DNA of 64,000 bases from Thermodesulfobacteriota bacterium. GTDB taxonomy: Bacteria; Desulfobacterota_D; UBA1144; Nemesobacterales; UBA2774. The notes beneath the pieces are model-generated. The model had not been told where the DNA came from. It saw only the letters and a program-made list of their open reading frames with translations, and searched no databases. Shown here in pieces: positions 1 through 64,000 of this stretch. The translations under genes and the position numbers were made by a program. Where the stretch lies: the NCBI GenBank assembly GCA_035325995.1, contig DAOKYU010000009.1, forward strand, positions 21,286-85,285, read 5' to 3'. Within the stretch, counting starts at the first letter, position 1; each line of letters starts with the position of its first letter.

Positions 1-1209
1 TTCCTGCCAGACGCCGATCTCGAAGAGGCGGACCGGCTCCTGGTCGATCTGCTGGTGGGCAACATGACCTGTCCACAGGGGGATCGCTTTCTCATCCTTT
101 CCTGGCTCTCCTGTTTCCTGCTGATCGATTTTGCCGGGACGCGGCCCATGACCCGTTTCGAGGGTTCGGCCGGATCGGGCAAGACCACCGCCAGCAAGAT
201 CACGTCGACGCTTCTTTACGGCGAGCCCCAGCACAAGAAGGCCACCGATGCGGCGAACTACACCGACGGCTCGCAGAACCCGCTCATCGTCCTCGACAAC
301 ATCGAGGTCAAGCAGATGACCGAGGATCTGACCACCTTCATGCTGACCAGCATCACCGGCATCGCCAAGGAGAAACGCAAGAGCGGCACCGACAGCGAGA
401 CCATCACCGAGCGGACCAAATGCCTGCTGAACACCACCGGCATCGAGCCGCTGTGCGGGGAGCTTTCGGAGATCCTGTCGAGGTCCTTCGTCATCAACTT
501 CGACCTCGCCAACCAGGCAAGCGACTGCTTTCTGGAATCGGAGGTCATTTCCGCCATCCAGCAGAACCGGGACCTGATCATCTCGGCCATCATGAAGCGA
601 ACCAGTCATGTTCTGGCGATGATCCGGGACGGAGCCCAGAAGCAGGTCATGCGCCTGCTGCACCGAACCATGCCGACCCATGGCAAGCGCCGTTGCAACG
701 ATTATCTGAGCCTGATGTACCTGATGATGCTGGCCGGGTCCGAGGAACACGAGGTAACCACCGGACTCGAGGATCTGAGCCCGCTGTTCATCGAGCAGAT
801 CCATTCCATCAACGACACCAGTCAGGAGATGGCGCGGGAGTCGAACCCCATTGCCACGGCGCTGGCGTCGCTCTTCCATGCCTACCGGAATGCGGTGGAG
901 CTGGACGAGAAGGCCCGCTACGGCGAGGACGACCGGGCAAACCACGTCGTCGGGTTCATCGAACGCTACCAGGTGCGGTTCGAAAACGAGAACACCATGG
1001 AGCCGGTGTCGGCTGGACGGCTGCTCGCGGCGCTGCGCAGGGTTGGCCGGGAATTCAACCTCGAATTCGAATACAAAAAGCCCGCCCAGCTCGGTCGGCG
1101 CATCAGCAACGACCTGGACGTCATCCGGGACGCCGGGTTCGACATCGACCGGCAGCGCAACGCCCACACCAAAAACTTCGAGTACCGGATCGGTCGTAGA
1201 GGTGCTTAA
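1..1209 (+). CDS. C-terminal part of a P-loop NTPase of the phage/plasmid primase-helicase (SF3/VirE-like) type; the 5' end lies outside the window
   Basis: ORF open from window start. Walker A GSAGSGKTT, Walker-B-like LIVLDNIE. Location upstream of iteron array. Family assignment is inference. Confidence 0.4.
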   Translation, partial: FLPDADLEEADRLLVDLLVGNMTCPQGDRFLILSWLSCFLLIDFAGTRPMTRFEGSAGSGKTTASKITSTLLYGEPQHKKATDAANYTDGSQNPLIVLDNIEVKQMTEDLTTFMLTSITGIAKEKRKSGTDSETITERTKCLLNTTGIEPLCGELSEILSRSFVINFDLANQASDCFLESEVISAIQQNRDLIISAIMKRTSHVLAMIRDGAQKQVMRLLHRTMPTHGKRRCNDYLSLMYLMMLAGSEEHEVTTGLEDLSPLFIEQIHSINDTSQEMARESNPIATALASLFHAYRNAVELDEKARYGEDDRANHVVGFIERYQVRFENENTMEPVSAGRLLAALRRVGREFNLEFEYKKPAQLGRRISNDLDVIRDAGFDIDRQRNAHTKNFEYRIGRRGA

Positions 1210-1230
1210 CGAGAAATTTTCTCTTTTGGA

Positions 1231-1259
1231 TTGACTTTCGAGCCGCCTATGCCTATATT
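1231..1259 (+). promoter_or_regulatory. sigma70-like promoter (TTGACT-17 bp-TATATT) for the ATPase/RloB operon
   Basis: TTGACT at 1231-1236, TATATT at 1254-1259. AT-rich leader, AGGAGG RBS 8 nt before ATG 1303. Confidence 0.45.
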
Positions 1260-1302
1260 AAAGGCATGATAAAGCGAATATTTCACTTTAGGAGGCGGTA
1301 AG

Positions 1303-2649
1303 ATGATAGTCAGTTTCTCACTCGAAAACTGGATGTCCTTCCGCAACCAGGTCACATTTTCGATGGTCGCCAGCAGGGAGCGCCAGCATGGAGACAGGGT
1401 TCCCAAGCTCGGCAAGTACCAGACGAGAGTTCTTCCGGTTGCGGCAATTTATGGCGGCAACGCGTCGGGCAAGACCAATTTTTTCAAGGCCCTGAGTTTC
1501 GCCAAGGCGCTGGTCGTCAAGGGCACCCAGCCCGACAGCCTGATTCCTGTCGAGCCGTTCCGGCTGGACGCCAAGGTGGCTGATCAGCCGTCACGGTTTG
1601 GCTTCGAGCTGCTGATCGACGAGATCATTTACGAGTTCAGCTTCGCGGTGACCCGCAAGGCGGTTCTGGAAGAGAAGCTGGTGGCCATTACCAGCACCAG
1701 TGAAAAGGTGCTCTACCACCGTCGGGACGGAAAGCCCAACTTCGATGATTCCCTGGCCAAGGACCAGTTCCTCCAGTTCGCCTTCAAAGGGACCCGGGAC
1801 AACCAACTCTTTCTGACCAACTCGGTTTCCCAGAAGGTCGACAATTTCCGGCCGGTCTACGACTGGTTCAAGGACACGCTCGAGCTGGTCGCGCCCGATT
1901 CCCGCTTCGAACCTTTCGAGCAGTTCCTCGACGAGGGGCACCCGCTCTACTCGACCATGAACGAGATGCTGCCGCAGCTCGACACCGGCATCGCGCACCT
2001 GGGTGGTGAGGAGATCCCTTTCGAGAACATTCCGCTGCCCGAGCCACTGAAGACCAAGCTGCAGGAAGACGTCAAGGAAGGCATGACCGTTCGTCTGCTG
2101 ACCGAGCCGATCAACGAGCGATTTGTGGTGACCCGCAAAGGTGGTGAACTGATCGCCAAGAAGCTGGTGACCTATCATCCGAAGGCGGACGGCACGGAAG
2201 CCAAGTTCGAGATCCGCCAGGAGTCGGACGGCTCACAGCGGGTGATCGATCTGCTGCCCGCGTTTCTTGAGCTGTCGGCCCAGGTCTCGAAGAAGGTCTA
2301 CGTGATCGACGAGGTCGACCGCAGCCTGCACACGCTGCTGACACGCAGATTGCTCGAAGCGTACCTCGCCAATTGCTCCACGGAAACCAGAACGCAGTTA
2401 CTGTTGACCACCCATGACGTGCTGCTCATGGATCAGCAACTGCTGCGCCGTGACGAGATGTGGGTAGCCGAAAGAGACGCCACCGGAGCTTCGAACCTGC
2501 TCTCTTTCAGCGAGTACAAGGATGTCCGGTACGACAAGGACATTCGCAAGAGCTACCTGCAGGGACGACTGGGTGGAATTCCCCGGATTCTGTTGGGAGG
2601 CGCTTTGACCAATCCCTGCCTCACCGAAGAAAGTGAGGGGGATAACTGA
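1303..2649 (+). CDS. AAA/ABC-type ATPase (AAA_21-like), defense-associated partner of RloB
   Basis: Walker [10 protein letters not shown] near N-terminus. ABC-type signature/D-loop region [12 protein letters not shown] and H-loop LLTTHDV. 4-bp ATGA overlap with downstream RloB-like gene. Confidence 0.7.
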
Positions 2650-3245
2650 TGCCACCGAATAGACGCAGATTCCAGAGACCCCTTGGCGAGCGTCGCTACC
2701 GCAAACTGTTCGTGATCGCGGTGGAAGGCGTGAAGACCGAGCCGCAGTATTTCGCCATCTTCAATGACCAGCAATCGGTGATCCGGGTGAACTGCCTCAA
2801 AGGCAGCCACGATAGCTCCCCGCCGCAGGTACTGAAGCGGATGGAGGACCATCTCCGGCAGGAGGAGCTGAGATCCTCCGACGAAGCCTGGCTCGTGGTG
2901 GACAAGGATCAGTGGACCGACGAACAGTTGGACCAGCTTCATGCCTGGGCTCAGGCACGCGACAATTACGGCTTCGCCCTCAGCAACCCCAAGTTCGAAT
3001 ACTGGTTGCTGCTTCATTTCGAGGACGGCACCGGCATCGCATCGTCACGGGATTGCAGCGACCGGCTGAAGCGGCATCTTCCCGGTTACGACAAGGGGAT
3101 CGACGCACGCAAGATCACCCGCGACCGAATCGATGAAGCCATCCGCCGCGGCAGGCTGCGCGACAATCCTCCTTGTGCCGACTGGCCACGAGCCCTTGGC
3201 GGCACCACGGTTTACAAGCTGGTCGAAAACATTCTCCAGGTCTGA
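2649..3245 (+). CDS. RloB-like TOPRIM-domain protein (putative nuclease partner of the ATPase)
   Basis: VIAVEGVKTEPQYF (TOPRIM Glu), WLVVDKDQW (DxD), NPKFEYWLLLHFE motif typical of the RloB/OLD-TOPRIM family. Translationally coupled to upstream ATPase. Confidence 0.65.
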   Translation: MPPNRRRFQRPLGERRYRKLFVIAVEGVKTEPQYFAIFNDQQSVIRVNCLKGSHDSSPPQVLKRMEDHLRQEELRSSDEAWLVVDKDQWTDEQLDQLHAWAQARDNYGFALSNPKFEYWLLLHFEDGTGIASSRDCSDRLKRHLPGYDKGIDARKITRDRIDEAIRRGRLRDNPPCADWPRALGGTTVYKLVENILQV

Positions 3246-3273
3246 ACCTCAACCAATTCGATCCCCAATCATC

Positions 3274-3302
3274 CAGGACGCTCTCGGGCGTCCTTTTCTT
3301 TT
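3274..3302 (+). terminator. rho-independent terminator after the RloB gene
   Basis: AGGACGC-TCTCGG-GCGTCCT hairpin followed by TTTCTTTT. Confidence 0.5.
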
Positions 3303-3660
3303 GCGGTGGTGCGGTGATCACCGCTGTCCCTTGCGGTGGATGACCACCGCACGCCAAACCCTTGCCAGACAAGGCTTTCATGGCCTTTGCGGTGGTTGCG
3401 GTGGTAAATCCAGAGGTCTCACCCCCTATGGGCTGAAATATTTTTTCGACCCACCGATCCGGCATTCCTCGCCAGAGAAATTCCGGCCAAGCGTGAGAGA
3501 CATTCCCCAAATACCACCGCAACCACCGCACTCTCTCTTCTCTTTCTTCATAACTATCTAAAAACAAATAACAAACAAAGAACTACCCCCTGCGGTGGGA
3601 CAAGAAAATCTTCCACCGCACGACCACCGCAGCCACCGCAGATATCCACCGCAGCGGGTG
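3300..3660. repeat. Iteron-like array: at least 12 copies of octamer TGCGGTGG/CCACCGCA plus one TGCGGTGA variant, in both orientations, flanking a ~50-bp AT-rich block (3541-3590); includes 14-bp perfect palindrome GCGGTGATCACCGC (3311-3324)
   Basis: Forward copies at 3302, 3342, 3388, 3397, 3591, plus the variant at 3310. Reverse copies at 3354, 3515, 3524, 3613, 3624, 3634, 3648. Two more copies at 3814 and 3823 inside the next ORF. Region is essentially non-coding. Confidence 0.7.
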
Positions 3661-3735
3661 GTCACCGACGGTTTCAGGGCAGCTCCGGTAAGTAACGGGA
3701 AAAGCGATTAACCCGTATTTCTGGAGCGTGAAGCC

Positions 3736-4506
3736 ATGAGCCTTCTGAAAACCATGATCAAGCACACCGCCGGAGGGCAGGAAGCCTCGGCCGGATGTGA
3801 ACCCCCCTCATTACCACCGCAACCACCGCAACCCGCCATCTATGTCTCCACCGGGCTCGATATCCACGACATCAAGGACGCCCGCGATTGGCCTGAAGAC
3901 AGGGAGATCGACGGCACGCTGTGTCGCCGTCTGTCGCCTGAATACTTTGCCTGGCTACGTTCCCGCATGGTCACGGCCCAAGCCGCGCACAAGGCCGGAA
4001 AATTCCCCGACGATGCCTGGAACACGCTGCGGCAGCGATTCAACGCCCTGCAGGAGCTGGCCATCCGGGAGTTCGGCAAGGAACACCTCCAGGAGGTCCT
4101 GCAATCCTTTTCCCCGAAAAACTACCGGCCACCTGCGCTTCGTCCCGAGCCCCAGGAGAAACCCGTCGAAGTTCCCAGAAAGGACTGGATTTATCCCGGG
4201 AACCAAGCTTGGAAATGTAAGCAGCCGGTGACTTCCCAGGCTGTCGCCAAGGTCGACGCCATCCGTGAGGAGGCCATGGCCAAGGGCTGGTCCGAGGCAC
4301 GCCTCTATCAGAACCAGGGCCGGTTTCGGTTTCCCTGCGGCGAGGACTACGGCTTGGTCTGCTTCGTCGATGGCGATCAGGAGATTGGCGAGGTCACCGA
4401 ACGTTCTATCGAAATTATCCACGGGCCGAAGTCCGGGCGTCCCAGCACGCTGCGGTTCTACAACCCGGACGTGCCGCAGCCGTGGATGAAGAAATTGGAG
4501 GATTGA
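3736..4506 (+). CDS. hypothetical phage protein (N-terminal PPQPPQP tract is encoded by iteron copies)
   Basis: Long ORF downstream of the iteron region. No recognisable domain. Confidence 0.45.
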   Translation: MSLLKTMIKHTAGGQEASAGCEPPSLPPQPPQPAIYVSTGLDIHDIKDARDWPEDREIDGTLCRRLSPEYFAWLRSRMVTAQAAHKAGKFPDDAWNTLRQRFNALQELAIREFGKEHLQEVLQSFSPKNYRPPALRPEPQEKPVEVPRKDWIYPGNQAWKCKQPVTSQAVAKVDAIREEAMAKGWSEARLYQNQGRFRFPCGEDYGLVCFVDGDQEIGEVTERSIEIIHGPKSGRPSTLRFYNPDVPQPWMKKLED

Positions 4507-4509
4507 GCC

Positions 4510-4788
4510 GTGAAGAAAAAGAAACGCTACGCCAACGCCAAGGATGTCCTGCCCGAGGAACTGTTCGAGCAGATCCAGAAGCACTACACCGGGATTCTCT
4601 GGGTCCCGGCACCGAGCCGGTTTTACCAGGAGCGCCGCGATCTGGTGCTTGCCCTTCACCTGCAGGGGATCAGCAGCCAGGAGATCTCCAACCTCGCCGG
4701 AGTGACCACCCGCCGGGTCAATCAGATCATCGCCGCCGAACGAAAACAGGATCGGGACCGACAGTTGGCCATCGCTTCCGGTAAGTAA
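4510..4788 (+). CDS. small HTH DNA-binding protein, Mor/C-like (sigma70 region-4-like) candidate late-gene activator
   Basis: 92 aa, Lys-rich N-terminus, C-terminal HTH ISSQEISNLAGVTTRRVNQII. Its 3' end carries the first copy of the conserved late motif. Confidence 0.5.
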   Translation: MKKKKRYANAKDVLPEELFEQIQKHYTGILWVPAPSRFYQERRDLVLALHLQGISSQEISNLAGVTTRRVNQIIAAERKQDRDRQLAIASGK

Positions 4789-4792
4789 CCCC
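4756..4792 (+). promoter_or_regulatory. copy 1 of conserved late-module motif (..CCGACAGTTGGCCATCGCTTCCGGTAAGTAACC), overlapping the stop of the HTH gene
   Basis: Shares CCGACA..GCC..CGCTTCCGGTAAGTAACC with five intergenic copies downstream. Confidence 0.45.
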
Positions 4793-4879
4793 TGAACCGG
4801 CGGGAGCGCGTTTGGAGGCTAAATCGGCCTCCCGCCCCGCATCCCGGCTTGGGAAAACAATATTCGGCAGGATTTCCAC

Positions 4880-5380
4880 GTGGCACTGAACAAACCGGAC
4901 AAAGAAACGCTGGACCGCTGGCACCGCAACGAGGGCAAGACCGAACCGCCCCGGCGCGGGCCTGGTGCGCCCGAGGGCAACCAGAACCGGCTGCGCCACG
5001 GCATCTTTGCCGACCGCTGTCTGACGCCGGAAGAGAAGGTCATGTTCGACGCGATCATTGACCGCCTCAACCAGGACTTCGAGTTCAACAAGTCCAGCGA
5101 CTTCCTGCAGGTGGAGCTGGTCGGCGTCTACTCGGTGAAGCTGGTCCGCGCCCAGATCGAAGGGAACACCGACGCCGCCGAAAAGCTCGACCGGATGATC
5201 CGCTGCCACATGAAGGATCTCAAGACCACCAAGATCGCCCGCGAGGGTGAGGAGCCGAAAGGACTGCAGACCTCTCCGGCGGAATGGGCGGCGGCGCTGC
5301 TTGAGAAGGTGGCCGAGGCCACCAACGCCCCGGGCGCGAAACCCTCCGGCCGCAAGAAACGCGGAAAGAATTGCGGATAA
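4880..5380 (+). CDS. putative terminase small subunit-like protein
   Basis: GNQNRLRHGIF motif resembling the GNxNAxKHG motif of some TerS families; basic C-terminus. Position in the genome is atypical, so this is a weak call. Confidence 0.3.
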   Translation: MALNKPDKETLDRWHRNEGKTEPPRRGPGAPEGNQNRLRHGIFADRCLTPEEKVMFDAIIDRLNQDFEFNKSSDFLQVELVGVYSVKLVRAQIEGNTDAAEKLDRMIRCHMKDLKTTKIAREGEEPKGLQTSPAEWAAALLEKVAEATNAPGAKPSGRKKRGKNCG

Positions 5381-5576
5381 CACCATGGAGGGCTTTTCCG
5401 ATGACCCCGGCACACGGCGACTTGCGGCAGACTGCTTCACCAGGAATTGCGGATAAGACGTGTTCCTTGCACTTTCGGAATCGGCATTCTCCGGCTGCCG
5501 ATCATCATTTCCACTCCTCGATTTCTTCCTGCAGCTCTCGATATCCGCTTGGCATGTGTGCGCATAAGCCGAGCCG

Positions 5577-5779
5577 CATAACCCAAGTAGATATTGGCAT
5601 GTTCGCGCCGGAGCTCTCTCACACAACCCAAGTAAATATTGGCATGTCGAGCCCCAGGCAGAACCGGCCAAGCCCCGCAAACAGCCATTCCTTCGGCAGC
5701 GGCCCTCACATAAGCCAAGCAGATATTGCCATGTGTGTTCCGCGCCTGGAGCGCACAAGCCAAGCAGTTATAGCCATGT
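5577..5779. repeat. Four 26-bp direct repeats in two pairs, each pair 45 bp apart; candidate recombinase binding sites
   Basis: Repeat consensus CA(T/C)AA(C/G)CCAAG(T/C)A(G/A)(A/T)TAT(T/A)G(G/C)CATGT, copies at 5577-5602, 5622-5647, 5709-5734 and 5754-5779. Nearby at 5555-5568 is a GTGCGCATAAGCC dif-like XerC-arm. The array lies immediately 3' of the Xer-like recombinase gene. Confidence 0.65.
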
Positions 5780-5980
5780 GCGGCCGACAGACAGCGAAGG
5801 AGAAATTACGGTCAATCGATATTTCCCGCTCCGCCCGGGAGGAAGAGACCCTCCGTCATGATCATTCATCATCGGCGGATGTGTTCTTCTGCGGGCACTG
5901 TCATTCACTGTCTTCGACACTGTCTCGGCCAACGAAAACAGGAGCAGCCGAGGCCGCTCCCATCGTCGGGTCCGGAAGGA

Positions 5981-6895
5981 TCAGAGGCGTTCGAGGGCTT
6001 CCTCGAGCTGACCGTCCACGAGGTGGGTATAGATCTGGGTGGTGGACACGTCGCGATGTCCCAAGGCCCGCTGCACCACGAGCAGGTCATTGGTCGCGCC
6101 GTAGAGGTGGGTGGCGAAGGTGTGACGCAGCCCGTGCGGCGTCAGTTCCTTTTCGATCCCGGCTTTCCGCAGCCAGTGGGCGAGCCGGTTTGCAATCTGC
6201 CGCTGGCAGAGTCTGCCGTCCCGGTTCGACAGGAACAGGGCTTCCATTTCCGGGCGGCCGTGTCGACGACGCTCGGCCAGGTAACGGCGCAGCAATGTGC
6301 GGAGGTCGGTCTTGATGAACTTGACCTGCGGCACATTCCCCTTGGCCCGCACCCGCAGATGCTTGGCGTCGAGGTCGATGTCATCCATGTCGAGCGCGGC
6401 CAGCTCGCCAAGCCTGATCCCGGTGCCCAGCAGCACCTCGATCATGGCGCGGTCGCGCAGCGCGGAGAAGTCGGTCCGTCCCTTGAGTTCCTTGAGGAGC
6501 CGTTTCTTTTCGGCGGCGGTCAGGAACACCGGCAGTTTTCTCGGCAGCCGATGCATGCGGATGGACCGGGCCGGATTGTCATCGACCACGCCCGCCTCGA
6601 CAGCCCAGGCGAAAAAGGCTCGTACCGCAGCCTTCATCCGATGGAGCGAAGCCGCCGAGCGAGGGCCGCGCTCACTCTCGATAACCACCTCGGCGGAGAA
6701 CACCTGGTCGAGGAGCCCGGCCGTGACCGCCCGGCAGACGATGCCCGGGGTCAGCTTCCCGGCCACGCGGGCCACCAGGGCGAGGTCCCGGCGGTATGCG
6801 GCTATGGTCGCAGGGGAGCGTCCTTCGGCCGACAGGCGGGCACAGAACGCCTCCGTCGCGCCCGTCAGGTCGAGGTCAGCCGTTCGGTTGCTCAT
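5981..6895 (-). CDS. tyrosine site-specific recombinase, XerC/XerD-like
   Basis: N-terminal SAM-like core-binding domain, and C-terminal catalytic motifs HGLRHTFATHL, LGHRDVSTTQIYTHL (R..HxxR..Y). Confidence 0.8.
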   Translation of the reverse strand: MSNRTADLDLTGATEAFCARLSAEGRSPATIAAYRRDLALVARVAGKLTPGIVCRAVTAGLLDQVFSAEVVIESERGPRSAASLHRMKAAVRAFFAWAVEAGVVDDNPARSIRMHRLPRKLPVFLTAAEKKRLLKELKGRTDFSALRDRAMIEVLLGTGIRLGELAALDMDDIDLDAKHLRVRAKGNVPQVKFIKTDLRTLLRRYLAERRRHGRPEMEALFLSNRDGRLCQRQIANRLAHWLRKAGIEKELTPHGLRHTFATHLYGATNDLLVVQRALGHRDVSTTQIYTHLVDGQLEEALERL

Positions 6896-7250
6896 CGCTG
6901 GACTCCTTCACCCGGCTGTGGCCCATGGGTGTGCTCTTGGGCAGAGGCAGCTCCGCGATGCGCCCCGATTCCCTGGCCCAGACCATCATCATGCGGAACA
7001 CCCGGACGGTCTTGGCGACGGTGCGCTCGGCCCGCTCCTTGCCGTCGGGGAGTTTGAGCAGCAGGTCGGACTTGTAGAACTTGCCGACCTGGGGGAGCCG
7101 GATCTCGGCGAGCTGGCGATCCGCGCCGAAGAAGGCCTCGACCACGTCGAGGTCCTTCCTGTAGGTGTAAAGGGTCCGCTCTTTCTTTCCGGATTCCCGC
7201 AGGTGGCCGATGAAAGCCTCGGCGGCTTGATGCACGGTGCATTCGGTCAT
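6876..7250 (-). CDS. stand-alone integrase N-terminal SAM-like (core-binding) domain protein
   Basis: 124 aa, different frame from the recombinase, resembles only the N-terminal domain (TLYTYRKDLDVVEAFF). Possible remnant or accessory. Confidence 0.4.
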   Translation of the reverse strand: MTECTVHQAAEAFIGHLRESGKKERTLYTYRKDLDVVEAFFGADRQLAEIRLPQVGKFYKSDLLLKLPDGKERAERTVAKTVRVFRMMMVWARESGRIAELPLPKSTPMGHSRVKESSDEQPNG

Positions 7251-7283
7251 GTCGATGTCTCCTTTGTCGGTGGCCCGGTGTGT

Positions 7284-7478
7284 TCAGGACAGGAACTCGT
7301 CCAGCTCCCGCAGCAGTTCCTCGACGTGGCCGAGGGAGCCGACGCTCGCCCAGGTGATGTCCGTCTGCTTCGCGTCCGCTTCGAGCTTGCCGCGAATGCC
7401 CTCGATCAGCCGGGTGATGTTTTCCTGCTTTTCTCGGTACGCCTTGAGTGCCTGCTGGCGGTTTCTGTCGTAGGTCAT
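7284..7478 (-). CDS. small hypothetical protein
   Basis: 64-aa ORF from internal Met upstream of the recombinase genes. Weak call. Confidence 0.2.
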   Translation of the reverse strand: MTYDRNRQQALKAYREKQENITRLIEGIRGKLEADAKQTDITWASVGSLGHVEELLRELDEFLS

Positions 7479-7618
7479 GGCCTGCCTCCGGTTCCGGTTT
7501 TCTTGGATGCGGGACCATCCCGCGTCACATCCAATGACGCTTCTATTTCGTTGGAAATCAAGTGCTTGCAGAGATCTTTCTGCATGTGCCCCAAACCCAT
7601 AAACCAAAGGAGATCAAC

Positions 7619-7891
7619 ATGTTGAAGAAGACCCTCGAATGGACCATCCCGCTGGTCCTGGCCGGGATCATGACCGGCTGCGCCACCTACCGGCCTCCGG
7701 CCCAGATCCAGTCGGCGGTGGCCACCGTCAACCGCCACACGCCCGAGTATGTGACCGAGGCCAACAAGGCGCTGCGCGAGGTCGGCCACCCGGACGCCGA
7801 GCGCCTGACCGGTGTCGGCCTGCGCCTGCAGACCGCCGTGGACGCCCTTGACCAATGGGCCAACGGCTCGAACCAGGAGGCAGGCCAATGA
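7619..7891 (+). CDS. small lipoprotein (signal peptide + lipobox)
   Basis: AAAGGAG RBS. N-terminus MLKKTLEWTIPLVLAGIMTGC matches signal peptide followed by lipobox Cys. Confidence 0.5.
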   Translation: MLKKTLEWTIPLVLAGIMTGCATYRPPAQIQSAVATVNRHTPEYVTEANKALREVGHPDAERLTGVGLRLQTAVDALDQWANGSNQEAGQ

Positions 7892-8166
7892 AAGAGATCC
7901 TTCAGGAAAACAGCGATGCCGTCCGCCAGGCCGGTGAGGCCCTGGTCGAAATCGGCACCGAGCTGGCGGCGGGACGGATCGAGAACGCCCTCGGCCGTCT
8001 GGAAGCGGCCCAGCAGCAGTACCTGGCCTGGGCGGAGTTGGACCAGGCCATCATCGACATTCAGGAAGCTGTCCACGACCGGAAGAACACCCTGGCCGTG
8101 CAGCAGATCCTGACGGAACTGGTGGGCACCATCCTCGGAAACGCCTTGAGGACAGGAATGCATTGA
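7888..8166 (+). CDS. small hypothetical phage protein
   Basis: GGAGG RBS. ATGA-coupled to lipoprotein gene and stop overlaps TerL start. Confidence 0.4.
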   Translation: MKEILQENSDAVRQAGEALVEIGTELAAGRIENALGRLEAAQQQYLAWAELDQAIIDIQEAVHDRKNTLAVQQILTELVGTILGNALRTGMH

Positions 8167-9689
8167 TGGCGGTAACCGACAAGGAGCGCAAACTCGCGGC
8201 GACCCTGAGCGATCCCGTGTTGTGGGGGCAAGCCTACCTCTACAACCGGGATGGCTCAGGCCGCGACTACTGGCCGCACCAGGTGGAGGACCTGCGCTGC
8301 CCTGCCAAGAACATCATCCACCTCGACGGCCGGGACGTGGGCAAGTCCATCGTGCTCTCGACCGACGCGCTCCATTACGCCTTCACCACCCGAGGCGGCC
8401 AGGGCCTCATCGCGGCTCCGCACCAGGGGCACCTTGATACCATCATCGAGGAGATCGAGTTCCAGCTCGACACCAACCCGGATCTGATGAACAGCATCGC
8501 CCTGACCAAGTACGGCAAGCCCAAGATCCACCGCAAACCCTACTTCCGGCTGGAGTTCACCAACGGTTCGGTGCTCTATTTCCGCCCGGCCGGGGCTTAT
8601 GGCGACGCCTTCCGGTCCCTGCACGTGAGCCGCGTCTGGGTCGATGAAGGAGCCTGGCTGACCGAGCGTGCCTGGAAGGCGCTGCGCCAGTGCCTCAAGG
8701 CCGGGGGGACGCTACGCATCTACTCCACGCCCAACGGCCTGCGCGACACCACCTATTACCGGCTCACCTCGTCGGATCAGTTCCATGTGTTCCGCTGGCC
8801 GTCCTGGCTCAATCCCCTGTGGACCGAGGAGCGCGAGGCCGAACTGCTGGAGTTCTACGGCGGCCGCGACAGCTCCGGCTGGCAACACGAGGTGGCCGGT
8901 GAACACGGCAAGCCCTCCTATGGGGCCTTCAATGTCGAGCAGTTCAACCTCTGTCGGCAGGATCTGCTGGAGTATCAGAAGATCGTCATCACCGATTCCG
9001 AGCTGCGCGACTGCGACACCGAGGAAGCGGCCCACGACCGGCTGGAGATGCTGCTCAACCTCACGCCCCGCAGCGGGCAGTTCTGGATCGGTGGCGACCT
9101 GGGCTACACCAACGACCCCACCGAGATCGTCGTATTCCAGGAGACGGAGATCGGCGAGCGGACGCTGCTGAAGATGATCCTGCGCGTGCATCTTGAACAC
9201 GTTTCCTATCCGCACATCGCCCAGATCATCGCGCTGCTGGAGCGTTACTACACCCCGGCGGGCATCGGCGTGGACAATGGCGGCAACGGTCTGGCCGTGG
9301 TTCAGGAGCTGCTCACCCTGGACAAGTACAAGGGGCTTGAGTTGGAAGGCAGGCTCAAAGGATACGATTTCGGCGGCATGACCCGGCTGGCGGTCCGCGA
9401 CGGCAAGGAAGTCAAGAAGCGCACCAAGGAGCTGATGACCAGCCTCATCAACGGAGCCCTGCAGCGCAAGCAGGTCATTTTCCCCTCGGACGACCTGGAA
9501 GTGGAAGACCAGTTCACCACCCACACCTACACCCTGCGGGACGGCAAGATCATCTATTCCAAGGGCAACGACCACATCATCGACGCGGTCCGCTGTGCCA
9601 TGCTGATCCGGGAAGAAGGCAACCTCGACCCGGTCGGCGAAGAGGTGGTTTCGCTCAAGCCCGTGCTCACCAATCCGGTCTTCATCTGA
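8166..9689 (+). CDS. terminase large subunit
   Basis: N-terminal ATPase (HLDGRDVGKS Walker-A-like). C-terminal RNaseH-like nuclease with GGDLGYTNDPTEIVVF ... DHIIDAVRCA. Position before portal. Confidence 0.75.
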   Translation: MAVTDKERKLAATLSDPVLWGQAYLYNRDGSGRDYWPHQVEDLRCPAKNIIHLDGRDVGKSIVLSTDALHYAFTTRGGQGLIAAPHQGHLDTIIEEIEFQLDTNPDLMNSIALTKYGKPKIHRKPYFRLEFTNGSVLYFRPAGAYGDAFRSLHVSRVWVDEGAWLTERAWKALRQCLKAGGTLRIYSTPNGLRDTTYYRLTSSDQFHVFRWPSWLNPLWTEEREAELLEFYGGRDSSGWQHEVAGEHGKPSYGAFNVEQFNLCRQDLLEYQKIVITDSELRDCDTEEAAHDRLEMLLNLTPRSGQFWIGGDLGYTNDPTEIVVFQETEIGERTLLKMILRVHLEHVSYPHIAQIIALLERYYTPAGIGVDNGGNGLAVVQELLTLDKYKGLELEGRLKGYDFGGMTRLAVRDGKEVKKRTKELMTSLINGALQRKQVIFPSDDLEVEDQFTTHTYTLRDGKIIYSKGNDHIIDAVRCAMLIREEGNLDPVGEEVVSLKPVLTNPVFI

Positions 9690-9693
9690 TCGC

Positions 9694-9732
9694 ATCCTCC
9701 GACGCTTTCCACCCCGCTCCGGTAAGTAACCG
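9694..9732 (+). promoter_or_regulatory. copy 2 of conserved late-module motif (CCTCCGAC..CTCCGGTAAGTAACC) upstream of portal
   Basis: Intergenic, 33 bp upstream of the portal ORF. Confidence 0.5.
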
Positions 9733-9764
9733 GCATCGAGCCGGGTTCGGCCCACACGGGCCGG

Positions 9765-11312
9765 ATGTGCGGCTGTCATGGCCGAAACTACCGAGAGGAT
9801 CACGTGGAAAGCACTGCCCATCAGGACGACCAACCCGAAAGCCTGGACACCACCGGCTTTGTCATCGCGCCGCTGGCCGCAGCGGCCGCGCTCGACTCGG
9901 CCGCCTTCAGCAAGGTCAACGCCACCGAAGCGATTCCGGCCACCTGGGAAGAACGCGCCCGCAAGGCCTGGGAATACTACGTCGAGGAGCCGTTGGTGAA
10001 GAACTGCGTCAACTCCTGGCGCACCTTCGCCGTGGGCGACGAGATCAAGATCACCAGCGATGACGAGACCCTTAAGGAGCAGGCCCTGGAGGCCGCCTGG
10101 CGGTTGAACATCACGCAGTTCATCAAGGACATGGTTCTTCAACTCCTGGTGAAAGGCGACGCCATCGGCTTCAAGCGCTTTACCAAGTCCGGCCAGGACA
10201 TCGAGGAACTGGTCTGCGTCAACCCGGTTTCGGTCAAGGTTAAATACGCCCAGGGCGAACTGATCGAGGCCCGGCAATTTCCCGAGGACACCCCCGGCGG
10301 CGGGGAATCCATCCCGCTGCCCGTCGAGCAGGTGGTCCACCTCAAATGGGACGCACCGGCCTTCTCGCCCCGGGGTAACTCCCTCGTGCTTCCCGCTTTT
10401 CAAGCCATCGAACTGCTGCGCGACTACCGCCGGGCCGAACAGGCCATCGCCAAACGCTGGGCCACGCCGTTTCGCCTGCTCAAGGTGGGCGGCGCGTTCG
10501 GCCAGAAGATGGTGATGCCGGACCAGCGGATGCTCGAACAGGTTCGCGACATGGTCAACAAGATGGACATGAAAAGCGGCCTGGTGGTCCCGTTCTACGT
10601 CAATGTCGAAACCCACGGCACCGACGGCCAGGTCCTCAACGTCGAGGACAAGGTCAAGGAGGTGAAGGAAGACATCGTGGTGGCCCTGGGTCTGTCACGC
10701 TCGCTGGTGACCGGCGATGGCCCTAATTTCGCCACCGCCTCGGTGAGCATGCAGAAGATGATGGTCATGATCCGCGAGATCAAACAGGCCGCACGCAAGC
10801 TCCTCGACTGGGTGTTCGATGACTGGATGGAGCTGAACGGCCACGGCGACAAAAGCATCCAGTTCATCTTCAACGACCTCGACCCCAGCGACGCGGTCGA
10901 TTTCAAGAAGCTCCTCATCGAACTCTACGACCGCAAACTCATCAGCCGCTCCAGCCTTCAGCTCAAGATGGACCTGGACCCGGACATCGAGGCTGCCAAC
11001 CGCGAGACAGAACGTAAGCAGATCGACCTGATGGACGAGAAACAGGTGAAGCCGGTGGTGGATATGGTCGTCTCCGGCATCCTGAGCGTGCCTCGCGCCC
11101 GGAAGATGCTCGGGATTCCGGCCGAGGACAATGAACCCACGGCGGAGGCTGCATTGGTCTGGTCGGGCGACCTGGAGTCCACCGGCGATGCGGCCGTGTG
11201 CGACGAGTGCAGCCACTTCATCGCTGACACCAACCACTGCCGGGTCCACAACAGCGAGCGCACTTTCGACGCCCCGGCCTGTCGTTTCATCGACCGTCGG
11301 GAGCCCCGCTGA
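9765..11312 (+). CDS. portal protein
   Basis: 515-aa ORF immediately after TerL and before MuF-like head protein. Start uncertain, with alternative GTG at 9804 after a GAGAGG RBS-like hexamer (9794-9799). Confidence 0.65.
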   Translation: MCGCHGRNYREDHVESTAHQDDQPESLDTTGFVIAPLAAAAALDSAAFSKVNATEAIPATWEERARKAWEYYVEEPLVKNCVNSWRTFAVGDEIKITSDDETLKEQALEAAWRLNITQFIKDMVLQLLVKGDAIGFKRFTKSGQDIEELVCVNPVSVKVKYAQGELIEARQFPEDTPGGGESIPLPVEQVVHLKWDAPAFSPRGNSLVLPAFQAIELLRDYRRAEQAIAKRWATPFRLLKVGGAFGQKMVMPDQRMLEQVRDMVNKMDMKSGLVVPFYVNVETHGTDGQVLNVEDKVKEVKEDIVVALGLSRSLVTGDGPNFATASVSMQKMMVMIREIKQAARKLLDWVFDDWMELNGHGDKSIQFIFNDLDPSDAVDFKKLLIELYDRKLISRSSLQLKMDLDPDIEAANRETERKQIDLMDEKQVKPVVDMVVSGILSVPRARKMLGIPAEDNEPTAEAALVWSGDLESTGDAAVCDECSHFIADTNHCRVHNSERTFDAPACRFIDRREPR

Positions 11313-14300
11313 TGCCGTCGGACCTCAAGCAGCGCATCCATGCTGCCACCCTAAAGAGCCTTACGGCCCGCAACCGCTACAACGACCAGGTCACGGCCCA
11401 GCTTACCCAGGCGCTGAAACAGGCCGAAGACGAGGTCGCCCGCGCCATCCTCCAGTACCGCTCCCTCGGCTCCCTGCCGGACAACAAGCTCGCCGCCCTC
11501 AAGGGGCTGGAAAAGCTCCAGCTCGAACTCGACGACACCATGAAGCGGCTCAAACGGGAGCAGACCCTGCTCTTTCGCAAGACGACCAAGGACTCCTTCA
11601 AGCTCGGCATCCAGCAGGGAATCGGAGAGCTCGCCGACTCAGCGCTGCCGTTCTACGCCGACCTGAAGCCCGAGGGCATCGACAAGCTGGCCACCAAGGT
11701 GTTCACCATCGTCGACACCAATGCCCTCGACTTCATGGCGCAGTACAACCTCACACTCGCCGGTGACGTCCACCGCGAACTCGCAGACGGCATCAAGCGC
11801 ACCATCCTGAACGGCGTCGCCACGGGCAAGGGAGCCGACGACATCGTCCGGGATATGGGCAAGGTGATCGTCGACAAGGACTCCTTTCGCCAGGCCGGAA
11901 GCCGGGTGTTCAGCAAGGCGCAGTACCGCATGGAGATGATCGCCCGCACCGAGGTTCTCCGCGCCCACAACATGGGCAGGCTCAAGTTCCACGAGCGGGT
12001 CGGCATCCAGAAGCTGGAATGGCTGGCTATGGAGGACGAGCGCATGTGCCCGGTCTGCGGCGGCCTGGACGGCAAGACCTTTCCCATCGACAAGTTCCCC
12101 CAGCAACCCGCGCATCCGCACTGCCGCTGCACCAACATCGTGGCCTGGCCGATGACCGTCTGCGGTAGCGAGATGGCCGCCAAGGCAGCCGCCCAGGCAT
12201 CGCAGGGGGACGCATGCATTCTCCCGCCCCATGTGCTGGAAGGCATGGCCGACGCCCAGGCCAAGGAGAACGCCAAGCTCAAGAGCGCCTTTGAAAACGG
12301 CGACATCGCCGACCTCGGTTCGCTGACGGTCAAACAGCTCCAGACCCTGGCGAAACAGAACGGCGTGGCCATTGCCCGGACCAAGGCCGATTTCATCAAG
12401 ATGCTCGATCTGGCCGAACCGGGGATCGATCACGGCGACCTGGCCGGAGCGGCACTCAGCGCCAAGCTCAAGGAACACAAGATCGGCCTGCTGCGGACCA
12501 AGGAAGAACTGGTCGAGCTGCTCGGACTGAAGCAGGCGGAACTCAAACAGGCCAAGCTGCTCGCCGCCCAGTTGGCGAAGATCCCTCCCGCCGAGGGGCT
12601 GGAGGGCATGACCGCTCAGCAGCTCAAGGAGATGGCGAAGGAGAACGGTATCTCCCTCAACATGACCAAGCAGGAGACCATCGAGCTGCTGGATAAGCTG
12701 GAACCCGGCGTGGATCACAGCGGCCTGATGGGCAAGGAACTCGCGGCGGCCAAACAGAAGCACGGCATCGGCATCCTCAAGAACAAGCAGCAGCTCGTTG
12801 AGGCGCTGCAGAAGAAGGCCGGTGCCGACATGGCCGAGTCGGTCAAGAAAAAGGCAGTCGACGAGGCCAAACAAAAGCTGCTCCTGAAACAGAAAACGGC
12901 ACTCGAAGACGCCGCCAAGGCCGTGGTCGTTCCCGACACGCCGACCGGCTACAAGGATTTCCTCGACGCGATTGCCAAGGTGGAACAGGCGGTTTCCGGC
13001 GGCACAGATCTACCCCAGGATCTGCTGGCGGCCCACAGCAAGGAAATCGCCCTCAAGAAACAGCTCTTTCAGGATCAGATCGGCAAGCTGAAATCGACGG
13101 AGCTCAAGACGCTCGCCAAGGAGACCAAGGTCCAGTATTGGCAGTGGGCCAACAAAGACGAGCTGGCCACGCTCTTCACCGAGACCGATCCCGCGAAAAT
13201 CAAAGCGGTTCAGGCCAGCATCGACACCAAGCACGCAGCCTGGGCCGAAAAACATGGCGGCAAGAAGAAAACCGCACCGGCCAAGCCCGCCACGCCGAAG
13301 AAAGAGCCACCGAAACCGGCTCCGCAGCCGATCCCGGTCAAGCCGCCCGAGCCCAAGATCGGCAAGAAAGGCGCGGAGTTCGCCACCGTCGATACCGCGT
13401 GGCAGCAGAAGGGCCTGTCTTCGAAATTCAAGAAATCCGGCAAGGCCGCTGTCGGCGGCGCACACGAAAAGGAGTTCTGGACCGACGAAAACGGCGACAA
13501 ATGGCTGTTCAAGCCCATTGGCCGCAAGGATGACGAGTTCATCGCTTTCGGAGAGGAAGCCGCGTACAAGATCGGTCGCCTGATCGACCCTCATTCCATC
13601 GAGGTGCGCACCATCCAGTTGAACGGCCGCACCGGCTCCATCCAGAAATGGCGCACCGATCTGCGGGACGACTTCGATTTTCGCAACATCCTGCCCCAGG
13701 ATCTGACCACCATCGAACTGGAGCAGATCCAGCGCGAGCATGTGGTCGACTGGCTGATCGCCAACCACGACGGACACTCCAAGCAATTCATCCGCGCCCG
13801 GGACGGTCGCGTCTACGGCATCGACAAAGGCCAGGCCTTCAAGTTTCTGGGTCAGGACAAGCTCTCGCTCGACTATCACCCCAACGGCGTCTGCGGCGAG
13901 GAAGAGCCGTTTTACAACAAGGTCTTCCGGGCGGCCAAGGAAGGGAAGGTACGGGTCGATCCGAACGCGACCCTGCGCTACATCCAGGAAGTCGAAAAGA
14001 TCGCCGACGAGGATTACCTCGATCTGCTGCGGCCTTACGCCGAGGGACGGTTCGCCAAGGACCCGGCCGGGCTGCGGCATTTCTACGATCTGGCCTTGGA
14101 GCGGAAACACAATCTCCGGCGGGACTTCGAGGGTTATTACGCCGATGTGCTGGGGGATCGGGGCTTCCGTTTCGACAAGCTGAGCGCCGCCACCGGCAAG
14201 AAAAAGCTGCTCTCCTCCGCCGAAGAGACCCTGGTCGAGGAGGCCCGCAAACTCGGCTGGCAAGGCAAGACGTTGCCCTTCGACAGCGGCGACGTGGAGG

Positions 14301-15901
14301 ACCAGAACGCGCTGATCTTCACTGAGAGCTTCAAGGGGAAGAAGCGCACCGTGGTGAAGATGAAGATCCGGCCGGACACCGACCGCCGCATCGACGAGGT
14401 GCTGCGCAGGTATGTGCAGACGGCTGCCGGGGAAAAGGGACAACCGCTGGTCGAAGACAGCTTCTTTCCGACGATTCTGGACGCCGTCAAAAACGTCAAT
14501 TTCCACGTGGGCGACGGCAAGTACAACCGGACCAAGATCGACAAGGCCCTGCGCCTGCGCAAGAAACTGGAGACCCTACAAAAGAGCGCCGACCCCAAGG
14601 TCAAGGAGATGGCGGACCATTATCTGAAATGGGTCAAGGAGATCGAAGAATCCGTCGACTGGGACCGGGCCACCAACGGCGTTTTTGAGCAGTATCTGCC
14701 CAAGCTCGACGCGCAGAAACCCAAGGAGAAACCGCCGTTCAAGGTGGAACGCGGCAAGGTGACCCACACCAAGCGCAGGATCAGTTCCGGCACCATCACC
14801 GTCGAGGCCGACGACATCGACAACCGGACGCTGTTCAATCACAACTCCCGCATGCAGGACGGGCACCAGTACACCGTCACCTTCGAGGACGGCACCCGGG
14901 TCCGCTATCGCCCCTGGTCGGACACCAACCTTTATGCCCAGCGCGGAGAGCTGGAAATGATCCTGGATGGCGATGCCACCCCCGGACGGGTCGAAGCGAT
15001 GCTGGAAAAGCTCGAACAGCTCGGCATCGACACCCGGGTGGCCACGGCGGAAAACGCGGAGCAGATGTATCTCGAAAAGCTCGCCTACATCCGCAAGACC
15101 GACAAGAGCGCCGACTACAAACGACTGCAGAAATCCCTCGACGACCGCAACGCCACCACCACCGAGCGGGTCCAGGCTCTGCGCGGCTATTGGCAAAAGG
15201 AACTTGGCGTCCAGGACATCACCCAGCTTTCCGGATACAACCCGCTGGGCGAATATCAGGCGGGCTTTCTGGACCGCGACGCCAAGGGCGGATACCGGCA
15301 CCAGCTCCGGTTCGACATCACTGAGGAGGACCTGGAAAAACAGATGAAGGGCTATTCGCTGGTCCACGATCTGACCAACGGCGAGAGTATGTCCGGCTTC
15401 ATCGACTTGATCATGGAGAACAACGGAGCCATGGTCAGCACGGTCGAGAAGATGCGCATGGGCGTGGCTCCGGGCGGAATGTCCCCGGTGGCTGACATGC
15501 AGACCGGCGGCGCGAGCTATTTCTTCACCCGGATCAAGAAGCAACCGGCCAGCGACGCCTCACCGGCCCTCTATTTCAAGAAACAGATGCTGCGGCGCAT
15601 GGACGCCATCAGCTACGACCATGACGCCTACGGCAAGGTGATTGATGACTACGTGCAGCGCAACCGGGGGGCCAGCATCGACGACTGGAAGCGGTTCTCG
15701 CAGCGCCATGGCAACGAGACCATCTTCAAATACTCGGTGACGCTGCTGGACAACATCGAATTCATCGTCGCCAGAAGCGACAACGAACGCCGGGAGATCA
15801 TCCAGAGTTTCACCCGGCGCGGCATCAAGAAACTGCCCGACGGGCGCAAGGTGGAGGACATCGTCCATACCCCGCAAAGCTGGAGCAAACGCAAACAATG
15901 A
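11312..15901 (+). CDS. MuF/SPP1-gp7-family minor head protein with a ~1,100-aa C-terminal extension (HeH/Rho-N-like repeats, P/K-rich linker, atypical-kinase-like core)
   Basis: MuF motif region MCPVCGGLDG...HPHCRC. Three to four ~45-aa HeH-like repeats (LTVKQLQTLAKQNGVAIARTKADFIKML...). Linker KKKTAPAKPATPKKEPPKPAPQPIPVKPPEPK. Then WLFKPIGRK / LIANHDGHSKQF / GIDKGQAF resembling the HipA/PI3-4K catalytic core. Confidence 0.7.
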   Translation: MPSDLKQRIHAATLKSLTARNRYNDQVTAQLTQALKQAEDEVARAILQYRSLGSLPDNKLAALKGLEKLQLELDDTMKRLKREQTLLFRKTTKDSFKLGIQQGIGELADSALPFYADLKPEGIDKLATKVFTIVDTNALDFMAQYNLTLAGDVHRELADGIKRTILNGVATGKGADDIVRDMGKVIVDKDSFRQAGSRVFSKAQYRMEMIARTEVLRAHNMGRLKFHERVGIQKLEWLAMEDERMCPVCGGLDGKTFPIDKFPQQPAHPHCRCTNIVAWPMTVCGSEMAAKAAAQASQGDACILPPHVLEGMADAQAKENAKLKSAFENGDIADLGSLTVKQLQTLAKQNGVAIARTKADFIKMLDLAEPGIDHGDLAGAALSAKLKEHKIGLLRTKEELVELLGLKQAELKQAKLLAAQLAKIPPAEGLEGMTAQQLKEMAKENGISLNMTKQETIELLDKLEPGVDHSGLMGKELAAAKQKHGIGILKNKQQLVEALQKKAGADMAESVKKKAVDEAKQKLLLKQKTALEDAAKAVVVPDTPTGYKDFLDAIAKVEQAVSGGTDLPQDLLAAHSKEIALKKQLFQDQIGKLKSTELKTLAKETKVQYWQWANKDELATLFTETDPAKIKAVQASIDTKHAAWAEKHGGKKKTAPAKPATPKKEPPKPAPQPIPVKPPEPKIGKKGAEFATVDTAWQQKGLSSKFKKSGKAAVGGAHEKEFWTDENGDKWLFKPIGRKDDEFIAFGEEAAYKIGRLIDPHSIEVRTIQLNGRTGSIQKWRTDLRDDFDFRNILPQDLTTIELEQIQREHVVDWLIANHDGHSKQFIRARDGRVYGIDKGQAFKFLGQDKLSLDYHPNGVCGEEEPFYNKVFRAAKEGKVRVDPNATLRYIQEVEKIADEDYLDLLRPYAEGRFAKDPAGLRHFYDLALERKHNLRRDFEGYYADVLGDRGFRFDKLSAATGKKKLLSSAEETLVEEARKLGWQGKTLPFDSGDVEDQNALIFTESFKGKKRTVVKMKIRPDTDRRIDEVLRRYVQTAAGEKGQPLVEDSFFPTILDAVKNVNFHVGDGKYNRTKIDKALRLRKKLETLQKSADPKVKEMADHYLKWVKEIEESVDWDRATNGVFEQYLPKLDAQKPKEKPPFKVERGKVTHTKRRISSGTITVEADDIDNRTLFNHNSRMQDGHQYTVTFEDGTRVRYRPWSDTNLYAQRGELEMILDGDATPGRVEAMLEKLEQLGIDTRVATAENAEQMYLEKLAYIRKTDKSADYKRLQKSLDDRNATTTERVQALRGYWQKELGVQDITQLSGYNPLGEYQAGFLDRDAKGGYRHQLRFDITEEDLEKQMKGYSLVHDLTNGESMSGFIDLIMENNGAMVSTVEKMRMGVAPGGMSPVADMQTGGASYFFTRIKKQPASDASPALYFKKQMLRRMDAISYDHDAYGKVIDDYVQRNRGASIDDWKRFSQRHGNETIFKYSVTLLDNIEFIVARSDNERREIIQSFTRRGIKKLPDGRKVEDIVHTPQSWSKRKQ

Positions 15902-16410
15902 CCATGAAGGACTTTATCGAGCAGGAGAAACGAAGGCTGCAGGAAGCGCTGCACTGGTTCAACAACCGGGGCAGCCGCATGACCCTAAGGGAATCCGGGG
16001 ATCTCTTTCTGGATACCCTGGTGGACAGCTTCACCGTCACCCGGATCGCACCCCATTTCGACGCCGTAGGCAACCATCTGCGCACCGATTTCTGGCTGTT
16101 GTGGAAGGCGCTTGGCTACGACGAAGGCTTTCAGCACGCCCACACCGTCAAGGTCGTCGATGTCCGGGTCGAAGATACCCTGACGGCCGAACATGACGGC
16201 AAGGAGGCCGAAGGCTGGCTGATTGTCGAGCTGACCGACGATCTGGGCCGGATTCACCATGTCGAAATGATGGAGCCGGTCTCGGAGCCCGAGCTCGCGG
16301 CGGACTGGCAACGCTGGATCGCCTACCGCCAGAAAAACGCCGAAAGATTCCGCCGGATCGACGCCCAGCTTCTGGCCGAGCATCTCCGGATCGCGGAGGA
16401 CTGGTCATGA
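15898..16410 (+). CDS. hypothetical phage protein
   Basis: ATGA-coupled ORF, no recognisable domain. Confidence 0.4.
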   Translation: MTMKDFIEQEKRRLQEALHWFNNRGSRMTLRESGDLFLDTLVDSFTVTRIAPHFDAVGNHLRTDFWLLWKALGYDEGFQHAHTVKVVDVRVEDTLTAEHDGKEAEGWLIVELTDDLGRIHHVEMMEPVSEPELAADWQRWIAYRQKNAERFRRIDAQLLAEHLRIAEDWS

Positions 16411-16760
16411 AACTGCGCTATATGCTCGACTCGATAATCGCAGACCGGCAAGCCACCGCCCCGGAATACGTGCCCGTGGGCGTCTGGGTTCAGGGGCCGG
16501 GTCCCGGTCTGGATGTGGAGATGTACTATCTCGACCGTGGGCCGAACGGGCTTGCCGACCGCAGGGACGAGGCCGCCTGGGTGGTCAACCGTCTGGTCGA
16601 GGCCGGGGCCACCTCGCTTCCGGCGGATTTTCTCGAATACCACCGGCTGTCCCGCTCCCCCTATGACGGGTTCTTTTCCGAGATCACCGAGAGCGACGAA
16701 TACCCCTCCCTCGACGCCTGCGGCAAGGCCGTTCTGACCCGTCTGAACCCCGCCCGCTGA
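16407..16760 (+). CDS. hypothetical phage protein
   Basis: ATGA-coupled ORF. Confidence 0.4.
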   Translation: MKLRYMLDSIIADRQATAPEYVPVGVWVQGPGPGLDVEMYYLDRGPNGLADRRDEAAWVVNRLVEAGATSLPADFLEYHRLSRSPYDGFFSEITESDEYPSLDACGKAVLTRLNPAR

Positions 16761-16772
16761 AATTCGCCGTCA

Positions 16773-16810
16773 CCCTCCGACACATCGCCGACGCTTCCGG
16801 TAAGTAACCG
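16773..16810 (+). promoter_or_regulatory. copy 3 of conserved late-module motif (CCTCCGACACATCGCCGACGCTTCCGGTAAGTAACC)
   Basis: Intergenic, 54 bp upstream of the MTase-protease-scaffold gene. Confidence 0.5.
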
Positions 16811-16863
16811 CTGAACGCTCCCCGCAGGTCGCGGAGAGCACAGCAAACTGACCGGAGACGTTG

Positions 16864-19260
16864 ATGGAACTGTTCGCCACAGACCTGGAAAGGCTGGCGT
16901 TTCTACTGGAGGCCGATGCGGCGCTGACTCTCGATCCCGACACGCTCGGGACCGAGGCCGCCGAACAGTCCGCTCCTGAAGAGCTCCCTCCCGAGAAACG
17001 CCCCAAGTACATCACCAACTACATCGGCAGTAAGCAGAAGCTCGTCGACTGGATCTGGAAGCATACCCCGGAAGGCACTGGCACGGTGCTGGACGCCTTT
17101 TCGGGGTCTGCGGTCGTGGCCTACATGTACAAGACCAAAGGCCTCCAGGTCATCGCCAACGACCGGCTCCGCTACTGCCATCACGCCGCCAAGGCGATCA
17201 TCGAGAACAACTCGGTTCGCCTGAGCGAGGACGAGATCGAGGCGCTCCTGGCCGACAACGCCAAGGCGGGCAGCTTCGTTCAGGACAACTTCAAGGGCAT
17301 CTTCTTCGCCAAGGGCGTCCATGCGCTGATCGACACCATCCGCGCCAACTGCGACAAGCTCTCCGGCTTCAAGAAAGATATCGCCCTGTTCGGCCTCGGC
17401 AAAACCTGCATGAGCGGCAAGGGTGGCTTCGGCCACTTCTCGTCGTCCACCGATTATGGCCGCCGCCAGGACACTCCCGACGAGTTCAAGGATCGCCTGC
17501 GCAAGAACCTGCAGCGCATCAACGCCCTGGTCTTCGACAACGACAAGGAGAACAAGGCATACCGGCAGGACATCAACGATCTGCTGCCGAAAGCCAAGGC
17601 GGATCTGGCCTACTTCGATCCGCCTTACGCCACCGAGTTTTCGACCACCAACTACGAGCGGGCCTACCACTTCGTGGAGGGGCTCATGACCTATTGGGAA
17701 GGGCTCGAAATCAAAGCCGACACCAAGGTCAAGTATTACGAGACCGACCACAAGACCGTCACCAAGGCCAACGCCAGCGAGTTCTTCCAGACCTTTCTCG
17801 GCAACGCCAAGCACATCCCGCACTGGCTGATCTCCTATCGCGATCACGCCTATCCCAACGAGCAGGAGATGAAGCGGATCATCGGCTCCTTTGGCAAGCA
17901 GAGCCGGATGAAGTCCAAGGATCACCACTACGCCATCACTTCCAAGCACGGCGAGGCTTCCAACGCCAAGGAGCGTCTGTTCGTCTGCGCTCCCGGGGCC
18001 AAGGCCAGCGCCGAGCGGGAGGAGAAACCCGTTCCGATGGCTGCCGCCGCGAACTTCCACACCAGCATCCCCGTGGACATCCGGCTGGGCGAAGGCGAAC
18101 GCCTCACGACCGAGGCCATGGATGTCGGCTCGGCGGGCGACCCCCAGTTCAGCTTCGTGCTCTGCCGCACCGGCACCAACAAGAACGGCGACCACTTCAC
18201 CGCCGAGGAGTTGTCCGGTCGGCACATGACGGCCGTGAACAAGAAGGTCGATCTGCAGCATTCGCAGGAGTTCAACGACATCGTTGGTGGCATCGTCGCC
18301 GCCGACTACCTGGAGGACGACAACGGGGGCCGCGTGGAATGCGTCGGCGAGCTGTACGTCCACGACACCCCGGCCGCCCGGCTGGCCTACAAGCTGATGA
18401 AGCGCGGGATCATCTCCCAGGTCTCCATGGAGTGCGACTACCAGGAAGGCGAATGCTCGGTCTGCCACAAGCGCTTCCAGAACAAGGCCGACTACTGCAC
18501 CCACCTGCGCAAATTCAAGGGCCGTGATTTCAACGGCCAACCCGTTTTCGAGATTCTGCACGGCGTCACTTTCACCGGACTGGGACTGCTCGACCGCAAA
18601 GGCGCGGACGAGAACGCCAGGATTCTGCAGGTGGCGTCCCTTCAGAGCCAGCCCGACCAATCCCAACCCGAAGGAGATTCCACGATGGAAGACAAAACCA
18701 AACCCACCGATGACCAGGCCGTCGAAGCGGCCAAGAAGAAACCGGCCCAGCAGGAAGGCGATCCTGCCCGCGTTACCGACCTGGAAAAGGAAAACCGGCA
18801 GCTCAAGGCCCAGGTCGCCGAGCTGCAGAAACGCGTCCAGGAACTGGAAGCCGAACAAAAGGCGGCCGCCTGCCGCTCCCGGGCCAAGAAGCTGCTCACC
18901 CGTCTGGAGAAGCAGGGACTCTCCTTCGCTTCCGAGGAGGACCGGGAAGCCGAACTGAAACGCCTGGCCGAACTGTCCGACGAAGCCTTCGCCGCCACCG
19001 AGGCTGCTTACGAACGCCTGCCCAAGTCGGCCAAAGCGGACAAGGACAAGGAAGAGAAACCCGCCGACAGCGACCAGGGCGGCAAGCCCGCCGCCAAGGC
19101 CTCGACGGAAACCCCGCTGCGCAGCGACGCCGGTGTCCGGCCCCACGATGTGGACGACCGCAAGGTGTCGCTCGAGGACCGCCTGCGCGACGGGTTCATG
19201 GCCGCTTACCGCAACCGTGTCGGCGAGGACTCTCCCGAACACTCGGAAATCAACGCATAA
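16864..19260 (+). CDS. fusion protein: Dam-like N6-adenine DNA methyltransferase + prohead protease + coiled-coil scaffold
   Basis: N-terminal KYITNYIGSKQKL and AYFDPPYATEF (DPPY motif IV). Middle GELYVHDT...IISQVSMEC resembling the HK97-type prohead protease. C-terminal coiled coil DLEKENRQLKAQVAELQKRVQELEAEQ typical of scaffold. Single uninterrupted ORF. Confidence 0.65.
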   Translation: MELFATDLERLAFLLEADAALTLDPDTLGTEAAEQSAPEELPPEKRPKYITNYIGSKQKLVDWIWKHTPEGTGTVLDAFSGSAVVAYMYKTKGLQVIANDRLRYCHHAAKAIIENNSVRLSEDEIEALLADNAKAGSFVQDNFKGIFFAKGVHALIDTIRANCDKLSGFKKDIALFGLGKTCMSGKGGFGHFSSSTDYGRRQDTPDEFKDRLRKNLQRINALVFDNDKENKAYRQDINDLLPKAKADLAYFDPPYATEFSTTNYERAYHFVEGLMTYWEGLEIKADTKVKYYETDHKTVTKANASEFFQTFLGNAKHIPHWLISYRDHAYPNEQEMKRIIGSFGKQSRMKSKDHHYAITSKHGEASNAKERLFVCAPGAKASAEREEKPVPMAAAANFHTSIPVDIRLGEGERLTTEAMDVGSAGDPQFSFVLCRTGTNKNGDHFTAEELSGRHMTAVNKKVDLQHSQEFNDIVGGIVAADYLEDDNGGRVECVGELYVHDTPAARLAYKLMKRGIISQVSMECDYQEGECSVCHKRFQNKADYCTHLRKFKGRDFNGQPVFEILHGVTFTGLGLLDRKGADENARILQVASLQSQPDQSQPEGDSTMEDKTKPTDDQAVEAAKKKPAQQEGDPARVTDLEKENRQLKAQVAELQKRVQELEAEQKAAACRSRAKKLLTRLEKQGLSFASEEDREAELKRLAELSDEAFAATEAAYERLPKSAKADKDKEEKPADSDQGGKPAAKASTETPLRSDAGVRPHDVDDRKVSLEDRLRDGFMAAYRNRVGEDSPEHSEINA

Positions 19261-19272
19261 GGAGGAAACACC

Positions 19273-19635
19273 ATGTCATTCATCAATCCGTGTCACCGCA
19301 GCCTCGCCTATGGCGACGGCCACATCCAGGGCGACGGCCAGCTTGGCCAGGTGGTCCGCGTGGTCGGCGACGACCTGTTCGCCGTCAACACCGATCCCAC
19401 CAAGCGTTCCTTCGGCATCCTGATCAAGGACTACGCCGGTGGCGAAATGCCCGGTATCTACTGCGATGGCGGCGTCTACGAGACCGACGCCTTCGAAGGG
19501 ACCGTCGTCGCCGGAGACGACCTGAAAGTTTCGGCGGGCGGTCGCCTGACCAACGGTGTCGCGGCCGGAGAGCACGTGGTCGCCCACGCCATTTCCGTAC
19601 AGAGCGGCGTCCTCAAATTTCGACTGCTCGTCTAA
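19273..19635 (+). CDS. small beta-rich head-associated protein (DUF2190-like) adjacent to capsid gene
   Basis: 120 aa, Gly/Val-rich, position immediately before major capsid gene. Confidence 0.45.
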   Translation: MSFINPCHRSLAYGDGHIQGDGQLGQVVRVVGDDLFAVNTDPTKRSFGILIKDYAGGEMPGIYCDGGVYETDAFEGTVVAGDDLKVSAGGRLTNGVAAGEHVVAHAISVQSGVLKFRLLV

Positions 19636-19653
19636 CCCAAGGAGCCAACGCAC

Positions 19654-20517
19654 ATGAAAACCAATCAGTTGAAGATCCACTCCCAGGAGTACATGGAAAC
19701 CATGGCGCGGCTCATGAGCGAGGCTCTCGAGTCGCCCGAAGGCATGCGGGCGCTTGCCGCCGCCATTGCCGCGCCCATCGAACAGGAGATCAAGCGCAAG
19801 GAGATCTCCTCGCTGCTGCTCACCAAGCACACGCTGCCCAAGGGCGAACGTCCGGTTTACCAGAAGAAACCGACCGTCAAGGCCCACTGGATCAGCAAGG
19901 ACGGCGACGCCCAGGAGCAGGAGGTGGGCAAGGACGAAGTCGAGTTCCCCACCAATCGCATCCACTCCAATCCGATGGTGGACGTGTCCGTCCTCAAGAA
20001 CGGCAACATCGGCACGCTGATGGACATCCAGACCAGCGCAGCCGACGCCATCCGCAAGGAGATGGACCGCCGCACCATCTCGGTGCTCTCCTCGGCCATC
20101 CCGGCGACCAACACCATCGAGGTCACCGGCGACCTGCTCACCGAAGAGGCGCTGAACGAAGCCATCTCGATCATCGAGGACCTGGAGCTGTCGGTGAAGT
20201 ACATCGTCATGCGCGGCCGCCGGTTCAACGACATGCGCGGCTGGAACCTCGATCCCCAGACCAAGCTCGAGCTGCGCCAGAAGGGTGTCATCAAGAACTA
20301 CGGCACCGGCGGCATTCTGCTGACCGCCTCCATGCCGCTGGACGAGATCATCATCGTCCCGGATGAAGAGGTCGGAAAGATGCCGGTGCGCGAAAACCTG
20401 AAGACGGAGTCCATCGATCAGAAGACCCGCTTCAAGACCGGCTGGCTGGTGTGGTCCGAGATCGGTCAGGGCATTACCCGCCCTGACATCATGGCCAAGG
20501 TCAAACTGGTTCCGTAA
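19654..20517 (+). CDS. major capsid protein
   Basis: 287 aa following protease/scaffold and decoration-like gene. Strong RBS. Confidence 0.65.
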   Translation: MKTNQLKIHSQEYMETMARLMSEALESPEGMRALAAAIAAPIEQEIKRKEISSLLLTKHTLPKGERPVYQKKPTVKAHWISKDGDAQEQEVGKDEVEFPTNRIHSNPMVDVSVLKNGNIGTLMDIQTSAADAIRKEMDRRTISVLSSAIPATNTIEVTGDLLTEEALNEAISIIEDLELSVKYIVMRGRRFNDMRGWNLDPQTKLELRQKGVIKNYGTGGILLTASMPLDEIIIVPDEEVGKMPVRENLKTESIDQKTRFKTGWLVWSEIGQGITRPDIMAKVKLVP

Positions 20518-20536
20518 TCTTAGGAGGTGACGTGAG

Positions 20537-20896
20537 ATGAATCGAATCAAGAACATCCGTCCCGGCGTTCTGGTGATCCCCGACGCCGGGCTGAAACTCA
20601 AGCCCGGCCAGGTGGTCGAGGTGGAACGCCTCACCAAGCAGATCCAGGCAGCACTCAAGAATGGCCGCCTGGCCATGGCCGACAAACCGAAGCAGGAACC
20701 GCTCGCCCCTCCAGAGCCCGATCAGGACGCGGAACCGGTGGACCTGAGCAAGCTCTCCGCCACCGACGCCATCTCCAGGGTCAACGAGGAAGCCAATCCG
20801 GAAACCCTTAAGGGCTACATGGAAACTGAAAAACGCCGCACGGTGATCGACGCGCTCAAGAGCCGTCTGGAGGGCCTGCAAGGTGCTGCTGAGTGA
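20537..20896 (+). CDS. hypothetical head-associated protein
   Basis: ORF with RBS GGAGGTGA. Confidence 0.4.
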   Translation: MNRIKNIRPGVLVIPDAGLKLKPGQVVEVERLTKQIQAALKNGRLAMADKPKQEPLAPPEPDQDAEPVDLSKLSATDAISRVNEEANPETLKGYMETEKRRTVIDALKSRLEGLQGAAE

Positions 20897-21347
20897 CCTG
20901 ATCGCCGACCTGCGGCTCGACCTGTCCGATCCGGGCGCATCTCTCTTCGAGGACCAGACTCTGGAGAGATGCGTCCGGAAGGCCGTTTTCCGGGTGAGCC
21001 GCGATCTCGACCAATCGCTGACGATCACGGCCGGAGAGATCACCCCTGATCCCACCGGCGAGGTCCGCGAGCTCCTGGTGATCATGGCGCAGATCCATGC
21101 CTGCCAGGTCATGCGTTCGGCCACCGCCAACACCTTCTCCTTTTCCAGCGGCGACAAGCGGGTGGACAAAACCGGCCAGCCCGGCCACTGGGCCAAGCTC
21201 GAGGCCGATCTGCTCGCCGACTACCGCCAGCGGCTCACCGAGCTGCGTCCGGACACCCAGCTCGATCAGGAAGCCTACATCCTGACCCCGAGCGGCCTTA
21301 CGCCGGTCATCTACGAACAAGGGATCGATCTCGATGTTGTTGAATGA
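20883..21347 (+). CDS. head-tail connector (gp6-like) protein
   Basis: N-terminus LSDLIADLRLDLSDPG...DQTLERCVRKA resembles Phage_connect_1 proteins. GTG start. Confidence 0.45.
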   Translation: MLLSDLIADLRLDLSDPGASLFEDQTLERCVRKAVFRVSRDLDQSLTITAGEITPDPTGEVRELLVIMAQIHACQVMRSATANTFSFSSGDKRVDKTGQPGHWAKLEADLLADYRQRLTELRPDTQLDQEAYILTPSGLTPVIYEQGIDLDVVE

Positions 21348-21693
21348 CCGGGAACGCGCCGAAGCCGTGGCCGACGTCGCCCGGCTGATCCTCTCCTCGG
21401 GCCAGACAGCACGCGTCCTGCGCGTGGTTCCCGGCGAGCGGCTCTACGGCACCGACGATGCCGAATACACGGAAATCTCCGTCATCCCCCTCGAACTGAA
21501 CGAAACCCCGCCGGAGGAGCTGAGCGGCAAGATCGACGCGCTTGCCTGTGTCCTTCCGGATGCCGATGTCCGGGGTGAAGACCGCCTGGCCTCAGACAGG
21601 GAAACCTATCGCATACAGAGTGTGGAAGAAGAACACTTCTTCGGCACCGTCACTCATAAGAACCTGCAACTGGTGAAGCTCAATGGGCGTTAG
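21334..21693 (+). CDS. head-tail joining/closure protein (putative)
   Basis: Small overlapping ORF in connector module. Confidence 0.35.
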   Translation: MLLNDRERAEAVADVARLILSSGQTARVLRVVPGERLYGTDDAEYTEISVIPLELNETPPEELSGKIDALACVLPDADVRGEDRLASDRETYRIQSVEEEHFFGTVTHKNLQLVKLNGR

Positions 21694-22168
21694 GCGGACC
21701 GGTGACTGGGACAAGGCCCGCGCCAAGCTGACCACCGGCATGGGGCCACGTCTGGCCACGGCCCTGCGACAGGCCACGATCCGCAACGCCCTTTTTCTGG
21801 TGCGCGAGATCCAGCGGGGGATTCGCTCCCAGGCCCCGGGCGGACAGGCCTTCGTGAAACTCGCCGCAAGCACCATCGAGCGCAAAGGTTCCAGCAAGGC
21901 GCTCATCGACACCGGCTTTCTCGTCAACGCCATCACCCAGAAGATCATGGCCGACAAGGCGTTCGTCGGCCTGCTGCGCGGCACCGTCAACAAGGACGGG
22001 GAAGACATGGTGAACATCGGTGCCGTCATGGAGTACGGGGCCACCATCAAACATCCGAACGGCGCGACCATCATCATACCCGCCAGACCATTTCTGCATC
22101 CGGTGATGGAGAAGTACCGCGAACAGATCCTCCAGAACTATCGCGAGGCGATCCGCTCCGCGCTTTGA
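21683..22168 (+). CDS. HK97 gp10-like tail-completion/virion morphogenesis protein
   Basis: 161 aa, position and size. Weak motif similarity. Confidence 0.45.
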   Translation: MGVRRTGDWDKARAKLTTGMGPRLATALRQATIRNALFLVREIQRGIRSQAPGGQAFVKLAASTIERKGSSKALIDTGFLVNAITQKIMADKAFVGLLRGTVNKDGEDMVNIGAVMEYGATIKHPNGATIIIPARPFLHPVMEKYREQILQNYREAIRSAL

Positions 22169-22206
22169 GCCTCCGACACATCGCCAGCGCTTCCGGTAAG
22201 TAACCA
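22169..22206 (+). promoter_or_regulatory. copy 4 of conserved late-module motif (CCTCCGACACATCGCCAGCGCTTCCGGTAAGTAACC)
   Basis: Begins right after stop of the gp10-like gene, 22 bp before the tail-module start codon. Confidence 0.5.
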
Positions 22207-22227
22207 GGCAGAAAACGGAGGCGTCCC

Positions 22228-22776
22228 TTGAGCACGATACAGACCGTCACAGAAACCCTGATCCGCCTGGCCAAACAGACCATCCACCCGGACACCGTGC
22301 TGGTGTTCCCGGATGACCTGTTCGAGGTCCAGCGTACCCCCAGCGTCATCCTCCAGGGGCCGAAGCTGGCGGAAGACCGTTTCCGCCGCAGCCAGAGCCG
22401 CCTGTTCGAGAAGAATGTCACGGAGCTGAGTTTCGAGGAGTGCCGGTTTCCCAGGCTCTATCACCTCGATTTCGACCTGGTGGTGACCGTGGACCGGGAG
22501 GCCGAACTGCTCGGTTTTCACGAATCGGTGTCGCGGTTCCTCCAGCTTTACCCGGAGATCGCCATCGCCGACCAGGGCAGCCTGAACCTTACCGAACTGG
22601 TTCCTCTGGGCGGCCTGGCCCGGGTGAACCTCTCCAACCTCCGGCAAAGCTCCGGACGCATTCGCATCGAATCCTGCCCGGTGTACGACGGCGACCTGCG
22701 CGACGGTCGGCTGATCCGGGACCGGACCTTCCAGTTTCACGGCGACGTGACAGAGCAACGAACCATTCAACCGTAA
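22228..22776 (+). CDS. hypothetical tail protein (TTG start)
   Basis: GGAGG RBS, first gene of tail module. Confidence 0.4.
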   Translation: MSTIQTVTETLIRLAKQTIHPDTVLVFPDDLFEVQRTPSVILQGPKLAEDRFRRSQSRLFEKNVTELSFEECRFPRLYHLDFDLVVTVDREAELLGFHESVSRFLQLYPEIAIADQGSLNLTELVPLGGLARVNLSNLRQSSGRIRIESCPVYDGDLRDGRLIRDRTFQFHGDVTEQRTIQP

Positions 22777-22788
22777 AGGAGAACAACC

Positions 22789-23046
22789 GTGATCGAGATC
22801 AGAAACCTGCAGTTCCAACCCCTGACGTTCAACCTCTCCGGCCAGGGAACCCTTCACCTCGGGCCGCGAGAACGCAAGAGCATCGCCCGCAAGGACCTCT
22901 CCGCCGAGATCAAGACCGCCGGAAAACGCGGCCTGGTGCGCATCACCGACCTGACCGGCGGCGCGGAACCGGAGCCGGAAAAGCCCACGGCAACCGATGA
23001 CGCCGCAGCCGATGAGGCCAAGACCACCAGCAAGCGGAGGAAATAA
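22789..23046 (+). CDS. small hypothetical protein (GTG start)
   Basis: AAAGGAG RBS. Confidence 0.35.
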   Translation: MIEIRNLQFQPLTFNLSGQGTLHLGPRERKSIARKDLSAEIKTAGKRGLVRITDLTGGAEPEPEKPTATDDAAADEAKTTSKRRK

Positions 23047-23048
23047 CC

Positions 23049-24578
23049 ATGCCGACCTATCTATCGCCCGGGATTTACACCCGGGAAACGGACTTCAGTT
23101 TTTATGTGAAGCAGATCTCGACCTCGTCGGCCGCCATGGTCGGGGTGGCCGAGAAAGGTCCGATCAACAAGCCGGTGCTGGTGACGAGCTGGGAACAGTT
23201 CATCAACCGTTTCGGCTCCTACATCAACGAGAGCTATCTGGCCTACGCCGCCCGGGCGTTTTTCGACAACGGCGGCTCGGTCCTTTACGTCACCCGCATC
23301 GCCCATCTCACCGATCCCACCGACCGTGACACCCTGACGGCGCTCAAGGCATCCGTCGTCCTGCAGAACCGGGAGGCGACCCCCGCCGACGCCCTGCGGA
23401 TCGAGGCCGTGAACGAAGGCGTCTGGGGCGACCGACTCTCCGTCTCCATCGAGGACGGCTCCCTTGACCCGGCCAACCATTTCAACCTGGTGGTCCGGCA
23501 TAAAGGCGATGTGGTCGAGGTGTTCAAGGATCTGAGCATGGACGAGACGCTGCCCAACCATGTGGAGCTGGCGATCAACGACCGTTCGGATTTCATCCTG
23601 GTCCAGGATCTGGCAGCCGTGTCGGGAACGCCCGGCGACCGTCCGGCATTGGGCGTGTTCACACTCACCGGCGGTGACAACGGGCTGGCCGATCTGGCCG
23701 ATGCCGATTTCATCGGCGATCCCTCGCAGCATACCGGCCTCTATGGCTTTGACGAGATCGACGCCCTGAACCTGCTGATGGTTCCCGGCGTCACGACGGT
23801 GCCGGTGATCAACGCCGGAATCGCCTATGCCGAAGGGCGCAAGGATCTGCTGTTCATCGCCGACATGCCCATGCACCTGGAGCCGCTCGAAGCGGTCGAC
23901 TTCCGCAAGGGACAAGGGATGTACAGCCACGCGGCCTTCAACTCCTCCTACGCGGCGCTCTACTACCCCTGGCTGGAGATCAGCGATCCGGTCAACTCGC
24001 GCAAGAAGCTGGTGCCGCCCTGCGGCGCGGTGGCGGGCTGCATCGCCCGCAGCGACCAGAAGACCAACGTCTGGAACGCGCCCGCCGGTATCGACCGGGG
24101 CCGCATCTTCAACACGCTCTCCCTGGCCTACAAGACCAGCCGTGGCGAGCGCGATGTGCTCTATCCGGAAGGGATCAACGTCATCGCCGTGTTCCCCGAC
24201 ACCGGCATCAACATCTGGGGGCAGAAGACACTGCAGAGCCAGCCCTCGGCCGTGGACCGCATCAACGTCCGCCGCCTGATGATGTACATGGAGGAAGCCA
24301 TCTCGGAATCCTCCCGCTTCGTGGTGTTCGAACCGAACCATCCCCAGACCTGGCGTGCCCTCGGCCGCCTGATCAATCCCTTCCTTCAGGACATCAAGGA
24401 CAAGGGCGGCCTCTACGACTTCGCATTCCAGTGCGACGAGGAGACCAATACCCCGGCGGTCATCGACCGCAACGAAATGGTGGCCCGCGTGTTCGTCAAG
24501 CCGACCAAGACGGCGGAGTTCATCGAGCTGAACTTCATCCTGACCAGCACCGGCGCGGACTTCAAAGAAATCATCTAA
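23049..24578 (+). CDS. contractile tail sheath protein
   Basis: N-terminus MPTYLSPGIYTRETDFS, classic sheath start. 509 aa. Confidence 0.85.
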   Translation: MPTYLSPGIYTRETDFSFYVKQISTSSAAMVGVAEKGPINKPVLVTSWEQFINRFGSYINESYLAYAARAFFDNGGSVLYVTRIAHLTDPTDRDTLTALKASVVLQNREATPADALRIEAVNEGVWGDRLSVSIEDGSLDPANHFNLVVRHKGDVVEVFKDLSMDETLPNHVELAINDRSDFILVQDLAAVSGTPGDRPALGVFTLTGGDNGLADLADADFIGDPSQHTGLYGFDEIDALNLLMVPGVTTVPVINAGIAYAEGRKDLLFIADMPMHLEPLEAVDFRKGQGMYSHAAFNSSYAALYYPWLEISDPVNSRKKLVPPCGAVAGCIARSDQKTNVWNAPAGIDRGRIFNTLSLAYKTSRGERDVLYPEGINVIAVFPDTGINIWGQKTLQSQPSAVDRINVRRLMMYMEEAISESSRFVVFEPNHPQTWRALGRLINPFLQDIKDKGGLYDFAFQCDEETNTPAVIDRNEMVARVFVKPTKTAEFIELNFILTSTGADFKEII

Positions 24579-24593
24579 CGGGAGAACACGGCT

Positions 24594-25055
24594 ATGAGAA
24601 GCGGAAATATGCCCAAGAGCCTTTACCAGAACTGGCAGTTCGCCATCGAGGTAAACGGCTTCGACGTGGCCCTGTTCCACAAGGGACAGGAGCCCAAAAC
24701 AGAATTCGAGGAAGTGGCCTTTGCCCCGGCCGGTTCGATGTTCGACCAGAAGGTGGCGGGGCGGGTCAAGTTCGAGGACATCACCCTCGAGAAAGGCACC
24801 CTGCAGGACGGCTCCGACGAGGCGGCACGCGAATGGATCAAGAAACAGGTGGACGTGAACGCCGTCACCGGCGGTCTTCCGGCCGACTACATGCGCGACA
24901 TCGACGTTGTCCGCTACGACCGCACCGGCAACGAGACTCGCCGCTGGACCCTGCACGGGGCCTGGGTGAAGGCGCTCGAATACGACGAGCTCGAAGGCGG
25001 CAACACCGAGAACACCATCGAGAAGCTCACCATCTGCTTCCAATACTGGACCTAA
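24594..25055 (+). CDS. tail tube protein
   Basis: 153 aa directly after sheath. Confidence 0.65.
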   Translation: MRSGNMPKSLYQNWQFAIEVNGFDVALFHKGQEPKTEFEEVAFAPAGSMFDQKVAGRVKFEDITLEKGTLQDGSDEAAREWIKKQVDVNAVTGGLPADYMRDIDVVRYDRTGNETRRWTLHGAWVKALEYDELEGGNTENTIEKLTICFQYWT

Positions 25056-25070
25056 ACCGGAGGATCGACC

Positions 25071-25748
25071 ATGTACAGCTTTGAACTGCCAAGCGGCACT
25101 GAACTCGAGCTTCGGGAAATGACCGGGGCCGAGGAAGAACTGCTCACCAACCAGCGCCTGATCCGCTCCGGAGAGGCGATCAACCAGGTGCTCCGCAACT
25201 GTTTTGTCCGGCTGGGCGAGAAGACCGACCCCGATCTTTCCGAGGTGATGAACCTGCTCTCGGGTGACCGGTTGTTCGCCCTGGTCCGCCTGCGCCAGAT
25301 TTCCCTCGGTGACGAGGTGGAGCTGGAGCTGAGCTGTCCGAACAGCTCCTGCCGCATGAGCAACTTTGTGACCATCAATCTCGAGGATCTCAAGGTCACC
25401 CCCTACGGCGAGGAGCGGGAGTTCGCCTTCAAGCTGCCCGGTTCGAAGAAAACCGTGCGCTTCGGATATCTCGACGGCCACAAGGAAAAGCGTCTGGCCA
25501 GCCTGCGCGAGCCCAACATCACCTCGGCCATGCTCATCCGCGTCCTCGACATCGACGGCAAGGCTCCCTCCAAGAAGAGCCTGGCGGAAATGTCGATGCG
25601 CGACCGCAACGCGCTGCGGCAGGAGATGTCGCGGGTCGACGCGGGAATCGACACCTCGGTCGAGACCGAATGCGATGGCTGCGGCACCAAGATCCGTACC
25701 CGCCTGGAGGCCGAACCGGCTTTTTTGTTCCCCGGAGTTCGCTTGTAA
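25071..25748 (+). CDS. tail assembly chaperone (G-like)
   Basis: Position between tube and tape measure. Slippery GGCTTTTTTG near its 3' end. Confidence 0.5.
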   Translation: MYSFELPSGTELELREMTGAEEELLTNQRLIRSGEAINQVLRNCFVRLGEKTDPDLSEVMNLLSGDRLFALVRLRQISLGDEVELELSCPNSSCRMSNFVTINLEDLKVTPYGEEREFAFKLPGSKKTVRFGYLDGHKEKRLASLREPNITSAMLIRVLDIDGKAPSKKSLAEMSMRDRNALRQEMSRVDAGIDTSVETECDGCGTKIRTRLEAEPAFLFPGVRL

Positions 25749-25891
25749 GCGACGCATTCTTTCTCGCTTACGGCGGACTGCACTGGGGCTGGTCGGAAAC
25801 CCGCTCGCTGACGCTCAGGGTCCGGCGTCAGTTCGTCGAGGCCCTCGAGCGGCAACTTGATTTTGAACGTGAGCAAACGGAACGGCGATAG
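25670..25891 (+). CDS. -1 frameshift extension (GT-like) of the tail assembly chaperone
   Basis: Overlapping -1 frame ORF ending at the tape-measure start, reachable via the T_TTT_TTG heptamer at ~25728-25734. Confidence 0.4.
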   Translation: MRWLRHQDPYPPGGRTGFFVPRSSLVSDAFFLAYGGLHWGWSETRSLTLRVRRQFVEALERQLDFEREQTERR

Positions 25892-28800
25892 ATGAACGGC
25901 GATCTCGGACTGGGCATAGTGGTATCGATGAAGGATGCGTTCTCGCAGAACGCGCAGCGCATCCGTGGTTCCATGATGGACCTCGATTCCACCGTGGCGG
26001 ATGCCAGCGAGCGGATGACCCGCAACCTGGACCGCATCCAGCAAGGGACCATGATGCTGGGGGCGGGACTGGCCCTGATGGCAGTACCCGCCGCCCTGGT
26101 CGCCTCCACCGCCGCGACCCAGAAAGCCCTGGGCGAGCTGGCGTCCCTCGGCGTGCAGGACCTCCGGGCCATCGAGGACGCCGCCGAATCCTTCACCAAC
26201 CAATGGTCCGGTGCCGACAAGGCCGCCTTCATCACCGCCACCTACGACGTGAAATCGGCCCTGTCCAACCTCAGCGACGAGGCGGTGGGCGTATTCACCT
26301 CCATGGCCGCCATGACCGCCAAGGCGACCAAGGCCACCACCCAGGAGATGGTCGGCACCTTCACCACGGCCTACGGGATCTTCAAGCCCATCATGGCCGA
26401 CATGAACGACATGGAATGGGCGACCGCCTTTTCCGGAGCCATGGCGCAAACCGTGGCCTCGTTCAAGACCAACGGCACCCAGATGGCCGACGCCATCAAG
26501 AACATCGGCGCGGTGGCGGCGGCGAGCAACATTCCCCTGAACGAGCAGCTCGCCGTGCTTGGCCAGCTTCAGACCACCATGCCCGGCTCCGAGGCGGGCA
26601 CGCTGTACAAGGCGTTCATCATGAAGGCGGCCGAGGCCGGGGACGAGCTTGGCCTGTCGTTCACCGACACCAGCGGCCGCCTCAAGGGCGTGGTTCCCAT
26701 CCTGCAGGAGATCAAACGCCAGTTCCCCGACCTCTCCAACGCCGCCGCCCAGGTGAAACTGAAGAAGGCCTTCGGTTCCGACGAGGCGGTCAAGTTCCTG
26801 CTGCAGATGTCGGCGGGCATGGAGAGCCTCGAAGGCAATATCCAGTCGGTGGGCCGGGCCATGAAGACCGGCACGGCAGTCACCGAGCAGATGGCCGACG
26901 CCATGAACCAGGACATCGGAGCCCGGTTCCTGCTTCTGCGCCAGCAGATGGCCAACCTCAGCGAAATCCTGGGCCGCACTCTGCTGCCGGTGGTCACGCC
27001 GATGATCAACGGGGTCTCCCGCTTCATTCTGTTCCTGCAGCGCATGGCCAAATCAATGCCGGGCGTGACCCGGGTGGTCCTGGGACTGTCCATGGCCCTC
27101 GGCACCATTCTGGTCGTGGCCGGAGCCGTCACCGCCGCCGTGGGCATGGTGGGACTCATGCTTCCCGCCATCAAGGCCGGGTTCGTGGCCATCAGCGCCG
27201 CGTTGGCCGGGGTGGGTTCGGCGGTCGCGACCTATTTTCTGCCCGTCACCGCGATCATCGCGGGCGTGATCCTCTCGGTGTATCTGCTCAAACGCGCCTG
27301 GGAAACCAACTTCGGCGGCATCCAGGACGTCATAACCGGGGCCTGGAACAAGGTCTCGCTGGTGTTCCGGGGGGTCAGAGAGCTGGTGGGTTCGCTCAGC
27401 GGCGGCGTCGGGCAGATGTCGGCCGAACTGGCCCAGAAGCTCGAATCCGCCGGACTGATGGGCTTCGTGGTCACCGTCTTCAAAGCCTATTACCGCGTTC
27501 GTGAGGCCCTGGCCGGATTGTGGGCCGCGTTCTCCCATGCCTTTGGCCGCATCCGCGCCATCCTCGAACCCACCGTCCGCACCCTGATGAGTGCCTATGC
27601 GGCGCTGGCCAGCGCGGTCTTTTCAGTGGTGGAGATCTTCGGCGTTGCCGCCAGCGCCACCGACGGGTCGTCCTGGCGCACCTTCGGCACGGTTATCGGC
27701 ACCGTCGCCGGTGTGCTTCTGCAGGGGCTGGCATTCGCGCTGAAGATCGTGGCCTGGAACCTGTCGCTCATCGTCCGAGCCCTGGCGGTGGTGGTGCGCA
27801 GCGTGGTCTGGGTCGGCAAGGTCATCGTCGGGTCCCTGGTCGGAGCAACCAAGTTCATCTACAAGTTCCTGCTGCCCGTGCGCATGATCGGCGAGGCCTT
27901 CGTGGCCGCCGGGAAGATCGTCTATGCGGTCTGGCAAGTGCTGACCGGCGACATTTCCCTGCTGGACGGTCTCAAGGCCATCGGCGGCGCGGTCTACGAT
28001 TTACTCGCCACCCCGTTCCGCTGGGCGCGGGATGTGGTGGTCGGTGTCTGGAATTTCATTTCCGGGATCTTCACCTCCATCGGACGCCTGGTGGCTGACG
28101 CCGCCGGACAGATCGGCCAGGCGATTCTGAATCTGCCGATCATCAGCACCCTGCGAGATCTGTTTGCCACCGTGCGCTCCTTCTTCGCCGGGGATACCAC
28201 CTTCTTCGAGGCGGGCAAGAAGCTACTGATCACCCTGGGAGAAGGGATCTGGTCGGCGGTGACCTATCCATTCACCATGCTTAAGAACGCCCTCGGCAAG
28301 TTGCGCAATCTGCTGCCGTTCTCCGATGCCCGCGAGGGACCACTCGCCAGCCTGACCGCCTCCGGTTCCGCGCTGCTCAAGACCCTCGCCGACGGCATGA
28401 GCCTTACCCAGTCGCTGCCCGCGAAAGTGTTCGGCTTCGCCGCTCGCGGGATTCTCTCGGCCGCTGCGGGAACCTGGCAGCAGATCAAAACGGCAGGCGG
28501 CAACCTCATGGATGCCGCCTCGGCTCCCTTCCGGATGGCCGGAAAACTCTGGGATGGGTTGACCTCCGGCGCTCAAACCGTCGCGGCCAAGGCCGGTGCC
28601 ATCTTCGGCGGTCTCAAACAATCCCTGTTTGGCAACACGCCCGAACTGGCGCTCACGCCGCCCCAGGTCAATGCCTGGGACGCGCTGGCCACAGGAGCCG
28701 TCAATCTCCGCGACCGGATCGTTGCCACGCTGTCTGCCGTCCCCGGGGCTGTCGGTCGAATCTTTGCCAGTGCCGGTACCGAGGGGCAATCCCTCTGGCA

Positions 28801-29527
28801 AAGGCTTTCCAGCGGCGCGAGCGCGGGCATCCAGGCACTCAAGGATCGCAGCACCGGGATCGCCAACGGTTTGCTCTCCTCCGCTCGCGCCATGCTGGGA
28901 GTCCAGACCCCGATTCCGCAGGTGGCCGAGCAGAAACAACCGCTCGGAGCTACGCCGCCCGCCGAATCGATTGGGCAACGCATCATCGAAAGCGTGCTCA
29001 GTCTCATGCCGCGTCTGGACGAGCGCCTGGTGCCCAAGGCTCTGAGCGCCATGCTGATGCTCCAGCCGGTCATGGCCACGGCCGCGCCGCATCCGCAACA
29101 GATGAACGGCACCGTGCAGACCGTCGCGGCAGCCGTTGAGCCGGTAAGTAAGAGCTATATCCAGCCGTTTGCGGTGGAACCGGCACCGGAAATCGGAAGT
29201 GCCTCTCTGGCTCCGGCCGGGATCGAGCGGCCCAAGACAACCGCGCCGACTCCGATAGCGAAGCCCCTGCAATCCGGACTCACCGAGACGGTGCCTTCCG
29301 AACGGTTGATTGCTCCGGCCCGCACCGCTCCCGCGATACTCCTGCGGGCAGAGGAAAGCGGTCCGGGTCTGCGCGAGCTGCTGGAATCGCTGCTCTCGCG
29401 CCTCGATGGCCTGGCCGAGCGCCCGGTGGAACTGAGCGTGACCACCAACATCGATGGCCGGAAGGTGGCCGAGGCAGTCTACAAGGACCTTCGCGAGCGG
29501 AAGATCAGAAATTACGAAACACTTTGA
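25892..29527 (+). CDS. tail tape measure protein
   Basis: 1211 aa, Ala/Gly-rich with hydrophobic segments, located after the frameshifted chaperone. Confidence 0.8.
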   Translation: MNGDLGLGIVVSMKDAFSQNAQRIRGSMMDLDSTVADASERMTRNLDRIQQGTMMLGAGLALMAVPAALVASTAATQKALGELASLGVQDLRAIEDAAESFTNQWSGADKAAFITATYDVKSALSNLSDEAVGVFTSMAAMTAKATKATTQEMVGTFTTAYGIFKPIMADMNDMEWATAFSGAMAQTVASFKTNGTQMADAIKNIGAVAAASNIPLNEQLAVLGQLQTTMPGSEAGTLYKAFIMKAAEAGDELGLSFTDTSGRLKGVVPILQEIKRQFPDLSNAAAQVKLKKAFGSDEAVKFLLQMSAGMESLEGNIQSVGRAMKTGTAVTEQMADAMNQDIGARFLLLRQQMANLSEILGRTLLPVVTPMINGVSRFILFLQRMAKSMPGVTRVVLGLSMALGTILVVAGAVTAAVGMVGLMLPAIKAGFVAISAALAGVGSAVATYFLPVTAIIAGVILSVYLLKRAWETNFGGIQDVITGAWNKVSLVFRGVRELVGSLSGGVGQMSAELAQKLESAGLMGFVVTVFKAYYRVREALAGLWAAFSHAFGRIRAILEPTVRTLMSAYAALASAVFSVVEIFGVAASATDGSSWRTFGTVIGTVAGVLLQGLAFALKIVAWNLSLIVRALAVVVRSVVWVGKVIVGSLVGATKFIYKFLLPVRMIGEAFVAAGKIVYAVWQVLTGDISLLDGLKAIGGAVYDLLATPFRWARDVVVGVWNFISGIFTSIGRLVADAAGQIGQAILNLPIISTLRDLFATVRSFFAGDTTFFEAGKKLLITLGEGIWSAVTYPFTMLKNALGKLRNLLPFSDAREGPLASLTASGSALLKTLADGMSLTQSLPAKVFGFAARGILSAAAGTWQQIKTAGGNLMDAASAPFRMAGKLWDGLTSGAQTVAAKAGAIFGGLKQSLFGNTPELALTPPQVNAWDALATGAVNLRDRIVATLSAVPGAVGRIFASAGTEGQSLWQRLSSGASAGIQALKDRSTGIANGLLSSARAMLGVQTPIPQVAEQKQPLGATPPAESIGQRIIESVLSLMPRLDERLVPKALSAMLMLQPVMATAAPHPQQMNGTVQTVAAAVEPVSKSYIQPFAVEPAPEIGSASLAPAGIERPKTTAPTPIAKPLQSGLTETVPSERLIAPARTAPAILLRAEESGPGLRELLESLLSRLDGLAERPVELSVTTNIDGRKVAEAVYKDLRERKIRNYETL

Positions 29528-29847
29528 GAGGACCGATGAAACGCATCTTTGTCTGCAGCCCGTTCGCGGGTGACATAGCCCGAAACGTCAAGGTAGCCGA
29601 GGCGCTTTGCCGACGGGTCATGAGAAACGGTCACGCGCCGTTCGCGCCGCACCTGTTGTATCCAACCTTTACCGATGACAGCGTTCCCGAGCAGCGGGAG
29701 ACGGGCATCGCCTGCGGCCTGGCCTACATGGAATGTTGCGACGAGGTGTGGGCGTTCACCGGCAACGGCATTTCCAGCGGCATGCGGCGGGAACTCGACC
29801 GGGCCGGACAACTGGGCAAGCCGATCCTCGAGATCGCCGAGGTGTAA
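29524..29847 (+). CDS. small nucleoside 2-deoxyribosyltransferase-like (DUF4406/DUF1937-like) protein
   Basis: RIFVCSPFAGD start typical of this fold. Inserted between tape measure and gpU-like gene. Confidence 0.35.
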   Translation: MRGPMKRIFVCSPFAGDIARNVKVAEALCRRVMRNGHAPFAPHLLYPTFTDDSVPEQRETGIACGLAYMECCDEVWAFTGNGISSGMRRELDRAGQLGKPILEIAEV

Positions 29848-29850
29848 GGA

Positions 29851-30321
29851 ATGGCCTGGGATCAACAGCCCATCAAGGGATATCTGGTGGACGCCGACAC
29901 GGGGGAGCGGCTCGAATTCCAGTACAACCCCAACTCCATCAGCGACGAGAAGTCGACCGACTACGCGACGATCAAGATCCCCGGCATGAGCCACCCGCGC
30001 TACCAGTATGTCGCCGGGGAACCGCGCCGGATCGCCTTCAAGGTCGAGCTGTTCAAGGGGCCGGTGAAGCAGAAGGTCGACTGGCTCCGCTCGCTGCAAT
30101 ATCCGGAACACGCCGGAACCATGCTCAAGAACGCGCCGCACCGTGTGCTGCTCATCTTCGGCGATCTCTACCCCGGCGTGACCTGCATCGTCCGGCAGGT
30201 GAAGGCGCGTTTCTTCGGCCTGTTCGACCGGGACAACCTGCTACCGCAACGGGCCGAGGTGGACATCGTCCTCGAAGAATACGTGGACCGCTCCATCAAC
30301 TGGTCGGAGGTACGTTTATGA
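29851..30321 (+). CDS. P2 gpU-like tail protein
   Basis: 156 aa immediately after tape measure; size and position. Confidence 0.4.
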   Translation: MAWDQQPIKGYLVDADTGERLEFQYNPNSISDEKSTDYATIKIPGMSHPRYQYVAGEPRRIAFKVELFKGPVKQKVDWLRSLQYPEHAGTMLKNAPHRVLLIFGDLYPGVTCIVRQVKARFFGLFDRDNLLPQRAEVDIVLEEYVDRSINWSEVRL

Positions 30322-30608
30322 TCGGCCGCGATTCCCGATACGCCCGCTGCCTTCTCTACCGGGACAGCGACGGCACCTCCCTCGGCATGCGCCAGCGCAT
30401 CGACAATACCCCCAGACACGACGACCGCCTACACACTGTGGTCGAGGGCGACCGCCTGGATCTGCTCGCGCACCGCTATCTGGGTGACGCCCGGCTCTGG
30501 TGGATCATCTGCGACTACAACGACATCTTTTTTCCGTTGGCGCTCGAGCCCGGTCTGGCGCTGCGCATTCCCTCCCGCGAACACGTCCAGATGCGCCTGC
30601 TCGACTGA
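30318..30608 (+). CDS. LysM-like tail protein X
   Basis: HTVVEGDRLDLLAHRYLGDARLWWIICDYNDI resembles the P2 gpX LysM-like motif. Confidence 0.5.
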   Translation: MIGRDSRYARCLLYRDSDGTSLGMRQRIDNTPRHDDRLHTVVEGDRLDLLAHRYLGDARLWWIICDYNDIFFPLALEPGLALRIPSREHVQMRLLD

Positions 30609-30646
30609 GGCGTCCGACACCTCGCCATGCCTTCCGGTAAGTAAGC
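30609..30646 (+). promoter_or_regulatory. copy 5 of conserved late-module motif (CGTCCGACACCTCGCCATGCCTTCCGGTAAGTAAGC)
   Basis: Intergenic, 29 bp upstream of the gpD-like gene. Confidence 0.5.
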
Positions 30647-30674
30647 AGGGAACTGCGAACCGCCGGAGAAACGC

Positions 30675-31958
30675 ATGGATCTGGATACATTCAAGCCGAC
30701 ATTTCTGATTCAGATCGAGGGGCAAGACCTTTCGAAGGACATCACCCAGGAGATCACCTCGTTCGTCTTCACCGACAACGAGGAGGAGCTGGATGTTCTC
30801 GAGCTGTCGGTGACCGACCGCAACCTGCAGTTCGTCGACGATCCGCTGTTCCAGGAAGGCAACGAGATCGTGGCCCGCTTCGGCTACGTGGGGAACCTCT
30901 CTCCGCGCAAGAAGGCGGTTATCAAGGACATCGATTACGACTTCCCGGAAAACGGCGATCCAACCATCCGCATCAAGGCCTACGACAAGGGCTTCAAACT
31001 CGCGGGCAAGGAGAACCAGAAAGTCTGGCAGAAACCCGCTCCCGGCGTCCTCTATTCGGAAATCGCCGAACAGATCGCCGCCGCCAACGGCCTCACGCCG
31101 GTGGTCACGGCCACCAAGGGAACCCATCTCCGCGTCACCCAGAGCAACATCTCGGACGCCCAGTTCCTCAAGGAGCTGGCGGAAAAGGCCCGCGACCGCG
31201 ATGGCGACGGCGTGAGCGGCTATGTCTTCTACATCCAGGACGACGAACTCCATTTCCATCCCCGCGAGCTCGACCAGACGCCGCTTCTGACCCTCGAATA
31301 TTTCACCGACACCAAGGGCCTGTTGCGCTCGTTCCGCCCCAGCACCCAATCCCAGGGAGCCAAGGGCGCAGGGGTCGAGACCAAGACGGTCGGCGTCGAT
31401 CCGCGCAAGAAGGACGTGGTCGAGCACAAGGCTAACAACGCCACCACGCCGGAGCGGACGGCCCTGGGCAAGCAGACTTATCTGGTCGACGGCAACACCG
31501 GCGAAGGCAGCTTCAAGGAACAGGAGACGGGGCAGATCGTGCCCAGCTTCGACCGTTCCGAAGGCTTTCACGAAGAGCCGCGCCAGGAGCCCGCCCAGGA
31601 CAGCGCCGAAGGCAAATTCCGCGAGGCCGAGCTGCGACAGGTCGAGGCGGACGCGGCCACCATCGGCATTCCCCAGCTACGCGCCAAGAAGAACGTCGAG
31701 ATCAAGGGCGTGGGACGGAAGTTTTCCGGCATCTACTACTGCCACTCGGTGCGCCACAGCATCAGCGGCGCTGGCTATCTCTGCGAACTCAAACTCAAGA
31801 AGAACGCCCTCGGCAAGGGCGCGGGCGACAAGTCCGCCGAGTCCCAGGGCAAACCCAACGACAAGGAGGCCCCGCCCACGCCGCAAAACGAGCCGCCAGC
31901 CATGGTGACCATCGACGCGGACTCCGGCGCGGTCACACAAGGAGGCGGCAATGGGTGA
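30675..31958 (+). CDS. late control D (gpD)-like baseplate hub protein
   Basis: 427 aa, position before spike. Confidence 0.55.
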   Translation: MDLDTFKPTFLIQIEGQDLSKDITQEITSFVFTDNEEELDVLELSVTDRNLQFVDDPLFQEGNEIVARFGYVGNLSPRKKAVIKDIDYDFPENGDPTIRIKAYDKGFKLAGKENQKVWQKPAPGVLYSEIAEQIAAANGLTPVVTATKGTHLRVTQSNISDAQFLKELAEKARDRDGDGVSGYVFYIQDDELHFHPRELDQTPLLTLEYFTDTKGLLRSFRPSTQSQGAKGAGVETKTVGVDPRKKDVVEHKANNATTPERTALGKQTYLVDGNTGEGSFKEQETGQIVPSFDRSEGFHEEPRQEPAQDSAEGKFREAELRQVEADAATIGIPQLRAKKNVEIKGVGRKFSGIYYCHSVRHSISGAGYLCELKLKKNALGKGAGDKSAESQGKPNDKEAPPTPQNEPPAMVTIDADSGAVTQGGGNG

Positions 31959-32325
31959 TCTCAGCAAGAATTTCAACCGTTCGGAATTCGCCTGCAAGGG
32001 CAAGAACTGCTGCGGCCATTCGGCTGCGGTCCATCCCGACCTGGTCGACGCCCTGCAGGCGTTGCGCGACCGCATCGGCAAACCGCTGTCCATCACCAGC
32101 GGCTTCCGCTGTAACCGGCACAATAAGGCGGTGGGCGGCGCGGAGCAGAGTTTCCACACGCTGGGCATGGCGGCCGACGTGAGCTGTCCGGCAGGCGTTT
32201 CGCCCGAGGAACTGGCGGTCATCGCCGAGGAGATTCCACTCTTCCGCGAGGGCGGCATCGGCGTCTACGCATCCTGGGTCCATCTCGACGTGCGCCAGTC
32301 GGGCAAAGCGAGGTGGCGGTCATGA
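31951..32325 (+). CDS. peptidase M15 (zinc D-Ala-D-Ala carboxypeptidase-like) cell-wall hydrolase
   Basis: SGFRCNRHNKAVGG ... SFHTLGMAADV ... WVHLDV, the HxxxxxxD...H zinc-binding pattern. Confidence 0.6.
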   Translation: MGDLSKNFNRSEFACKGKNCCGHSAAVHPDLVDALQALRDRIGKPLSITSGFRCNRHNKAVGGAEQSFHTLGMAADVSCPAGVSPEELAVIAEEIPLFREGGIGVYASWVHLDVRQSGKARWRS

Positions 32326-32741
32326 GCGCCGAAACCAAGACTCTGTTTTCCGGCACCGCGCTGGGACTGTCCGGGCCTCTTCGGGTGGAGATCCTGCCCA
32401 ATGGAATGACCGCCAGGCTGACCCAGCCGTTCCGTGTCCGCACCGCCACTGGCCGCATCATCGAAGTGCCCGCCGGGTTCGAGACCGACTTCGCCTCGGT
32501 GCCGCGCCTGTTCTGGCGCGTGGTGCCGCCCTGGGGGCGATATTCTCCGGCGGCCGTCGTTCACGACTACCTCTACCACTCCGGCAAGGTCTCGCGGCTT
32601 GCGGCCGACCGGCTCTTTCTCGAACTGATGGCGGCCCTGGGCGTGCCACTGTGGAAACGCCAGCTCATGTATTGGGCGGTTCGCCTGGGCGGCTGGCTGG
32701 CCTGGAACGCCAGTCGAAAGCGGGAGGCGGAGCATGCTTGA
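32313..32741 (+). CDS. DUF1353-family protein
   Basis: ETDFASVP and HDYLY motifs. Confidence 0.5.
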   Translation: MAVMSAETKTLFSGTALGLSGPLRVEILPNGMTARLTQPFRVRTATGRIIEVPAGFETDFASVPRLFWRVVPPWGRYSPAAVVHDYLYHSGKVSRLAADRLFLELMAALGVPLWKRQLMYWAVRLGGWLAWNASRKREAEHA

Positions 32742-33783
32742 AACCCGCGACCGTCAATCCGAGGAACGCTACCGCAACCGCTGGTACGGCAAGTACCGGG
32801 CCTTCGTGCGCGATAACAACGACCCCGAACGCCTCGGCCGGGTCCGCCTGGAAATCCCCGCCGTGCTCGGCAGTGGGCGGGAGAACTGGTCCGAATGGGC
32901 CGCGCCCTGTTTTCCCTACGGCGGTAACGACGACACCGGCATGTTCCTGGTCCCCGAGGAAGGGGCCTCGGTCTGGGCCGAGTTCGAGGGCGGCGTCGTC
33001 CAGCATCCGATCTGGACCGGGGTCTGGCTGGCCAAGAGCAATCCCGGTGAGCAGCCCGAGGAATCCAAGCGCACCTGCGCGAATGCCTTCTGTCATGACT
33101 GCGAGGACAAGGTCGAGCATCAGACCAACCGGCACGACGATCTCGAACACAAGAAGTACCACGGCCATCCGCCGTATTACTGCCCACGCCTGAAGGTCCT
33201 GCTCAAGACCGAAACCGGCCACACCATCCTTGCCGATGACCGCGACGGCGACGAGCTGCTGCGGATCATCGACCGCGCTGGACAGATCCTCACCATGGAA
33301 GGGAAGGTGAAGCCCGAGATACAGAGCGGCAACGCCCTGCGCCGAGGCACGAAGGACGCCGAGAAAGGCGACCAGCTCGACATCGCTTCGCAGATCGTCG
33401 GCTCCCGCGCCCGCATCCAGCTCACCGACCTCTGCCGCCAGCAGGTAATCCTCGAAGCCTGGCAGGACAAGGAGAAGGTCCACATCCTCTCGTGCGACAA
33501 GGGCCGCTCCCGCTGGCAGAAGATCCTCATCGATACCACCAAGGGTCGGGAGAAGGTTCACATCTGGGGGCTCAACGGCACCCAGGAAATCCTCGTCGAT
33601 TCCACCGCCGCCGCCGAACAGATCCGGCTCACCGACAAGGCCGGTCAGGTGGTGCGCATGAACGCCGCGCCCGGCCAGGAAAGCATCAGCGCCACCGACA
33701 AGTCCGGCAGCCTCGTGTTCATGGATGGGGTGGCCGGAAACATCATCATTCGCTCGACGAACACCGTCTTGATCAACACCTGA
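32734..33783 (+). CDS. baseplate central spike, gpV/VgrG-like (OB-fold + beta-helix)
   Basis: RAFVRDNNDPERLGRVRLEIP signature of Phage_base_V. Confidence 0.7.
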   Translation: MLETRDRQSEERYRNRWYGKYRAFVRDNNDPERLGRVRLEIPAVLGSGRENWSEWAAPCFPYGGNDDTGMFLVPEEGASVWAEFEGGVVQHPIWTGVWLAKSNPGEQPEESKRTCANAFCHDCEDKVEHQTNRHDDLEHKKYHGHPPYYCPRLKVLLKTETGHTILADDRDGDELLRIIDRAGQILTMEGKVKPEIQSGNALRRGTKDAEKGDQLDIASQIVGSRARIQLTDLCRQQVILEAWQDKEKVHILSCDKGRSRWQKILIDTTKGREKVHIWGLNGTQEILVDSTAAAEQIRLTDKAGQVVRMNAAPGQESISATDKSGSLVFMDGVAGNIIIRSTNTVLINT

Positions 33784-33795
33784 AGGAAGCATTGC

Positions 33796-34170
33796 ATGGG
33801 AGAAAGAACAACAACGCCCTCCGGACTCTCGGCCAGCGAGGAATTGCTGGCTCGGACCTTCGATCATTGGCGGGAGGAATTCCGCAGCATCCTCGAAAAC
33901 CATCGCCGGGAAATCCAGGACCGACTCGAGAAGATCGAGCGTGAAATCGAGAAGAAATCGGACAAGGAAAACGTCGAGGTGCTGGTCCGCTCGATCTATT
34001 CCGATCTGCACCGGCACGCCGAGGAGATCGACCGGTTGCACGCCCGGGTCGGCTCCAAGATGGGGACCGAGACCATGTGGAAGATCGTCGGCCTGGTGTT
34101 GACCATCGGCAGCACCATCGGCGGACTCGTCGGCTTTCTGATCCATCTGCTGCTAAAGGTGAATCCATGA
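33796..34170 (+). CDS. small coiled-coil protein with C-terminal transmembrane helix
   Basis: C-terminal MWKIVGLVLTIGSTIGGLVGFLIHLLL. Confidence 0.35.
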   Translation: MGERTTTPSGLSASEELLARTFDHWREEFRSILENHRREIQDRLEKIEREIEKKSDKENVEVLVRSIYSDLHRHAEEIDRLHARVGSKMGTETMWKIVGLVLTIGSTIGGLVGFLIHLLLKVNP

Positions 34171-34430
34171 GCTCCCAGGCGCGACTTGGCGACATCAGCA
34201 GTCACGGCGGCGTCATCATCACCGGGGCCAGTCGGACGCTGGACAACGGCATGCCGGTGGCCCGCATGGGGGATCTGCACGTCTGTCCCATCCCGGGGCA
34301 TGGCGTGACGCCCATCGTGACCGGCAGCTTCGACACCATCACCGAAGGATTGCCCAACGCCCGCATCGGCGACATCACCGCCTGCGGAGCCATCATCCTC
34401 ACCGGCAGTCCCGACACCATCGACAACTGA
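34167..34430 (+). CDS. PAAR-domain spike tip protein
   Basis: LGDISSHGGVII, ARMGDLHVCP, ARIGDITACGAII PAAR-like repeats. 87 aa. Confidence 0.65.
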   Translation: MSSQARLGDISSHGGVIITGASRTLDNGMPVARMGDLHVCPIPGHGVTPIVTGSFDTITEGLPNARIGDITACGAIILTGSPDTIDN

Positions 34431-34440
34431 GGGGGCCGCC

Positions 34441-34749
34441 ATGAACAATCTCGAACAGCCGCAGGAACCGCAATACTGGGATGTCTTCCCGAAACTGATC
34501 CGGGTCTCGCGATCCCCATTCGTCCAGCGTATTCCGCTCTCGATCCGGGGTCTGCCCGAAGCGCCTGTGTTCGAATCGTCCAATCCCGACGTGGCCAGTG
34601 TCGATGAGGACGGCAATGTCGAGTGCGGCTTCGTTCCCGGGGCAGCCATGATCCTGGTCTGGGATTCGCCCGAGCGGCTCAGCCTGCGGCACGTTCAGGT
34701 CGAGGTCTATGGCGGCGGCGTCTCCGCACCGGTGGAGGTCCCTTCATGA
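34441..34749 (+). CDS. Ig-like (BIG2-type) domain protein
   Basis: ~95-aa domain paralogous to N-terminus of next gene. Confidence 0.4.
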   Translation: MNNLEQPQEPQYWDVFPKLIRVSRSPFVQRIPLSIRGLPEAPVFESSNPDVASVDEDGNVECGFVPGAAMILVWDSPERLSLRHVQVEVYGGGVSAPVEVPS

Positions 34750-35756
34750 CGGATACCCCACCAGCCTTCAGCCACTGGGAGGTTCAGCCTCGCTCCATCC
34801 GGCTCTCCGCTGGCGAGTTCGAGCAAAGGGTTCCGCTCTCCCTGCGCGGCGACGTGGACGCCCCGGTTTTTGCCTCCAGCAATCCGGAGGTCGCGGAGAT
34901 CGGGCAGGATGGCGTCATTCGCTGCGGCTGGACCATCGGCAACGCCGTGCTCATGGTTTGGCGGTCTTCGGCCCGGGACAGCCTCCGCCATGTTCTGGTG
35001 GAGGTCCGCGATCCGTCCTGGTTCGCCGACCACCCGGACTTTGCCAGCGGAGCATCGGTTTTCCTCAGTGGCACGGTGGTCAACGCCATCAACACCAGCG
35101 GCGTCGGCAACGCGCTGATCGAATTCCGCCGCTCGGAAACCGGCCCTGCGGCGTTTCAGACCTTCGCCAACGCCTATGGCGGGTTTGAGCTGTCCGTGCC
35201 CGAGGGATTCTATTACGTGGAGGTCACAGCGCCGGGATACATCGCCTGGCATGGCTGGGTGAACGCCGACCCCAACACCTCCGGCGACATCCAGATCGTT
35301 CTTTCGCCCGAGCTCGACGGCCAGGTCGCCCGCATCGTGTTGCAGTGGGGCCTCAACCCCAGGGATCTCGATTCCCATCTCACCGGACCGACGCCATCGG
35401 GCGGTCGCTTCCATGTGTTCTATTCCCACACCATCGAAAACGAGGCGGCGGAATTGGACGTGGACGACACCAGCTCCTACGGGCCGGAGACCATCACCAT
35501 CCATCGGCTCATCCCAGGTGTCTACCGGTACGCGGTCCACGACTACACCAACCGCAACGCCAATCCGAGCACCGGCCTGGCGCAGTCCGGAGCCTCGGTG
35601 AAAGTATTCCTGAGCGATGGCCGTGAGCAGACCTTCACCGTTCCCAACGCCCCGGGCACGGTCTGGACCGTGTTCGAAATCGACGGCGCGACCGGAACAG
35701 TGACGCCGGTCAACGCCATGAGCTATCAATCCCAACCCGCCAATGTCGGCATGTAA
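34747..35756 (+). CDS. BIG2-like + carboxypeptidase-regulatory-like domain protein
   Basis: N-terminal domain is a paralog of the previous ORF. GTVVNAINTSGVGNALIEF...YYVEVTAPGY resembles CarboxypepD_reg. Confidence 0.45.
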
Positions 35757-35762
35757 TGGAGG

Positions 35763-36659
35763 TTGTCCATGATTTCCGAAGAACCCGCCGACTTGCAGGC
35801 CACCATCGAACAGACCGATTCTGGGGAACAGCAGTATGTGCTGCGGGCGCTCTGCGATCACCTGTCAGGCATTCGTGAGGAGCTTTCCGGCATCCGCACG
35901 CTGCTGGAGGCCGGTCACGCCGCCTCTGAGGCGATGCGCGGCCAGGCCCAGGCCTATCTTGAGGCCCAGCAGGCCAGGACCCAGGAGTACCTGGAGCAGG
36001 TACAGATCGAGCCGGAGCCCGATTTCTATCCCTTCGTCGAACTGCCTGCGGGCACCGAACCCCGGGATCTGCCGGATGGCAACCGGCTCTTCACCTTGCC
36101 CGACGGCATGATCCTGCGAACCACGGACGACCAGCGAATCTGCGTTATCGACGGCGGGGAACAGCGGGTCATCACCCCCGGACCCGGCACGGCCATCGAG
36201 GTCGCCCCGGGACGCCTTTACACCCTGGTCGAGTCCTATCTGCGTTCGCCCCAGGAGGCGGCCGGTATCAGCGGACTGCCTGCCGGGATCGAGCCGACCG
36301 CCATGGGCGCGGAACGCTTCGCGGTGGTTCTGCCCGAGGGCATCCGCCTCGACGTCGATCACCGGGAGCGGTTCATCACCCTGATCAACCCGGCCGGACC
36401 TATCGACATCATCGGCATCGGCCGTATCGAGGGTATCGGCGAAACCATCGCTGTTCGTCTGCTGTCCGGCGGAGCCAAGGGATTCCAGTGCGGCCAGTCC
36501 GGCCATGGCGGGCTGATCGAGGCGGACGGAACCATCCACCTGGGTCTGAAAAATGGTCTGGATCTGGTGGTCCGGTTCCAGGGAGAAGCCATCGACGACG
36601 GCACTTCGAAAAATGGCTGCGCCGCTCAGTGCGGCCTCGACTGCGAGGAGCGTACCTGA
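35763..36659 (+). CDS. hypothetical baseplate-module protein
   Basis: 298-aa ORF, no recognisable domain. Confidence 0.4.
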   Translation: MSMISEEPADLQATIEQTDSGEQQYVLRALCDHLSGIREELSGIRTLLEAGHAASEAMRGQAQAYLEAQQARTQEYLEQVQIEPEPDFYPFVELPAGTEPRDLPDGNRLFTLPDGMILRTTDDQRICVIDGGEQRVITPGPGTAIEVAPGRLYTLVESYLRSPQEAAGISGLPAGIEPTAMGAERFAVVLPEGIRLDVDHRERFITLINPAGPIDIIGIGRIEGIGETIAVRLLSGGAKGFQCGQSGHGGLIEADGTIHLGLKNGLDLVVRFQGEAIDDGTSKNGCAAQCGLDCEERT

Positions 36660-37588
36660 TGAGCTATGACTTTCTCGGCAAGGGGCTGCGTTACCCGTTC
36701 CGGTTTCAGTCGCTATCCGGCGGCACCCAGGTCTCGACCGCCACCTCACGGGAGCACGAGCATATTCGCGAAAGCATCCTGCAGATCCTCGGCACCCGGA
36801 TCGGCGAACGGTTCATGAATCCGGAGTTCGGCTCCCGGCTGAAGGATCTGGTGTTCGAACAGAACGACGAGGTGCTCAAGGGCCTGCTGCGCCATTACGT
36901 GATCGACGCCATCAAGCGCTGGGAAAAGCGGGTGATCATCACGGAGGTGCGCTTCGACGACCGGCCGCTGAACATCGACGGCAACCTGCTGCTGGTGCAT
37001 ATCGCCTACCGGGTGATCCAGAGCCAAGTGGACGGCAACCTGGTCTATCCCTTCTACAGAGAAGACCCGAACAATCCCGCGCCCAGCTATCCCCAGCCGG
37101 AGCCCGAGCCGGAACCCGAGCCGGAACCGCCGCCGGTGCGCAGCGTGCGCCTGTCGCCGGACGTGCGCTCGCTGTTCAATCTGCTCTGGTTCGACGCGGC
37201 CGAGATGAGCCCCGATCCGGCGGATTCCTTGATCTGGCCAGCCGGGAAATACGAAGTCGCCTACATCGAGGGAGCCTTTCAGGACCGCAACGGCAAGTGG
37301 ATCGTCAGCGATCCGGGTGACAACCACGGCCATTACCTGACATTCGAGGGAGCGCCAGAAACGGAAGCGCCCCAAGCCGAGCACGCCCTCTATCTGGCCG
37401 CGAGCGGTCTGGGCTTCGACACCCCGAGTCAGGCGGAAGACAACGCCGCTGGCACCGTTCACCGGATCAGCACCCTGGAGCCGGGCCGCATCGGTCTGTT
37501 CTATTTCGAGGGCAAGAAGGAATCCCACTACCTCAACAACATCTCCGGGCAGCCCAATCCCGTCTGGCAACTGCGCGGCCCGCTCTGA
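36659..37588 (+). CDS. baseplate wedge protein gpW/gp25-like with PEPEPEPEPEP linker and extra C-terminal domain
   Basis: ILQILGTRIGERFMNPEFGSRL (GPW_gp25 signature). Unusual ~170-aa C-terminal extension after a Pro-Glu repeat. Confidence 0.65.
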   Translation: MSYDFLGKGLRYPFRFQSLSGGTQVSTATSREHEHIRESILQILGTRIGERFMNPEFGSRLKDLVFEQNDEVLKGLLRHYVIDAIKRWEKRVIITEVRFDDRPLNIDGNLLLVHIAYRVIQSQVDGNLVYPFYREDPNNPAPSYPQPEPEPEPEPEPPPVRSVRLSPDVRSLFNLLWFDAAEMSPDPADSLIWPAGKYEVAYIEGAFQDRNGKWIVSDPGDNHGHYLTFEGAPETEAPQAEHALYLAASGLGFDTPSQAEDNAAGTVHRISTLEPGRIGLFYFEGKKESHYLNNISGQPNPVWQLRGPL

Positions 37589-37597
37589 GGCATCCCG

Positions 37598-37633
37598 CCT
37601 CCGACACATCCAGGCCCCTTCCGGTAAGTAACC
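37598..37633 (+). promoter_or_regulatory. copy 6 of conserved late-module motif (CCTCCGACACATCCAGGCCCCTTCCGGTAAGTAACC)
   Basis: Intergenic, 55 bp upstream of baseplate J gene. Confidence 0.5.
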
Positions 37634-37687
37634 GGCGTGGCGAGAGCATCAGGCGCTCTCGCATAACCGCCGAAAACCGGAGAGACC

Positions 37688-39097
37688 ATGGGCCGCGCAA
37701 GCATCGGATACATCAACAAGGACTACGAATCGATCCGCCAAGAGCTGCTGGCGAAGATCCCGCAGCTCACCGACCGCTGGACCGATTTCAACCACTCCGA
37801 TCTCGGCGTCGTCCTGCTCGATCTGTTCTGCGGCGTGGGCGACATGCTGGCCTACTACCTGGACGCCCAGGCGGCGGAGGCCTTTCTGCCCACGGCCCGC
37901 CAGCGCCAGAACGTCATCAACCTTTGCAAGCTCATCGGCTACCGGCTGGATTCGCCGGTGGCCTCCACCACCACGCTGCGTTTCCGCATCTCCGCCCCGC
38001 TCGGCAAGGACCTGACCATTCCGGCGGGGACGGCCTGCCGCGCCTTGCTGAGTGACGGCGAGGCGGATTTCGAGACGGTCGAGGACGGCCTGATCCCGCG
38101 AGGCGTGCTCTCGGTGGACATCCCGGCCCGGCAAGGCGTGCGCCGCACCGAGACCTTCACGTCGACGGGGTTGCCATTCCAGCGCATCCGCCTGACCGGC
38201 GACGTTATCGCCCAGAGCACGATCACCGTTACGGTGGGGGACGACGCCTGGAGCGAGGTCGATCATTTCCAGGACAGCCTGGCCGACAGCCGCCATTTCA
38301 TGGCCGACCTGGACGCCCTCGACATCTCCACGCTGATTTTCGGCGACGGGCAAAGCGGCGCTGTACCGGTTCAGGGAAGCGCCATCACCGTCAGCTATCT
38401 GCAGACCATCGGAGACCAGGGCAATCTCGGTCCGAACCGGATCACCCAACTGCTGAGCCCGGTCTACCTTGACGGAGGCCAGGTCTCCCTGACCGTCACT
38501 AACCCGGTGCCCGCCACCGGTGGCGCTTCGCGGGAAGCCCTCGAACACGCCCGCCGACAGGCACCGGCGGAGCTGCGCAGTCTCTGGAAGGCCGTCACCC
38601 TGGAGGATTACCAGGCCCTCGCCGAGGGTTACCCCGGCGTCGCCAAGGCCAAGGTGCTCGACACCAATGCCTGTCAGAACATCCGCTATTACAACGTTCA
38701 ACTGGCCATCGCCCCCAATGGCGGCGGAATGCCCTCGGCGTTGCTCAAGCGGGACCTCGCGGAGTTTCTCGAACGCCGCAAGGTCATCACGGTCGAGATC
38801 AACCTGTTCGACCCGATCTACCGACCCGTCTCCATAGACGCCGAGGTCTATGTCTGGCCCGGTGAACCGCTGGAAAACGTGCGCAGCCGCATCGAAGCCG
38901 CGCTCACCGATTTCTTTTCCTTCGACCGGGTCTCCTTCGGGCAGACCGTTCACTTCTCCGACCTGGTGGCCCTGATCGACGGCGTGCGCGGCGTCAGCCA
39001 CATGCACCTGTACGCGCCCCAGCAGGACATCGAGCTTCGCCACGGCGAAATCCCGGTTCTCGGCAGCGTCAACCTCGATCTGCGGAGGGCCGGTTGA
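37688..39097 (+). CDS. baseplate J-like protein
   Basis: 469 aa; start IGYINKDYESIRQELLAKIPQLTDRWTDFNHSDLGVVLLDLF typical of Baseplate_J. Confidence 0.7.
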   Translation: MGRASIGYINKDYESIRQELLAKIPQLTDRWTDFNHSDLGVVLLDLFCGVGDMLAYYLDAQAAEAFLPTARQRQNVINLCKLIGYRLDSPVASTTTLRFRISAPLGKDLTIPAGTACRALLSDGEADFETVEDGLIPRGVLSVDIPARQGVRRTETFTSTGLPFQRIRLTGDVIAQSTITVTVGDDAWSEVDHFQDSLADSRHFMADLDALDISTLIFGDGQSGAVPVQGSAITVSYLQTIGDQGNLGPNRITQLLSPVYLDGGQVSLTVTNPVPATGGASREALEHARRQAPAELRSLWKAVTLEDYQALAEGYPGVAKAKVLDTNACQNIRYYNVQLAIAPNGGGMPSALLKRDLAEFLERRKVITVEINLFDPIYRPVSIDAEVYVWPGEPLENVRSRIEAALTDFFSFDRVSFGQTVHFSDLVALIDGVRGVSHMHLYAPQQDIELRHGEIPVLGSVNLDLRRAG

Positions 39098-40671
39098 TGT
39101 CGGATTGGTTCAAGGACAATCTGCTCGGCCTGCTGCCGCCGCTTTACGATCATAACGACGAAGCCGGTGACCTGCGCACCTTTCTGAGCCTTCCCGCTGG
39201 AACGCTCGACGAACTTAAGCAGGCCATCGACGAGTTCCCGACCATCTTCGATGTGGATCATTGCGACGAGCGTTTCCTGCCGCTGCTGGCGAGACTCGTC
39301 GGCCTCGAAGTGGACGGCACCTGTTCGCCGGACTGCCAGCGCCGCCGTGTGCGGGAGGCGGTCGAAATCTATCGTCGCAAGGGCACCATTCCGGCCATCG
39401 AGCGCGACTTCAACACGCTCGGCTGGAAGGGGGAACTGCAGGAGACCTTCCGCTCGGCGTTGCGTCTCAATGTCCGCTCCCGACTCAGCAACGCCAAGCT
39501 GCCCGGGCTGGTGTTCAGCCTCGGCGTGTTTCGCGTGCTGTGTCTCAACCAGACCGAAGGGCTGCGCGACGCCCTGGTGTTTCACCACCCGGCTGCCACA
39601 CGCTGTTTCTGGCTCCAGTTTCTCCTGGAATGGATCGAAGGCGGCGCGATGCTCGACTTCGGGCATGCCAACGCCGTGCGCCGGATCGTATTGGCGTTTC
39701 TCGACGAAACCTTCGTCCTTGGCCGCTCCTCGCTCGGTTCCTGCCGTCACCTGACCAGCAAGCAGAGGGCCTGGGAGCTGCTGCAACTCACCAGCACCAC
39801 GGAGATGCTCCCGGAAATCGACCGGGCCGCCGTGAAGGTCTCCCGTTTTCACGGCCGCCAGAACCGGATGCGCCTGAACCACAAGGCCCTCAACGACTGG
39901 CGGCTTCCGTACACCCGTGTCGGCGAGGATCGGGTTTCCTTCTGCACGCCCATCTACACCGGCCGCGATTTCGAGGGGGATGTGCTGGAAAGCGGCTTCG
40001 GGCTGGGCGAGAGCCATCTCAACCGTAAATCGCTGACCCATGGCGAGACCGCGCTGCGGTACTGCTTCCGGCAGAAGGATTTCTTTTTCGACACGCAGGC
40101 GGAACCGGTCGAGCGGGTGGAGGCCAAGTACGACCTGCGCCTGCCCTTGGAATCCCGGCACCGTCTCTGCTTCCAGCTCGGCCGCGCCAGGCTCAACGCT
40201 GGTCTCGACCTCACCGCCAACCAGGGCGGCATCAGCAATCTGCTGCTCGCCTCCACCGCTGGCTGCGACGCGGACGTCACCCTGGCCGTCGACCGGATCG
40301 ACCGATGGCGGCGGAGAGGGCCTGTGTTCCGGCTCAACGCGAACACCCTGAACACCCGGTATCTGAGCAATGCGAATCTGACCGGCGAACGGGCCTCGCT
40401 TGAAGTCTACGTGGACACGGGCTCTCTCCAGCGCCATCGGGTCGAGACCATGAAGCTGGGCGCAAGCCCGCTCAACACCACCGGCCTGCGTCTCTCTGTG
40501 GACCGGACCCGCCCCCTGCGCGTCAGCCGCATGCGCCTCAACCAGGCCGGATTCCGCTGGTCGCGGCCTTCCTATCGCTGGCTGTTCCGTCAGCAGGATC
40601 TGCACGCGCCGACGCAGGCCGGGTTCGAGGCCGCCAACAACAACTATCGCGCCACCCAGTGGCCCATCTGA
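39094..40671 (+). CDS. phage tail protein I (P2 gpI-like)
   Basis: LLPPLYDHND...RRRVREAVEIYRRKGT matches the Tail_P2_I pattern. Extra C-terminal domain. Confidence 0.6.
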   Translation: MMSDWFKDNLLGLLPPLYDHNDEAGDLRTFLSLPAGTLDELKQAIDEFPTIFDVDHCDERFLPLLARLVGLEVDGTCSPDCQRRRVREAVEIYRRKGTIPAIERDFNTLGWKGELQETFRSALRLNVRSRLSNAKLPGLVFSLGVFRVLCLNQTEGLRDALVFHHPAATRCFWLQFLLEWIEGGAMLDFGHANAVRRIVLAFLDETFVLGRSSLGSCRHLTSKQRAWELLQLTSTTEMLPEIDRAAVKVSRFHGRQNRMRLNHKALNDWRLPYTRVGEDRVSFCTPIYTGRDFEGDVLESGFGLGESHLNRKSLTHGETALRYCFRQKDFFFDTQAEPVERVEAKYDLRLPLESRHRLCFQLGRARLNAGLDLTANQGGISNLLLASTAGCDADVTLAVDRIDRWRRRGPVFRLNANTLNTRYLSNANLTGERASLEVYVDTGSLQRHRVETMKLGASPLNTTGLRLSVDRTRPLRVSRMRLNQAGFRWSRPSYRWLFRQQDLHAPTQAGFEAANNNYRATQWPI

Positions 40672-40681
40672 AGGAGAACCC

Positions 40682-41275
40682 ATGGCGATACATCTCTATC
40701 TTGACGAAGCGCTGACCCAGCAGATTTCCGAGGGGGATTTCAGCCGCCCCGAGGCCGAGAGCTACAACGGCACCGACGGCGACATCAAGGATCGGCAGCT
40801 CTACGTCGCTAACGAGCAGACGAGCCTCGCCTCGGCCATCGACGCGTCGCAGACATCCATCGCCCTGGCCGAACCGCGTTTTGCCGACGGCGAGCTCATC
40901 ATCATCGACGGCGAGCAGATGCTCGTCGAAAGCGGTGGCGGCACCGTCAATCTCACCGTGCAGCGGGGCGTGGCCAACACCGCTCCGGCCGCGCACGACG
41001 CCGGGACGACCGTCTATTCCGGCTACGACTACACCGGTCTGGTGCTCGATCCCATCGACGAAACCGGCACCGACGAATCGGTCTGGTACCGCCTGGCCCT
41101 GACCCAGGCCGAACTCGACACCGCCACCCAGGGCGCACCGCTCAATCTCGGCGACAAGGCATTCCAGCAGACGCTGTCCTTCTGGCGGCGCTGCACCGTG
41201 CTCCCGGGCACCCCGGTGCAAAACAAACTCGACATCAAGCTGCGCCTGACCGGCACGGAAAACCCGATTCTCTAA
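40682..41275 (+). CDS. hypothetical tail fiber-module protein
   Basis: AAGGAG RBS, ORF. Confidence 0.4.
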   Translation: MAIHLYLDEALTQQISEGDFSRPEAESYNGTDGDIKDRQLYVANEQTSLASAIDASQTSIALAEPRFADGELIIIDGEQMLVESGGGTVNLTVQRGVANTAPAAHDAGTTVYSGYDYTGLVLDPIDETGTDESVWYRLALTQAELDTATQGAPLNLGDKAFQQTLSFWRRCTVLPGTPVQNKLDIKLRLTGTENPIL

Positions 41276-41285
41276 GGAGGCCGCC

Positions 41286-42275
41286 ATGGCATACAACAGC
41301 ATTCAAGGACTTGCCCACGGTCGGCTCGACCTGCTCAATCAACTGCGGACCTTTCTGGTGACCACTACCGGCTGGACCCTGCACGACGACCAGTCGGCCG
41401 ACCCGCAGCCGTATTTCGTCTTCAAGTCGCACGGGGAATCCGGGGCCGAGGACGTCTATCTGCAGTTCCGTATCAGCGCCACCTCCGGGCGGATTCACGT
41501 CGCGGCATTCCAGTATTGGGACGCGGCCACCCACACCGGCGTCAACGAGGCTTCGCACACCAGTTACACCTACCTGCGGGTGGAGGACAGCGCCGACTTC
41601 ATCTTCTGGCTGTTCGCCGACCTGGACCACGTCTTCGTGGTGACCAAGCTCGTCTCCACCTACTACGGCCATTACAGCGGCTTGCTGAAACGGTTCTGGT
41701 CCGGGGCCGTCGCGCTCACGCAGGCTGCGGTCACCGCCGGAAGCGGCGTGGTGCTTCAGGTCAACGACGCCACCGTGGTCACGCCCGGACAGGACTATGT
41801 GATCAAGGACGACGCGGGCATCGAACGCGTGCGGGTGAGCGCCATCGACACCGCCGTCACGCCGAACACCATCACCGTCGAAACCCTCGTTCGGGATTAC
41901 GCCTCGGGAGCCAAGATCGGCGAGGACCCGCAGCCGGTCGTCAACAGCTACTACAACGCGCCGGGCACCTTCTACGCCGTGAACAAGTTCGACGGCTGGA
42001 CTTCCGCGTCCGGCCAGCAGGGCCGCTGCGGCGCGGCCCACGGCGGGCTCCAGGGTGAAACCGATCCGGAGATGCGCTACGGCACCACCATCCTCTTTCC
42101 CTGGCTCGCCTCGATGTCCGGTTCCGCCGTCTACCAGGAACTGCGCGGCGAACTCATCGAGATCTTCTCCGTGGGCGGCGGCAATGTCGCCTCGGAAGAC
42201 ACCATTCAAATCGGAACGGACAGCTACCGCGTGTTCAACCTGACCACCGGCGGCTGGTGCGCGGTGAAGGAGTAA
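41286..42275 (+). CDS. hypothetical tail fiber-module protein
   Basis: AAGGAGG RBS, 329 aa. Confidence 0.4.
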   Translation: MAYNSIQGLAHGRLDLLNQLRTFLVTTTGWTLHDDQSADPQPYFVFKSHGESGAEDVYLQFRISATSGRIHVAAFQYWDAATHTGVNEASHTSYTYLRVEDSADFIFWLFADLDHVFVVTKLVSTYYGHYSGLLKRFWSGAVALTQAAVTAGSGVVLQVNDATVVTPGQDYVIKDDAGIERVRVSAIDTAVTPNTITVETLVRDYASGAKIGEDPQPVVNSYYNAPGTFYAVNKFDGWTSASGQQGRCGAAHGGLQGETDPEMRYGTTILFPWLASMSGSAVYQELRGELIEIFSVGGGNVASEDTIQIGTDSYRVFNLTTGGWCAVKE

Positions 42276-42361
42276 CGCCATGGCAAATCAAAACGGAAAG
42301 CTCAAAACCGTCACCACGATCACCGGCCAGCGTCGCCCGGGAACGCTTGTGTCCATGAACC

Positions 42362-42859
42362 GTGGTCAGGCACTCAAGCTCAGCGGGAGGATTCGCCGTG
42401 GCCGTGCATAAGGGACAACTGGCATCCATCACCACCCGCAGAGGCATCCGGCGGCCGGAACTGCTCGCCATCGGCGCGGCGCAACCAGGAACGCTCTTCG
42501 AGCTGTTTTCCGGGGCACCGGCCAGGCGCACGGTGATGGTCCGGGCCGACAGCGCGGTGCGGGTCGCCCATCGGCTCGAACGTCGATCAGACCTCGCGCT
42601 TCGAGTGAACAACCGCCTGAACCGGAGCGCCGACCTGTGGCTCGTCGTCCATGGCCGTCTGGGCGTCGATGCCGACGTGGCGGTGCGGGTGACGAGTCCC
42701 TGGCAGCGGAGCATCGACACCAGCGTCCGGACATCCGGCGCACACATCAGCCGATCCGACACCGTTCAGCGCATCGCGATCCCGGCCGGACTGCTGGCCG
42801 ACACGCGCCAGATCCTGTTCGCGGTGCTCATCCATCAAGACCACGAAATTCAGACCTAA
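42362..42859 (+). CDS. hypothetical protein (start uncertain, GTG)
   Basis: ORF in gap between fiber-module genes. Arg-rich, weak. Confidence 0.25.
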   Translation: MVRHSSSAGGFAVAVHKGQLASITTRRGIRRPELLAIGAAQPGTLFELFSGAPARRTVMVRADSAVRVAHRLERRSDLALRVNNRLNRSADLWLVVHGRLGVDADVAVRVTSPWQRSIDTSVRTSGAHISRSDTVQRIAIPAGLLADTRQILFAVLIHQDHEIQT

Positions 42860-42871
42860 AGGAGAACAGCA

Positions 42872-43405
42872 ATGGCACTGGGACTCATCGTCAAAACCGG
42901 CCGGATACTGACGGCCAAACTCCTCCTCGGCCAGGCCGTGGACGGCATCACCCACTGCGCCATCGGCGACGGGGATGCCAGCTTCACCGACCCGCAGAAT
43001 CCGCCCGCGCCGGATATCGGCCAGACCGGGCTCAGAAACGAACGCGCCCGCAAGCGCTACTACAAGCGGACCTTCCTCAAGGAGGACGCCGAAGGGGCGC
43101 TCCTGGTCAATGGCGTGCGCTATCTCGAAACCGGCGAGGAGACCAACACCATCGGTGTCTTCTTCCGCTTCGACGAGGCCGAGGCCAACGGCATCACTAT
43201 CCGCGAATACGGCTTCTTCGGCGGCGACGTGCAGTACACGGCCAGCGTCACCGGGGATCTCGCCATGGGCGGCGTGTTCCATCAGGACACCAACCCGACC
43301 GGCGAGGTGCTGCGCCCGGGCTACCTGTACGAGGTGAAGAACATTCCCGACTTCAACAAGATTTCCGACACCCGCGTGGAGCTGGTCGGGATCATCAAGA
43401 TCTAA
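42872..43405 (+). CDS. hypothetical tail protein
   Basis: AAGGAG RBS, 177 aa preceding large fiber gene. Confidence 0.4.
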   Translation: MALGLIVKTGRILTAKLLLGQAVDGITHCAIGDGDASFTDPQNPPAPDIGQTGLRNERARKRYYKRTFLKEDAEGALLVNGVRYLETGEETNTIGVFFRFDEAEANGITIREYGFFGGDVQYTASVTGDLAMGGVFHQDTNPTGEVLRPGYLYEVKNIPDFNKISDTRVELVGIIKI

Positions 43406-43420
43406 CTGGAGGATTCAAAC

Positions 43421-46400
43421 ATGAGCATCTCACGCGAGACATTCGACCCGACCAAGAATTACAAGCGCATCCGTTACCATCAGGATCGCGACCTGCTGGA
43501 TTCCGAACTCAACGAGCAGCAGGACATCATCAATCTGGAGCGGCGCAAGATCGCCGACATCCTGTTCAAGGAAGGCTCCATCATCATGGGCCTCGAGGTC
43601 AGGGCGGCCGCCAACGTCCTGACCCTGGCCCCGGGCGTGGTCTACATCGACGGCCATCTGGAACAGGTGAGCGGCGCGACTCTGACCTATGACCCGGCCA
43701 CCACCAGCGGGGCCGACTACGTCTATGTGGAGCTGCTGAAGTACAACTACGGCTACACCCAGGACCCGGCCCTGATCAATCCGGCCACCGGCGAGCCCAC
43801 CGCCGAACGGGAAAAATGGGTTCTTTCTCTCAAGGCGACGGATACCAGCGGCCAGACGCTGCCCAACAACGTGGCCGAGCGCCGGGTGATCCCGATCTAC
43901 AAGTTCGACCGCGAGAGCGGAGACGTCACGCCCACGGTGCAGGAGAAGTCCAACCTCTACCTGCGGGATCTGCTGGGCACGCTGCCGGGCAGTCGGATCA
44001 CCGTCTCCTCGATCACCGAGGACCAGCTCTCCTTCGCCGCCGCAGAGGGGCTCAATTCCCTGATTCAGAACCTGGCCGAGCGCACCTTCGACCAGGCAGG
44101 AAGCTATCTGGTGCGGGGTTTCGACACCTTCATCGGCGGGGTCGACGACGACAGCGTGGAGGCGATCACCAACGCCGGACGCGCCTACATCCAGGGCTTC
44201 CGGCATCAGCGCGATCTGCCCACCTCGACCCTGGTGCCTAAATCCATCGCCACCAAGACGGTGCGCGGCGAGCAGAAGACCTTCGACATCAACAAGCGCC
44301 GCTATCCGGTCAACTCCACCCCGCTCAAGGAGACGACCCAGGTGGAGGCCATCGTCGAGATCACTCGCAACGTCACTCGCGGCTCGGTGGGCGGCGGCGA
44401 AGACCTGCTCGACCCCAATCCCGTGGTGGATATCCTCGAGGTCAGTCAGGGGGCGACCATCTTCCAGGAGGGCGTGGACTGGCAGCAGTCGGGCAACCAT
44501 GTCGATTGGCTCGGCTCCGGCAACGAACCGGCCATCGGCACCACCTACACGGTGCGCTGGACCTACACCAAGCAGATGATCAAGGGCACCGACTACGTGG
44601 ACAGCGGCTGGTTCGGGCAGGCCAACCATCCGGCGGCCGGAAACTACTTCTATCTGGTGACCGCCTACAACGCCACCGGCGAGACGGCCTTCAACGCCGC
44701 TGCGGTCATTGCCCGGGCCACCGCCGCCGGGGAGATGAACAAGCTCTCCTGGCTGCCGGTCAGCGGCGCGACCGGCTATCGCGTCTACCGGGCCGCCACC
44801 AACGGCGCACGGACCGACTACAAGCGCCTGATGGAACTGGGCAGCGAGGCGCTCTCCTACGTCGACGACGGCGTCGAGGAGATCGGCACCGCTTCGCCTC
44901 CGGCCACCAACACGGCCGGACTCACCATGTCGCCGGTCCAGCTCGAGATGGGCAACCTCAACGTGATTAACTTCGGGCGCGGCAGCCTCGGCGACCAGCC
45001 GGTGAACGGTTCCAATTGCAGCCTGGACTACGACTATTACCTTGGCCGCCGCGACATCGTTTACGCCACCACCACCGAGATCAAGCGGCTGGAAGGGGCT
45101 CCGGCGGATTTCCCGAAGCTTCCCATCGTGCCGGAAAACGCCCTGGGACTGTGCAGCATCGATTGCCCGCCCAACTCCACCGACATGGAGATCCGCAACT
45201 TCGGCCTGACCCGCATCACCATGGACCAGATCCACGACATCATTCAGGACGTCGAGGACCTGAAGTACAACGATGCCCAGTACCAGATGAACAACGAGCT
45301 GCAAAACCGGGACGCCCAGACCAAAAAAGGCATCTACTCGGACGACTTCTCGAACACCGCCCAGTCGGACATCTACCACGCCGAATGGGACGCCCGGGTC
45401 AACGAGATCGCCCGCTTCGTCGCGCCGGACCGCATTCCGCACTCTACGGTGCTCTCGGTCGATCAGGCGGGCAGCAACGCCAGCTTCTTCGGCAGCCTGG
45501 CGCTGCTGCCGGGCAATGAGACGGTGCTGGTGGAACAGAACGACTGGTCCGAAGAGCGCAACATCAACCCCTACGCGGTGTTCGACAAGCCCCCGGCCAT
45601 GCTGCAGATCACGCCCAACCTCGGGCGGCGCGGCCAGACCGGCATCGCCGTCACCGGCATCAACTTCACCCCGAGCAAATCCGGCATCGTGCTGCGCTGC
45701 GACGGCCAGGTGATGGCCAGCAACCTGATCAGCGACGAGGCCGGTCGGGTCAGCGCCTCCTTCACCATCCCGACCAACGCCCGCAATGGCAACCGTATCG
45801 TGGAGATGGCCGACGGCGTCTACTCGGCCCGGGCCAGCCTGCAGATCAACGATCCGCTGGTCATCACCCGCATCGAGCGCATCATCGAGAACCGCATCAT
45901 CCGCGTACCCGTGGTGCAGGTGGTCTGGCGCACCCAGACCATCTTCGTGCCCCGCGATCCACTGGCCCAGACCTTCAGCTTCACTCAAAACCAGGTGATC
46001 TCCAGCATCGGGCTGCAGTTTACCGCCAGGGACCCGAGCATCCCGGTCACGGTGCAGATTCGCGGCGTCACCACCGGTCTGCCCAACGGCGTGGTGTTCG
46101 CCGAGAAGGTGCTGGCCCCGAACGAGATCAGTCTGAGCGGCGAGACCCGCATTCGTTTCGACGACCCGTTCTACGCCGAGGCCAACACCAGCTATTCCGT
46201 GGTGCTGCTGACCAACAGCACCAATTACAAGGTGCGCACCGCCACTCTCGGCAAGATGGGCCGCTGGGGCATCATCACCCGCCAGACCTACATGGAAGGC
46301 GTGCTGCTGGAGAGCTCCAACGCCGAGACCTGGACGCCGCTCAACGGTTCCGACCTGGCGATGAAGATCTACGGTTACAACTTCCAGTCCGAGGGGATGA

Positions 46401-46969
46401 TCCGCTTCCAGCCGGTCACCGGCGTGCAGTTCTCCGACATCAACCTCGACGAATACTCGGCCATCCCCCAGGGCACCGGTCTCGACTGGGAATACTCCAC
46501 CGACGGCGGCGTGACCTGGGACGCCATGGTTCCCGCAGAGGAGGAGCGGCTGCCCAACCTCGCCACCCGGGTCCAGATCCGCGTGCGTCTGAGCAGCTCG
46601 CTCTCCAACGACACCCCGGCCATCAACTTCCGCGACGTCAACCTGGTGGGCTACCTCAATAAGACCACCGGGGCCTACCTGACCCGCGAGAACGAGCTGA
46701 CCCAGGGGGTGGAATCGACCAAGGCCTATGTGCAGATGCAAATCCCCAGCGGCACCACCCTGCAATGGTTCGCCAGCAACGACGGCGGCCTGACCTGGGA
46801 GGCGATGACCATCCAGGACACCCGGCCCATCGACGAGAACTGGACCGAGTACACCCTGGTGCGCACCTTCACCGACAACACCGGCAACAAGGTCCGTTAC
46901 AAGGCCGAGATGACCGGCACGCCGCTGATCTACCCGCGCATCCATTCGCTGGGCGCGACCCTGAGCTAA
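43421..46969 (+). CDS. large tail fiber / host-specificity protein (contains FN3-like segment)
   Basis: 1182 aa at distal end of tail module. LSWLPVSGATGYRVYRA FN3-like. Confidence 0.55.
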   Translation: MSISRETFDPTKNYKRIRYHQDRDLLDSELNEQQDIINLERRKIADILFKEGSIIMGLEVRAAANVLTLAPGVVYIDGHLEQVSGATLTYDPATTSGADYVYVELLKYNYGYTQDPALINPATGEPTAEREKWVLSLKATDTSGQTLPNNVAERRVIPIYKFDRESGDVTPTVQEKSNLYLRDLLGTLPGSRITVSSITEDQLSFAAAEGLNSLIQNLAERTFDQAGSYLVRGFDTFIGGVDDDSVEAITNAGRAYIQGFRHQRDLPTSTLVPKSIATKTVRGEQKTFDINKRRYPVNSTPLKETTQVEAIVEITRNVTRGSVGGGEDLLDPNPVVDILEVSQGATIFQEGVDWQQSGNHVDWLGSGNEPAIGTTYTVRWTYTKQMIKGTDYVDSGWFGQANHPAAGNYFYLVTAYNATGETAFNAAAVIARATAAGEMNKLSWLPVSGATGYRVYRAATNGARTDYKRLMELGSEALSYVDDGVEEIGTASPPATNTAGLTMSPVQLEMGNLNVINFGRGSLGDQPVNGSNCSLDYDYYLGRRDIVYATTTEIKRLEGAPADFPKLPIVPENALGLCSIDCPPNSTDMEIRNFGLTRITMDQIHDIIQDVEDLKYNDAQYQMNNELQNRDAQTKKGIYSDDFSNTAQSDIYHAEWDARVNEIARFVAPDRIPHSTVLSVDQAGSNASFFGSLALLPGNETVLVEQNDWSEERNINPYAVFDKPPAMLQITPNLGRRGQTGIAVTGINFTPSKSGIVLRCDGQVMASNLISDEAGRVSASFTIPTNARNGNRIVEMADGVYSARASLQINDPLVITRIERIIENRIIRVPVVQVVWRTQTIFVPRDPLAQTFSFTQNQVISSIGLQFTARDPSIPVTVQIRGVTTGLPNGVVFAEKVLAPNEISLSGETRIRFDDPFYAEANTSYSVVLLTNSTNYKVRTATLGKMGRWGIITRQTYMEGVLLESSNAETWTPLNGSDLAMKIYGYNFQSEGMIRFQPVTGVQFSDINLDEYSAIPQGTGLDWEYSTDGGVTWDAMVPAEEERLPNLATRVQIRVRLSSSLSNDTPAINFRDVNLVGYLNKTTGAYLTRENELTQGVESTKAYVQMQIPSGTTLQWFASNDGGLTWEAMTIQDTRPIDENWTEYTLVRTFTDNTGNKVRYKAEMTGTPLIYPRIHSLGATLS

Positions 46970-46981
46970 GGAGGCACGGCC

Positions 46982-47239
46982 ATGATCGTTCGACGCAAAG
47001 GCGGCCTGACCGAGTTCATCCCCACGCCGCAGGAGAAGCGCGACGGCCTGATCCGCGACAACGCCCTGGGCCTGCTGGAGAATCTGCACCAGCGCCTGGC
47101 GCGGCTGGAACGGGCGTCAAAGCTTCCGGCCACCGAAGCGGAGGCCTTCACGGCGCTGCTGGCGCGGATGCGGGCCGACGAGTCGCGCAACCTCGAGCTG
47201 CACGCCAGTCTGATCACCGGCGAAACTGCTTCCGGCTGA
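46982..47239 (+). CDS. small protein (possible fiber assembly factor)
   Basis: AAGGAGG RBS, last gene before terminator. Confidence 0.35.
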   Translation: MIVRRKGGLTEFIPTPQEKRDGLIRDNALGLLENLHQRLARLERASKLPATEAEAFTALLARMRADESRNLELHASLITGETASG

Positions 47240-47263
47240 CCGGCTCACTGCCACCGCCACCCC

Positions 47264-47301
47264 AGAAACCCCGGATACGGCCAGCCCGTTCCGGGGTTTC
47301 T
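47264..47301 (+). terminator. stem-loop terminator ending the phage late region
   Basis: AGAAACCCCGG...CCGGGGTTTCT 11-bp stem, followed by AT-richer intergenic region. Confidence 0.45.
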
Positions 47302-47488
47302 GCCGTCTTTGCTTCGCCCAATCCGGACAAACTCGCAAATCATTGAAAATAAACGTGTTAAATGTCGGCTTCGGCTGTTCTTCTACTTGATTTGTGTCCG
47401 GAAAGAAGCATTCATTCATGGTGTAAGCAGAGGCTGAAAAGCCTTGCCAGACAACGACTTAGAAGCGCCATGAACGACGGAGGCACGC

Positions 47489-48448
47489 ATGAACCTGAAA
47501 GAGATCCACTACGGGATCGAGATCGAGACCGTAAAACGCACCCGGGAACAGATCGCCTGGGCCATCCACTCGGTAGTGGGCGGCACGGTCCGCCATGTCG
47601 GCATCCCCAGCAGCTATGACCCCTGGGAGGTCGAGGACCTGCGCGGCCGCGTCTGGAAGGTGGTGGGGGACGCTTCCCTGACCAGCGTCCCGGCCCATCT
47701 GCGGGCCGAGGTGGTCAGCCCGGTGCTCGGCTACGACGACATCCCTCAACTGCAGGAGGTGGTCCGGGCCATCCGCCGCGCCGGAGGCAAGATCAACAGC
47801 CAGTGCGGCATTCACATCCATATCGACGCCGCGCCCTTCGACGGCAGACACCTGGGTAACCTGGCCAAGATCATCTACAAGCAGGAGCCGCTGATCCTTC
47901 ACGCCCTCGGCATCAGCCGCGACAGGCTCAATCGCTACACCCGGCCGGTCAGCGACGAACTGATCCAGCGTATCGAACAGCATCGCCCCCGCACCAAGGA
48001 CCAGCTCAACCGCATCTGGTACGGCTACCACAACCGCCAGCCCCAGCACTACGACAACAGCCGCTACCACGGGGTCAACCTGCACAACGTCTGGTACCGG
48101 GGCACGGTGGAGTTCCGCTGGTTCGAGGCGACCCTCCATGCGGGACGGATCAAGGCTTACCTGCAATTCTGCCTCGCCGTCGCCGCCAAGGCGCTCAATG
48201 GTCGGGCAGCCTCCAGCCGCAAGCGGGACTTCGATCCTCAGAGCGCCAAGTACGACTTCCGGGTCTTCTTGCTCCACCTCGGCCTGATCGGCGACGAGTT
48301 CAAGACCGCCCGCAAGCATCTGATGACCAACATGCCGGGTGACGCCGCCTTCAAGAACGGACGGCCCAAACCGGAGGACGTCCTTCCGGACGAAACGACC
48401 ACCAATCTCACCAACGAGGCCGGGCAAGTTCCCGGCCTCACTGTTTAA
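47489..48448 (+). CDS. amidoligase (Amidoligase_2 / glutamine-synthetase-like fold)
   Basis: N-terminal YGIEIE (GxExE) motif, GIHIHID, and size ~320 aa. Confidence 0.6.
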
Positions 48449-48459
48449 GGAGGTGCCCC

Positions 48460-48981
48460 ATGAAGATTCTGATCCGCTCCACCACGCTGGACGGCGAACC
48501 GATTCCCGGCAGTGGGGAAACCATCCAGGCCGCCGACTGCCTCGAAGTTGTCGAGCTGATGCGCGGCCAGACGCCGTTTACCGCCAGCCGAGCGCCCCGG
48601 GACTACATGACCGAAGTGCTTTCCGGCATCGAAGGCGGGCCGCCCCAGCCATTGCCGGAGGAAGTAGCCGCTGCGGCCGCCGAGTTTCTCACCCGTCTGG
48701 CGCGGCACGGCCTGATCGAATTCCTGCCCGACGACAAGGCCAGCGATCCCTGGCCGGAACGCTTCCTCGAAGCTCTGGAAACGGTGCGGCTCTCCGGGCG
48801 CACCAACATGCTCGACCACCCGGAGGTGACCCGGCTGACCGCCGATATGGGCTACCCGGAGGTGGCCGAGTGGCTGGCGGACCACCGGCGCGAATACGCG
48901 GCCTTCGTCCTCGAAGGGACGAGACCGCTCGGTAAGAACTTCGGCGGCAAGGAGGACCCGGCTCCATGTGCGGACAAGTAG
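48460..48981 (+). CDS. hypothetical protein of the amidoligase operon
   Basis: Sandwiched and overlapping (16 nt) with the GATase gene. Confidence 0.4.
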   Translation: MKILIRSTTLDGEPIPGSGETIQAADCLEVVELMRGQTPFTASRAPRDYMTEVLSGIEGGPPQPLPEEVAAAAAEFLTRLARHGLIEFLPDDKASDPWPERFLEALETVRLSGRTNMLDHPEVTRLTADMGYPEVAEWLADHRREYAAFVLEGTRPLGKNFGGKEDPAPCADK

Positions 48982-49763
48982 GCATCATCTTCGGCCGCAA
49001 GCGCAGACGGCCCGACGAGCGGGATTACCTGCGCGAGCTCTTCATCCGCATGCTGCTGCACAGCGAGGAGCGCGGACCGCACGCCTCCGGTCTGGCCTGG
49101 CTCAAGACTGACGGCAGCCACCGCATCTTCAAACGGCCGATGCGGGCGCACGAGCTGGTCTACGAGAAGCCGTTCCAGGAGCTGCTCGGACAGGTCGACA
49201 ACGAGACTACCATCCTCATGGGGCACACCCGCTGGCGCACCCGGGGCAACGAGTTCAACAACCGCAACAACCATCCCATCCGGGCCGGGATCGTCATCGG
49301 CACCCACAACGGCACCATCTACAACGCCGATTATCTGTTCCGCCGTCTCGGGCTGCCGCGCTACGCCGAGGTGGACAGCGAGCTGATCTTCCGTCTGGCC
49401 GACCGCTTCGCGCCCGAAGGCCCCATCGACCAGGAGGGCCTGAAGAAGGCGCTTGCCCTCTGTCGCGGTCAGATGAGCGCCGTGCTGGCCTCACGGCTCG
49501 ACCCCGGCACCATCACCGTACTCAAGGGCAACAAGCCACTCTGCCTGCGCATCCACCGCCAACACCGGGTGGTGCTCTACGCCTCGGACGACGCCTTCAT
49601 CGACTTCGCCGTGGACTTTGATCCGGGCTGGCGCGAGCTGGAGGTGCCGCCCATGACCATGCTCACCATCCGCCACGAGGATGTGCGGGCCATCGACAAC
49701 AGCGAATTCCGCTTCATACCCCAGGAGCGCAAAGGGACACTGCCCGAAGGAGTGAATGCATGA
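48966..49763 (+). CDS. class-II (Ntn) glutamine amidotransferase-like protein
   Basis: N-terminal MCGQVGI (Cys2 nucleophile), Ntn-hydrolase-like layout. Confidence 0.65.
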   Translation: MCGQVGIIFGRKRRRPDERDYLRELFIRMLLHSEERGPHASGLAWLKTDGSHRIFKRPMRAHELVYEKPFQELLGQVDNETTILMGHTRWRTRGNEFNNRNNHPIRAGIVIGTHNGTIYNADYLFRRLGLPRYAEVDSELIFRLADRFAPEGPIDQEGLKKALALCRGQMSAVLASRLDPGTITVLKGNKPLCLRIHRQHRVVLYASDDAFIDFAVDFDPGWRELEVPPMTMLTIRHEDVRAIDNSEFRFIPQERKGTLPEGVNA

Positions 49764-50299
49764 ACATTGGAGACAGCGTAAAGCTGAACACAAACCCGGA
49801 AGACAGTCCCGAGACCATCCTCCGACTCTTCGTCTACGGCACCCTGAAACGGGGCTACTGGAACCATCAACGCTTCTGCGCCCAGGCCCGCAGCATCGAA
49901 CCGGCCGTGGTCTGGGGCAGACTCTATCATCTCCACGCCGGATTCCCGGCCCTCGAGGTGCCCGAAGGTCTGATCCTGGCCAGGGGCACCGCCGATCCAC
50001 TGGCCGACGCCCGCAGGCAGCAGGAGATCGACACGCCACGCTTCGGCCGCCCGACTGGGGACTGGGATCTGATCCATGGGGAACTGGTGACCTTCACCGA
50101 TCCGCAGCGCGACCTGCCGCCCATCGACCTGCTGGAAGGCTTCCGACCCGGCGGGCACAGCATGTACCAGCGGGTGATGGTGGCTTCGCTACAAGGCACA
50201 ACCGCATGTGCGGTATGGGTTTACATCATGTGTGCGCCTCAAAACGGCCACCGGGTCACCAACGACAATCAGGCCGTTTTTTGGAAAAGTCGGCACTAA
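49760..50299 (+). CDS. gamma-glutamyl cyclotransferase (GGCT/AIG2-like)
   Basis: FVYGTLKRGYWNH motif. ATGA-coupled to the GATase gene. Confidence 0.7.
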   Translation: MNIGDSVKLNTNPEDSPETILRLFVYGTLKRGYWNHQRFCAQARSIEPAVVWGRLYHLHAGFPALEVPEGLILARGTADPLADARRQQEIDTPRFGRPTGDWDLIHGELVTFTDPQRDLPPIDLLEGFRPGGHSMYQRVMVASLQGTTACAVWVYIMCAPQNGHRVTNDNQAVFWKSRH

Positions 50300-50436
50300 T
50301 CGGCACAAAACGCTTGATTTTGGTAATCCGCCAATGTAATTTGTGGAGGTTAATTTGCGGCACTGTGTCCGGATTTCGGGTTTCCCGGAGACCTTCGGGC
50401 TTTTACCGAAAACATGATGAACGAAGGACGAAGGCT

Positions 50437-50640
50437 ATGGATGAGAGATGGCTGACGGTCGATGACATTTGCAAATATCTGAATGTAAGCAACGAGACGG
50501 TCTACAAGTGGATCGAACAACGGGCTATGCCCGGTCATCGCGTCGGCCGTCGCTGGATGTTCAAACAAGACGAAGTGGACGAATGGGTCCGCTCCGGCGG
50601 TGCGGCTGACAAATCCGATAAGCCGGACACCGAGCAGTAA
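50437..50640 (+). CDS. excisionase/AlpA-family HTH DNA-binding protein
   Basis: 67 aa, LTVDDICKYLNVSNETVYKWIEQRAMPGHRVGRRWMF. Direct repeats (G/T)TAATTTG(T/C)GG upstream. Confidence 0.6.
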   Translation: MDERWLTVDDICKYLNVSNETVYKWIEQRAMPGHRVGRRWMFKQDEVDEWVRSGGAADKSDKPDTEQ

Positions 50641-50649
50641 GGAGCGACC

Positions 50650-54899
<4,250 letters not shown>

Positions 54900-54946
54900 A
54901 TGGGTCACGGGTCGCGAGTCATGAGTCACGAGTCGAAGGATTGAAG

Positions 54947-55321
54947 ATGGCAAGGATTGAAAAGTTCGAGGATATCGAAGCATGGCAGCGGGCAAGACAG
55001 CTCGCCAAAGCCGTGTATGCCGTTACATCGGAAGGAAAGTTCGCTCGTGATTTCGGACTGCGTGACCAGATTCAAAGAGCAGCCGTTTCGGTGATGTCCA
55101 ACATTGCCGAAGGATTTGAGCGTGGTGGTGATGTTGAATTCCGGCGATTCCTTGCCATCGCAAAAGGCTCTGCCGGTGAAGTCAAAGCGCAGCTTTATGT
55201 GGCTCTCGATGCCGGGCTGATTGACCAGACTGCTTTCGACTCGCTTTACAAATCAGCCACAGAAACAGGAAACCTCATTGGCGGTTTCATGAAATATCTG
55301 AGCAAAGGGATTAACAAATGA
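54947..55321 (+). CDS. four-helix-bundle protein (23S rRNA-intervening-sequence protein family)
   Basis: FEDIEAWQRARQLAKAVY...SNIAEGFERG...AKGSAGEV family hallmarks. Confidence 0.6.
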   Translation: MARIEKFEDIEAWQRARQLAKAVYAVTSEGKFARDFGLRDQIQRAAVSVMSNIAEGFERGGDVEFRRFLAIAKGSAGEVKAQLYVALDAGLIDQTAFDSLYKSATETGNLIGGFMKYLSKGINK

Positions 55322-58164
55322 GCAGACATCAAGACCAGCCAACGCTGTTTCCGACAGAAGGACCCGCGACCCGCGACTCGGGACCCGTGACCTGCTTAGG
55401 CATGACATTCGAGAACGACGAAACCCGCCGCGCCCACTTTACCGAGGAGCTGCGTAAGAAGCTGCAGGACCCGGAGTTCCGCAAGATCGAAGGCTTTCCC
55501 ATCGGCAGCGATGAGGACATCCTGAACCTGAGCGATCCGCCGTATTACACCGCCTGTCCGAATCCGTGGATCGCCGACTTCATCACCGAGTGGGAGGCGC
55601 AGAAGCCGGAACAGCCCGAAGGCAATCACTACCACCGTGAGCCTTTTGCGACCGACGTGAGCGAAGGAAAAACCGATCCAATTTATCAGGCACATGCATA
55701 TCACACAAAGGTGCCTCATAAAGCCATCATGCGTTACATCCTCCACTACACCCAACCAGGAGATATCGTTTTTGATGGCTTTGCTGGAACTGGTATGGCT
55801 GGCGTTGCTGCTCAACTTTGTTCAGATAAAAATGCAGTAGCAAGCCTGGGATACAGAATTGGTGCTGATGGCATCGTGTTTAAAACAGAGGAAGATGAAA
55901 ACGGGAAACAAATTAGCTCGCCATTCTCAAAGATAGGGCTTCGTTATAGCATCTTGAACGATTTATCTACAGTTGCAGCATTTGTTGCCTCAAATTACAC
56001 GATCCCTTTCGACACAGGAATCTTCAAAAAAGAATCTTCCAGTCTCCTGAAAACACTGCGGAAAAGAATAGGCTGGATGTACGAAACCCTCCATAGTGAT
56101 GGGAAGACCAAAGGCATAATTAACTTTACTGTATGGAGCGAGGTTTTTGCGTGTCATCAATGTGGTTCTGACATCGTTTTTGTGGATGAAGCATTTGACC
56201 ATGATGAAAAGAAGGTCAGAGATGTTTTTCCATGTCCCTCTTGCGCGGCTGAGTGCTCAAAAAACAGTCTGCAGCTACTCTACGAATCTGTTTTTGATGC
56301 TGCCTTAAATGAAACTATTCAAGCGCCTAAGCGAGTACCTGTCTTAATAAACTACAGCATTGGAAAAAACAAATACGACAAAAAACCAGATAGCTTGGAC
56401 CTGGAGATTATTGCGAAGATTAACTCCATCGACCGACATCCAAACGTCCCAACAATGGAACTCCCACCGATGCAGATGACTCGTGTGGGAAGAATGCAAC
56501 CAGCGAAAATTACACATATCCACCATTTCTTTAACAAAAGAGCCTCGCATGCTTTGGGCGAAATGTGGAAAATTGCGTTAGAGTCACCTACGCATCGAAT
56601 GAAAAACATGATGCTGTTTTTTGTCGAGCAAGCAATATGGACTGCATCTGTCTTAAATAGATATCGTCCGTCTGGATACTCACAAGTCAATCAGTATCTA
56701 GCTGGAGTTTTTTATGTCCCATCTCAAAACGCAGAACCAAGTCCTTGGTATGTACTGAACGGAAAATCGACTCGATTGCCGAAGGCTTTTACTGAATTTG
56801 AGCAGTCTCATTCAACTTTAATCAACAATGGGGATTGCGGCGCTTTGCCAGTGCCAGATGCATGCATTGATTACATCTTCACGGACCCACCTTTTGGCGA
56901 AAACATCTACTATTCAGACCTGAACATACTCATAGAGTCTTGGCATAAAGTTAAGACTAACGAAAAGCCTGAAGCTATTGTCGACCGAGTTCGAGGTAAG
57001 TCACTAATTGACTACCAGAAACTAATGACCGATTGCTTCAAGGAGTATTATCGAATCCTTAAACCTGGACGATGGATGACGGTTGAGTTTCACAACTCAA
57101 AAAATAGCGTCTGGAATACTATACAAGAAGCTTTGCAGCATGCAGGATTTGTTGTTGCTGATGTAAGGACCCTTGATAAAAAACAAGGTTCTTTTCAGCA
57201 GGTAAGCAGCGCAAGCGCCGTCAAACAGGATTTGGTCATTTCTGCATATAAGCCAAATGGTGGTCTTGAAAATCGATTTAAGAGCGAAGCTGGCACAGAA
57301 AGTGGTGTATGGGATTTTGTTCGGACACACTTAAAGCAACTTCCAGTTTTTTCCTACAAAGGCGGAAGAGCGGAAGCAATTGTTGAACGTCAAAATTACC
57401 TCTTGTTTGACCGAATGGTCGCCTTTCACGTCCAACGAGGTGTACCTGTCCCAATCTCTTCTTCTGAGTTTTACCTTGGGCTTGCGCAGCGATTTGCTGA
57501 GCGTGATGGAATGTTCTTCCTCGCAGACCAGGTTGCTGAATATGATAGAAAGCGGATGCTGTGCAAAGAACTGATTCAAATCTCGCTGTTCGTATCTGAT
57601 GAAGCATCTGCAATACAGTGGCTACGAAACTCTCTAAAAAGCAAGCCGCAGACATTCCAGGAACTACACCCCCTGTTTATGCGCGAAATTAATGGTTGGA
57701 ACAAAAACGAGCAACCGTTGGAATTATCGCTTTTACTCGAACAAAACTTTCTGCGCTACGACGGCAAAGGCCCCGTGCCCGAGCAGATCCACGCCTACCT
57801 CTCCACCAACTGGAAAGAGCTGCGTAACCTGCCGAAGGATGATCCGACCCTGGTCGCCAAGGCTCGTGACCGTTGGTACGTGCCCGACCCCAACAAGGCG
57901 GGCGACCTGGAGAAGCTGCGCGAGAAGGCGCTGCTCAAGGAGTTCGAGGAATACAAAGAGGTCAAGAAGAAGCTCAAGGTCTTCCGCCTGGAAGCTGTCC
58001 GCGCCGGATTCAAGAAAGCCTGGCAGGAACGCGACTACGCCGTCATCGTCGCCGTGGCCGACAAAATTCCCAACAACGTCCTGGAAGAAGATCCCAAGCT
58101 GCTCATGTGGTACGACCAGGCGGTAACAAGAATGGGCGATGGTAATGAAGGGAGGCTGTTATGA
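55318..58164 (+). CDS. N6-adenine DNA methyltransferase with internal Zn-ribbon (COG1743-like); mosaic GC composition
   Basis: FDGFAGTGMAG (motif I), CHQCGSD...CPSCAAEC Zn ribbon, FTDPPFGENIYYSD (motif IV). Core 55.67-57.74 kb is AT-rich, both ends GC-rich. Confidence 0.7.
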   Translation: MSRHQDQPTLFPTEGPATRDSGPVTCLGMTFENDETRRAHFTEELRKKLQDPEFRKIEGFPIGSDEDILNLSDPPYYTACPNPWIADFITEWEAQKPEQPEGNHYHREPFATDVSEGKTDPIYQAHAYHTKVPHKAIMRYILHYTQPGDIVFDGFAGTGMAGVAAQLCSDKNAVASLGYRIGADGIVFKTEEDENGKQISSPFSKIGLRYSILNDLSTVAAFVASNYTIPFDTGIFKKESSSLLKTLRKRIGWMYETLHSDGKTKGIINFTVWSEVFACHQCGSDIVFVDEAFDHDEKKVRDVFPCPSCAAECSKNSLQLLYESVFDAALNETIQAPKRVPVLINYSIGKNKYDKKPDSLDLEIIAKINSIDRHPNVPTMELPPMQMTRVGRMQPAKITHIHHFFNKRASHALGEMWKIALESPTHRMKNMMLFFVEQAIWTASVLNRYRPSGYSQVNQYLAGVFYVPSQNAEPSPWYVLNGKSTRLPKAFTEFEQSHSTLINNGDCGALPVPDACIDYIFTDPPFGENIYYSDLNILIESWHKVKTNEKPEAIVDRVRGKSLIDYQKLMTDCFKEYYRILKPGRWMTVEFHNSKNSVWNTIQEALQHAGFVVADVRTLDKKQGSFQQVSSASAVKQDLVISAYKPNGGLENRFKSEAGTESGVWDFVRTHLKQLPVFSYKGGRAEAIVERQNYLLFDRMVAFHVQRGVPVPISSSEFYLGLAQRFAERDGMFFLADQVAEYDRKRMLCKELIQISLFVSDEASAIQWLRNSLKSKPQTFQELHPLFMREINGWNKNEQPLELSLLLEQNFLRYDGKGPVPEQIHAYLSTNWKELRNLPKDDPTLVAKARDRWYVPDPNKAGDLEKLREKALLKEFEEYKEVKKKLKVFRLEAVRAGFKKAWQERDYAVIVAVADKIPNNVLEEDPKLLMWYDQAVTRMGDGNEGRLL

Positions 58165-59240
58165 AAAAAGGCCGCGATATACCTATTAAGATCAGGCGGA
58201 TAACAATACGCAATTACAAGGGAATCGACGAGCTTGAGATGGATTTCCCGACGCCCAGAATGCCCGACGATCCGGATATTCTTGTCATGGGCAGCAGAAA
58301 CGGCTTGGGCAAGACGTCGATTATTGAATGCTGCTCATTGTTGTTGCTCGCGCTCACTTTGAGGGAAGAGCGATTCAAGCTGCGGGACCGGTACTCGATT
58401 GTCGACGTTCCTGACTTGCTCATTAAGGCTGGGTCTCATTTTGCCGAGATTGGCGGCGACATCGTTATTGGTGATGAATCAATAGCCGTTCAAATCAGGA
58501 TAGATCGCCACGGAGTCGTGAAAATATCCGGCGAATCGCTCCGCGAAAAGGTGCTCGAGAACGAGCTGTTCGACCCCGAAAGCGAAACAGACGATTTCAT
58601 CAAGGCGATTTGTGGGTTCACGCCAAATCCCGTTGTAGAAAATACATTTCTGTTGTTCCACAGCTATCGGAAGGTTCAAGAAGGAAATCCGGAGCTTGGG
58701 ATGATGGTTGATCGAGGACGATCACCGAGACGCCCGCCGTTCCCGCGCTATGAATTTCCGATGAGCGCCTTCAAGTTAAGGATACTGCGTTCCCTGATGG
58801 GCAAGGCCAACCTGTTCGAGTTTGTGGAGGACCAGGAGCCAGACGAGACCATCGAAAAACTCAACGAGCTTGTGCGGTTTTATGCGGGTGGCACGATCAG
58901 CAAGCTACGGCCTTCGTCGGACAATACCGTTGATTTCCGAGTTAAGCCTATAAATGGAGATGAGTCTTTTACTTTTGATGGCTTGAGTTCCGGCCAGAAG
59001 GAGATTATCTCCACGCTTTTCCTTATTTGGTATCACACCAAAAACAACCCCTCTGTGGTGTTCATCGACGAACCAGAGCTTCATCTTAATGCACAATGGC
59101 ATCGCAGCTTCGTTAAAAATCTCGTGAGCCTGGCACCGCAAAACCAGTACGTCATGGCGACTCATTCCGAAGATGTTATGGATTCGGTCGGTGAGGATCG
59201 CCGCGTTCTCCTTCTGAACAACCAGGAGGGGGATAAATGA
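58161..59240 (+). CDS. AAA_15/21 ABC-type ATPase (AriA-like)
   Basis: Walker A GSRNGLGKTS, D/H-loop VVFIDEPELHLN...MATHSEDV. Low-GC gene. Confidence 0.55.
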   Translation: MKKGRDIPIKIRRITIRNYKGIDELEMDFPTPRMPDDPDILVMGSRNGLGKTSIIECCSLLLLALTLREERFKLRDRYSIVDVPDLLIKAGSHFAEIGGDIVIGDESIAVQIRIDRHGVVKISGESLREKVLENELFDPESETDDFIKAICGFTPNPVVENTFLLFHSYRKVQEGNPELGMMVDRGRSPRRPPFPRYEFPMSAFKLRILRSLMGKANLFEFVEDQEPDETIEKLNELVRFYAGGTISKLRPSSDNTVDFRVKPINGDESFTFDGLSSGQKEIISTLFLIWYHTKNNPSVVFIDEPELHLNAQWHRSFVKNLVSLAPQNQYVMATHSEDVMDSVGEDRRVLLLNNQEGDK

Positions 59241-60130
59241 TCAGCGTAAAAACAGGCATTCGTGCGGAAGAGGTTCGGCTCCAAAGTCAGCATGTGCTTT
59301 TTGTCGAAGGAAAGGACAGGAACTCGGTCGATCCTAATGTTTTGGGTGAACTGTTTGACCGGAGCATAAAAATTGAGACTCTTGGACCATCGTTTTCCGT
59401 AAGAAGTGTTGCGGAAGCTCTCTTCAGCTACCACCCAACCTACTATTTTTTGATCGACCGAGATCATCACGATAATGACTTCATAGATCGTTGCTGGGGA
59501 AACTTTCCTGACCCCGCAACACACAATCTCTTGGTTTGGCGTCGTCGTGAGATTGAGAACTACTTCTTGGAGCCGGAGTACCTGTTCCAATCGAAGTTTT
59601 GTCGTGTCAGCCAGGACGAGTTGGAACGGAAGGTTCTGCAGTGCGCCAATGAGCGATTATTTCTCGATGCGGCTAACCATGTAGTGACGTCAATTCGTGA
59701 AGAGCTCAAGCGGAACTGGATTCAGAAGTTCTCCAACCCTGCAGAATTTTCAAGTAGGGAAACAGCCCTGCAGAGGCTGAAAAGCGCCAATGAATTCGAT
59801 CAGCATCGCACGAATGTGGATCAAAAAGTCTCTGCCGATGAGGTGGAACGTCGTTTCCACGAATACCTTGGAATCATGACGGGCGGGCAAGAGCAACTCG
59901 CTTTCGGGGTTGGCGATTGGCTTCATATGGTCCAGGGCAAGAAGGTTCTTGCTCAAGTCATCAATTCGGGCTGCTTTCAAGTGCAGGCAACTGATGGGAC
60001 GTCCGTTACGGGTCGAGAGAAAATCAATGAAGTCGTAAAGGATCTACTTCAAAAAGATCCCAGCATACAACCCGCCGACTTTGTTGCCCTGAAGCAGCTC
60101 ATCGACACAAGAATCAATGGAGCGAGCTGA
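59237..60130 (+). CDS. TOPRIM (DUF4435-like) nuclease partner (AriB-like)
   Basis: VLFVEGKD, YFLIDRD (DxD), REIENYFLEPEYL motifs. ATGA-coupled to the ATPase gene. Confidence 0.5.
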   Translation: MISVKTGIRAEEVRLQSQHVLFVEGKDRNSVDPNVLGELFDRSIKIETLGPSFSVRSVAEALFSYHPTYYFLIDRDHHDNDFIDRCWGNFPDPATHNLLVWRRREIENYFLEPEYLFQSKFCRVSQDELERKVLQCANERLFLDAANHVVTSIREELKRNWIQKFSNPAEFSSRETALQRLKSANEFDQHRTNVDQKVSADEVERRFHEYLGIMTGGQEQLAFGVGDWLHMVQGKKVLAQVINSGCFQVQATDGTSVTGREKINEVVKDLLQKDPSIQPADFVALKQLIDTRINGAS

Positions 60131-60227
60131 CTATGAGGCGCGTTACATTCAAAACCTCACCAATAATCGACATAAACTTGTCCGACATGGGTGCTTGTAA
60201 TTGCTTAGCGTGGATTGGAGGGGAATA

Positions 60228-62063
60228 ATGTTTCTCAGGGAAGTCATTCTAAAAAATTTTCGAGGATACAAAAACGAACACCGAATCCCCATCGACCAGC
60301 TAACAGCGTTTATCGGGAAAAATGATGCTGGGAAGTCCTCCATCTTTGATGCTTTGGCCGTCTTTTTTGATCATCCATTGGGAAAAATCGACGCTTCAGA
60401 TATCTGTGTTCACGCCGGGGCCAACGGCGAATTAAGAATCGGCTGCGTTTTTTCGGATTTTCCTGATTCGATCACAATTGACGCATCTTCGGTCACAACG
60501 CTTGCAGACGAATATCTGCTGAATGTCGGTGGTGCGCTTGAGATCCATAAAGTCTACGAATTTTCGGACGGAACGCTAAAGAAGCCAAAAGTATTTGCAA
60601 TTGCCAACCATCCAACGGCAAATGGCTTCGATGGCTTGTTATCAAAAAAGAACGCTGAATTGAAAAAAGCGGGCGAAGCCGCGAATATCGATGCCGGAGT
60701 CGATAAACGTTCTAATGCAGCCCTTAGAAGGGCCATTTGGGGAAGTGCAGACGATTTGAAATTGGGCCATTCCGAAATCCAACTGGATAAGGAAGATGCC
60801 AAAGCCATCTGGGAACAGCTCTCCAAATACCTGCCCGAATACGCCCTTTTCCGAGCAGACCGCCCGTCAACAGACGAAGACTCAGAAGTCCAGGACCCAC
60901 TAAAGGTCGCCATAAAACAGGCAATCGAAGAAGTACAAGCTGAACTGGACGCGGTGAAGGAAAAGGTTAAAGCACGCACGCTTGATGTGGCCAATCGTAC
61001 CATCACGAAGCTTGCTGATTTTGATAGTACGCTTTCATCGCAGCTCAACCCGAATTTCAAATCTGATCCAAAATGGGACGGCCTTTTCAAACTCTCTCTA
61101 ACTGGAGACGATGAAATACCAATCAATAAGAGGGGCAGCGGTGTCCGGAGATTGGTTCTATTCAGCTTTTTCCGCGCTGAAGCTGAACGGCTTCGAGAAG
61201 AGCATAAAAAAGGGAATATTATTTACGCAGTGGAAGAGCCGGAGACTGCGCAGCATCCAGACAACCAGCGAAAAGTAATCGAAGCATTGCAGGCTATCGC
61301 CGAGGCGGATGGCTGCCAAGTTATGCTTACCACGCACGTCCCGGCATTGGCGTCACTACTTCCAATCAATTCAATTCGATATGTATGTTCTCACGACCTA
61401 AATGGCAGAGATGTCTGTATCGCAGACGATGATGTAATCAAGACCGTTGTCGCTGACCTGGGAATCATACCTGACAAGCGCGCAAAGGTTTTGGTGTGTG
61501 TAGAAGGTCCGCATGACCTTCAATTTTTAAGACGGATCAGTAGCTTGCTCCGGGCGGAGGACGACTCCGTCATTGATATGTTTGTCGACCCAAGAGTCGC
61601 TCTGGTCGTCTTGGGTGGAAGCACTTTGAAGGAATGGGTAAATCAGCATTACTTGAAAAATGTAGGACTTCCAGAGGTCCACATTTACGACCGTGATGAG
61701 CTGAAAAATGGGAAGTACAAATATCAGGACGATAAAGATGCGGTAAACGCAAGAGGTGACGGATCTATTGGGTTCCTGACCGCAAAGCGGGAGATGGAGA
61801 ATTACCTCCACATTGATGCAATTAGTGAAGCGTTGCAGCCTGTTGTTGGCTTCAACTTCACTTTTGCGCTTTCAGACGACTGCGATGTTGAAACCGAGAT
61901 AAAAACACTGCTGAACGGTCAAGGAAAGATTCAGAGGCGTTCGATTAAACATTGGCTTAACGAAGACGCGGCAAGTCGAATGAACATAGATCGCTTGAAA
62001 GAGCGAAACGGCTATGACGAGATCAAAGGTTGGTTTACCGAGATCGCAAATAGGGTCGTTTGA
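60228..62063 (+). CDS. class-1 OLD-family ATP-dependent endonuclease (ABC ATPase + TOPRIM)
   Basis: Walker A GKNDAGKSSIFDAL. C-terminal TOPRIM VLVCVEGPHDLQFL ... REMENYLH. Low-GC. Confidence 0.7.
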   Translation: MFLREVILKNFRGYKNEHRIPIDQLTAFIGKNDAGKSSIFDALAVFFDHPLGKIDASDICVHAGANGELRIGCVFSDFPDSITIDASSVTTLADEYLLNVGGALEIHKVYEFSDGTLKKPKVFAIANHPTANGFDGLLSKKNAELKKAGEAANIDAGVDKRSNAALRRAIWGSADDLKLGHSEIQLDKEDAKAIWEQLSKYLPEYALFRADRPSTDEDSEVQDPLKVAIKQAIEEVQAELDAVKEKVKARTLDVANRTITKLADFDSTLSSQLNPNFKSDPKWDGLFKLSLTGDDEIPINKRGSGVRRLVLFSFFRAEAERLREEHKKGNIIYAVEEPETAQHPDNQRKVIEALQAIAEADGCQVMLTTHVPALASLLPINSIRYVCSHDLNGRDVCIADDDVIKTVVADLGIIPDKRAKVLVCVEGPHDLQFLRRISSLLRAEDDSVIDMFVDPRVALVVLGGSTLKEWVNQHYLKNVGLPEVHIYDRDELKNGKYKYQDDKDAVNARGDGSIGFLTAKREMENYLHIDAISEALQPVVGFNFTFALSDDCDVETEIKTLLNGQGKIQRRSIKHWLNEDAASRMNIDRLKERNGYDEIKGWFTEIANRVV

Positions 62064-64000
62064 TGAATCAATCGCTTTGGCAATATAGCACCGTTCATAA
62101 CAGCGCCTGCAAGGTCATCGAGGAACAGATCTTGTGGGGGCAGACGGTGTGCCGTGTCTGGTTGCCGAACCAGGACGCGGTGGTGCGCGTGCCCCGCTCC
62201 GCTTTGCGGCCGCTGAGTGCCGACCTGCAGCCGGAGATCGAGGCCGGACGCATTGCCTATGTGGCCGCCGCAGCCAAGGTAGCCGAGGTGCTTGAAGGCT
62301 CCACCAGCGCCACCGACGGTCATGTGCTGCTGGCTCCCATGGAGTCCAACGTCATTCCGCTGCCGCACCAGATCCACGCCTTGTCCCGTGCCATCTCCGG
62401 CGACCGCGTGCGCTACCTGCTGGCCGACGAGGTGGGTCTCGGTAAGACCATCGAGGCCGGTCTGGTCATGCGCGAGCTAAAACTGCGCGGGCTGGTTCGG
62501 CGAATCCTGGTCGTCTCTCCCAAAGGTATCGCTACCCAGTGGGTTGCGGAAATGCAGACCCATTTCAACGAGCAGTTCCAGCTTGTGCTGGGCGACGACA
62601 TCGGCACCTTGCAGCGTCTGGCTCCAGGGGCTGACCAGCGGAACTCAGCCTGGTCGATGTTCGATCAGGTCATCGTTTCCCTGGATTCGGTCAAGCCCAT
62701 GGACAAGCGGCGCGGTTGGACCGCCGAGCGCGTTGCCGAATACAACCGCAGCCGGTTCGAGGATCTGATTACCGCCGGTTGGGATCTGGTGGTGGTGGAC
62801 GAAGCGCACCGCCTGGGCGGCAGCACCGATCAGGTCGCCCGCTACAAACTCGGCAAGGGCCTGGCGGAAGCCGCGCCCTATGTGCTGCTCCTTTCGGCGA
62901 CTCCCCACCAGGGGAAGACCGACGCCTTTCATCGCCTGATGAACCTGCTGGATGACGACGCCTTTCCGGATATGGACAGCGTCTCCCGTGAGCGGGTGGC
63001 CCCGTATGTCATCCGCACCGAAAAGCGCAAGGCCATCGATGCCGACGGCAAGCCGCTCTTCAAACCCCGGCGCACGCAGATGGCCCCGGTGGCCTGGGAG
63101 AGCCGTCATCACCTGCAGCAACTCCTCTACGAGGCAGTGACCGACTATGTGCGCGAGGGCTACAACCAGGCCCTGCGCGAGAAGAAGCGCCACATCGGCT
63201 TCCTGATGATCCTGATGCAGCGTCTGGTGGTCTCCAGCACCCGGGCGATCCGCACTACGCTGGAACGGCGACTTGCCGCACTCAAGGAAGGCGAACAGCA
63301 GGCCAGCCTGCGCCTGGCGGAGCTGGAAAACGGTACGGGGGGATCGGAAAGCCCAGACGATGAAATGGCCGAGCTCTACGACATGGACGGCCAGGAGCTG
63401 CTCGATGAGCTGCTGAAGTCTCATGTGTCGGCTCTGCAGAGCGAAGGCAGCCATGTAGAGACCCTGCTCGATGCGGCGGTTCGCTGTGAACAGGCTGGAC
63501 CGGACGCCAAGGCCGAGGCGTTGATCGAGTGGGTCTACGAGCTGCAAGCCGAGGAAAACGAGCCGGACCTGAAGGTGTTGATCTTCACCGAGTTCGTGCC
63601 CACCCAGCAGATGCTGAAGGAGTTTCTGGAAGCCCGGGGCATATCGGTCGTCACCCTGAACGGCTCCATGGATATGGAGGAACGCAAGCAGGCCCAGGAC
63701 GCCTTCCGCAAATCGCACCGCGTGCTGGTTTCCACCGACGCGGGCGGTGAGGGTCTGAACCTGCAGTTTGCCCATGTCATCATCAACTACGACATCCCCT
63801 GGAACCCGATGCGGCTGGAACAGCGAATCGGCCGTGTGGACCGTATCGGGCAGCCCAAGAAGGTGCGGGCAATCAATTTCGTGTTTGAGGATTCGGTCGA
63901 GTTCCGGGTCCGCGAAGTGCTGGAGCAGAAGCTCTCGGTGATCTTCGACGAGTTCGGTATCGACAAGACCGGCGACGTACTCGACTCCGCCCAAGCCGGT
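62063..64000 (+). CDS. SNF2-family helicase (3' end beyond window)
   Basis: LLADEVGLGKT (motif I), VVDEAHRL (DEAH), LLLSATP (III). Helicase-C region with INYDIPWNP...QRIGRVDRIGQ. Confidence 0.75.
   Translation, partial: MNQSLWQYSTVHNSACKVIEEQILWGQTVCRVWLPNQDAVVRVPRSALRPLSADLQPEIEAGRIAYVAAAAKVAEVLEGSTSATDGHVLLAPMESNVIPLPHQIHALSRAISGDRVRYLLADEVGLGKTIEAGLVMRELKLRGLVRRILVVSPKGIATQWVAEMQTHFNEQFQLVLGDDIGTLQRLAPGADQRNSAWSMFDQVIVSLDSVKPMDKRRGWTAERVAEYNRSRFEDLITAGWDLVVVDEAHRLGGSTDQVARYKLGKGLAEAAPYVLLLSATPHQGKTDAFHRLMNLLDDDAFPDMDSVSRERVAPYVIRTEKRKAIDADGKPLFKPRRTQMAPVAWESRHHLQQLLYEAVTDYVREGYNQALREKKRHIGFLMILMQRLVVSSTRAIRTTLERRLAALKEGEQQASLRLAELENGTGGSESPDDEMAELYDMDGQELLDELLKSHVSALQSEGSHVETLLDAAVRCEQAGPDAKAEALIEWVYELQAEENEPDLKVLIFTEFVPTQQMLKEFLEARGISVVTLNGSMDMEERKQAQDAFRKSHRVLVSTDAGGEGLNLQFAHVIINYDIPWNPMRLEQRIGRVDRIGQPKKVRAINFVFEDSVEFRVREVLEQKLSVIFDEFGIDKTGDVLDSAQAG

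What the first reader, a model, noticed from the sequence alone, without database searches (positions are those of the whole stretch)
16864..19260. Dam-like adenine MTase fused to prohead protease and scaffold
A single 799-aa ORF joins an N6-adenine MTase (DPPY) to a prohead-protease-like segment and a coiled-coil scaffold domain. Scaffold and protease fusions target cargo into procapsids. This architecture would place a DNA MTase inside the head, either to methylate DNA during packaging or to be co-injected. That is a plausible anti-restriction strategy. The architecture looks unusual and I could not place it in a described family from sequence alone; this needs a search.
Basis: partly seen in the sequence, partly recalled or inferred. 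Interest (0 to 1): 0.7.

Follow-up and report, generated by a model that had tools for sequence, protein, structure and literature searches.

The report
DNA methylase fused to capsid protease-scaffold
A prophage's single head-maturation gene carries a conserved DNA adenine methylase fused in front of its capsid protease and scaffold, so the methylase is probably loaded into every new capsid, a delivery route for an anti-restriction enzyme that I did not find described.

Summary
ORF 16864-19260 (+) is uninterrupted and encodes three parts: a D12-class N6-adenine DNA methylase, an assemblin/HK97-type prohead serine protease, and a coiled-coil scaffold tail. The protease carries an inserted zinc ribbon.

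The gene sits where a myovirus-like prophage keeps its protease/scaffold gene: terminase, portal, MuF, this gene, major capsid protein.

It is not a sequencing artefact. The same fusion occurs in more than 15 protein clusters at 50% identity and in about 160 loci fetched from genome and viral collections. About 30 loci carry two tandem methylases.

The methylase is under purifying selection as strong as the protease (dN/dS 0.01-0.13).

In 57 of 61 distinct genes an in-frame ATG with an AGGAG(G) ribosome-binding site starts a nested scaffold gene just after the protease. This matches lambda C/Nu3, Mu I/Z and herpesvirus UL26/UL26.5. No conserved start precedes the protease, so the protease is made only as a methylase fusion.

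Encapsidation of the methylase is therefore well inferred. Its role (co-injection, in-capsid methylation, or anti-restriction in general) is untested.

Public records name the protein only "DNA adenine methylase". I rate it a new variant of known capsid-cargo systems.

In passing: this head-tail module is 96-98% nucleotide-identical in bacteria of several phyla.

The parts
16864..19260 (+). Whole gene: methylase-protease-scaffold polyprotein (798 aa, 89 kDa), ATG start with GGAGA Shine-Dalgarno at 16854-16858
   Evidence: full-length homologues
17011..17991 (+). D12-class N6-adenine DNA methyltransferase domain (residues ~50-376); motif I DAFSGS at 17092-17109, motif IV DPPY at 17617-17628
   Evidence: Pfam PF02086 E 9e-26; invariant motifs; AF2 model pLDDT 83, pTM 0.82, Rossmann SAM-MTase fold, DpnM aligned over 226 residues; dN/dS 0.01-0.13
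17992..18144 (+). Linker 1 (residues 377-427), low model confidence. It holds the candidate cleavage motif AKAS (17998-18009) and a non-conserved internal ATG, M392 (18037-18039), with GGAGGAG 12 nt upstream
   Evidence: pLDDT <50 at residues 408-423; motif statistics; M392 start present only in the near-identical group; linker dN/dS 0.14-0.67
18145..18633 (+). Assemblin/HK97-type prohead serine protease domain (residues 428-590); catalytic His466 (18259-18261) and Ser521 (18424-18426)
18454..18504 (+). Zinc-ribbon-like insert in the protease (C531, C534, C545, H547)
   Evidence: All four residues invariant in 38 diverse homologues; weak zinc-finger Pfam matches at 530-550
18671..18687 (+). 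Internal ribosome-binding site AAGGAG (18671-18676) and in-frame ATG of Met608 (18685-18687): start of a nested scaffold gene
   Evidence: 57 of 61 distinct family genes have an ATG with AGGAG(G) 7-8 nt upstream about 20 codons after the protease domain, against 29 of 918 other in-frame ATGs. The nucleotide motif is kept while the encoded residues vary (EGD/KGD/EGG/QGG/KGE)
18685..19260 (+). Scaffold region / nested scaffold protein (residues 608-798, 21 kDa): coiled coil ~18766-18993, candidate cleavage motifs AKAD (19030-19041) and AKAS (19093-19104), conserved C-terminal RPxDxDD...LxDGxMAAY tail (19132-19257)
9765..15901 (+). Upstream head genes: portal (9765-11312) and a 1529-aa MuF/SPP1 gp7-like polyvalent minor head protein (11312-15901)
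   Evidence: PHROG and Pfam matches
19654..20517 (+). Major capsid protein (287 aa), too short for an N-terminal scaffold-like extension, one small ORF downstream of the fusion gene
   Evidence: phrog_2522 E 3e-98; same order in diverged loci L001 and L002

Best explanation
This is the head-maturation gene of a Mu-like-ordered, contractile-tailed temperate phage, extended at its N-terminus by an active DNA adenine methylase.

**Products.** Two products are made from one frame. One is the 89-kDa methylase-protease-scaffold polyprotein. The other is a 21-kDa scaffold protein translated from the internal start at Met608. Their relative amounts are not known.

**Assembly (inferred).** The long form shares its C-terminal part with the scaffold protein, as in lambda C/Nu3, Mu I/Z and herpesvirus UL26/UL26.5. 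It should therefore co-assemble into the procapsid core and carry the methylase inside. The protease, active at the high concentration inside the shell, then cuts the linkers. Candidate sites are (A/S/T)-(K/R)-A|(S/D), which resembles the assemblin A|S site. Cleavage would free a 43-kDa methylase in the head while scaffold fragments leave.

**Function (inferred).** The trapped methylase then protects the phage genome from restriction. It could modify the DNA as it is packaged, or leave with the DNA and modify it on entry into the next host.

**Shown versus inferred.** Shown: domain identities, conservation of the fusion, purifying selection, the nested start, the lack of a separate protease start, and synteny. 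Inferred: encapsidation, the cleavage sites, and the fate and role of the methylase.
For: - Domain identities.
- It is the only protease or scaffold candidate found between MuF and the capsid gene, and the gene order is kept in loci whose protease is only 40-66% identical.
- The fusion is kept in at least 17 protein clusters at 50% identity and in most of 78 genome loci. About 30 of these carry two tandem methylases.
- dN/dS of the methylase is 0.01-0.13, against 0.0-0.18 for the protease and 0.14-0.67 for the linkers.
- The catalytic motifs of both enzymes are invariant.
- The nested scaffold start is present in 57 of 61 genes, against a 3% background. No conserved start precedes the protease.
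- AKA[SD] occurs 4 times in the protein against 0.11 expected, three of them in linkers. The relaxed motif lies within 25 aa after the methylase in 44 of 75 fusions (background 0.037).
- Precedents: T4 loads Alt, the internal proteins and foreign enzymes into heads through gp21-cleaved targeting peptides, and they are delivered to the host (PMC9026906). P1 Dar proteins, including DarB, are head-internal, co-ejected and anti-restriction (PMC12810830). Lambda DNA is only about half Dam-methylated before packaging (PMC3299994).
Against: - No virion or procapsid proteomics exists for any family member that I could find.
- The scaffold region matches no known scaffold family.
- The cleavage motif is statistical only, and many of the sequences counted are related to each other.
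- A folded 43-kDa domain would have to unfold to pass the tail, and SAM would have to reach the capsid interior for methylation there.
- Close relatives of the protease-scaffold lack the methylase (P0127, P0133, P0147) or carry other N-terminal extensions. The methylase is therefore accessory to assembly.
- In L040 the first of two methylases is a separate, overlapping ORF.
- The methylase's target sequence is unknown.
Confidence: 0.55

Rival explanations
1. Cytoplasmic late methylase. The methylase works in the cytoplasm on replicating phage DNA while still part of the unassembled polyprotein. Fusion to the protease-scaffold only secures strong late expression. Capture in procapsids followed by degradation is incidental, or limits how long the enzyme acts.
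For: The domain is active-looking and under purifying selection, which fits any site of action. Phage orphan methylases normally act in the cytoplasm (general knowledge). Relatives of the protease lack the methylase.
Against: Co-expression does not need a covalent fusion. The fusion is nevertheless kept from 37% to 99% identity and even duplicated in tandem. Only isolated loci in this set interrupt it (for example L040), and these were not checked for assembly errors. No separate protease start exists, so methylase entry into the procapsid is hard to avoid.
Confidence: 0.2
2. Structural filler. The methylase domain has become a non-catalytic part of the procapsid core, for example a spacer or size determinant.
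For: It is physically part of the core-forming polyprotein. A variable number of domains (none, one or two) could tune core volume.
Against: The SAM-binding motif I and catalytic DPPY are invariant in every aligned homologue, including second copies. dN/dS is as low as for the protease.
Confidence: 0.04
3. Artefact. A frameshift or lost stop codon in this assembly joins two separate genes.
For: A few long-read MAG loci show broken frames (L040, L054, L061, L067).
Against: More than 120 clusters at 98-99% identity and dozens of diverged homologues keep one frame. These include complete isolate genomes: Desulfosarcina alkanivorans, Syntrophus buswellii, Kiritimatiella glycovorans and Mangrovibacter phragmitis.
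Confidence: 0.01

Closest known systems
Nested protease-scaffold genes: lambda C/Nu3, Mu I/Z, herpesvirus UL26/UL26.5 (established knowledge)
   Same: A maturation protease is fused in frame to a scaffold domain. The scaffold is also made alone from an internal start, which gives the protease its route into the procapsid. The protease has the assemblin fold, and the gene sits between portal/MuF and the capsid gene, as Mu gene I does.
   Different: None of those carries an unrelated enzyme on the N-terminus. Lambda C and Mu I are, to my knowledge, other protease families. This protease has an invariant zinc ribbon.
Phage P1 DarB and the Dar system (PMC12810830; PMC5512222)
   Same: A DNA adenine methylase-containing protein stored inside the head (about 45 copies predicted), co-ejected with the DNA, and protective against type I restriction. 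Head incorporation is linked to morphogenesis and to the prohead protease.
   Different: DarB is about 2,000 aa, an EcoKI/TaqI-like NPPY methylase fused to an SNF2 helicase. It is a separate gene loaded through DarA/Hdf, not a fusion to the protease-scaffold.
T4 capsid targeting sequences, Alt and internal proteins (PMC9026906)
   Same: Cargo enzymes enter the prohead core, are released by the prohead protease, stay in the head and are delivered to the host. Foreign enzymes fused to the tag are packaged at 20-200 copies.
   Different: T4 uses a 10-residue N-terminal tag on separate proteins. Here the 'tag' is the whole C-terminal protease-scaffold.
Polyvalent proteins ending in an assemblin-like peptidase (Iyer, Burroughs, Anand, de Souza, Aravind 2017, PMC5512222)
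   Same: Multidomain phage proteins predicted to be packaged, combining effector domains with an assemblin-like peptidase that probably processes them during assembly. A MuF polyvalent protein lies next door in this window.
   Different: As described in the text I read, their methylases are gamma-class and paired with helicases, and the peptidase is the C-terminal domain. No D12 methylase, scaffold tail or nested scaffold gene is described there. The figure and FTP tables were not available to me.
Hia5/Hin1523/Nma1821 non-specific adenine methylases of Mu-like prophages (Drozdz et al. 2012, PMC3299994)
   Same: Dam-related FxGxG...DPPY methylases with a divergent target-recognition region. They are carried by Mu-like prophages as broad anti-restriction devices.
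   Different: They are stand-alone genes at the mom position. Relatedness to this domain was not tested, because I had no Hia5 sequence.
Encapsulin cargo loading (established knowledge)
   Same: Enzymes are directed into an HK97-fold shell by a C-terminal extension that binds the shell interior.
   Different: Encapsulins use a short peptide, have no protease release step, and hold no DNA.

Membership tests
D12-class N6-adenine DNA methyltransferases (Pfam PF02086) | Match to the family model above its curated threshold | tested here: met
   91.5 bits against cutoff 22, E 9e-26, residues 53-293; also met in diverged fusions P0126, P0158 and P0138
D12-class N6-adenine DNA methyltransferases (Pfam PF02086) | SAM-binding motif I (FxGxG) before catalytic motif IV (DPPY) | tested here: met
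   D77-F79-G81 and D252-P-P-Y255 are invariant in alignments A1, A3 and A4
D12-class N6-adenine DNA methyltransferases (Pfam PF02086) | SAM-dependent N6-adenine methylation of DNA, and the target sequence | not testable with these tools
Dam family (NCBIfam TIGR00571, GATC methylases) | Score above the family cutoff | tested here: not met
   24.8 bits against cutoff 114.85, with only residues 52-100 matched; no PDB relative by sequence
Assemblin/HK97-type prohead serine proteases | Assemblin fold | tested here: met
Assemblin/HK97-type prohead serine proteases | Conserved catalytic His and Ser | tested here: met
   H466 and S521 are invariant in 38 diverse sequences and lie within the stretch matched by S78 and TIGR01543. 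Superposition on solved active sites was not done.
Assemblin/HK97-type prohead serine proteases | Match to Pfam S78 or TIGR01543 above threshold | tested here: not met
   17.4 bits against 21, and 18.9 against 59. This is a divergent subfamily with a zinc-ribbon insert.
Assemblin/HK97-type prohead serine proteases | Gene located in the head module next to the capsid gene | tested here: met
   TerL-portal-MuF-(2 small ORFs)-this gene-small ORF-MCP; same order in L001, L002 and L161
Nested scaffold genes (lambda Nu3, Mu Z, UL26.5 type) | In-frame internal start with its own ribosome-binding site, giving the C-terminal part alone | tested here: met
   AAGGAG 8 nt before ATG 18685; conserved in 57 of 61 genes against a 3% background. 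Translation itself was not shown.
Nested scaffold genes (lambda Nu3, Mu Z, UL26.5 type) | Homology to a described scaffold family | tested here: not met
   No Pfam or PHROG scaffold match; only weak coiled-coil hits at 635-710
Polyvalent proteins (Iyer et al. 2017) | Several effector domains in one packaged polypeptide encoded among virion genes | tested here: inconclusive
   One or two effector domains plus a peptidase, in the right context. The methylase class and the domain after the peptidase differ from the published description.
P1 DarB-like methylase-helicase | Gamma-class NPPY methylase fused to an SNF2 helicase | tested here: not met
   DPPY D12 class, and no helicase domain
Hia5-like non-specific adenine methylases | Sequence membership and lack of site specificity | not tested

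The most novel reading that the evidence does not exclude
N-terminal fusion to the protease-scaffold is a general, modular way for tailed phages to load enzymes into capsids. In this family it takes one methylase, two methylases, unknown domains, and elsewhere Dps/ferritin-like domains. In this lineage the capsid-borne adenine methylase pre-protects or co-protects the genome. That protection may be part of why near-identical copies of the phage are integrated in bacteria of several phyla.
Probability: 0.2. Interest if true: 0.85.

Novelty: new variant of a known kind. Interest (0 to 1): 0.66.

Why it matters
Capsid-delivered counter-defence is known from a few model phages (P1 Dar, T4 IPI and Alt, N4 RNA polymerase). 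Each uses its own loading trick. Here the loading signal would be the assembly machinery itself, written into one gene, so the prediction is simple to test.

The family is large, environmental and broadly distributed, yet it is annotated everywhere as a plain methylase. Its protease and scaffold functions are therefore missed by current annotation.

If the methylase is encapsidated, three things follow:
- It gives a natural answer to how a phage guarantees full methylation of every packaged genome.
- It is a possible contributor to unusually wide host distribution.
- It is a ready-made design for loading enzymes into phage capsids.

Tried and rejected
- Megablast of the gene against 50,697 phage records found nothing. 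tblastn gave only partial hits: methylase alone in Erysipelothrix phage phi1605, protease alone in Bacillus phage G gp19 and Vibrio phages.
- Sequence search of PDB found no relative for either half.
- The search for homologous proteins was saturated by 98-99% identical clusters. Distant relatives came from the representative search with the protease region only.
- Pfam found nothing in the non-methylase N-terminal extensions of relatives, nor in the inserts between methylase and protease.
- An independent start for the protease at Met392 was considered and rejected as a family feature. It is confined to the near-identical group and is lost in L005 and L015.
- A literature search on the cross-phylum element and four on the fusion found no description beyond the sentence in Iyer et al. 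2017.
- No tRNA gene in the window marks an attachment site. The prophage ends were not determined.
Full report
**1.

The window has one open frame at 16861..19260 on the + strand. Its translation has no stop. The ATG at 16864 has GGAGA 6 nt upstream and is the likely start.

Pfam places a D12-class N6-adenine DNA methyltransferase at residues 53-293 (E 9e-26, well above threshold). It also gives a sub-threshold Caudovirus prohead protease match at 461-528 and weak coiled-coil matches at about 635-710.

PHROGs holds a family (phrog_27806, 'DNA methyltransferase') that matches the protein end to end with 1739 bits. A near-identical prophage protein is therefore already in that library. The exact sequence is HML96131.1 from a Thermodesulfobacteriota MAG, named 'DNA adenine methylase'. 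Every named homologue I saw carries that name or 'site-specific DNA-methyltransferase'.

**2. Setting.**

The gene lies in the head module of a contractile-tailed prophage:

| Window coordinates | Gene |
|---|---|
| 8163-9689 | large terminase |
| 9765-11312 | portal |
| 11312-15901 | 1529-aa MuF/SPP1 gp7-like protein |
| 15898-16760 | two small ORFs |
| 16864-19260 | this gene |
| 19273-19635 | 120-aa ORF |
| 19654-20517 | major capsid protein (287 aa) |
| 21683-22168 | neck/tail-completion protein |
| 23049-24578 | sheath |
| 25892-29527 | tape measure |
| to about 43 kb | baseplate genes |

This is the Mu-like order, and the gene occupies the place of Mu gene I (my knowledge of Mu). None of the other ORFs between MuF and the capsid gene matches a protease or scaffold family. 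The capsid protein is too short to carry its own scaffold domain.

**3. The protease is real.**

A search of 1.84 billion cluster representatives with residues 385-640 gave 902 hits at E<=1e-3 and 45 at E<=1e-30.

Foldseek against predicted viral structures returns Bacillus phage G gp19 (4e-17) and many proteins annotated as prohead or HK97-family protease, COG3740 or XkdF.

It is therefore an assemblin/HK97-type serine protease. The subfamily is one that Pfam S78 and TIGR01543 miss, and it has an invariant CxxC...CxH zinc ribbon inserted just after the catalytic serine.

**4. The methylase is intact and selected.**

It is not a Dam orthologue (TIGR00571 24.8 bits against 114.85), so the target sequence is open.

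Nei-Gojobori dN/dS was computed between the window and loci 75-98% identical in nucleotides over the aligned head-tail module:

| Region | dN/dS |
|---|---|
| methylase | 0.01-0.13 |
| protease | 0.0-0.18 |
| scaffold | 0.03-0.26 |
| linkers | 0.14-0.67 |

**5. The fusion defines a family.**

Among the 150 best representatives, at least 17 clusters at 50% identity have methylase + protease + scaffold (protease identity 40-72%). Two have tandem methylases. Four have an extra insert of roughly 110-230 aa between methylase and protease. Seven have other N-terminal extensions of 117-230 aa with no Pfam match. Several are protease-scaffold only.

A scan of one genome per species gave 78 loci. Most carry a full fusion, and about 30 carry the ~1290-aa double-methylase form. 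IMG/VR adds 79 loci. In diverged loci L001 and L002 the gene has the same neighbours. A sequencing artefact is excluded.

**6. A nested scaffold gene.**

In the window, AAGGAG lies 8 nt before the in-frame ATG of Met608 (18685), at the end of the protease domain.

Across 61 distinct family genes, 57 have an ATG with AGGAG or AGGAGG 7-8 nt upstream, about 20 codons after the protease domain. One further gene (L049) has the same site but was missed by my pattern for the domain end. Of 918 other in-frame ATGs, only 29 (3%) have such a site. Most of those 29 are two positions in the near-identical group.

The residues encoded by the site vary (EGD, KGD, EGG, QGG, KGE), but the nucleotides do not. 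This points to selection on the mRNA rather than the protein. By analogy with lambda C/Nu3, Mu I/Z and herpesvirus UL26/UL26.5, the 21-kDa product would be the scaffold protein made on its own, and the long form would use the shared C-terminus to enter the core.

No conserved start precedes the protease. Met392 with GGAGGAG 12 nt upstream exists only in the near-identical group and is lost in L005 and L015. In most of the family the protease therefore exists only as a methylase fusion. This is the strongest argument that the methylase enters the procapsid.

**7. Candidate processing sites (suggestive only).**

AKA[SD] occurs at residues 244, 379, 723 and 744. By shuffling, 0.11 occurrences are expected, and none of 20,000 shuffles reached 4. 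The last three occurrences lie in low-confidence linkers: one just after the methylase and two 50-75 residues from the C-terminus.

The relaxed motif [AST][KR]A[SD] lies within 25 residues after a methylase domain in 44 of 75 fusions (background 0.037 per 25 aa). It lies in the C-terminal tail in 37 of 75 (background 0.11).

The motif resembles the herpesvirus A|S sites, and the positions resemble a release site and maturation sites. The sequences counted are not independent, and no cleavage has been shown.

**8. Mechanism and its limits.**

Shown: identities, synteny, conservation, selection, the nested start.

Inferred: co-assembly of the long form into the core; cleavage inside the shell that frees a 43-kDa methylase; retention of that folded domain while scaffold fragments leave; and action on the phage genome, either in the head during packaging or in the next cell after ejection.

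Precedents make each step plausible:
- T4 packages Alt, internal proteins and foreign enzymes at 20-200 copies through gp21-cleaved tags and delivers them to the host (PMC9026906).
- P1 Dar proteins, including the methylase-containing DarB, are head-internal and co-ejected (PMC12810830).
- Lambda DNA is only about half Dam-methylated before packaging (PMC3299994). That is the problem a packaging-coupled methylase would solve.

Against: there is no proteomic evidence, the target site is unknown, and SAM access and passage of a 43-kDa protein through the tail remain open questions.

**9. Comparison with what is known.**

Iyer et al. [quoted passage not shown] In that paper the methylases of polyvalent proteins are EcoKI/TaqI-like NPPY enzymes paired with SNF2 helicases, the DarB type. 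The D12 methylase, the scaffold tail and the nested scaffold gene are not described there.

I found no paper on this fusion. I file it as a new variant of capsid-cargo anti-restriction systems, not as a member of the DarB or Dam families. Defining features of both were tested and not met.

**10. Seen in passing.**

The 22-kb head-tail stretch around the gene is 96-98% nucleotide-identical to the window in several genomes:
- Desulfomicrobium, Desulforhopalus, Desulfobulbus and Desulfofustis
- Desulfosarcina alkanivorans (complete genome) and Desulfocarbo
- Geobacteraceae and Desulfuromonadales MAGs
- a Verrucomicrobiota MAG and a Rhodospirillaceae MAG
- Ectothiorhodospira shaposhnikovii

A Hydrogenedentales MAG is 92.5% identical. 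Proteins 98-99% identical are in the Kiritimatiella glycovorans and Mangrovibacter phragmitis chromosomes and in Pasteurella multocida.

The double-methylase lineage shows the same pattern. It is 90-97% identical between Syntrophus buswellii and MAGs assigned to Chloroflexota, Planctomycetota, Nitrospirota and Zixibacteria. MAG binning can mislead, but several of these are complete chromosomes.

Synonymous divergence of about 0.05-0.16 with dN/dS well below 1 fits recent spread of a functional element. Whether the capsid cargo contributes to this spread is open.

Noticed in passing
window 6850-29260; loci L003-L018, L023, L027, L029: The head-tail module is 96-98% nucleotide-identical to elements in Desulfobacterota isolates, a Verrucomicrobiota MAG, a Rhodospirillaceae MAG and Ectothiorhodospira (Gammaproteobacteria). 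A Hydrogenedentales MAG is 92.5% identical. Proteins 98-99% identical occur in Kiritimatiella, Mangrovibacter, Marinobacter and Pasteurella. This is cross-phylum spread of one phage lineage, seen as integrated copies.
   Followed up: partly
L043-L048, L050, L060, L069, L080 (reference L046, Syntrophus buswellii chromosome): A second lineage with two tandem methylases (~1291 aa) is 90-97% nucleotide-identical across genomes assigned to Desulfobacterota, Chloroflexota, Planctomycetota, Nitrospirota and Zixibacteria.
   Followed up: partly
OZ252029.1 (L054, L055, L064, L066 and L002); CAXXHC01 (L034-L037): Several copies per genome: four distinct loci in one Bryobacterales chromosome and four in one Myxococcota MAG. 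This would fit transposition-like (Mu-type) insertion. No transposase or integrase was identified in the window.
   Followed up: no
window 11312-15901 (+): A 1529-aa MuF/SPP1 gp7-like minor head protein with a ~1250-aa C-terminal extension (phrog_6577, function unknown) and faint endonuclease VII-like matches at residues ~400-464. It is likely a second packaged, injected 'polyvalent' protein of the same phage.
   Followed up: partly
window 18454-18504; alignment A2: An invariant CxxC...CxH zinc-ribbon insert directly after the catalytic serine of the prohead protease. It is conserved down to 24% identity, and I know of no described role for it.
   Followed up: partly
P0128 residues ~365-440; P0138 residues 1-90; P0126 residues ~500-590; L043 residues ~395-480; L074 residues ~400-490: A recurrent ~85-aa domain (WEETxNE[IV]RYRVRDPxxF...GRLK...MVLQAYRF...W..EKAKEW) sits between the two methylases, between methylase and protease, or at the N-terminus. 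It has no Pfam match and may be an adaptor or capsid-interior binding module.
   Followed up: no
L161 7155-9867; L002 6199-7766; L001 2430-3740; window 16760-16864: The short gap just upstream of the fusion gene is an insertion hot spot. It holds minus-strand cassettes in other copies: HTH + 403-aa protein, AAA_14/DUF4143, and DUF4160/DUF7424/zinc-ribbon genes.
   Followed up: no
L160 (Kiritimatiella glycovorans CP010904.1): This copy is truncated. Host genes (LysR, MetE, SHMT) and an IS transposase abut the fusion gene, with no portal, MuF or terminase upstream. The fusion ORF is nevertheless intact at 98% identity.
   Followed up: no
BFVD entries A0A6J5N5R9 (679 aa) and A0A6J5RFH1 (622 aa): Viral proteins annotated as ferritin/Dps-domain proteins contain the same prohead-protease fold. 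This suggests other cargo-protease fusions exist, reminiscent of encapsulin ferritin cargo.
   Followed up: no
window 1303-3245 and 55318-62063: Defence-like genes flank the phage module. An AAA_21 ATPase + RloB pair lies at the left. At the right is a low-GC (45-50%) island with a 948-aa N6_N4 methylase and AAA_15/AAA_21 ATPases.
   Followed up: no
window 43421-54899: After the baseplate genes come a 1182-aa protein (phrog_877/5986, unknown), an amidoligase-like gene (47489-48448), an excisionase/HTH-like protein (49756-50640) and a 1245-aa protein with no match. These are accessory genes of unknown role.
   Followed up: no

Follow-up and report, generated by a model that had tools for sequence, protein, structure and literature searches.

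We propose that four co-oriented genes at positions 47489-50299 of the window (the whole 64,000-nucleotide stretch of Thermodesulfobacteriota DNA that was analysed) form an accessory phage module for making and removing an L-gamma-glutamyl amide linkage, a reading to which we assign a probability of about 0.5. The open reading frame list holds exactly four + strand frames in this interval, in agreement with the original prediction of a four-gene operon. Gene 1 (47489-48448, 319 aa) encodes an Amidoligase_2 carboxylate-amine ligase of the GS/GCL/PafA fold, gene 2 (48460-48981, 173 aa) a non-catalytic two-domain protein, gene 3 (48966-49763, 265 aa, starting MCGQVG) a stand-alone class-II (Ntn) glutamine amidotransferase-type domain (GATase), and gene 4 (49760-50299, 179 aa, containing LFVYGTLKRG) a gamma-glutamyl(amine) cyclotransferase of the AIG2/GGACT family (GGCT). 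Genes 1 and 2 are separated by an 11-nt gap containing AAGGAGG, genes 2 and 3 overlap by 16 nt, and genes 3 and 4 share a 4-nt ATGA; the overlapping starts predicted for the operon are thus found at two of its junctions but not at that between genes 1 and 2.

All four genes have Pfam matches well over the cut-offs, and the PHROGs assignments agree. When the cassette is compared with five copies that are ~96% identical to it, dN/dS is 0.03-0.10 for the amidoligase, 0.11-0.18 for gene 2, 0.10-0.16 for the GATase and 0.22-0.41 for the GGCT. Purifying selection acts on all four genes, and these values indicate that we are dealing with real genes and not with chance open reading frames of high-GC DNA.

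The glutamine-synthetase-like fold foreseen for gene 1 is recovered both by profile and by structural modelling. The protein scores 241.5 bits against Amidoligase_2 (PF12224; cut-off 22), with residues 5-231 aligned to positions 2-244 of the 245-position profile, and it belongs to PHROG 2443 (5.6e-96); residues ~297-319 form a disordered tail. The modelled fold is that of the glutamate-cysteine ligases, glutamine synthetases and PafA, and the top structural neighbours of the model, at 11-16% sequence identity, are YbdK/GCS2, the plant, yeast and E. coli GCL enzymes, GshAB, GS, gamma-glutamylmethylamide synthetase and PafA/Dop. At the sequence level the amidoligase matches no solved (PDB) ligase structure. 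Acidic, His and Arg residues that are invariant in 34 amidoligase sequences (E11, E13, H109, H111, E133, R192, H199, E208 and R210) are candidates for the metal, ATP and acyl-phosphate sites. Every one of the top fold neighbours activates the gamma-carboxylate of glutamate, and glutamate is the probable acid substrate suggested by them. Given this fold, gene 1 is most economically read as an enzyme that uses ATP to build an L-gamma-glutamyl amide on an amine.

Gene 3 matches GATase_6 in Pfam with 77.9 bits (cut-off 27; 8.9e-22) and contains this domain only, with no fused synthase domain in its 265 residues. It aligns with the glutaminase domain of GlmS (1xff, 9e-9) through the motif pairs HTRW/HTRW, HNGTIYN/HNGIIEN and EVDSE/ETDTE, so that the equivalents of GlmS Arg73, Asn98-Gly99 and Asp123 are R89, N115-G116 and D137. 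These positions are invariant, as are C2, H87, H114, S138 and E139, in 17 diverse copies that include one from an Arthrobacter phage, and the nucleophilic Cys directly follows the initiator Met. Gene 4 matches GGACT (PF06094) with 62 bits (cut-off 22.8; 1e-16) in two stretches, and carries a ~45-aa insertion at residues ~66-104; YGTLKRG and HGELV, the latter at the position of the catalytic Glu, are kept across clades. A tblastn search of phages with the GGCT gave no match, and there is no sequence-level link between it and solved structures. Thus, the class-II amidotransferase recognised from its MCG start and the gamma-glutamyl cyclotransferase recognised from FVYGTLKRG are both upheld, and all three enzyme families pass the curated Pfam cut-offs in the HMM check that had been proposed for them.

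The 173-aa product of gene 2, which the original prediction described as uncharacterised, has the predicted length but is not featureless. It is predicted to be folded and consists of an N-domain (residues 1-~95, 48460-48744, + strand), a helical DUF5049 domain (residues 105-153, 48772-48918, + strand; 50.9 bits in Pfam, cut-off 28.7) to which the match in the C-terminal half of the protein is confined, and an acidic disordered tail. Two small domains are joined in gene 2; in distant cassettes each of them recurs as a partner gene of its own. Gene 2 carries no catalytic signature and cannot be linked by sequence to solved structures, and its absence from Hahella and from Arthrobacter phages implies that it is inessential to the chemistry. 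The protein ends in CADK, and we considered whether it might be a Pup- or LysW-like carrier modified at a C-terminal CA-K site. We rejected this idea, since the same bases encode the GATase start (ATG-TGC-GG) together with its Shine-Dalgarno sequence; the overlap with the start codon forces the motif, and its conservation is an artefact. In Lentisphaerae loci genes 2 and 3 no longer overlap, yet a relic ATGTGC persists.

The cassette appears to be controlled separately from the tail genes that precede it. A 40-nt hairpin at 47263-47302 (+ strand), 3' of an 85-aa open reading frame (46982-47239), folds with -29.8 kcal/mol (z = -4.56, with none of 200 shuffles as good) and would terminate the tail-fibre operon; a strict terminator scan did not call it, on account of its bulge and loop. 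Diverged relatives have a non-homologous hairpin with a T-run at the matching position. Downstream lies a conserved, AT-rich, promoter-like control region (47343-47415, + strand), identified by comparing clades, in which the blocks TTGAAAATAAASGTGTTAAATGT ... CTTGMTTTSTG ... GCATTCAT are near-invariant between clades that are only ~75% identical elsewhere. A 23-nt motif of this region occurs once in the window, with 0 occurrences expected by chance. The predicted terminator is therefore present, whereas the predicted promoter is not a canonical one: a scan for sigma-70 promoters ahead of the cassette found none, and the conserved block stands in its place. A riboswitch or other known RNA leader was also considered and set aside, Rfam matches being at chance level only. 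The motif CTTCCGGTAAGTAAC, which the phage repeats in seven copies, is absent from the control region. Because of the terminator, the conserved block and the absence of the seven-copy motif, we suggest that the cassette is regulated on its own and would be transcribed from its own control region, apart from the late operons.

The carrier is a temperate, sheath-bearing myovirus with a tyrosine recombinase, a RecD/primase replication module and a 799-aa methyltransferase. We rejected the idea of a Mu-like phage carrying a mom-like gene at its right end, as the recombinase and the RecD/primase module are present and a transposase is not. The cassette follows the baseplate and tail-fibre genes, and tail genes precede it in every related locus. 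It is the final conserved module of the phage family, with variable cargo beyond, so that its predicted location at the phage right end is accurate for the family but not for the window, where BREX genes of the same element follow. This cargo is a type-3 BREX system in the window (BrxF, BrxC and PglXI; PADLOC-DB 2.0), whereas sister elements have a type-1 BREX system, restriction genes or host DNA at this place; BREX lies directly downstream of the cassette in 35 of 42 grouped loci, the contig of the window included. The cassette is placed between two cargo slots, one for mercury resistance and one for BREX. In most of the ~96%-identical loci the nucleotide identity stops at 50184, a recombination breakpoint in the 3' end of gene 4 where alternative cargo modules take over from the conserved phage sequence; the regions beyond fall into a few discrete groups, and the C-terminal ~35 residues of the GGCT exist in several alleles.

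The element is ~96% identical across several bacterial phyla, and the cassette is present in cultured lysogens, among them Ectothiorhodospira shaposhnikovii DSM 243, Desulfosarcina alkanivorans PL12 and an Achromobacter isolate. No near-identical phage was found among GenBank phages. Homologues of the amidoligase number more than 6,000. It has matches in 104 phage records (all below 60% identity, the best at 42%) and in at least 479 stretches of IMG/VR viral contigs, but in only 4 of 72,556 plasmids; with its constant position after tail genes, this abundance in phages and viral contigs bears out the prediction that the operon is mobile and does not belong to host core metabolism. Among prophages of Thermodesulfobacteriota, Proteobacteria, Lentisphaerae and others, clades whose amidoligases are as little as ~70-74% identical, and whose GGCTs are only 44-55% identical, still keep the gene order. 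More distant cassettes in IMG/VR consist of the amidoligase, the GGCT and a small gene resembling the N-domain, without a GATase, which marks the ligase/cyclotransferase pair as the core. All four open reading frames are intact in each of the 20 genome loci that retain the upstream tail gene, and the amidoligase, the GATase or both are truncated in all four loci that have lost the phage and kept BREX (L032, L038, L042 and L047). We propose that the cassette serves the phage rather than the host, although the four decayed copies may be mere deletion end points.

In the scheme that we favour, the amidoligase would use ATP to convert the gamma-carboxylate of L-glutamate to an acyl phosphate, which would be captured by an amine, R-NH2, to give L-gamma-Glu-NH-R. 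The GATase, with its intact glutamine pocket (nucleophile Cys1, an Arg to bind the alpha-carboxylate, an Asp to bind the alpha-amino group and an Asn-Gly oxyanion hole), would act on a compound bearing a free L-glutamyl head, either converting glutamine to the glutamate needed by the ligase or hydrolysing the gamma-glutamyl amide; a second removing enzyme would be superfluous, so that a role as feeder or ammonia donor is favoured. The GGACT-type cyclotransferase, from the chemistry of its family, would strip the gamma-glutamyl group as 5-oxoproline and restore R-NH2. Gene 2 may be a modular adaptor or regulator: from one cassette to the next its two domains are rearranged, separated or lost. 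None of the four proteins has a signal-peptide-like N-terminus when the sequences are read by eye, and the GATase requires its Cys after Met1, so that the proteins are presumably cytoplasmic. Together with the near-identical copies in hosts of several phyla, this leads us to guess at a lysine- or diaminopimelate-type epsilon-amino group on a pan-bacterial peptide or protein, such as a stem-peptide precursor or a protein lysine, as the acceptor. Directed evolution of a single P. aeruginosa phage struck its amidoligase and GATase genes in both lines (PMC11450229). With a small amine as substrate, the ligase and cyclotransferase would together be a futile cycle. A more specific version, in which the module is a targeted writer and eraser of a single gamma-glutamylation on a macromolecular amine, with the gene-2 domains as interchangeable adaptors and a benefit for the multi-phylum host range, is one that we hold only tentatively and consider unlikely as it stands. 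Under that version the modified amine would sit either on a lysine of a protein, from the host or the phage, or on diaminopimelate in cell-wall precursors.

How else might these enzymes be combined? In known enzymes such as GlmS, PurF and AsnB the class-II domain is an ammonia donor, and the GATase here has all the residues of a working glutaminase and a start that lies within the last bases of gene 2, which directly follows the ligase gene, in a conserved order. It could therefore be half of a split glutamine-dependent amidotransferase, and the amidoligase would use the ammonia that it supplies to turn an ATP-activated carboxylate into its amide (R-COOH to R-CONH2). By analogy with GatD/MurT or LtsA, that carboxylate might for example be the one on D-iso-glutamate or diaminopimelate in a cell-wall precursor, in the sense of a cell-wall modification against superinfection, and a cell-wall hypothesis is repeated in papers citing Iyer 2009 (PMC5498523, PMC11945000, PMC10580990). 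Such an arrangement leaves the GGCT without a role, yet the GGCT and the amidoligase are the more widely conserved pair and the GATase is wholly absent from many cassettes; nor do we see an envelope-targeting signal in the four proteins or, by Pfam, the ATP-grasp enzyme and second ligase of the proposed cell-wall module. We regard this reading as credible but improbable. A purely metabolic module is rather less easily defended. In the gamma-glutamyl cycle, GCL and GGCT catalyse consecutive steps, and glutamate-cysteine ligases are the closest folds to the amidoligase, so that the three enzymes could be chained, with no further partner, from glutamine to glutamate (GATase), gamma-glutamyl-X (ligase) and finally 5-oxoproline and X (GGCT). 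A module of this type would reprogramme or drain the glutamine, glutamate and ATP pool, or handle a polyamine or amino acid. An auxiliary-metabolic or nitrogen role has been claimed for a phage with an amidoligase, a GATase, a GGCT and a glutathione synthase (PMC10945688), but the claim is correlative. The net result would be a waste of ATP with no obvious benefit to the phage, a plain shunt would not be expected to keep a conserved non-catalytic partner such as the gene-2 domains, and decay of the cassette after phage loss speaks against a metabolic gene that benefits the host. We therefore think it a poor candidate.

The neighbourhood of the cassette invites a reading as defence or as toxin and antidote expressed in the lysogen, in which the ligase modifies an essential target or a component of an incoming phage, the cyclotransferase reverses the modification, and the cassette joins the BREX cargo. 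Its control region is separate from the late genes, it lies between the mercury-resistance and BREX slots with BREX directly downstream in those 35 of 42 loci, and the pairing of a ligase with an enzyme able to reverse its action recalls the writer/eraser logic of toxin-antitoxin systems. However, no family among the PADLOC-DB 2.0 defence models matches any of the four proteins, so that we rejected a known defence system. An obligate functional link to BREX was rejected as well, since the cassette also stands beside restriction or host genes without BREX and in Arthrobacter phage Kovu. Unlike the flanking cargo, it is a fixed component of every lineage in the phage family, and it decays where BREX outlasts the phage; related triads occur in Kovu, and distantly related amidotransferase genes lie in the early region of Pseudomonas podoviruses. 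This makes a defensive role quite doubtful. Finally, an element that crosses many restriction barriers might profit from DNA hypermodification, with the ligase placing glutamate or an amide on a modified phage base and so evading restriction or BREX, and in gut Firmicutes phages the amidoligase adjoins DNA methyltransferase genes. In or beside the cassette, however, we found no hydroxymethylase, kinase/pyrophosphorylase, DpdA-type transglycosylase or nucleotide-binding domain; structural matches were below significance, and the phage already has its 799-aa methyltransferase. We consider this very improbable.

Comparison with known systems places the cassette among a wider set of phage triads. 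In gp96-98 of Arthrobacter phage Kovu the same three Pfam families are adjacent and co-oriented, likewise at the right end of the genome, and the GATase has the same invariant residues, with 35% identity to that of the cassette over 57% of its length. The order in Kovu is GGCT-ligase-GATase without gene 2, as against ligase-gene 2-GATase-GGCT, and in the Kovu GGCT the ~45-aa insertion is missing and Thr occupies the aligned position of the catalytic Glu. OM43 phages have a relative of the triad type with PF12224 and PF13522 (PMC10580990). For LUZ24/PA11-like Pseudomonas phages, phiEco32 and the Pseudoalteromonas phages RIO-1 and HP1, two papers summarise a "peptidoglycan modification" module credited to Iyer 2009 and Hardies 2013 (PMC5498523, PMC11945000) that shares a gamma-glutamyl amidoligase, a type-II amidotransferase and a GGCT with the cassette and is proposed there to make and break unusual peptide bonds. 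As described, it comprises 5-7 genes, among them an ATP-grasp enzyme and a further COOH-NH2 ligase (PMC11945000, PMC5498523), whereas the stretch from the terminator to BREX holds only four genes here, none of which is an ATP-grasp or GCS2 enzyme by Pfam. It is said to lie among the early and DNA-metabolism genes of lytic podoviruses (PMC5498523), in contrast to a cassette that follows the tail genes of a temperate myovirus, and the GATases are 25-27% identical.

Outside phages, the gamma-glutamyl cycle (GshA/YbdK and a cyclotransferase) has no sequence-level similarity to the cassette, which lacks a glutathione synthetase, is phage-borne and has a dedicated small partner protein. The pupylation system (PafA, Dop and Pup) likewise combines a ligase, an eraser (a deamidase) and a small partner, and makes a gamma-glutamyl-epsilon-lysine bond. 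In contrast to Pup, however, gene 2 encodes a folded protein and not a disordered tag, with no C-terminal GGQ/GGE, and the eraser in the cassette is a GGCT, whose fold differs from that of Dop. In butirosin biosynthesis, the ligase BtrJ adds a transient gamma-glutamyl protecting group that the GGCT-fold enzyme BtrG removes as 5-oxoproline, and a ligase is thus paired with a remover of the AIG2/GGCT family as in the cassette. BtrJ is, however, an ATP-grasp enzyme from a large biosynthetic cluster and takes as substrate an intermediate bound to a carrier protein, and neither a cluster nor a carrier protein surrounds the cassette.

The enzyme triad is already known from many phages and is routinely annotated. 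It was reportedly first noted by Iyer, Abhiman, Burroughs and Aravind in 2009, by comparative genomics. The later papers on phage triads that were consulted trace the idea to that work and offer hypotheses only (PMC5498523, PMC11945000, PMC10580990, PMC10945688), consistent with the original prediction that such triads had been described but not resolved biochemically. Among the papers from 2022 on that mention "amidoligase" and were examined by title and abstract, none contained a biochemical characterisation of the phage module. What is new beyond the original prediction is the fusion in gene 2, the artefactual nature of CADK, the decay of the cassette after phage loss and its ~96% identity across phyla.

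For more than 15 years, phage sets of ligase, amidotransferase and cyclotransferase have been annotated as cell-wall modifiers, superinfection blocks or nitrogen AMGs, with no substrate demonstrated. The cassette is a minimal form, with one ligase in place of three; it is also under strong constraint, occurs in cultured lysogens and has a defined control region, and is for these reasons well suited to working out the chemistry. A macromolecular acceptor would mean that phages direct a post-translational or cell-wall modification of a new type, and a metabolite as acceptor would at last allow the AMG claims to be tested.

Profile searches bear out the enzyme families originally predicted for the four-gene set, whose open reading frames lie co-oriented on the plus strand at 47489-50299. 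Gene 1 (47489-48448) is an amidoligase (Amidoligase_2, 241.5 bits), gene 3 (48966-49763) a class-II glutamine amidotransferase (GATase; GATase_6) and gene 4 (49760-50299) a gamma-glutamyl cyclotransferase (GGCT; GGACT), and gene 2 (48460-48981) matches DUF5049 over residues 105-153 only; all four matches are far above the Pfam cut-offs and the PHROGs agree. Tight coupling with overlapping starts holds for genes 2 and 3 (16 nt) and genes 3 and 4 (4 nt), but genes 1 and 2 are separated by an 11-nt gap containing a Shine-Dalgarno sequence. Against five ~96%-identical copies, dN/dS is 0.03-0.10, 0.11-0.18, 0.10-0.16 and 0.22-0.41 for genes 1 to 4, respectively. Since these values are low and comparable with those of the neighbouring tail protein (0.04-0.15), the four ORFs are true genes. 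We judge the earlier interpretation as a whole to be correct.

The three enzymes are intact, and the sole chemical denominator common to them is an L-gamma-glutamyl amide. The GATase can be aligned with the glutaminase domain of GlmS; Cys1, the HTRW arginine, the Asn-Gly pair and the Asp that binds the alpha-amino group are all retained. None of these residues varies, not even in the copy from the Arthrobacter phage, which argues that the GATase binds glutamine or some other molecule bearing a free L-glutamyl head. The GGCT retains YGTL and the G-E catalytic position, and carries a conserved insertion of ~45 residues. At its C-terminus the amidoligase has a disordered tail of variable length (residues ~297-319, 48380-48448), in which many clades keep a short 'TEAG' motif.

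Homologues of gene 2 occur in a 173-aa form and in a 113-aa form without DUF5049. When IMG/VR was scanned with the amidoligase profile and annotated by local HMMs, stretches with amidoligase identity of at least 60% had amidoligase, the N-terminal domain of gene 2 (with or without DUF5049), GATase and GGCT, and those at 45-57% had amidoligase, GGCT and then a 78-90-aa gene resembling the N-terminal domain, with no GATase. The ligase/cyclotransferase core is conserved. The two domains of gene 2 also occur there as separate genes, and DUF5049 by itself; gene 2 is not present in Hahella or Arthrobacter phage Kovu. It has no conserved polar residues suggesting catalysis and no significant structural neighbour, and we read it as a modular adaptor or regulator. 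Its C-terminal 'CADK' was considered as a modification site and rejected, the bases at 48966-48981 encoding both this end and, in another frame, the GATase start (ATG-TGC-GG, MCGQV). Where genes 2 and 3 have moved ~100 nt apart, as in Lentisphaerae loci (L005, 6320-6348), a relic ATGTGC is still present.

A 40-nt hairpin at 47263-47302 (-29.8 kcal/mol, z -4.6) closes the tail-fibre operon, and relatives of ~75% identity have another hairpin and T-run at the same position. The AT-rich block at 47343-47415, nearly unchanged across the ~75%-identical clades, occurs once within the window and matches no Rfam family. The motif CTTCCGGTAAGTAAC, probably a promoter or regulator site specific to the phage, has seven plus-strand copies in the window ahead of other phage operons (3682, 4775, 9716, 16794, 22190, 30631 and 37618; 0.02 expected by chance), each inside a longer similar stretch of ~45 nt between operons, and was not found ahead of the cassette. 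Given the terminator, the cassette's own control block and the missing motif, the cassette is therefore a unit under separate control. The predicted terminator thus stands, but the block does not match the sigma-70 consensus and a promoter of the cassette's own is only plausible. A small leader hairpin at 47431-47444 (AGGCT-GAAA-AGCCT) is replaced in the 77%-identical clade by GGCTT-AAACRC-AAGCC, pairing being kept through changed bases; the whole leader folds no better than shuffles (z -1.1).

A search with the gene-2 family gave 57 genome loci and 23 IMG/VR loci. In the closest clade, nucleotide identity is ~96% from the tail genes up to 50184, a point within the 3' end of gene 4, and in most loci stops there. 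What lies beyond sorts into a few discrete groups: type-3 BREX (9 loci), type-1 BREX with BrxA/B/C (26 loci), another module, or host genes (TetR/efflux, for example). At the very junction where the window has type-3 BREX, sister elements have type-1. GGCT ends in one of several alternative tails of ~35 residues, the window-like tail in type-3-BREX loci and other tails in the inspected type-1-BREX and host-flanked loci. On the other side, between terminator and control block (47303/47333), some loci hold merA and merT/merP-like genes on the opposite strand, encoding mercuric reductase and a MerT/HMA-domain transporter (L013, 4053-6873; L042, 4589-6748); two more (L067, L081) have a same-sized insert at this junction, and L092/L093 have five unknown genes. 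The cassette is therefore a fixed module, with a cargo slot on either side. It was placed at the phage right end, and no part beyond it is conserved in the whole phage family, but in the window type-3 BREX follows.

Upstream of the cassette lies a myovirus late region with terminase, portal, a MuF-fused head protein, major head protein, sheath, baseplate and a DUF4815 tail protein. The 1529-aa head protein (11312-15901; PHROG 6577) combines a Mu-F-like domain at its N-terminus with a long extension. Between its gene and that of the major head protein stands a gene for a 799-aa DNA methyltransferase (16861-19260). The replication module (PDDEXK nuclease, AAA_24, DUF669, ERCC4, RecD-like helicase, primase) is just left of the window. 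Between replication and packaging modules, rather than at a prophage end, lies a tyrosine recombinase gene (5981-6895, minus strand), with three 45-nt direct repeats (5549-5770) a few hundred bases beyond its 3' end; an AAA_21 ATPase and RloB, by their domains a candidate OLD/AbiL-like defence pair, are inserted there at 1303-3245. Downstream of the cassette, from 50437 to 62063 and beyond, come an HTH_17 gene and type-3 BREX (BrxF, BrxC, a 23S_rRNA_IVP-family protein and PglXI). The methylase part of this system looks swapped because homology with type-3 sister loci falls off near 54.9 kb. Low-GC (43-51%) AAA_15/AAA_21 genes follow the BREX genes, the first (58161-59240) with AriA/PtuA-like matches.

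More distant relatives have the cassette at a matching position. It follows a DUF4815 tail gene in the 77%-DNA-identity clade and a Laminin_G_3 tail protein, with host genes after it, in Lentisphaerae prophages; in a further clade it precedes host cytochrome genes. Amino acid identity to the window in the closest, 77%-DNA, Lentisphaerae-type and L092/L093 clades is 98-99, 84, 74 and 70% for the amidoligase, 96-98, 74, 54 and 61% for GATase, 80-91, 58, 54 and 49% for GGCT, and 94-98, 56, 50 and 37% for gene 2. All four ORFs are full-length in 20/20 genome loci retaining the tail gene, and the amidoligase and/or GATase is truncated in 4/4 loci that have BREX but have lost the phage genes (L032, L038, L042, L047). 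The amidoligase family is found in 104 phage records and at least 479 IMG/VR stretches and is nearly absent from plasmids (4/72,556). The cassette is linked with the phage and, as predicted, is tied to this mobile element rather than to host core metabolism.

The phage arm (~39000-50184) is ~92-97% identical in nucleotide sequence across several phyla (compared with L009-L048 and L066-L080). Its carriers include the complete chromosome of Desulfosarcina alkanivorans, isolates of Ectothiorhodospira, Dichelobacter, Thiohalocapsa and Achromobacter, 2.7-Mb Limisphaerales (Verrucomicrobiota) and 1.16-Mb Hydrogenedentales contigs, and MAG contigs of Synergistaceae and Leptospiraceae. The GC content of the phage block in D. 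nodosus is 61.7%, against 41.5% and 35.6% in the two flanks. For a tailed prophage it is unusual to be spread over so wide a range of hosts at 92-97% identity.

We suggest that the ligase would join the gamma-carboxylate of L-glutamate onto an amine, that the GATase would supply glutamate from glutamine or hydrolyse the adduct, and that GGCT would take the adduct off as 5-oxoproline. A split amidotransferase amidating a carboxylate would leave GGCT without explanation, and DNA hypermodification fits poorly with a gene set in which base-activating enzymes are not present. If the genes formed a small-molecule gamma-glutamyl shunt or AMG, ATP would be wasted, and existing claims of this kind are correlative only (PMC10945688). 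As a lysogen defence or toxin-antidote module, the cassette has no PADLOC match and decays where BREX persists. For the gamma-glutamyl ligation and release that we propose, we favour, with low confidence, a universal epsilon-amine as acceptor, belonging either to a cell-wall precursor or to a lysine in a protein, because the proteins, having in our reading no signal-peptide-like N-termini, are presumably cytoplasmic and near-identical copies occur in hosts of several phyla.

The enzyme triad itself is already known: as originally stated, it was described before, later papers crediting it to Iyer et al. 2009 (PMC5498523, PMC11945000, PMC10580990, PMC11318856), and we found no biochemical characterisation in the literature consulted, up to mid-2026. 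One experimental hint comes from a directed-evolution study of a P. aeruginosa phage, both lines of which acquired missense changes in the genes for amidoligase and amidotransferase (PMC11450229). In Arthrobacter phage Kovu, the right end of the genome carries GGCT, amidoligase and GATase. The 'peptidoglycan modification' module of LUZ24/phiEco32/RIO-1 differs from the cassette in having 5-7 genes, including an ATP-grasp enzyme and a second ligase, in lying among early genes, and in a GATase only 25-27% identical to that of the window. What our analysis adds is gene 2's putative adaptor domains, the explanation of 'CADK' as an artefact of gene overlap, the two cargo slots beside the cassette, its phage-linked decay, and the cross-phylum spread of the carrier phage.

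What the first reader, a model, noticed from the sequence alone, without database searches (positions are those of the whole stretch)
55650..57760. Mosaic methyltransferase gene: ~2.1-kb low-GC core between GC-rich termini
The first ~350 bp and last ~420 bp of the MTase ORF have host-like GC. The central segment, which encodes motif I, the Zn ribbon, the target-recognition region and motif IV, is conspicuously AT-rich with different codon usage. This pattern is expected if a catalytic/TRD cassette from a low-GC donor recombined into conserved terminal docking segments. That would be specificity swapping within a defense system.
Basis: seen in the sequence. Interest (0 to 1): 0.6.

Follow-up and report, generated by a model that had tools for sequence, protein, structure and literature searches.

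The report
Recombinant BREX methyltransferase with swapped core
The DNA methyltransferase gene of a type 3 BREX phage-defence operon is a true recombinant: its ends belong to a highly conserved GC-rich operon found in many bacteria, while its 2.1-kb AT-rich middle, which holds the catalytic and DNA-recognition parts, comes from a different allele lineage and probably re-targets the system.

Summary
In the 948-codon PglXI gene (55318-58164), third-position GC is about 0.78 in codons 1-115 and 812-948 and 0.41 in between. Composition-only change points fall at 55663 and 57751.

The operon is BREX type 3 (BrxF, BrxC, PglXI, BrxHII). Its backbone recurs at 91-96% nucleotide identity in Thiobacillus, Thalassospiraceae, Burkholderiaceae, Desulfofustis and Acidimicrobiaceae assemblies, among others.

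Across these loci the PglXI termini stay 91-100% identical, but the cores are only 33-62% identical. At least 20-25 core types sit on one backbone. The window's core is closest to uniformly low-GC loci (L002 85%, L084 70%). A maximum chi-square test places the breakpoints at 55632-55764 and 57754-57763.

A 2.37-kb block is 98.9% identical to locus L001, while both flanks differ by about 13%. The two intergenic slots beside the gene carry unrelated defence cargo that assorts independently of the core.

Two caveats apply. Cores are AT-richer than their flanks in 83-100% of loci in every group of the family, so low GC is not simply the donor genome's GC. A change of specificity and a docking role for the termini are inferred, not tested.

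The nearest precedent is the hypervariable central region of Type III mod alleles. I found no description of this pattern for PglXI.

The parts
50437..50640 (+). Small excisionase-family / MAD1-like HTH gene just upstream of brxF; part of the conserved backbone
   Evidence: NCBIfam TIGR01764 at 68.5 bits and MADS1 at 78.7 bits against a cut-off of 80. Backbone homology to L051, L017 and L014 starts at 49949-50449.
50650..51165 (+). brxF (small ATPase), backbone
   Evidence: PADLOC BrxF at 221.6 bits. It is 91-99% aa identical in clade loci.
51162..54899 (+). brxC/pglY (DUF6079), backbone, GC3 0.85
   Evidence: Pfam DUF6079 at 1970 bits and PADLOC BrxC at 2167 bits. It is 91-96% nt identical to L010, L051, L017, L014 and L050, and the homology ends exactly at 54897.
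54898..55376 (+). Slot 1: a four-helix-bundle (23S_rRNA_IVP) gene cassette (ORF 54896-55321). It is bracketed by inverted arms 54903-54934 and 55361-55392 made of 7-nt tandem units, and it supplies the MTase start codon and first ~19 codons.
   Evidence: Pfam PF05635 at 121 bits and TIGR02436. The inverted repeat is 32 nt and 81% complementary. TRF finds period 7 on both arms. Clade loci without it have only a 9-88 bp gap. It is shared only with L029.
55318..58164 (+). pglXI (brxXI) N6-adenine DNA methyltransferase, 948 aa, intact
   Evidence: PADLOC PglXI at 1467 bits, covering model positions 5-918 of 919. Pfam PF01555 at 59.4 bits. More than 8000 homologues were found.
55377..55640 (+). PglXI N-terminal backbone segment (codons ~20-108), GC3 ~0.8
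   Evidence: It is 90-97% nt identical to clade loci up to about 55618. It is 85-99% aa identical across the clade.
55663..57750 (+). AT-rich replaced core (codons ~116-811). It contains motif I, the nested TRD with the 4-Cys Zn finger, motif IV (DPPF), the rest of the Rossmann fold, and the first two C-terminal helical domains.
   Evidence: GC3 is 0.41 and the change points are. Recombination breakpoints are 55632-55764 and 57754-57763. It is 99% identical to L001, 85% to L002 and 70% to L084, but 33-54% to other clade loci.
57760..58136 (+). PglXI C-terminal backbone segment (codons ~815-940, third helical domain), GC3 ~0.8
   Evidence: It is 83-100% nt (mostly at least 90%) and 96-100% aa identical across clade loci. 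Backbone homology ends at 58136-58149.
58137..62070 (+). Slot 2 cargo: an AriA-like ATPase (58161-59240), an AriB-like protein (59237-60130) and an OLD/AriA/GajA-like ATPase-nuclease (60201-62063). All are AT-rich.
   Evidence: PADLOC hits are. GC3 is 0.49-0.60. The same slot is 1064-3898 bp long and carries IetAS, Ppl plus a SIR2-like gene, PDC-S19, NsnB/HEC-03-like or PD-T7-3-like genes in other clade loci. The AriAB-like pair is shared only with L003, and the OLD-like gene only with L030 and L036.
62063..64000 (+). brxHII-type SNF2 helicase (5' part; it runs off the window), backbone
   Evidence: PADLOC BrxHI/BrxHII at 1225 bits. Homology to clade loci resumes at 62070-62076 at 89-95% nt.

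Best explanation
The gene is pglXI, the methyltransferase of a type 3 BREX operon, and it is a recombinant mosaic.

The operon backbone comprises the HTH gene, brxF, brxC, the first ~110 and last ~135 codons of pglXI, and brxHII onward. It is a GC-rich, highly conserved unit that has spread recently among distantly related bacteria.

Homologous recombination, with crossovers inside the conserved 5' and 3' coding blocks of pglXI, replaced the central ~2.1 kb. That segment holds the Rossmann catalytic domain, the nested zinc-finger TRD and two of the three C-terminal helical domains. The replacement is a diverged allele from an AT-rich pool of PglXI cores, whose nearest sampled relatives sit in uniformly low-GC BREX-3 loci. 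A second, more recent exchange moved nearly the same 2.37-kb block between two slightly diverged backbones (the window and L001).

Shown here: the compositional mosaic, the breakpoints, the decoupling of core from backbone, and the independent assortment of the core with the two flanking cargo slots.

Inferred:
- The new core changes the DNA motif that BREX methylates and uses to tell self from non-self. This rests on analogy with type 1 PglX, which is the specificity factor for both methylation and defence (PMC11341690).
- The conserved termini are kept because they fit the enzyme into the conserved BREX partners, and because they provide the homology for exchange.
For: 1. Composition: GC3 is 0.78 in the termini and 0.41 in the core, with change points at 55663 and 57751. 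The codon-adaptation index is 0.61 / 0.24 / 0.63.
2. System identity: BrxF, BrxC, PglXI and BrxHI/HII are matched by PADLOC. PglZ and a brxA-position gene are present in the syntenic locus L003.
3. Backbone: it is 91-96% nt identical in L010, L051, L017, L014, L029, L020 and L050. Homology breaks at 54897/55377 and at ~58140/62072.
4. Within pglXI: nt identity to clade loci is 90-97% up to ~55618, below 55% from 55798, 62-73% at 57718, and 92-97% from 57778.
5. Pairwise aa identity among clade loci: C-terminus 96-100%, N-terminus 85-99%, core 33-62%. The exceptions are shared-core pairs.
6. Core diversity: 49 proteins with clade-like termini carry 20-25 core clusters. Median core identity is 0.50, against 0.97 and 0.91 for the termini.
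7. Triplet maximum chi-square (window, a backbone relative, L002): breakpoints at 55632-55764 and 57754-57763, chi-square 255-294, permutation maximum about 25.
8. Nearest cores: L002 and L084 are uniformly low in GC3, and L084's BrxC is only 68% identical to the window's.
9. Window against L001: 26 mismatches in 2301 nt inside 55500-57800, against 60 in 459 nt outside (p = 7e-29).
10. Linkage: termini identity tracks BrxC identity (rho 0.79 and 0.85). Core identity does not (-0.36).
11. Replication: 38 clade-like loci from isolates, MAGs and metagenomes all show the mosaic. Right junctions cluster at aa 651-687 (23 loci) and aa 799-828 (10 loci). Left junctions fall at roughly aa 97-118, 141-167 and 180-194.
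12. Contrast: distant family members in high-GC genomes have near-uniform high GC3.
Against: - Cores are AT-richer than their flanks in 100% of clade, 97% of sister-group and 83-90% of distant loci, including operons that are low-GC throughout. Part of the compositional contrast therefore reflects a systematic property of the variable core, such as weaker constraint, the AT bias of frequently transferred DNA, or selection. It does not reflect donor genome GC alone.
- No backbone-clade locus with a GC-rich 'native' core was found, so the pre-replacement state is not observed.
- The direction of transfer is not resolved. The core may have moved into the backbone, or the backbone may have swept around a core.
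- No methylation motif is known for any of these alleles, so a change of specificity is untested.
- The AlphaFold model is only moderate (mean pLDDT 64), so the match between junctions and domain boundaries is approximate.
Confidence: 0.8

Rival explanations
1. There was no transfer. The core diverged in place, and its low GC reflects selection or AT-biased mutation in a fast-evolving, weakly constrained or recombination-poor region.
For: Core GC3 is below flank GC3 in 83-100% of loci in every group, even in low-GC operons. Core GC3 in the clade is almost independent of backbone GC3 (slope 0.10).
Against: Backbones differ by only 4-9% at the nucleotide level, yet their cores are 33-62% identical in protein and contain indels. 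The window's core is 85% identical to L002, whose termini are less similar to the window's than clade termini are. The identity transitions are sharp. The same core occurs on different backbones and different cores on the same backbone. This explanation may contribute to the AT-richness, but it cannot account for the sequence relationships.
Confidence: 0.06
2. Same mosaic, opposite direction. An AT-rich pglXI, together with its AT-rich neighbours, was the resident or ancestral state of the variable zone. The GC-rich backbone, including the pglXI ends, was laid over it by recombination or gene conversion from another BREX-3 copy.
For: The whole interval 54.9-62.1 kb is AT-rich apart from the two pglXI termini. 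The backbone is clearly mobile and nearly clonal across phyla. The backbone homology blocks end at sharp, shared positions.
Against: The window's surrounding sequence is GC-rich (0.63), like the backbone. Slot 1, the core and slot 2 assort independently among loci, which fits better with separate replacements of each module than with one AT-rich block overlaid in two short patches. The two scenarios give the same present-day structure and cannot be fully separated here.
Confidence: 0.12
3. Programmed variation: a shufflon or phase-variable cassette system, or a diversity-generating retroelement (the adjacent four-helix-bundle protein belongs to the same Pfam family as DGR Avd), diversifies the MTase in situ.
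For: The adjacent gene matches PF05635, and by my recollection the DGR accessory protein Avd belongs to this family. A 7-nt tandem tract lies in the first 25 codons of pglXI. Phase variation of pglX is known in type 1 BREX (PMC11341690).
Against: There is no second full or partial pglXI copy anywhere in the 64-kb window (tblastn). There are no template/variable repeat pairs or other long repeats in 54.5-62.4 kb. No recombinase or reverse-transcriptase gene is seen among the locus ORFs. The heptamer tracts are imperfect (79-84%) and form the arms of the slot-1 cassette. The variation spans 2.1 kb with indels, unlike DGR mutagenesis.
Confidence: 0.02
4. Assembly artefact: the window is a chimera of reads from a GC-rich and an AT-rich organism.
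For: None specific. Abrupt GC changes can be a symptom of chimeric assembly.
Against: The ORF is intact and in frame across both junctions. The same mosaic, at 97% nt identity, occurs in an independent assembly, L001. Analogous mosaics occur in 38 loci, including the isolate genome of Thiobacillus denitrificans DSM 12475.
Confidence: 0.01

Closest known systems
PglXI / BrxXI, the methyltransferase of type 3 BREX (defined by Goldfarb et al. 2015, from my own knowledge; architecture described in PMC12839542, NAR 2026)
   Same: There is a full-length match to the PADLOC PglXI model. The operon order is brxF-brxC-pglXI-brxHII. The protein has a short N-terminal prelude, a Rossmann N6-MTase domain with a large nested TRD carrying a 4-Cys zinc finger, and a helical C-terminal region of about 300 residues (PMC12839542 section 26).
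   Different: That paper notes TRD divergence in general terms. In the sections and term searches I read, it does not describe a near-clonal backbone carrying many unrelated cores, the compositional mosaic, or the recombination junctions. Here the exchanged unit is larger than the TRD.
Hypervariable central region of Type III R-M mod alleles in Haemophilus and Neisseria (Bayliss et al. 2006, PMC1557822)
   Same: Both are methyltransferase genes with conserved 5' and 3' parts and a hypervariable centre among otherwise conserved loci. In both cases this is interpreted as allelic exchange that alters the recognition sequence under phage pressure.
   Different: In mod the variable part is the TRD, between conserved catalytic motifs, within one or two genera, and coupled to a repeat-tract phase switch. 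Here the variable part includes both catalytic motifs plus C-terminal domains, the backbone spans several phyla, no phase-variation tract is evident, and the core is compositionally foreign.
Type I R-M hsdS target-recognition-domain shuffling and duplicated hsdS switching (e.g. PMC7394358)
   Same: Specificity is changed by recombination at conserved regions that flank variable recognition modules.
   Different: HsdS is a separate, non-catalytic subunit, and switching often uses local silent copies and a recombinase. No silent copy or recombinase is present here.
Type 1 BREX PglX as the specificity factor; TRD engineering and phase variation (Went et al. 2024, PMC11341690)
   Same: In type 1 BREX the MTase determines the motif for both methylation and defence. 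pglX, not the other BREX genes, is the variable component. This supports the inference that a new PglXI core re-targets the system.
   Different: It is a different MTase family, gamma-class and MmeI-like with a C-terminal TRD. Re-targeting there was by point mutations, and natural variation is by phase switching, not by whole-core replacement.
Accessory defence genes embedded inside BREX loci (PMC12839542 section 35; PARIS inside the Salmonella BREX island, PMC11341690)
   Same: Here AriA/AriB-like and OLD-like genes sit between pglXI and brxHII. Relatives carry IetAS, Ppl and PDC-S19 at the same position.
   Different: Here two precisely bounded slots flank the MTase and assort independently of its core, so three exchangeable modules are separated by two short conserved coding blocks.

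Membership tests
BREX type 3 | BrxF small ATPase | tested here: met
   PADLOC BrxF at 221.6 bits for 50650-51165.
BREX type 3 | BrxC/PglY large ATPase | tested here: met
   PADLOC BrxC at 2167 bits and Pfam DUF6079 at 1970 bits, both full length.
BREX type 3 | PglXI-type (PF01555) methyltransferase rather than the PglX of types 1 and 2 | tested here: met
   PADLOC PglXI at 1467 bits and Pfam PF01555 at 59.4 bits against a cut-off of 26.7.
BREX type 3 | BrxHII helicase | tested here: met
   The 645 residues inside the window score 1225 bits on the PADLOC BrxHI|BrxHII model. The gene is cut by the window end.
BREX type 3 | PglZ and BrxA | not testable with these tools
   Both would lie beyond the window end. 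In the syntenic locus L003 (backbone 91% nt identical), a PF08665 PglZ gene and a 257-aa gene follow the helicase.
PglXI/BrxXI methyltransferase | AdoMet-binding motif I and the catalytic DPPF/Y motif intact | tested here: met
   DGFAGTG is at aa 153-159 and DPPF at aa 523-526. Both are invariant in alignment A1.
PglXI/BrxXI methyltransferase | Large TRD insert with a 4-Cys zinc finger nested in the Rossmann fold | tested here: met
   C279, C282, C306 and C309 are invariant. A beta-rich insert spans about aa 186-450 between Rossmann elements in the model (moderate confidence). This matches the description in PMC12839542 section 26.
PglXI/BrxXI methyltransferase | Conserved helical (HTH-like) C-terminal region of ~280-300 residues | tested here: met
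   Helical domains are predicted from about aa 648 to 940. The last ~130 residues are 96-100% conserved in the clade.
PglXI/BrxXI methyltransferase | N6-adenine methylation of a specific non-palindromic BREX site | not testable with these tools
   This needs methylome data or biochemistry.
Mod-like 'hypervariable centre' specificity alleles (works-like comparison) | Conserved flanks and a hypervariable centre among loci with an otherwise conserved system | tested here: met
   Termini are 85-100% identical and cores 33-62% identical among loci with 94-99% identical BrxC.
Mod-like 'hypervariable centre' specificity alleles (works-like comparison) | Variable region confined to the TRD between the catalytic motifs | tested here: not met
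   The replaced block (codons ~116-811) includes motif I, motif IV and two C-terminal domains. In most clade loci it spans about aa 150-190 to 650-690 and still includes motif IV.
Mod-like 'hypervariable centre' specificity alleles (works-like comparison) | Different alleles recognise different sequences | not testable with these tools
   No motif data exist for these loci.
Shufflon / phase-variable specificity switching | Silent partial gene copies, inverted repeats and a recombinase, or a slippage-prone repeat tract | tested here: not met
   There is no second pglXI fragment in the window and no relevant repeats. Only imperfect 7-nt tracts are present, and they belong to the slot-1 cassette arms.

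The most novel reading that the evidence does not exclude
Type 3 BREX of this lineage is a near-clonal, broadly mobile chassis with three exchangeable modules: cargo slot 1, the PglXI catalytic/TRD core, and cargo slot 2. The modules are separated by two short conserved coding blocks, the PglXI termini. These blocks serve both as homology arms for exchange and as adaptors that plug any core into the conserved BrxC/BrxHII/PglZ machinery. Junctions recur at two or three domain boundaries, and cores are drawn from a family-wide, AT-rich allele pool. Nature has in effect mapped where PglXI can be cut and re-joined to re-target BREX.
Probability: 0.45. Interest if true: 0.7.

Novelty: new variant of a known kind. 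Interest (0 to 1): 0.55.

Why it matters
BREX is widespread, but type 3 is almost unstudied and how it recognises its target is unknown. These natural chimeras show which part of PglXI travels with the operon and which part is interchangeable. That points to the termini as the likely interface with the rest of the complex and to the core as the specificity module.

The recurrent junctions, at about aa 100-190 on the left and at aa 650-690 or 800-830 on the right, give direct designs for re-targeting experiments. Sets of loci with identical backbones and different cores are ready-made material for mapping motif to sequence by methylome sequencing.

The locus also illustrates how a defence system can keep a conserved engine while exchanging specificity and accessory effectors. 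Finally, it shows that compositional mosaicism inside a gene can be a reliable pointer to such exchange.

Tried and rejected
- Plasmid origin: megablast of brxF-brxC against PLSDB found no match.
- Phage-borne relatives: 16 IMG/VR contigs carry PglXI relatives, all at 57% identity or less and none with this backbone.
- Structure: the AlphaFold2 model from a 24-sequence alignment reached only mean pLDDT 64 and pTM 0.44. I used it only for approximate domain limits and ran no fold search.
- Solved structures: the only hit is a weak one to CcrM at motif I (E = 1e-4).
- Silent cassettes or a shufflon: none found.
- DGR idea, prompted by the Avd-like neighbour: there is no repeat pair, no reverse transcriptase gene among the locus ORFs, and the pattern of variation is wrong.
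- Phase-variation tract: only the imperfect heptamer arms of the slot-1 cassette are present.
- 'Termini are conserved family-wide, so they say nothing': rejected. In distant family members the termini are only 64-66% identical, barely above the core at 54%, and termini identity tracks BrxC identity.
- 'Low GC is simply the donor genome's GC': weakened.
- Literature: searches found no prior description of PglXI mosaicism. Two Antarctic population papers that matched the search terms were irrelevant. Goldfarb 2015 is not held, so statements about it rest on my own knowledge.
Full report
**1. The observation.**

In 300-nt windows, GC is 0.52-0.58 at its 5' end, 0.39-0.47 from about 55700 to 57650, and 0.56-0.59 at 57650-58100. 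The window average is about 0.63.

The signal sits at synonymous positions. GC3 is 0.70-0.85 in codons 1-100, 0.25-0.55 in codons ~110-790, and 0.75-0.85 in codons ~800-940. Termini against core give 188/240 versus 289/708 GC-ending codons (chi-square 99, p = 2e-23). A two-change-point fit on GC3 alone places the boundaries at codon 116 (55663) and codon 812 (57751).

A codon-adaptation index built from the window's own genes gives 0.61 / 0.24 / 0.63 for the three segments. The neighbouring brxC and helicase score 0.71 and 0.62. Motif I (DGFAGTG, aa 153-159), the four-cysteine cluster (C279, C282, C306, C309) and DPPF (aa 523-526) all lie in the AT-rich part.

One correction is needed. The upstream gene (54896-55321, GC3 0.49) and the three downstream genes (58161-62063, GC3 0.49-0.60) are also AT-rich. 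The two MTase termini are therefore GC-rich islands inside a ~7-kb AT-rich zone.

**2. What the locus is.**

PADLOC and Pfam identify BrxF (50650-51165), BrxC/DUF6079 (51162-54899), PglXI (55318-58164; 1467 bits, full model length) and a BrxHI/HII-type SNF2 helicase. The helicase starts at 62063 and runs off the window. This is a type 3 BREX operon. PglZ and a brxA-position gene follow the helicase in the syntenic locus L003.

Extra genes sit between the core BREX genes:
- A 23S_rRNA_IVP four-helix-bundle gene lies between brxC and pglXI.
- An AriA-like ATPase, an AriB-like protein and an OLD/AriA/GajA-like protein lie between pglXI and the helicase.

A recent survey describes PglXI (BrxXI) as a short N-terminal prelude, a Rossmann N6-MTase with a ~250-residue nested TRD carrying a 4-Cys zinc finger, and a ~280-300-residue C-terminal region of three HTH-like domains (PMC12839542, section 26). 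My moderate-quality model (mean pLDDT 64) is consistent with this description. It places the MTase domain end near aa 645 and helical domains from there to aa 940.

**3. Related loci.**

I collected related loci from three sources:
- a protein search followed by contig look-ups;
- a scan of species-representative genomes (80 loci);
- a metagenome scan seeded on the C-terminal 143 residues (80 loci).

Mapping every locus onto the window's proteins revealed a 'backbone clade'. In these loci BrxC and the helicase are 94-99% identical in protein and 91-96% identical in DNA to the window. The assemblies are attributed to very different taxa:
- Thiobacillus denitrificans DSM 12475 (L051);
- Thalassospiraceae (L010);
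- Porticoccaceae (L029);
- Sterolibacteriaceae (L017);
- Burkholderiaceae (L014);
- Competibacteraceae (L050);
- Sedimenticola (L020);
- Desulfofustis (L028);
- Acidimicrobiaceae (L005).

Backbone homology to the window stops exactly at the brxC stop (54897) and resumes at 55377, about codon 20 of pglXI. It stops again at 58136-58149 and resumes at 62070-62076, just inside the helicase.

**4. The mosaic.**

Nucleotide identity between the window's pglXI and clade loci changes sharply along the gene:
- 90-97% up to about 55618;
- 65-87% across the universally conserved motif-I region;
- below 55% from 55798;
- 62-73% at 57718;
- 92-97% from 57778.

Protein identity among clade loci differs strongly by segment:

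| Segment | Identity among clade loci |
|---|---|
| Residues 821-940 (C-terminus) | 96-100% |
| Residues 27-105 (N-terminus) | 85-99% |
| Residues 165-640 (core) | 33-62% |

A few pairs share a core despite these low values: window/L001 at 99%, L003/L005 at 91%, L010/L020 at 94%, and L028/L022 at 81%.

Among 205 family members, 49 have clade-like termini. These carry 20-25 distinct core clusters at 70-80% identity. Median pairwise core identity is 0.50, against 0.97 (C-terminus) and 0.91 (N-terminus).

The conservation of the termini is not a family-wide constraint. In distant members the termini are only 64-66% identical, against 54% for the core. Across 68 loci, terminus identity to the window tracks BrxC identity (Spearman 0.79 and 0.85), whereas core identity does not (-0.36). 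The termini are therefore inherited with the operon, and the core is not.

**5. Source and breakpoints of the window's core.**

Outside L001, the nearest cores are L002 (85% identical) and L084 (70%). L002 is a contig of GC 0.43 with a uniformly low-GC3 MTase. L084 has a BrxC only 68% identical to the window's with GC3 0.48, and a uniformly low-GC3 MTase (0.38). The termini of these two loci are less similar to the window's (77-87%) than clade termini are, which is phylogenetic incongruence.

A maximum chi-square analysis of the triplets window / clade relative / L002 puts the breakpoints at 55632-55764 and 57754-57763. Chi-square is 255-294, against a maximum of about 25 in 100 permutations. 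These positions coincide with the compositional change points.

**6. A second, recent exchange.**

L001 is an independent assembly that carries the same backbone. It lacks the four-helix-bundle gene and has different genes downstream of pglXI. Window and L001 differ at 26 of 2301 positions between 55500 and 57800. They differ at 60 of 459 positions in the rest of the aligned gene (p = 7e-29). The mismatches change density at about 55456 and 57825.

This near-identical block extends about 200 bp and 70 bp into the GC-rich termini. It was therefore exchanged between clade backbones by crossovers inside the conserved blocks.

**7. Generality and junctions.**

All 38 clade-like loci with a full gene show a low-GC3 centre (0.28-0.51) between high-GC3 ends (0.59-0.82).
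- Right junctions cluster at aa 651-687 (23 loci; the end of the MTase domain) and at aa 799-828 (10 loci, including the window; between the second and third C-terminal helical domains).
- Left junctions fall at about aa 97-118, 141-167 and 180-194, that is, before motif I, just after it, or at the start of the TRD insert.

Residues 681-800 exist in a 'native' GC-rich version shared at 88-98% by L003, L005, L010, L014, L017, L028 and L029. The window, L001 and L002 carry a different, AT-rich version. The window thus belongs to a minority 'long-core' class.

**8. The flanking slots.**

Slot 1 (brxC to pglXI) is 9-2926 bp in clade loci. Slot 2 (pglXI to helicase) is 1064-3898 bp. Both have GC 0.45-0.55.

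Slot 2 carries different cargo in different loci: IetA/IetS, a split Ppl plus a SIR2-like gene, PDC-S19, an NsnB/HEC-03-like ATPase, a PD-T7-3-like gene, or, in the window, the AriA/AriB-like pair plus an OLD-like gene.

Cargo and core assort independently:
- window and L001 share a core but neither slot;
- window and L003 share the AriAB-like pair but not the core;
- window and L029 share the slot-1 gene but neither the core nor slot 2;
- L010 and L020 share a core but not the slots.

The two conserved pglXI termini are thus the linkers between three exchangeable modules.

**9. Composition: a caveat.**

Core GC3 (aa 165-640) is lower than backbone GC3 in all three groups of loci:

| Group | Loci with core GC3 below backbone | Median difference |
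|---|---|---|
| Clade (34 loci) | 100% | -0.35 |
| Sister group (C-terminus 80-93% identical; 40 loci) | 97% | -0.18 |
| Distant members (48 loci) | 83% | -0.09 |

The deficit appears even in operons that are low-GC throughout. In the clade, core GC3 is essentially independent of backbone GC3 (slope 0.10), whereas in distant members it follows it (slope 0.79).

The large contrast in the window is therefore best read as transfer from an AT-rich pool. The nearest non-clade cores of most clade members come from operons with GC3 of about 0.5-0.57. Distant members in high-GC genomes have near-uniform high GC3.

There is also a systematic AT shift of the variable core that donor genome GC alone does not explain. 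It may reflect the general AT-richness of frequently transferred DNA, weaker constraint, or less recombination-associated GC bias. I could not separate these possibilities.

But those cores are not orthologous, so the inference 'selection rather than transfer' does not follow.

**10. Mechanism and its status.**

Shown here: the mosaic, its breakpoints, the decoupling of core from backbone, and recurrent independent exchange.

Inferred:
- (a) Exchange occurs by homologous recombination in the conserved 5' and 3' coding blocks.
- (b) A new core changes the BREX site. In type 1 BREX, PglX is the specificity factor for both methylation and defence, and it is the variable component (PMC11341690). 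The most divergent part of the core here is the TRD insert, at 17-55% identity.
- (c) The termini are retained because they fit the enzyme to the conserved partners.

The direction of transfer (core into backbone, or backbone around core) is not resolved.

**11. Comparison with what is known.**

The gene is a bona fide PglXI in a bona fide type 3 BREX operon. The evolutionary pattern most resembles the hypervariable central region of Type III mod alleles (PMC1557822) and TRD shuffling in Type I hsdS (PMC7394358). It differs in four ways:
- the exchanged unit includes the catalytic motifs and extra domains;
- the backbone is shared across phyla;
- no phase-variation device is present;
- the core is compositionally foreign.

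Defence genes embedded in BREX loci have been reported (PMC12839542 section 35; PMC11341690). I found no description of PglXI core replacement on a conserved backbone in the searchable literature.

**12. Verdict.**

This is a new variant of a known kind of process, specificity-module exchange in modification-dependent defence. It is of moderate interest, mainly because it gives type 3 BREX a testable modular map.

Noticed in passing
window 54896-55392 (arms 54903-54934 and 55361-55392); also L029:9533-10068, L056:28-560, L030:14480-14902, L007:10313-10767, L066:9616-10049: The four-helix-bundle (23S_rRNA_IVP / TIGR02436) gene in slot 1 is bracketed by a 32-nt imperfect inverted repeat whose arms are 7-nt tandem units (GTCACGA x4.4 and GACCCGC x4.6). 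Homologous genes at four other BREX-3 loci are bracketed by 27-61-nt inverted arms built from different heptamer-like repeats. This looks like a small mobile or IVS-like hairpin cassette. Its right arm is translated as PglXI residues ~15-25, so the cassette supplies the MTase start codon.
   Followed up: partly
window 58161-62063: Slot 2 holds a PARIS-like pair and a 620-aa OLD/AriA/GajA-like ATPase. The pair is an AriA-like 359-aa ATPase and a weakly AriB-like 297-aa protein with no Pfam hit. The pair recurs only in L003 (91-96% aa). The OLD-like gene recurs directly after pglXI in L030 and in Methanosarcina sp. T3 (L036), at 75-82% aa.
   Followed up: partly
window 9765-46969: Most of the window upstream of BREX is a myovirus-like prophage structural module. 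It includes a portal, a 1529-aa Mu-F-like protein, a 799-aa D12-class adenine MTase, a tail sheath, baseplate J, a P2-I-like tail protein and a 1182-aa DUF4815 protein. An Amidoligase_2 gene (47489-48448) and a GATase_6 gene (48966-49763) follow. L010 shares 44963-54897 at 95.6% nt, so the junction between the phage tail end and BREX is conserved there. BREX may be phage-borne or merely adjacent.
   Followed up: partly
window 50150-50640: A GC dip (0.51) precedes brxF. It contains a 67-aa excisionase-family / MAD1-like HTH gene (50437-50640) that belongs to the conserved backbone, and it may be the operon's regulator.
   Followed up: no
window 62063-62100: The first ~3-4 codons of the helicase and the last ~5-9 codons of pglXI vary with the slot-2 cargo. 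Backbone homology ends at 58136-58149 and resumes at 62070-62076. The cargo cassettes therefore bring their own translational-coupling junctions.
   Followed up: no
L060 (Acetomicrobium sp. UBA5826) and L156 (metagenome Ga0334883_1001131): Other polarities and extremes of the mosaic exist. In L060 the operon has GC3 0.43-0.44, but the MTase core and C-terminus reach 0.62-0.80. In L156 the backbone and termini have GC3 0.92-0.96 while the core has 0.59.
   Followed up: no
window 1303-2649: A 448-aa AAA_21 (AbiEii-type) ATPase lies near the start of the window and is possibly another defence or accessory gene.
   Followed up: no
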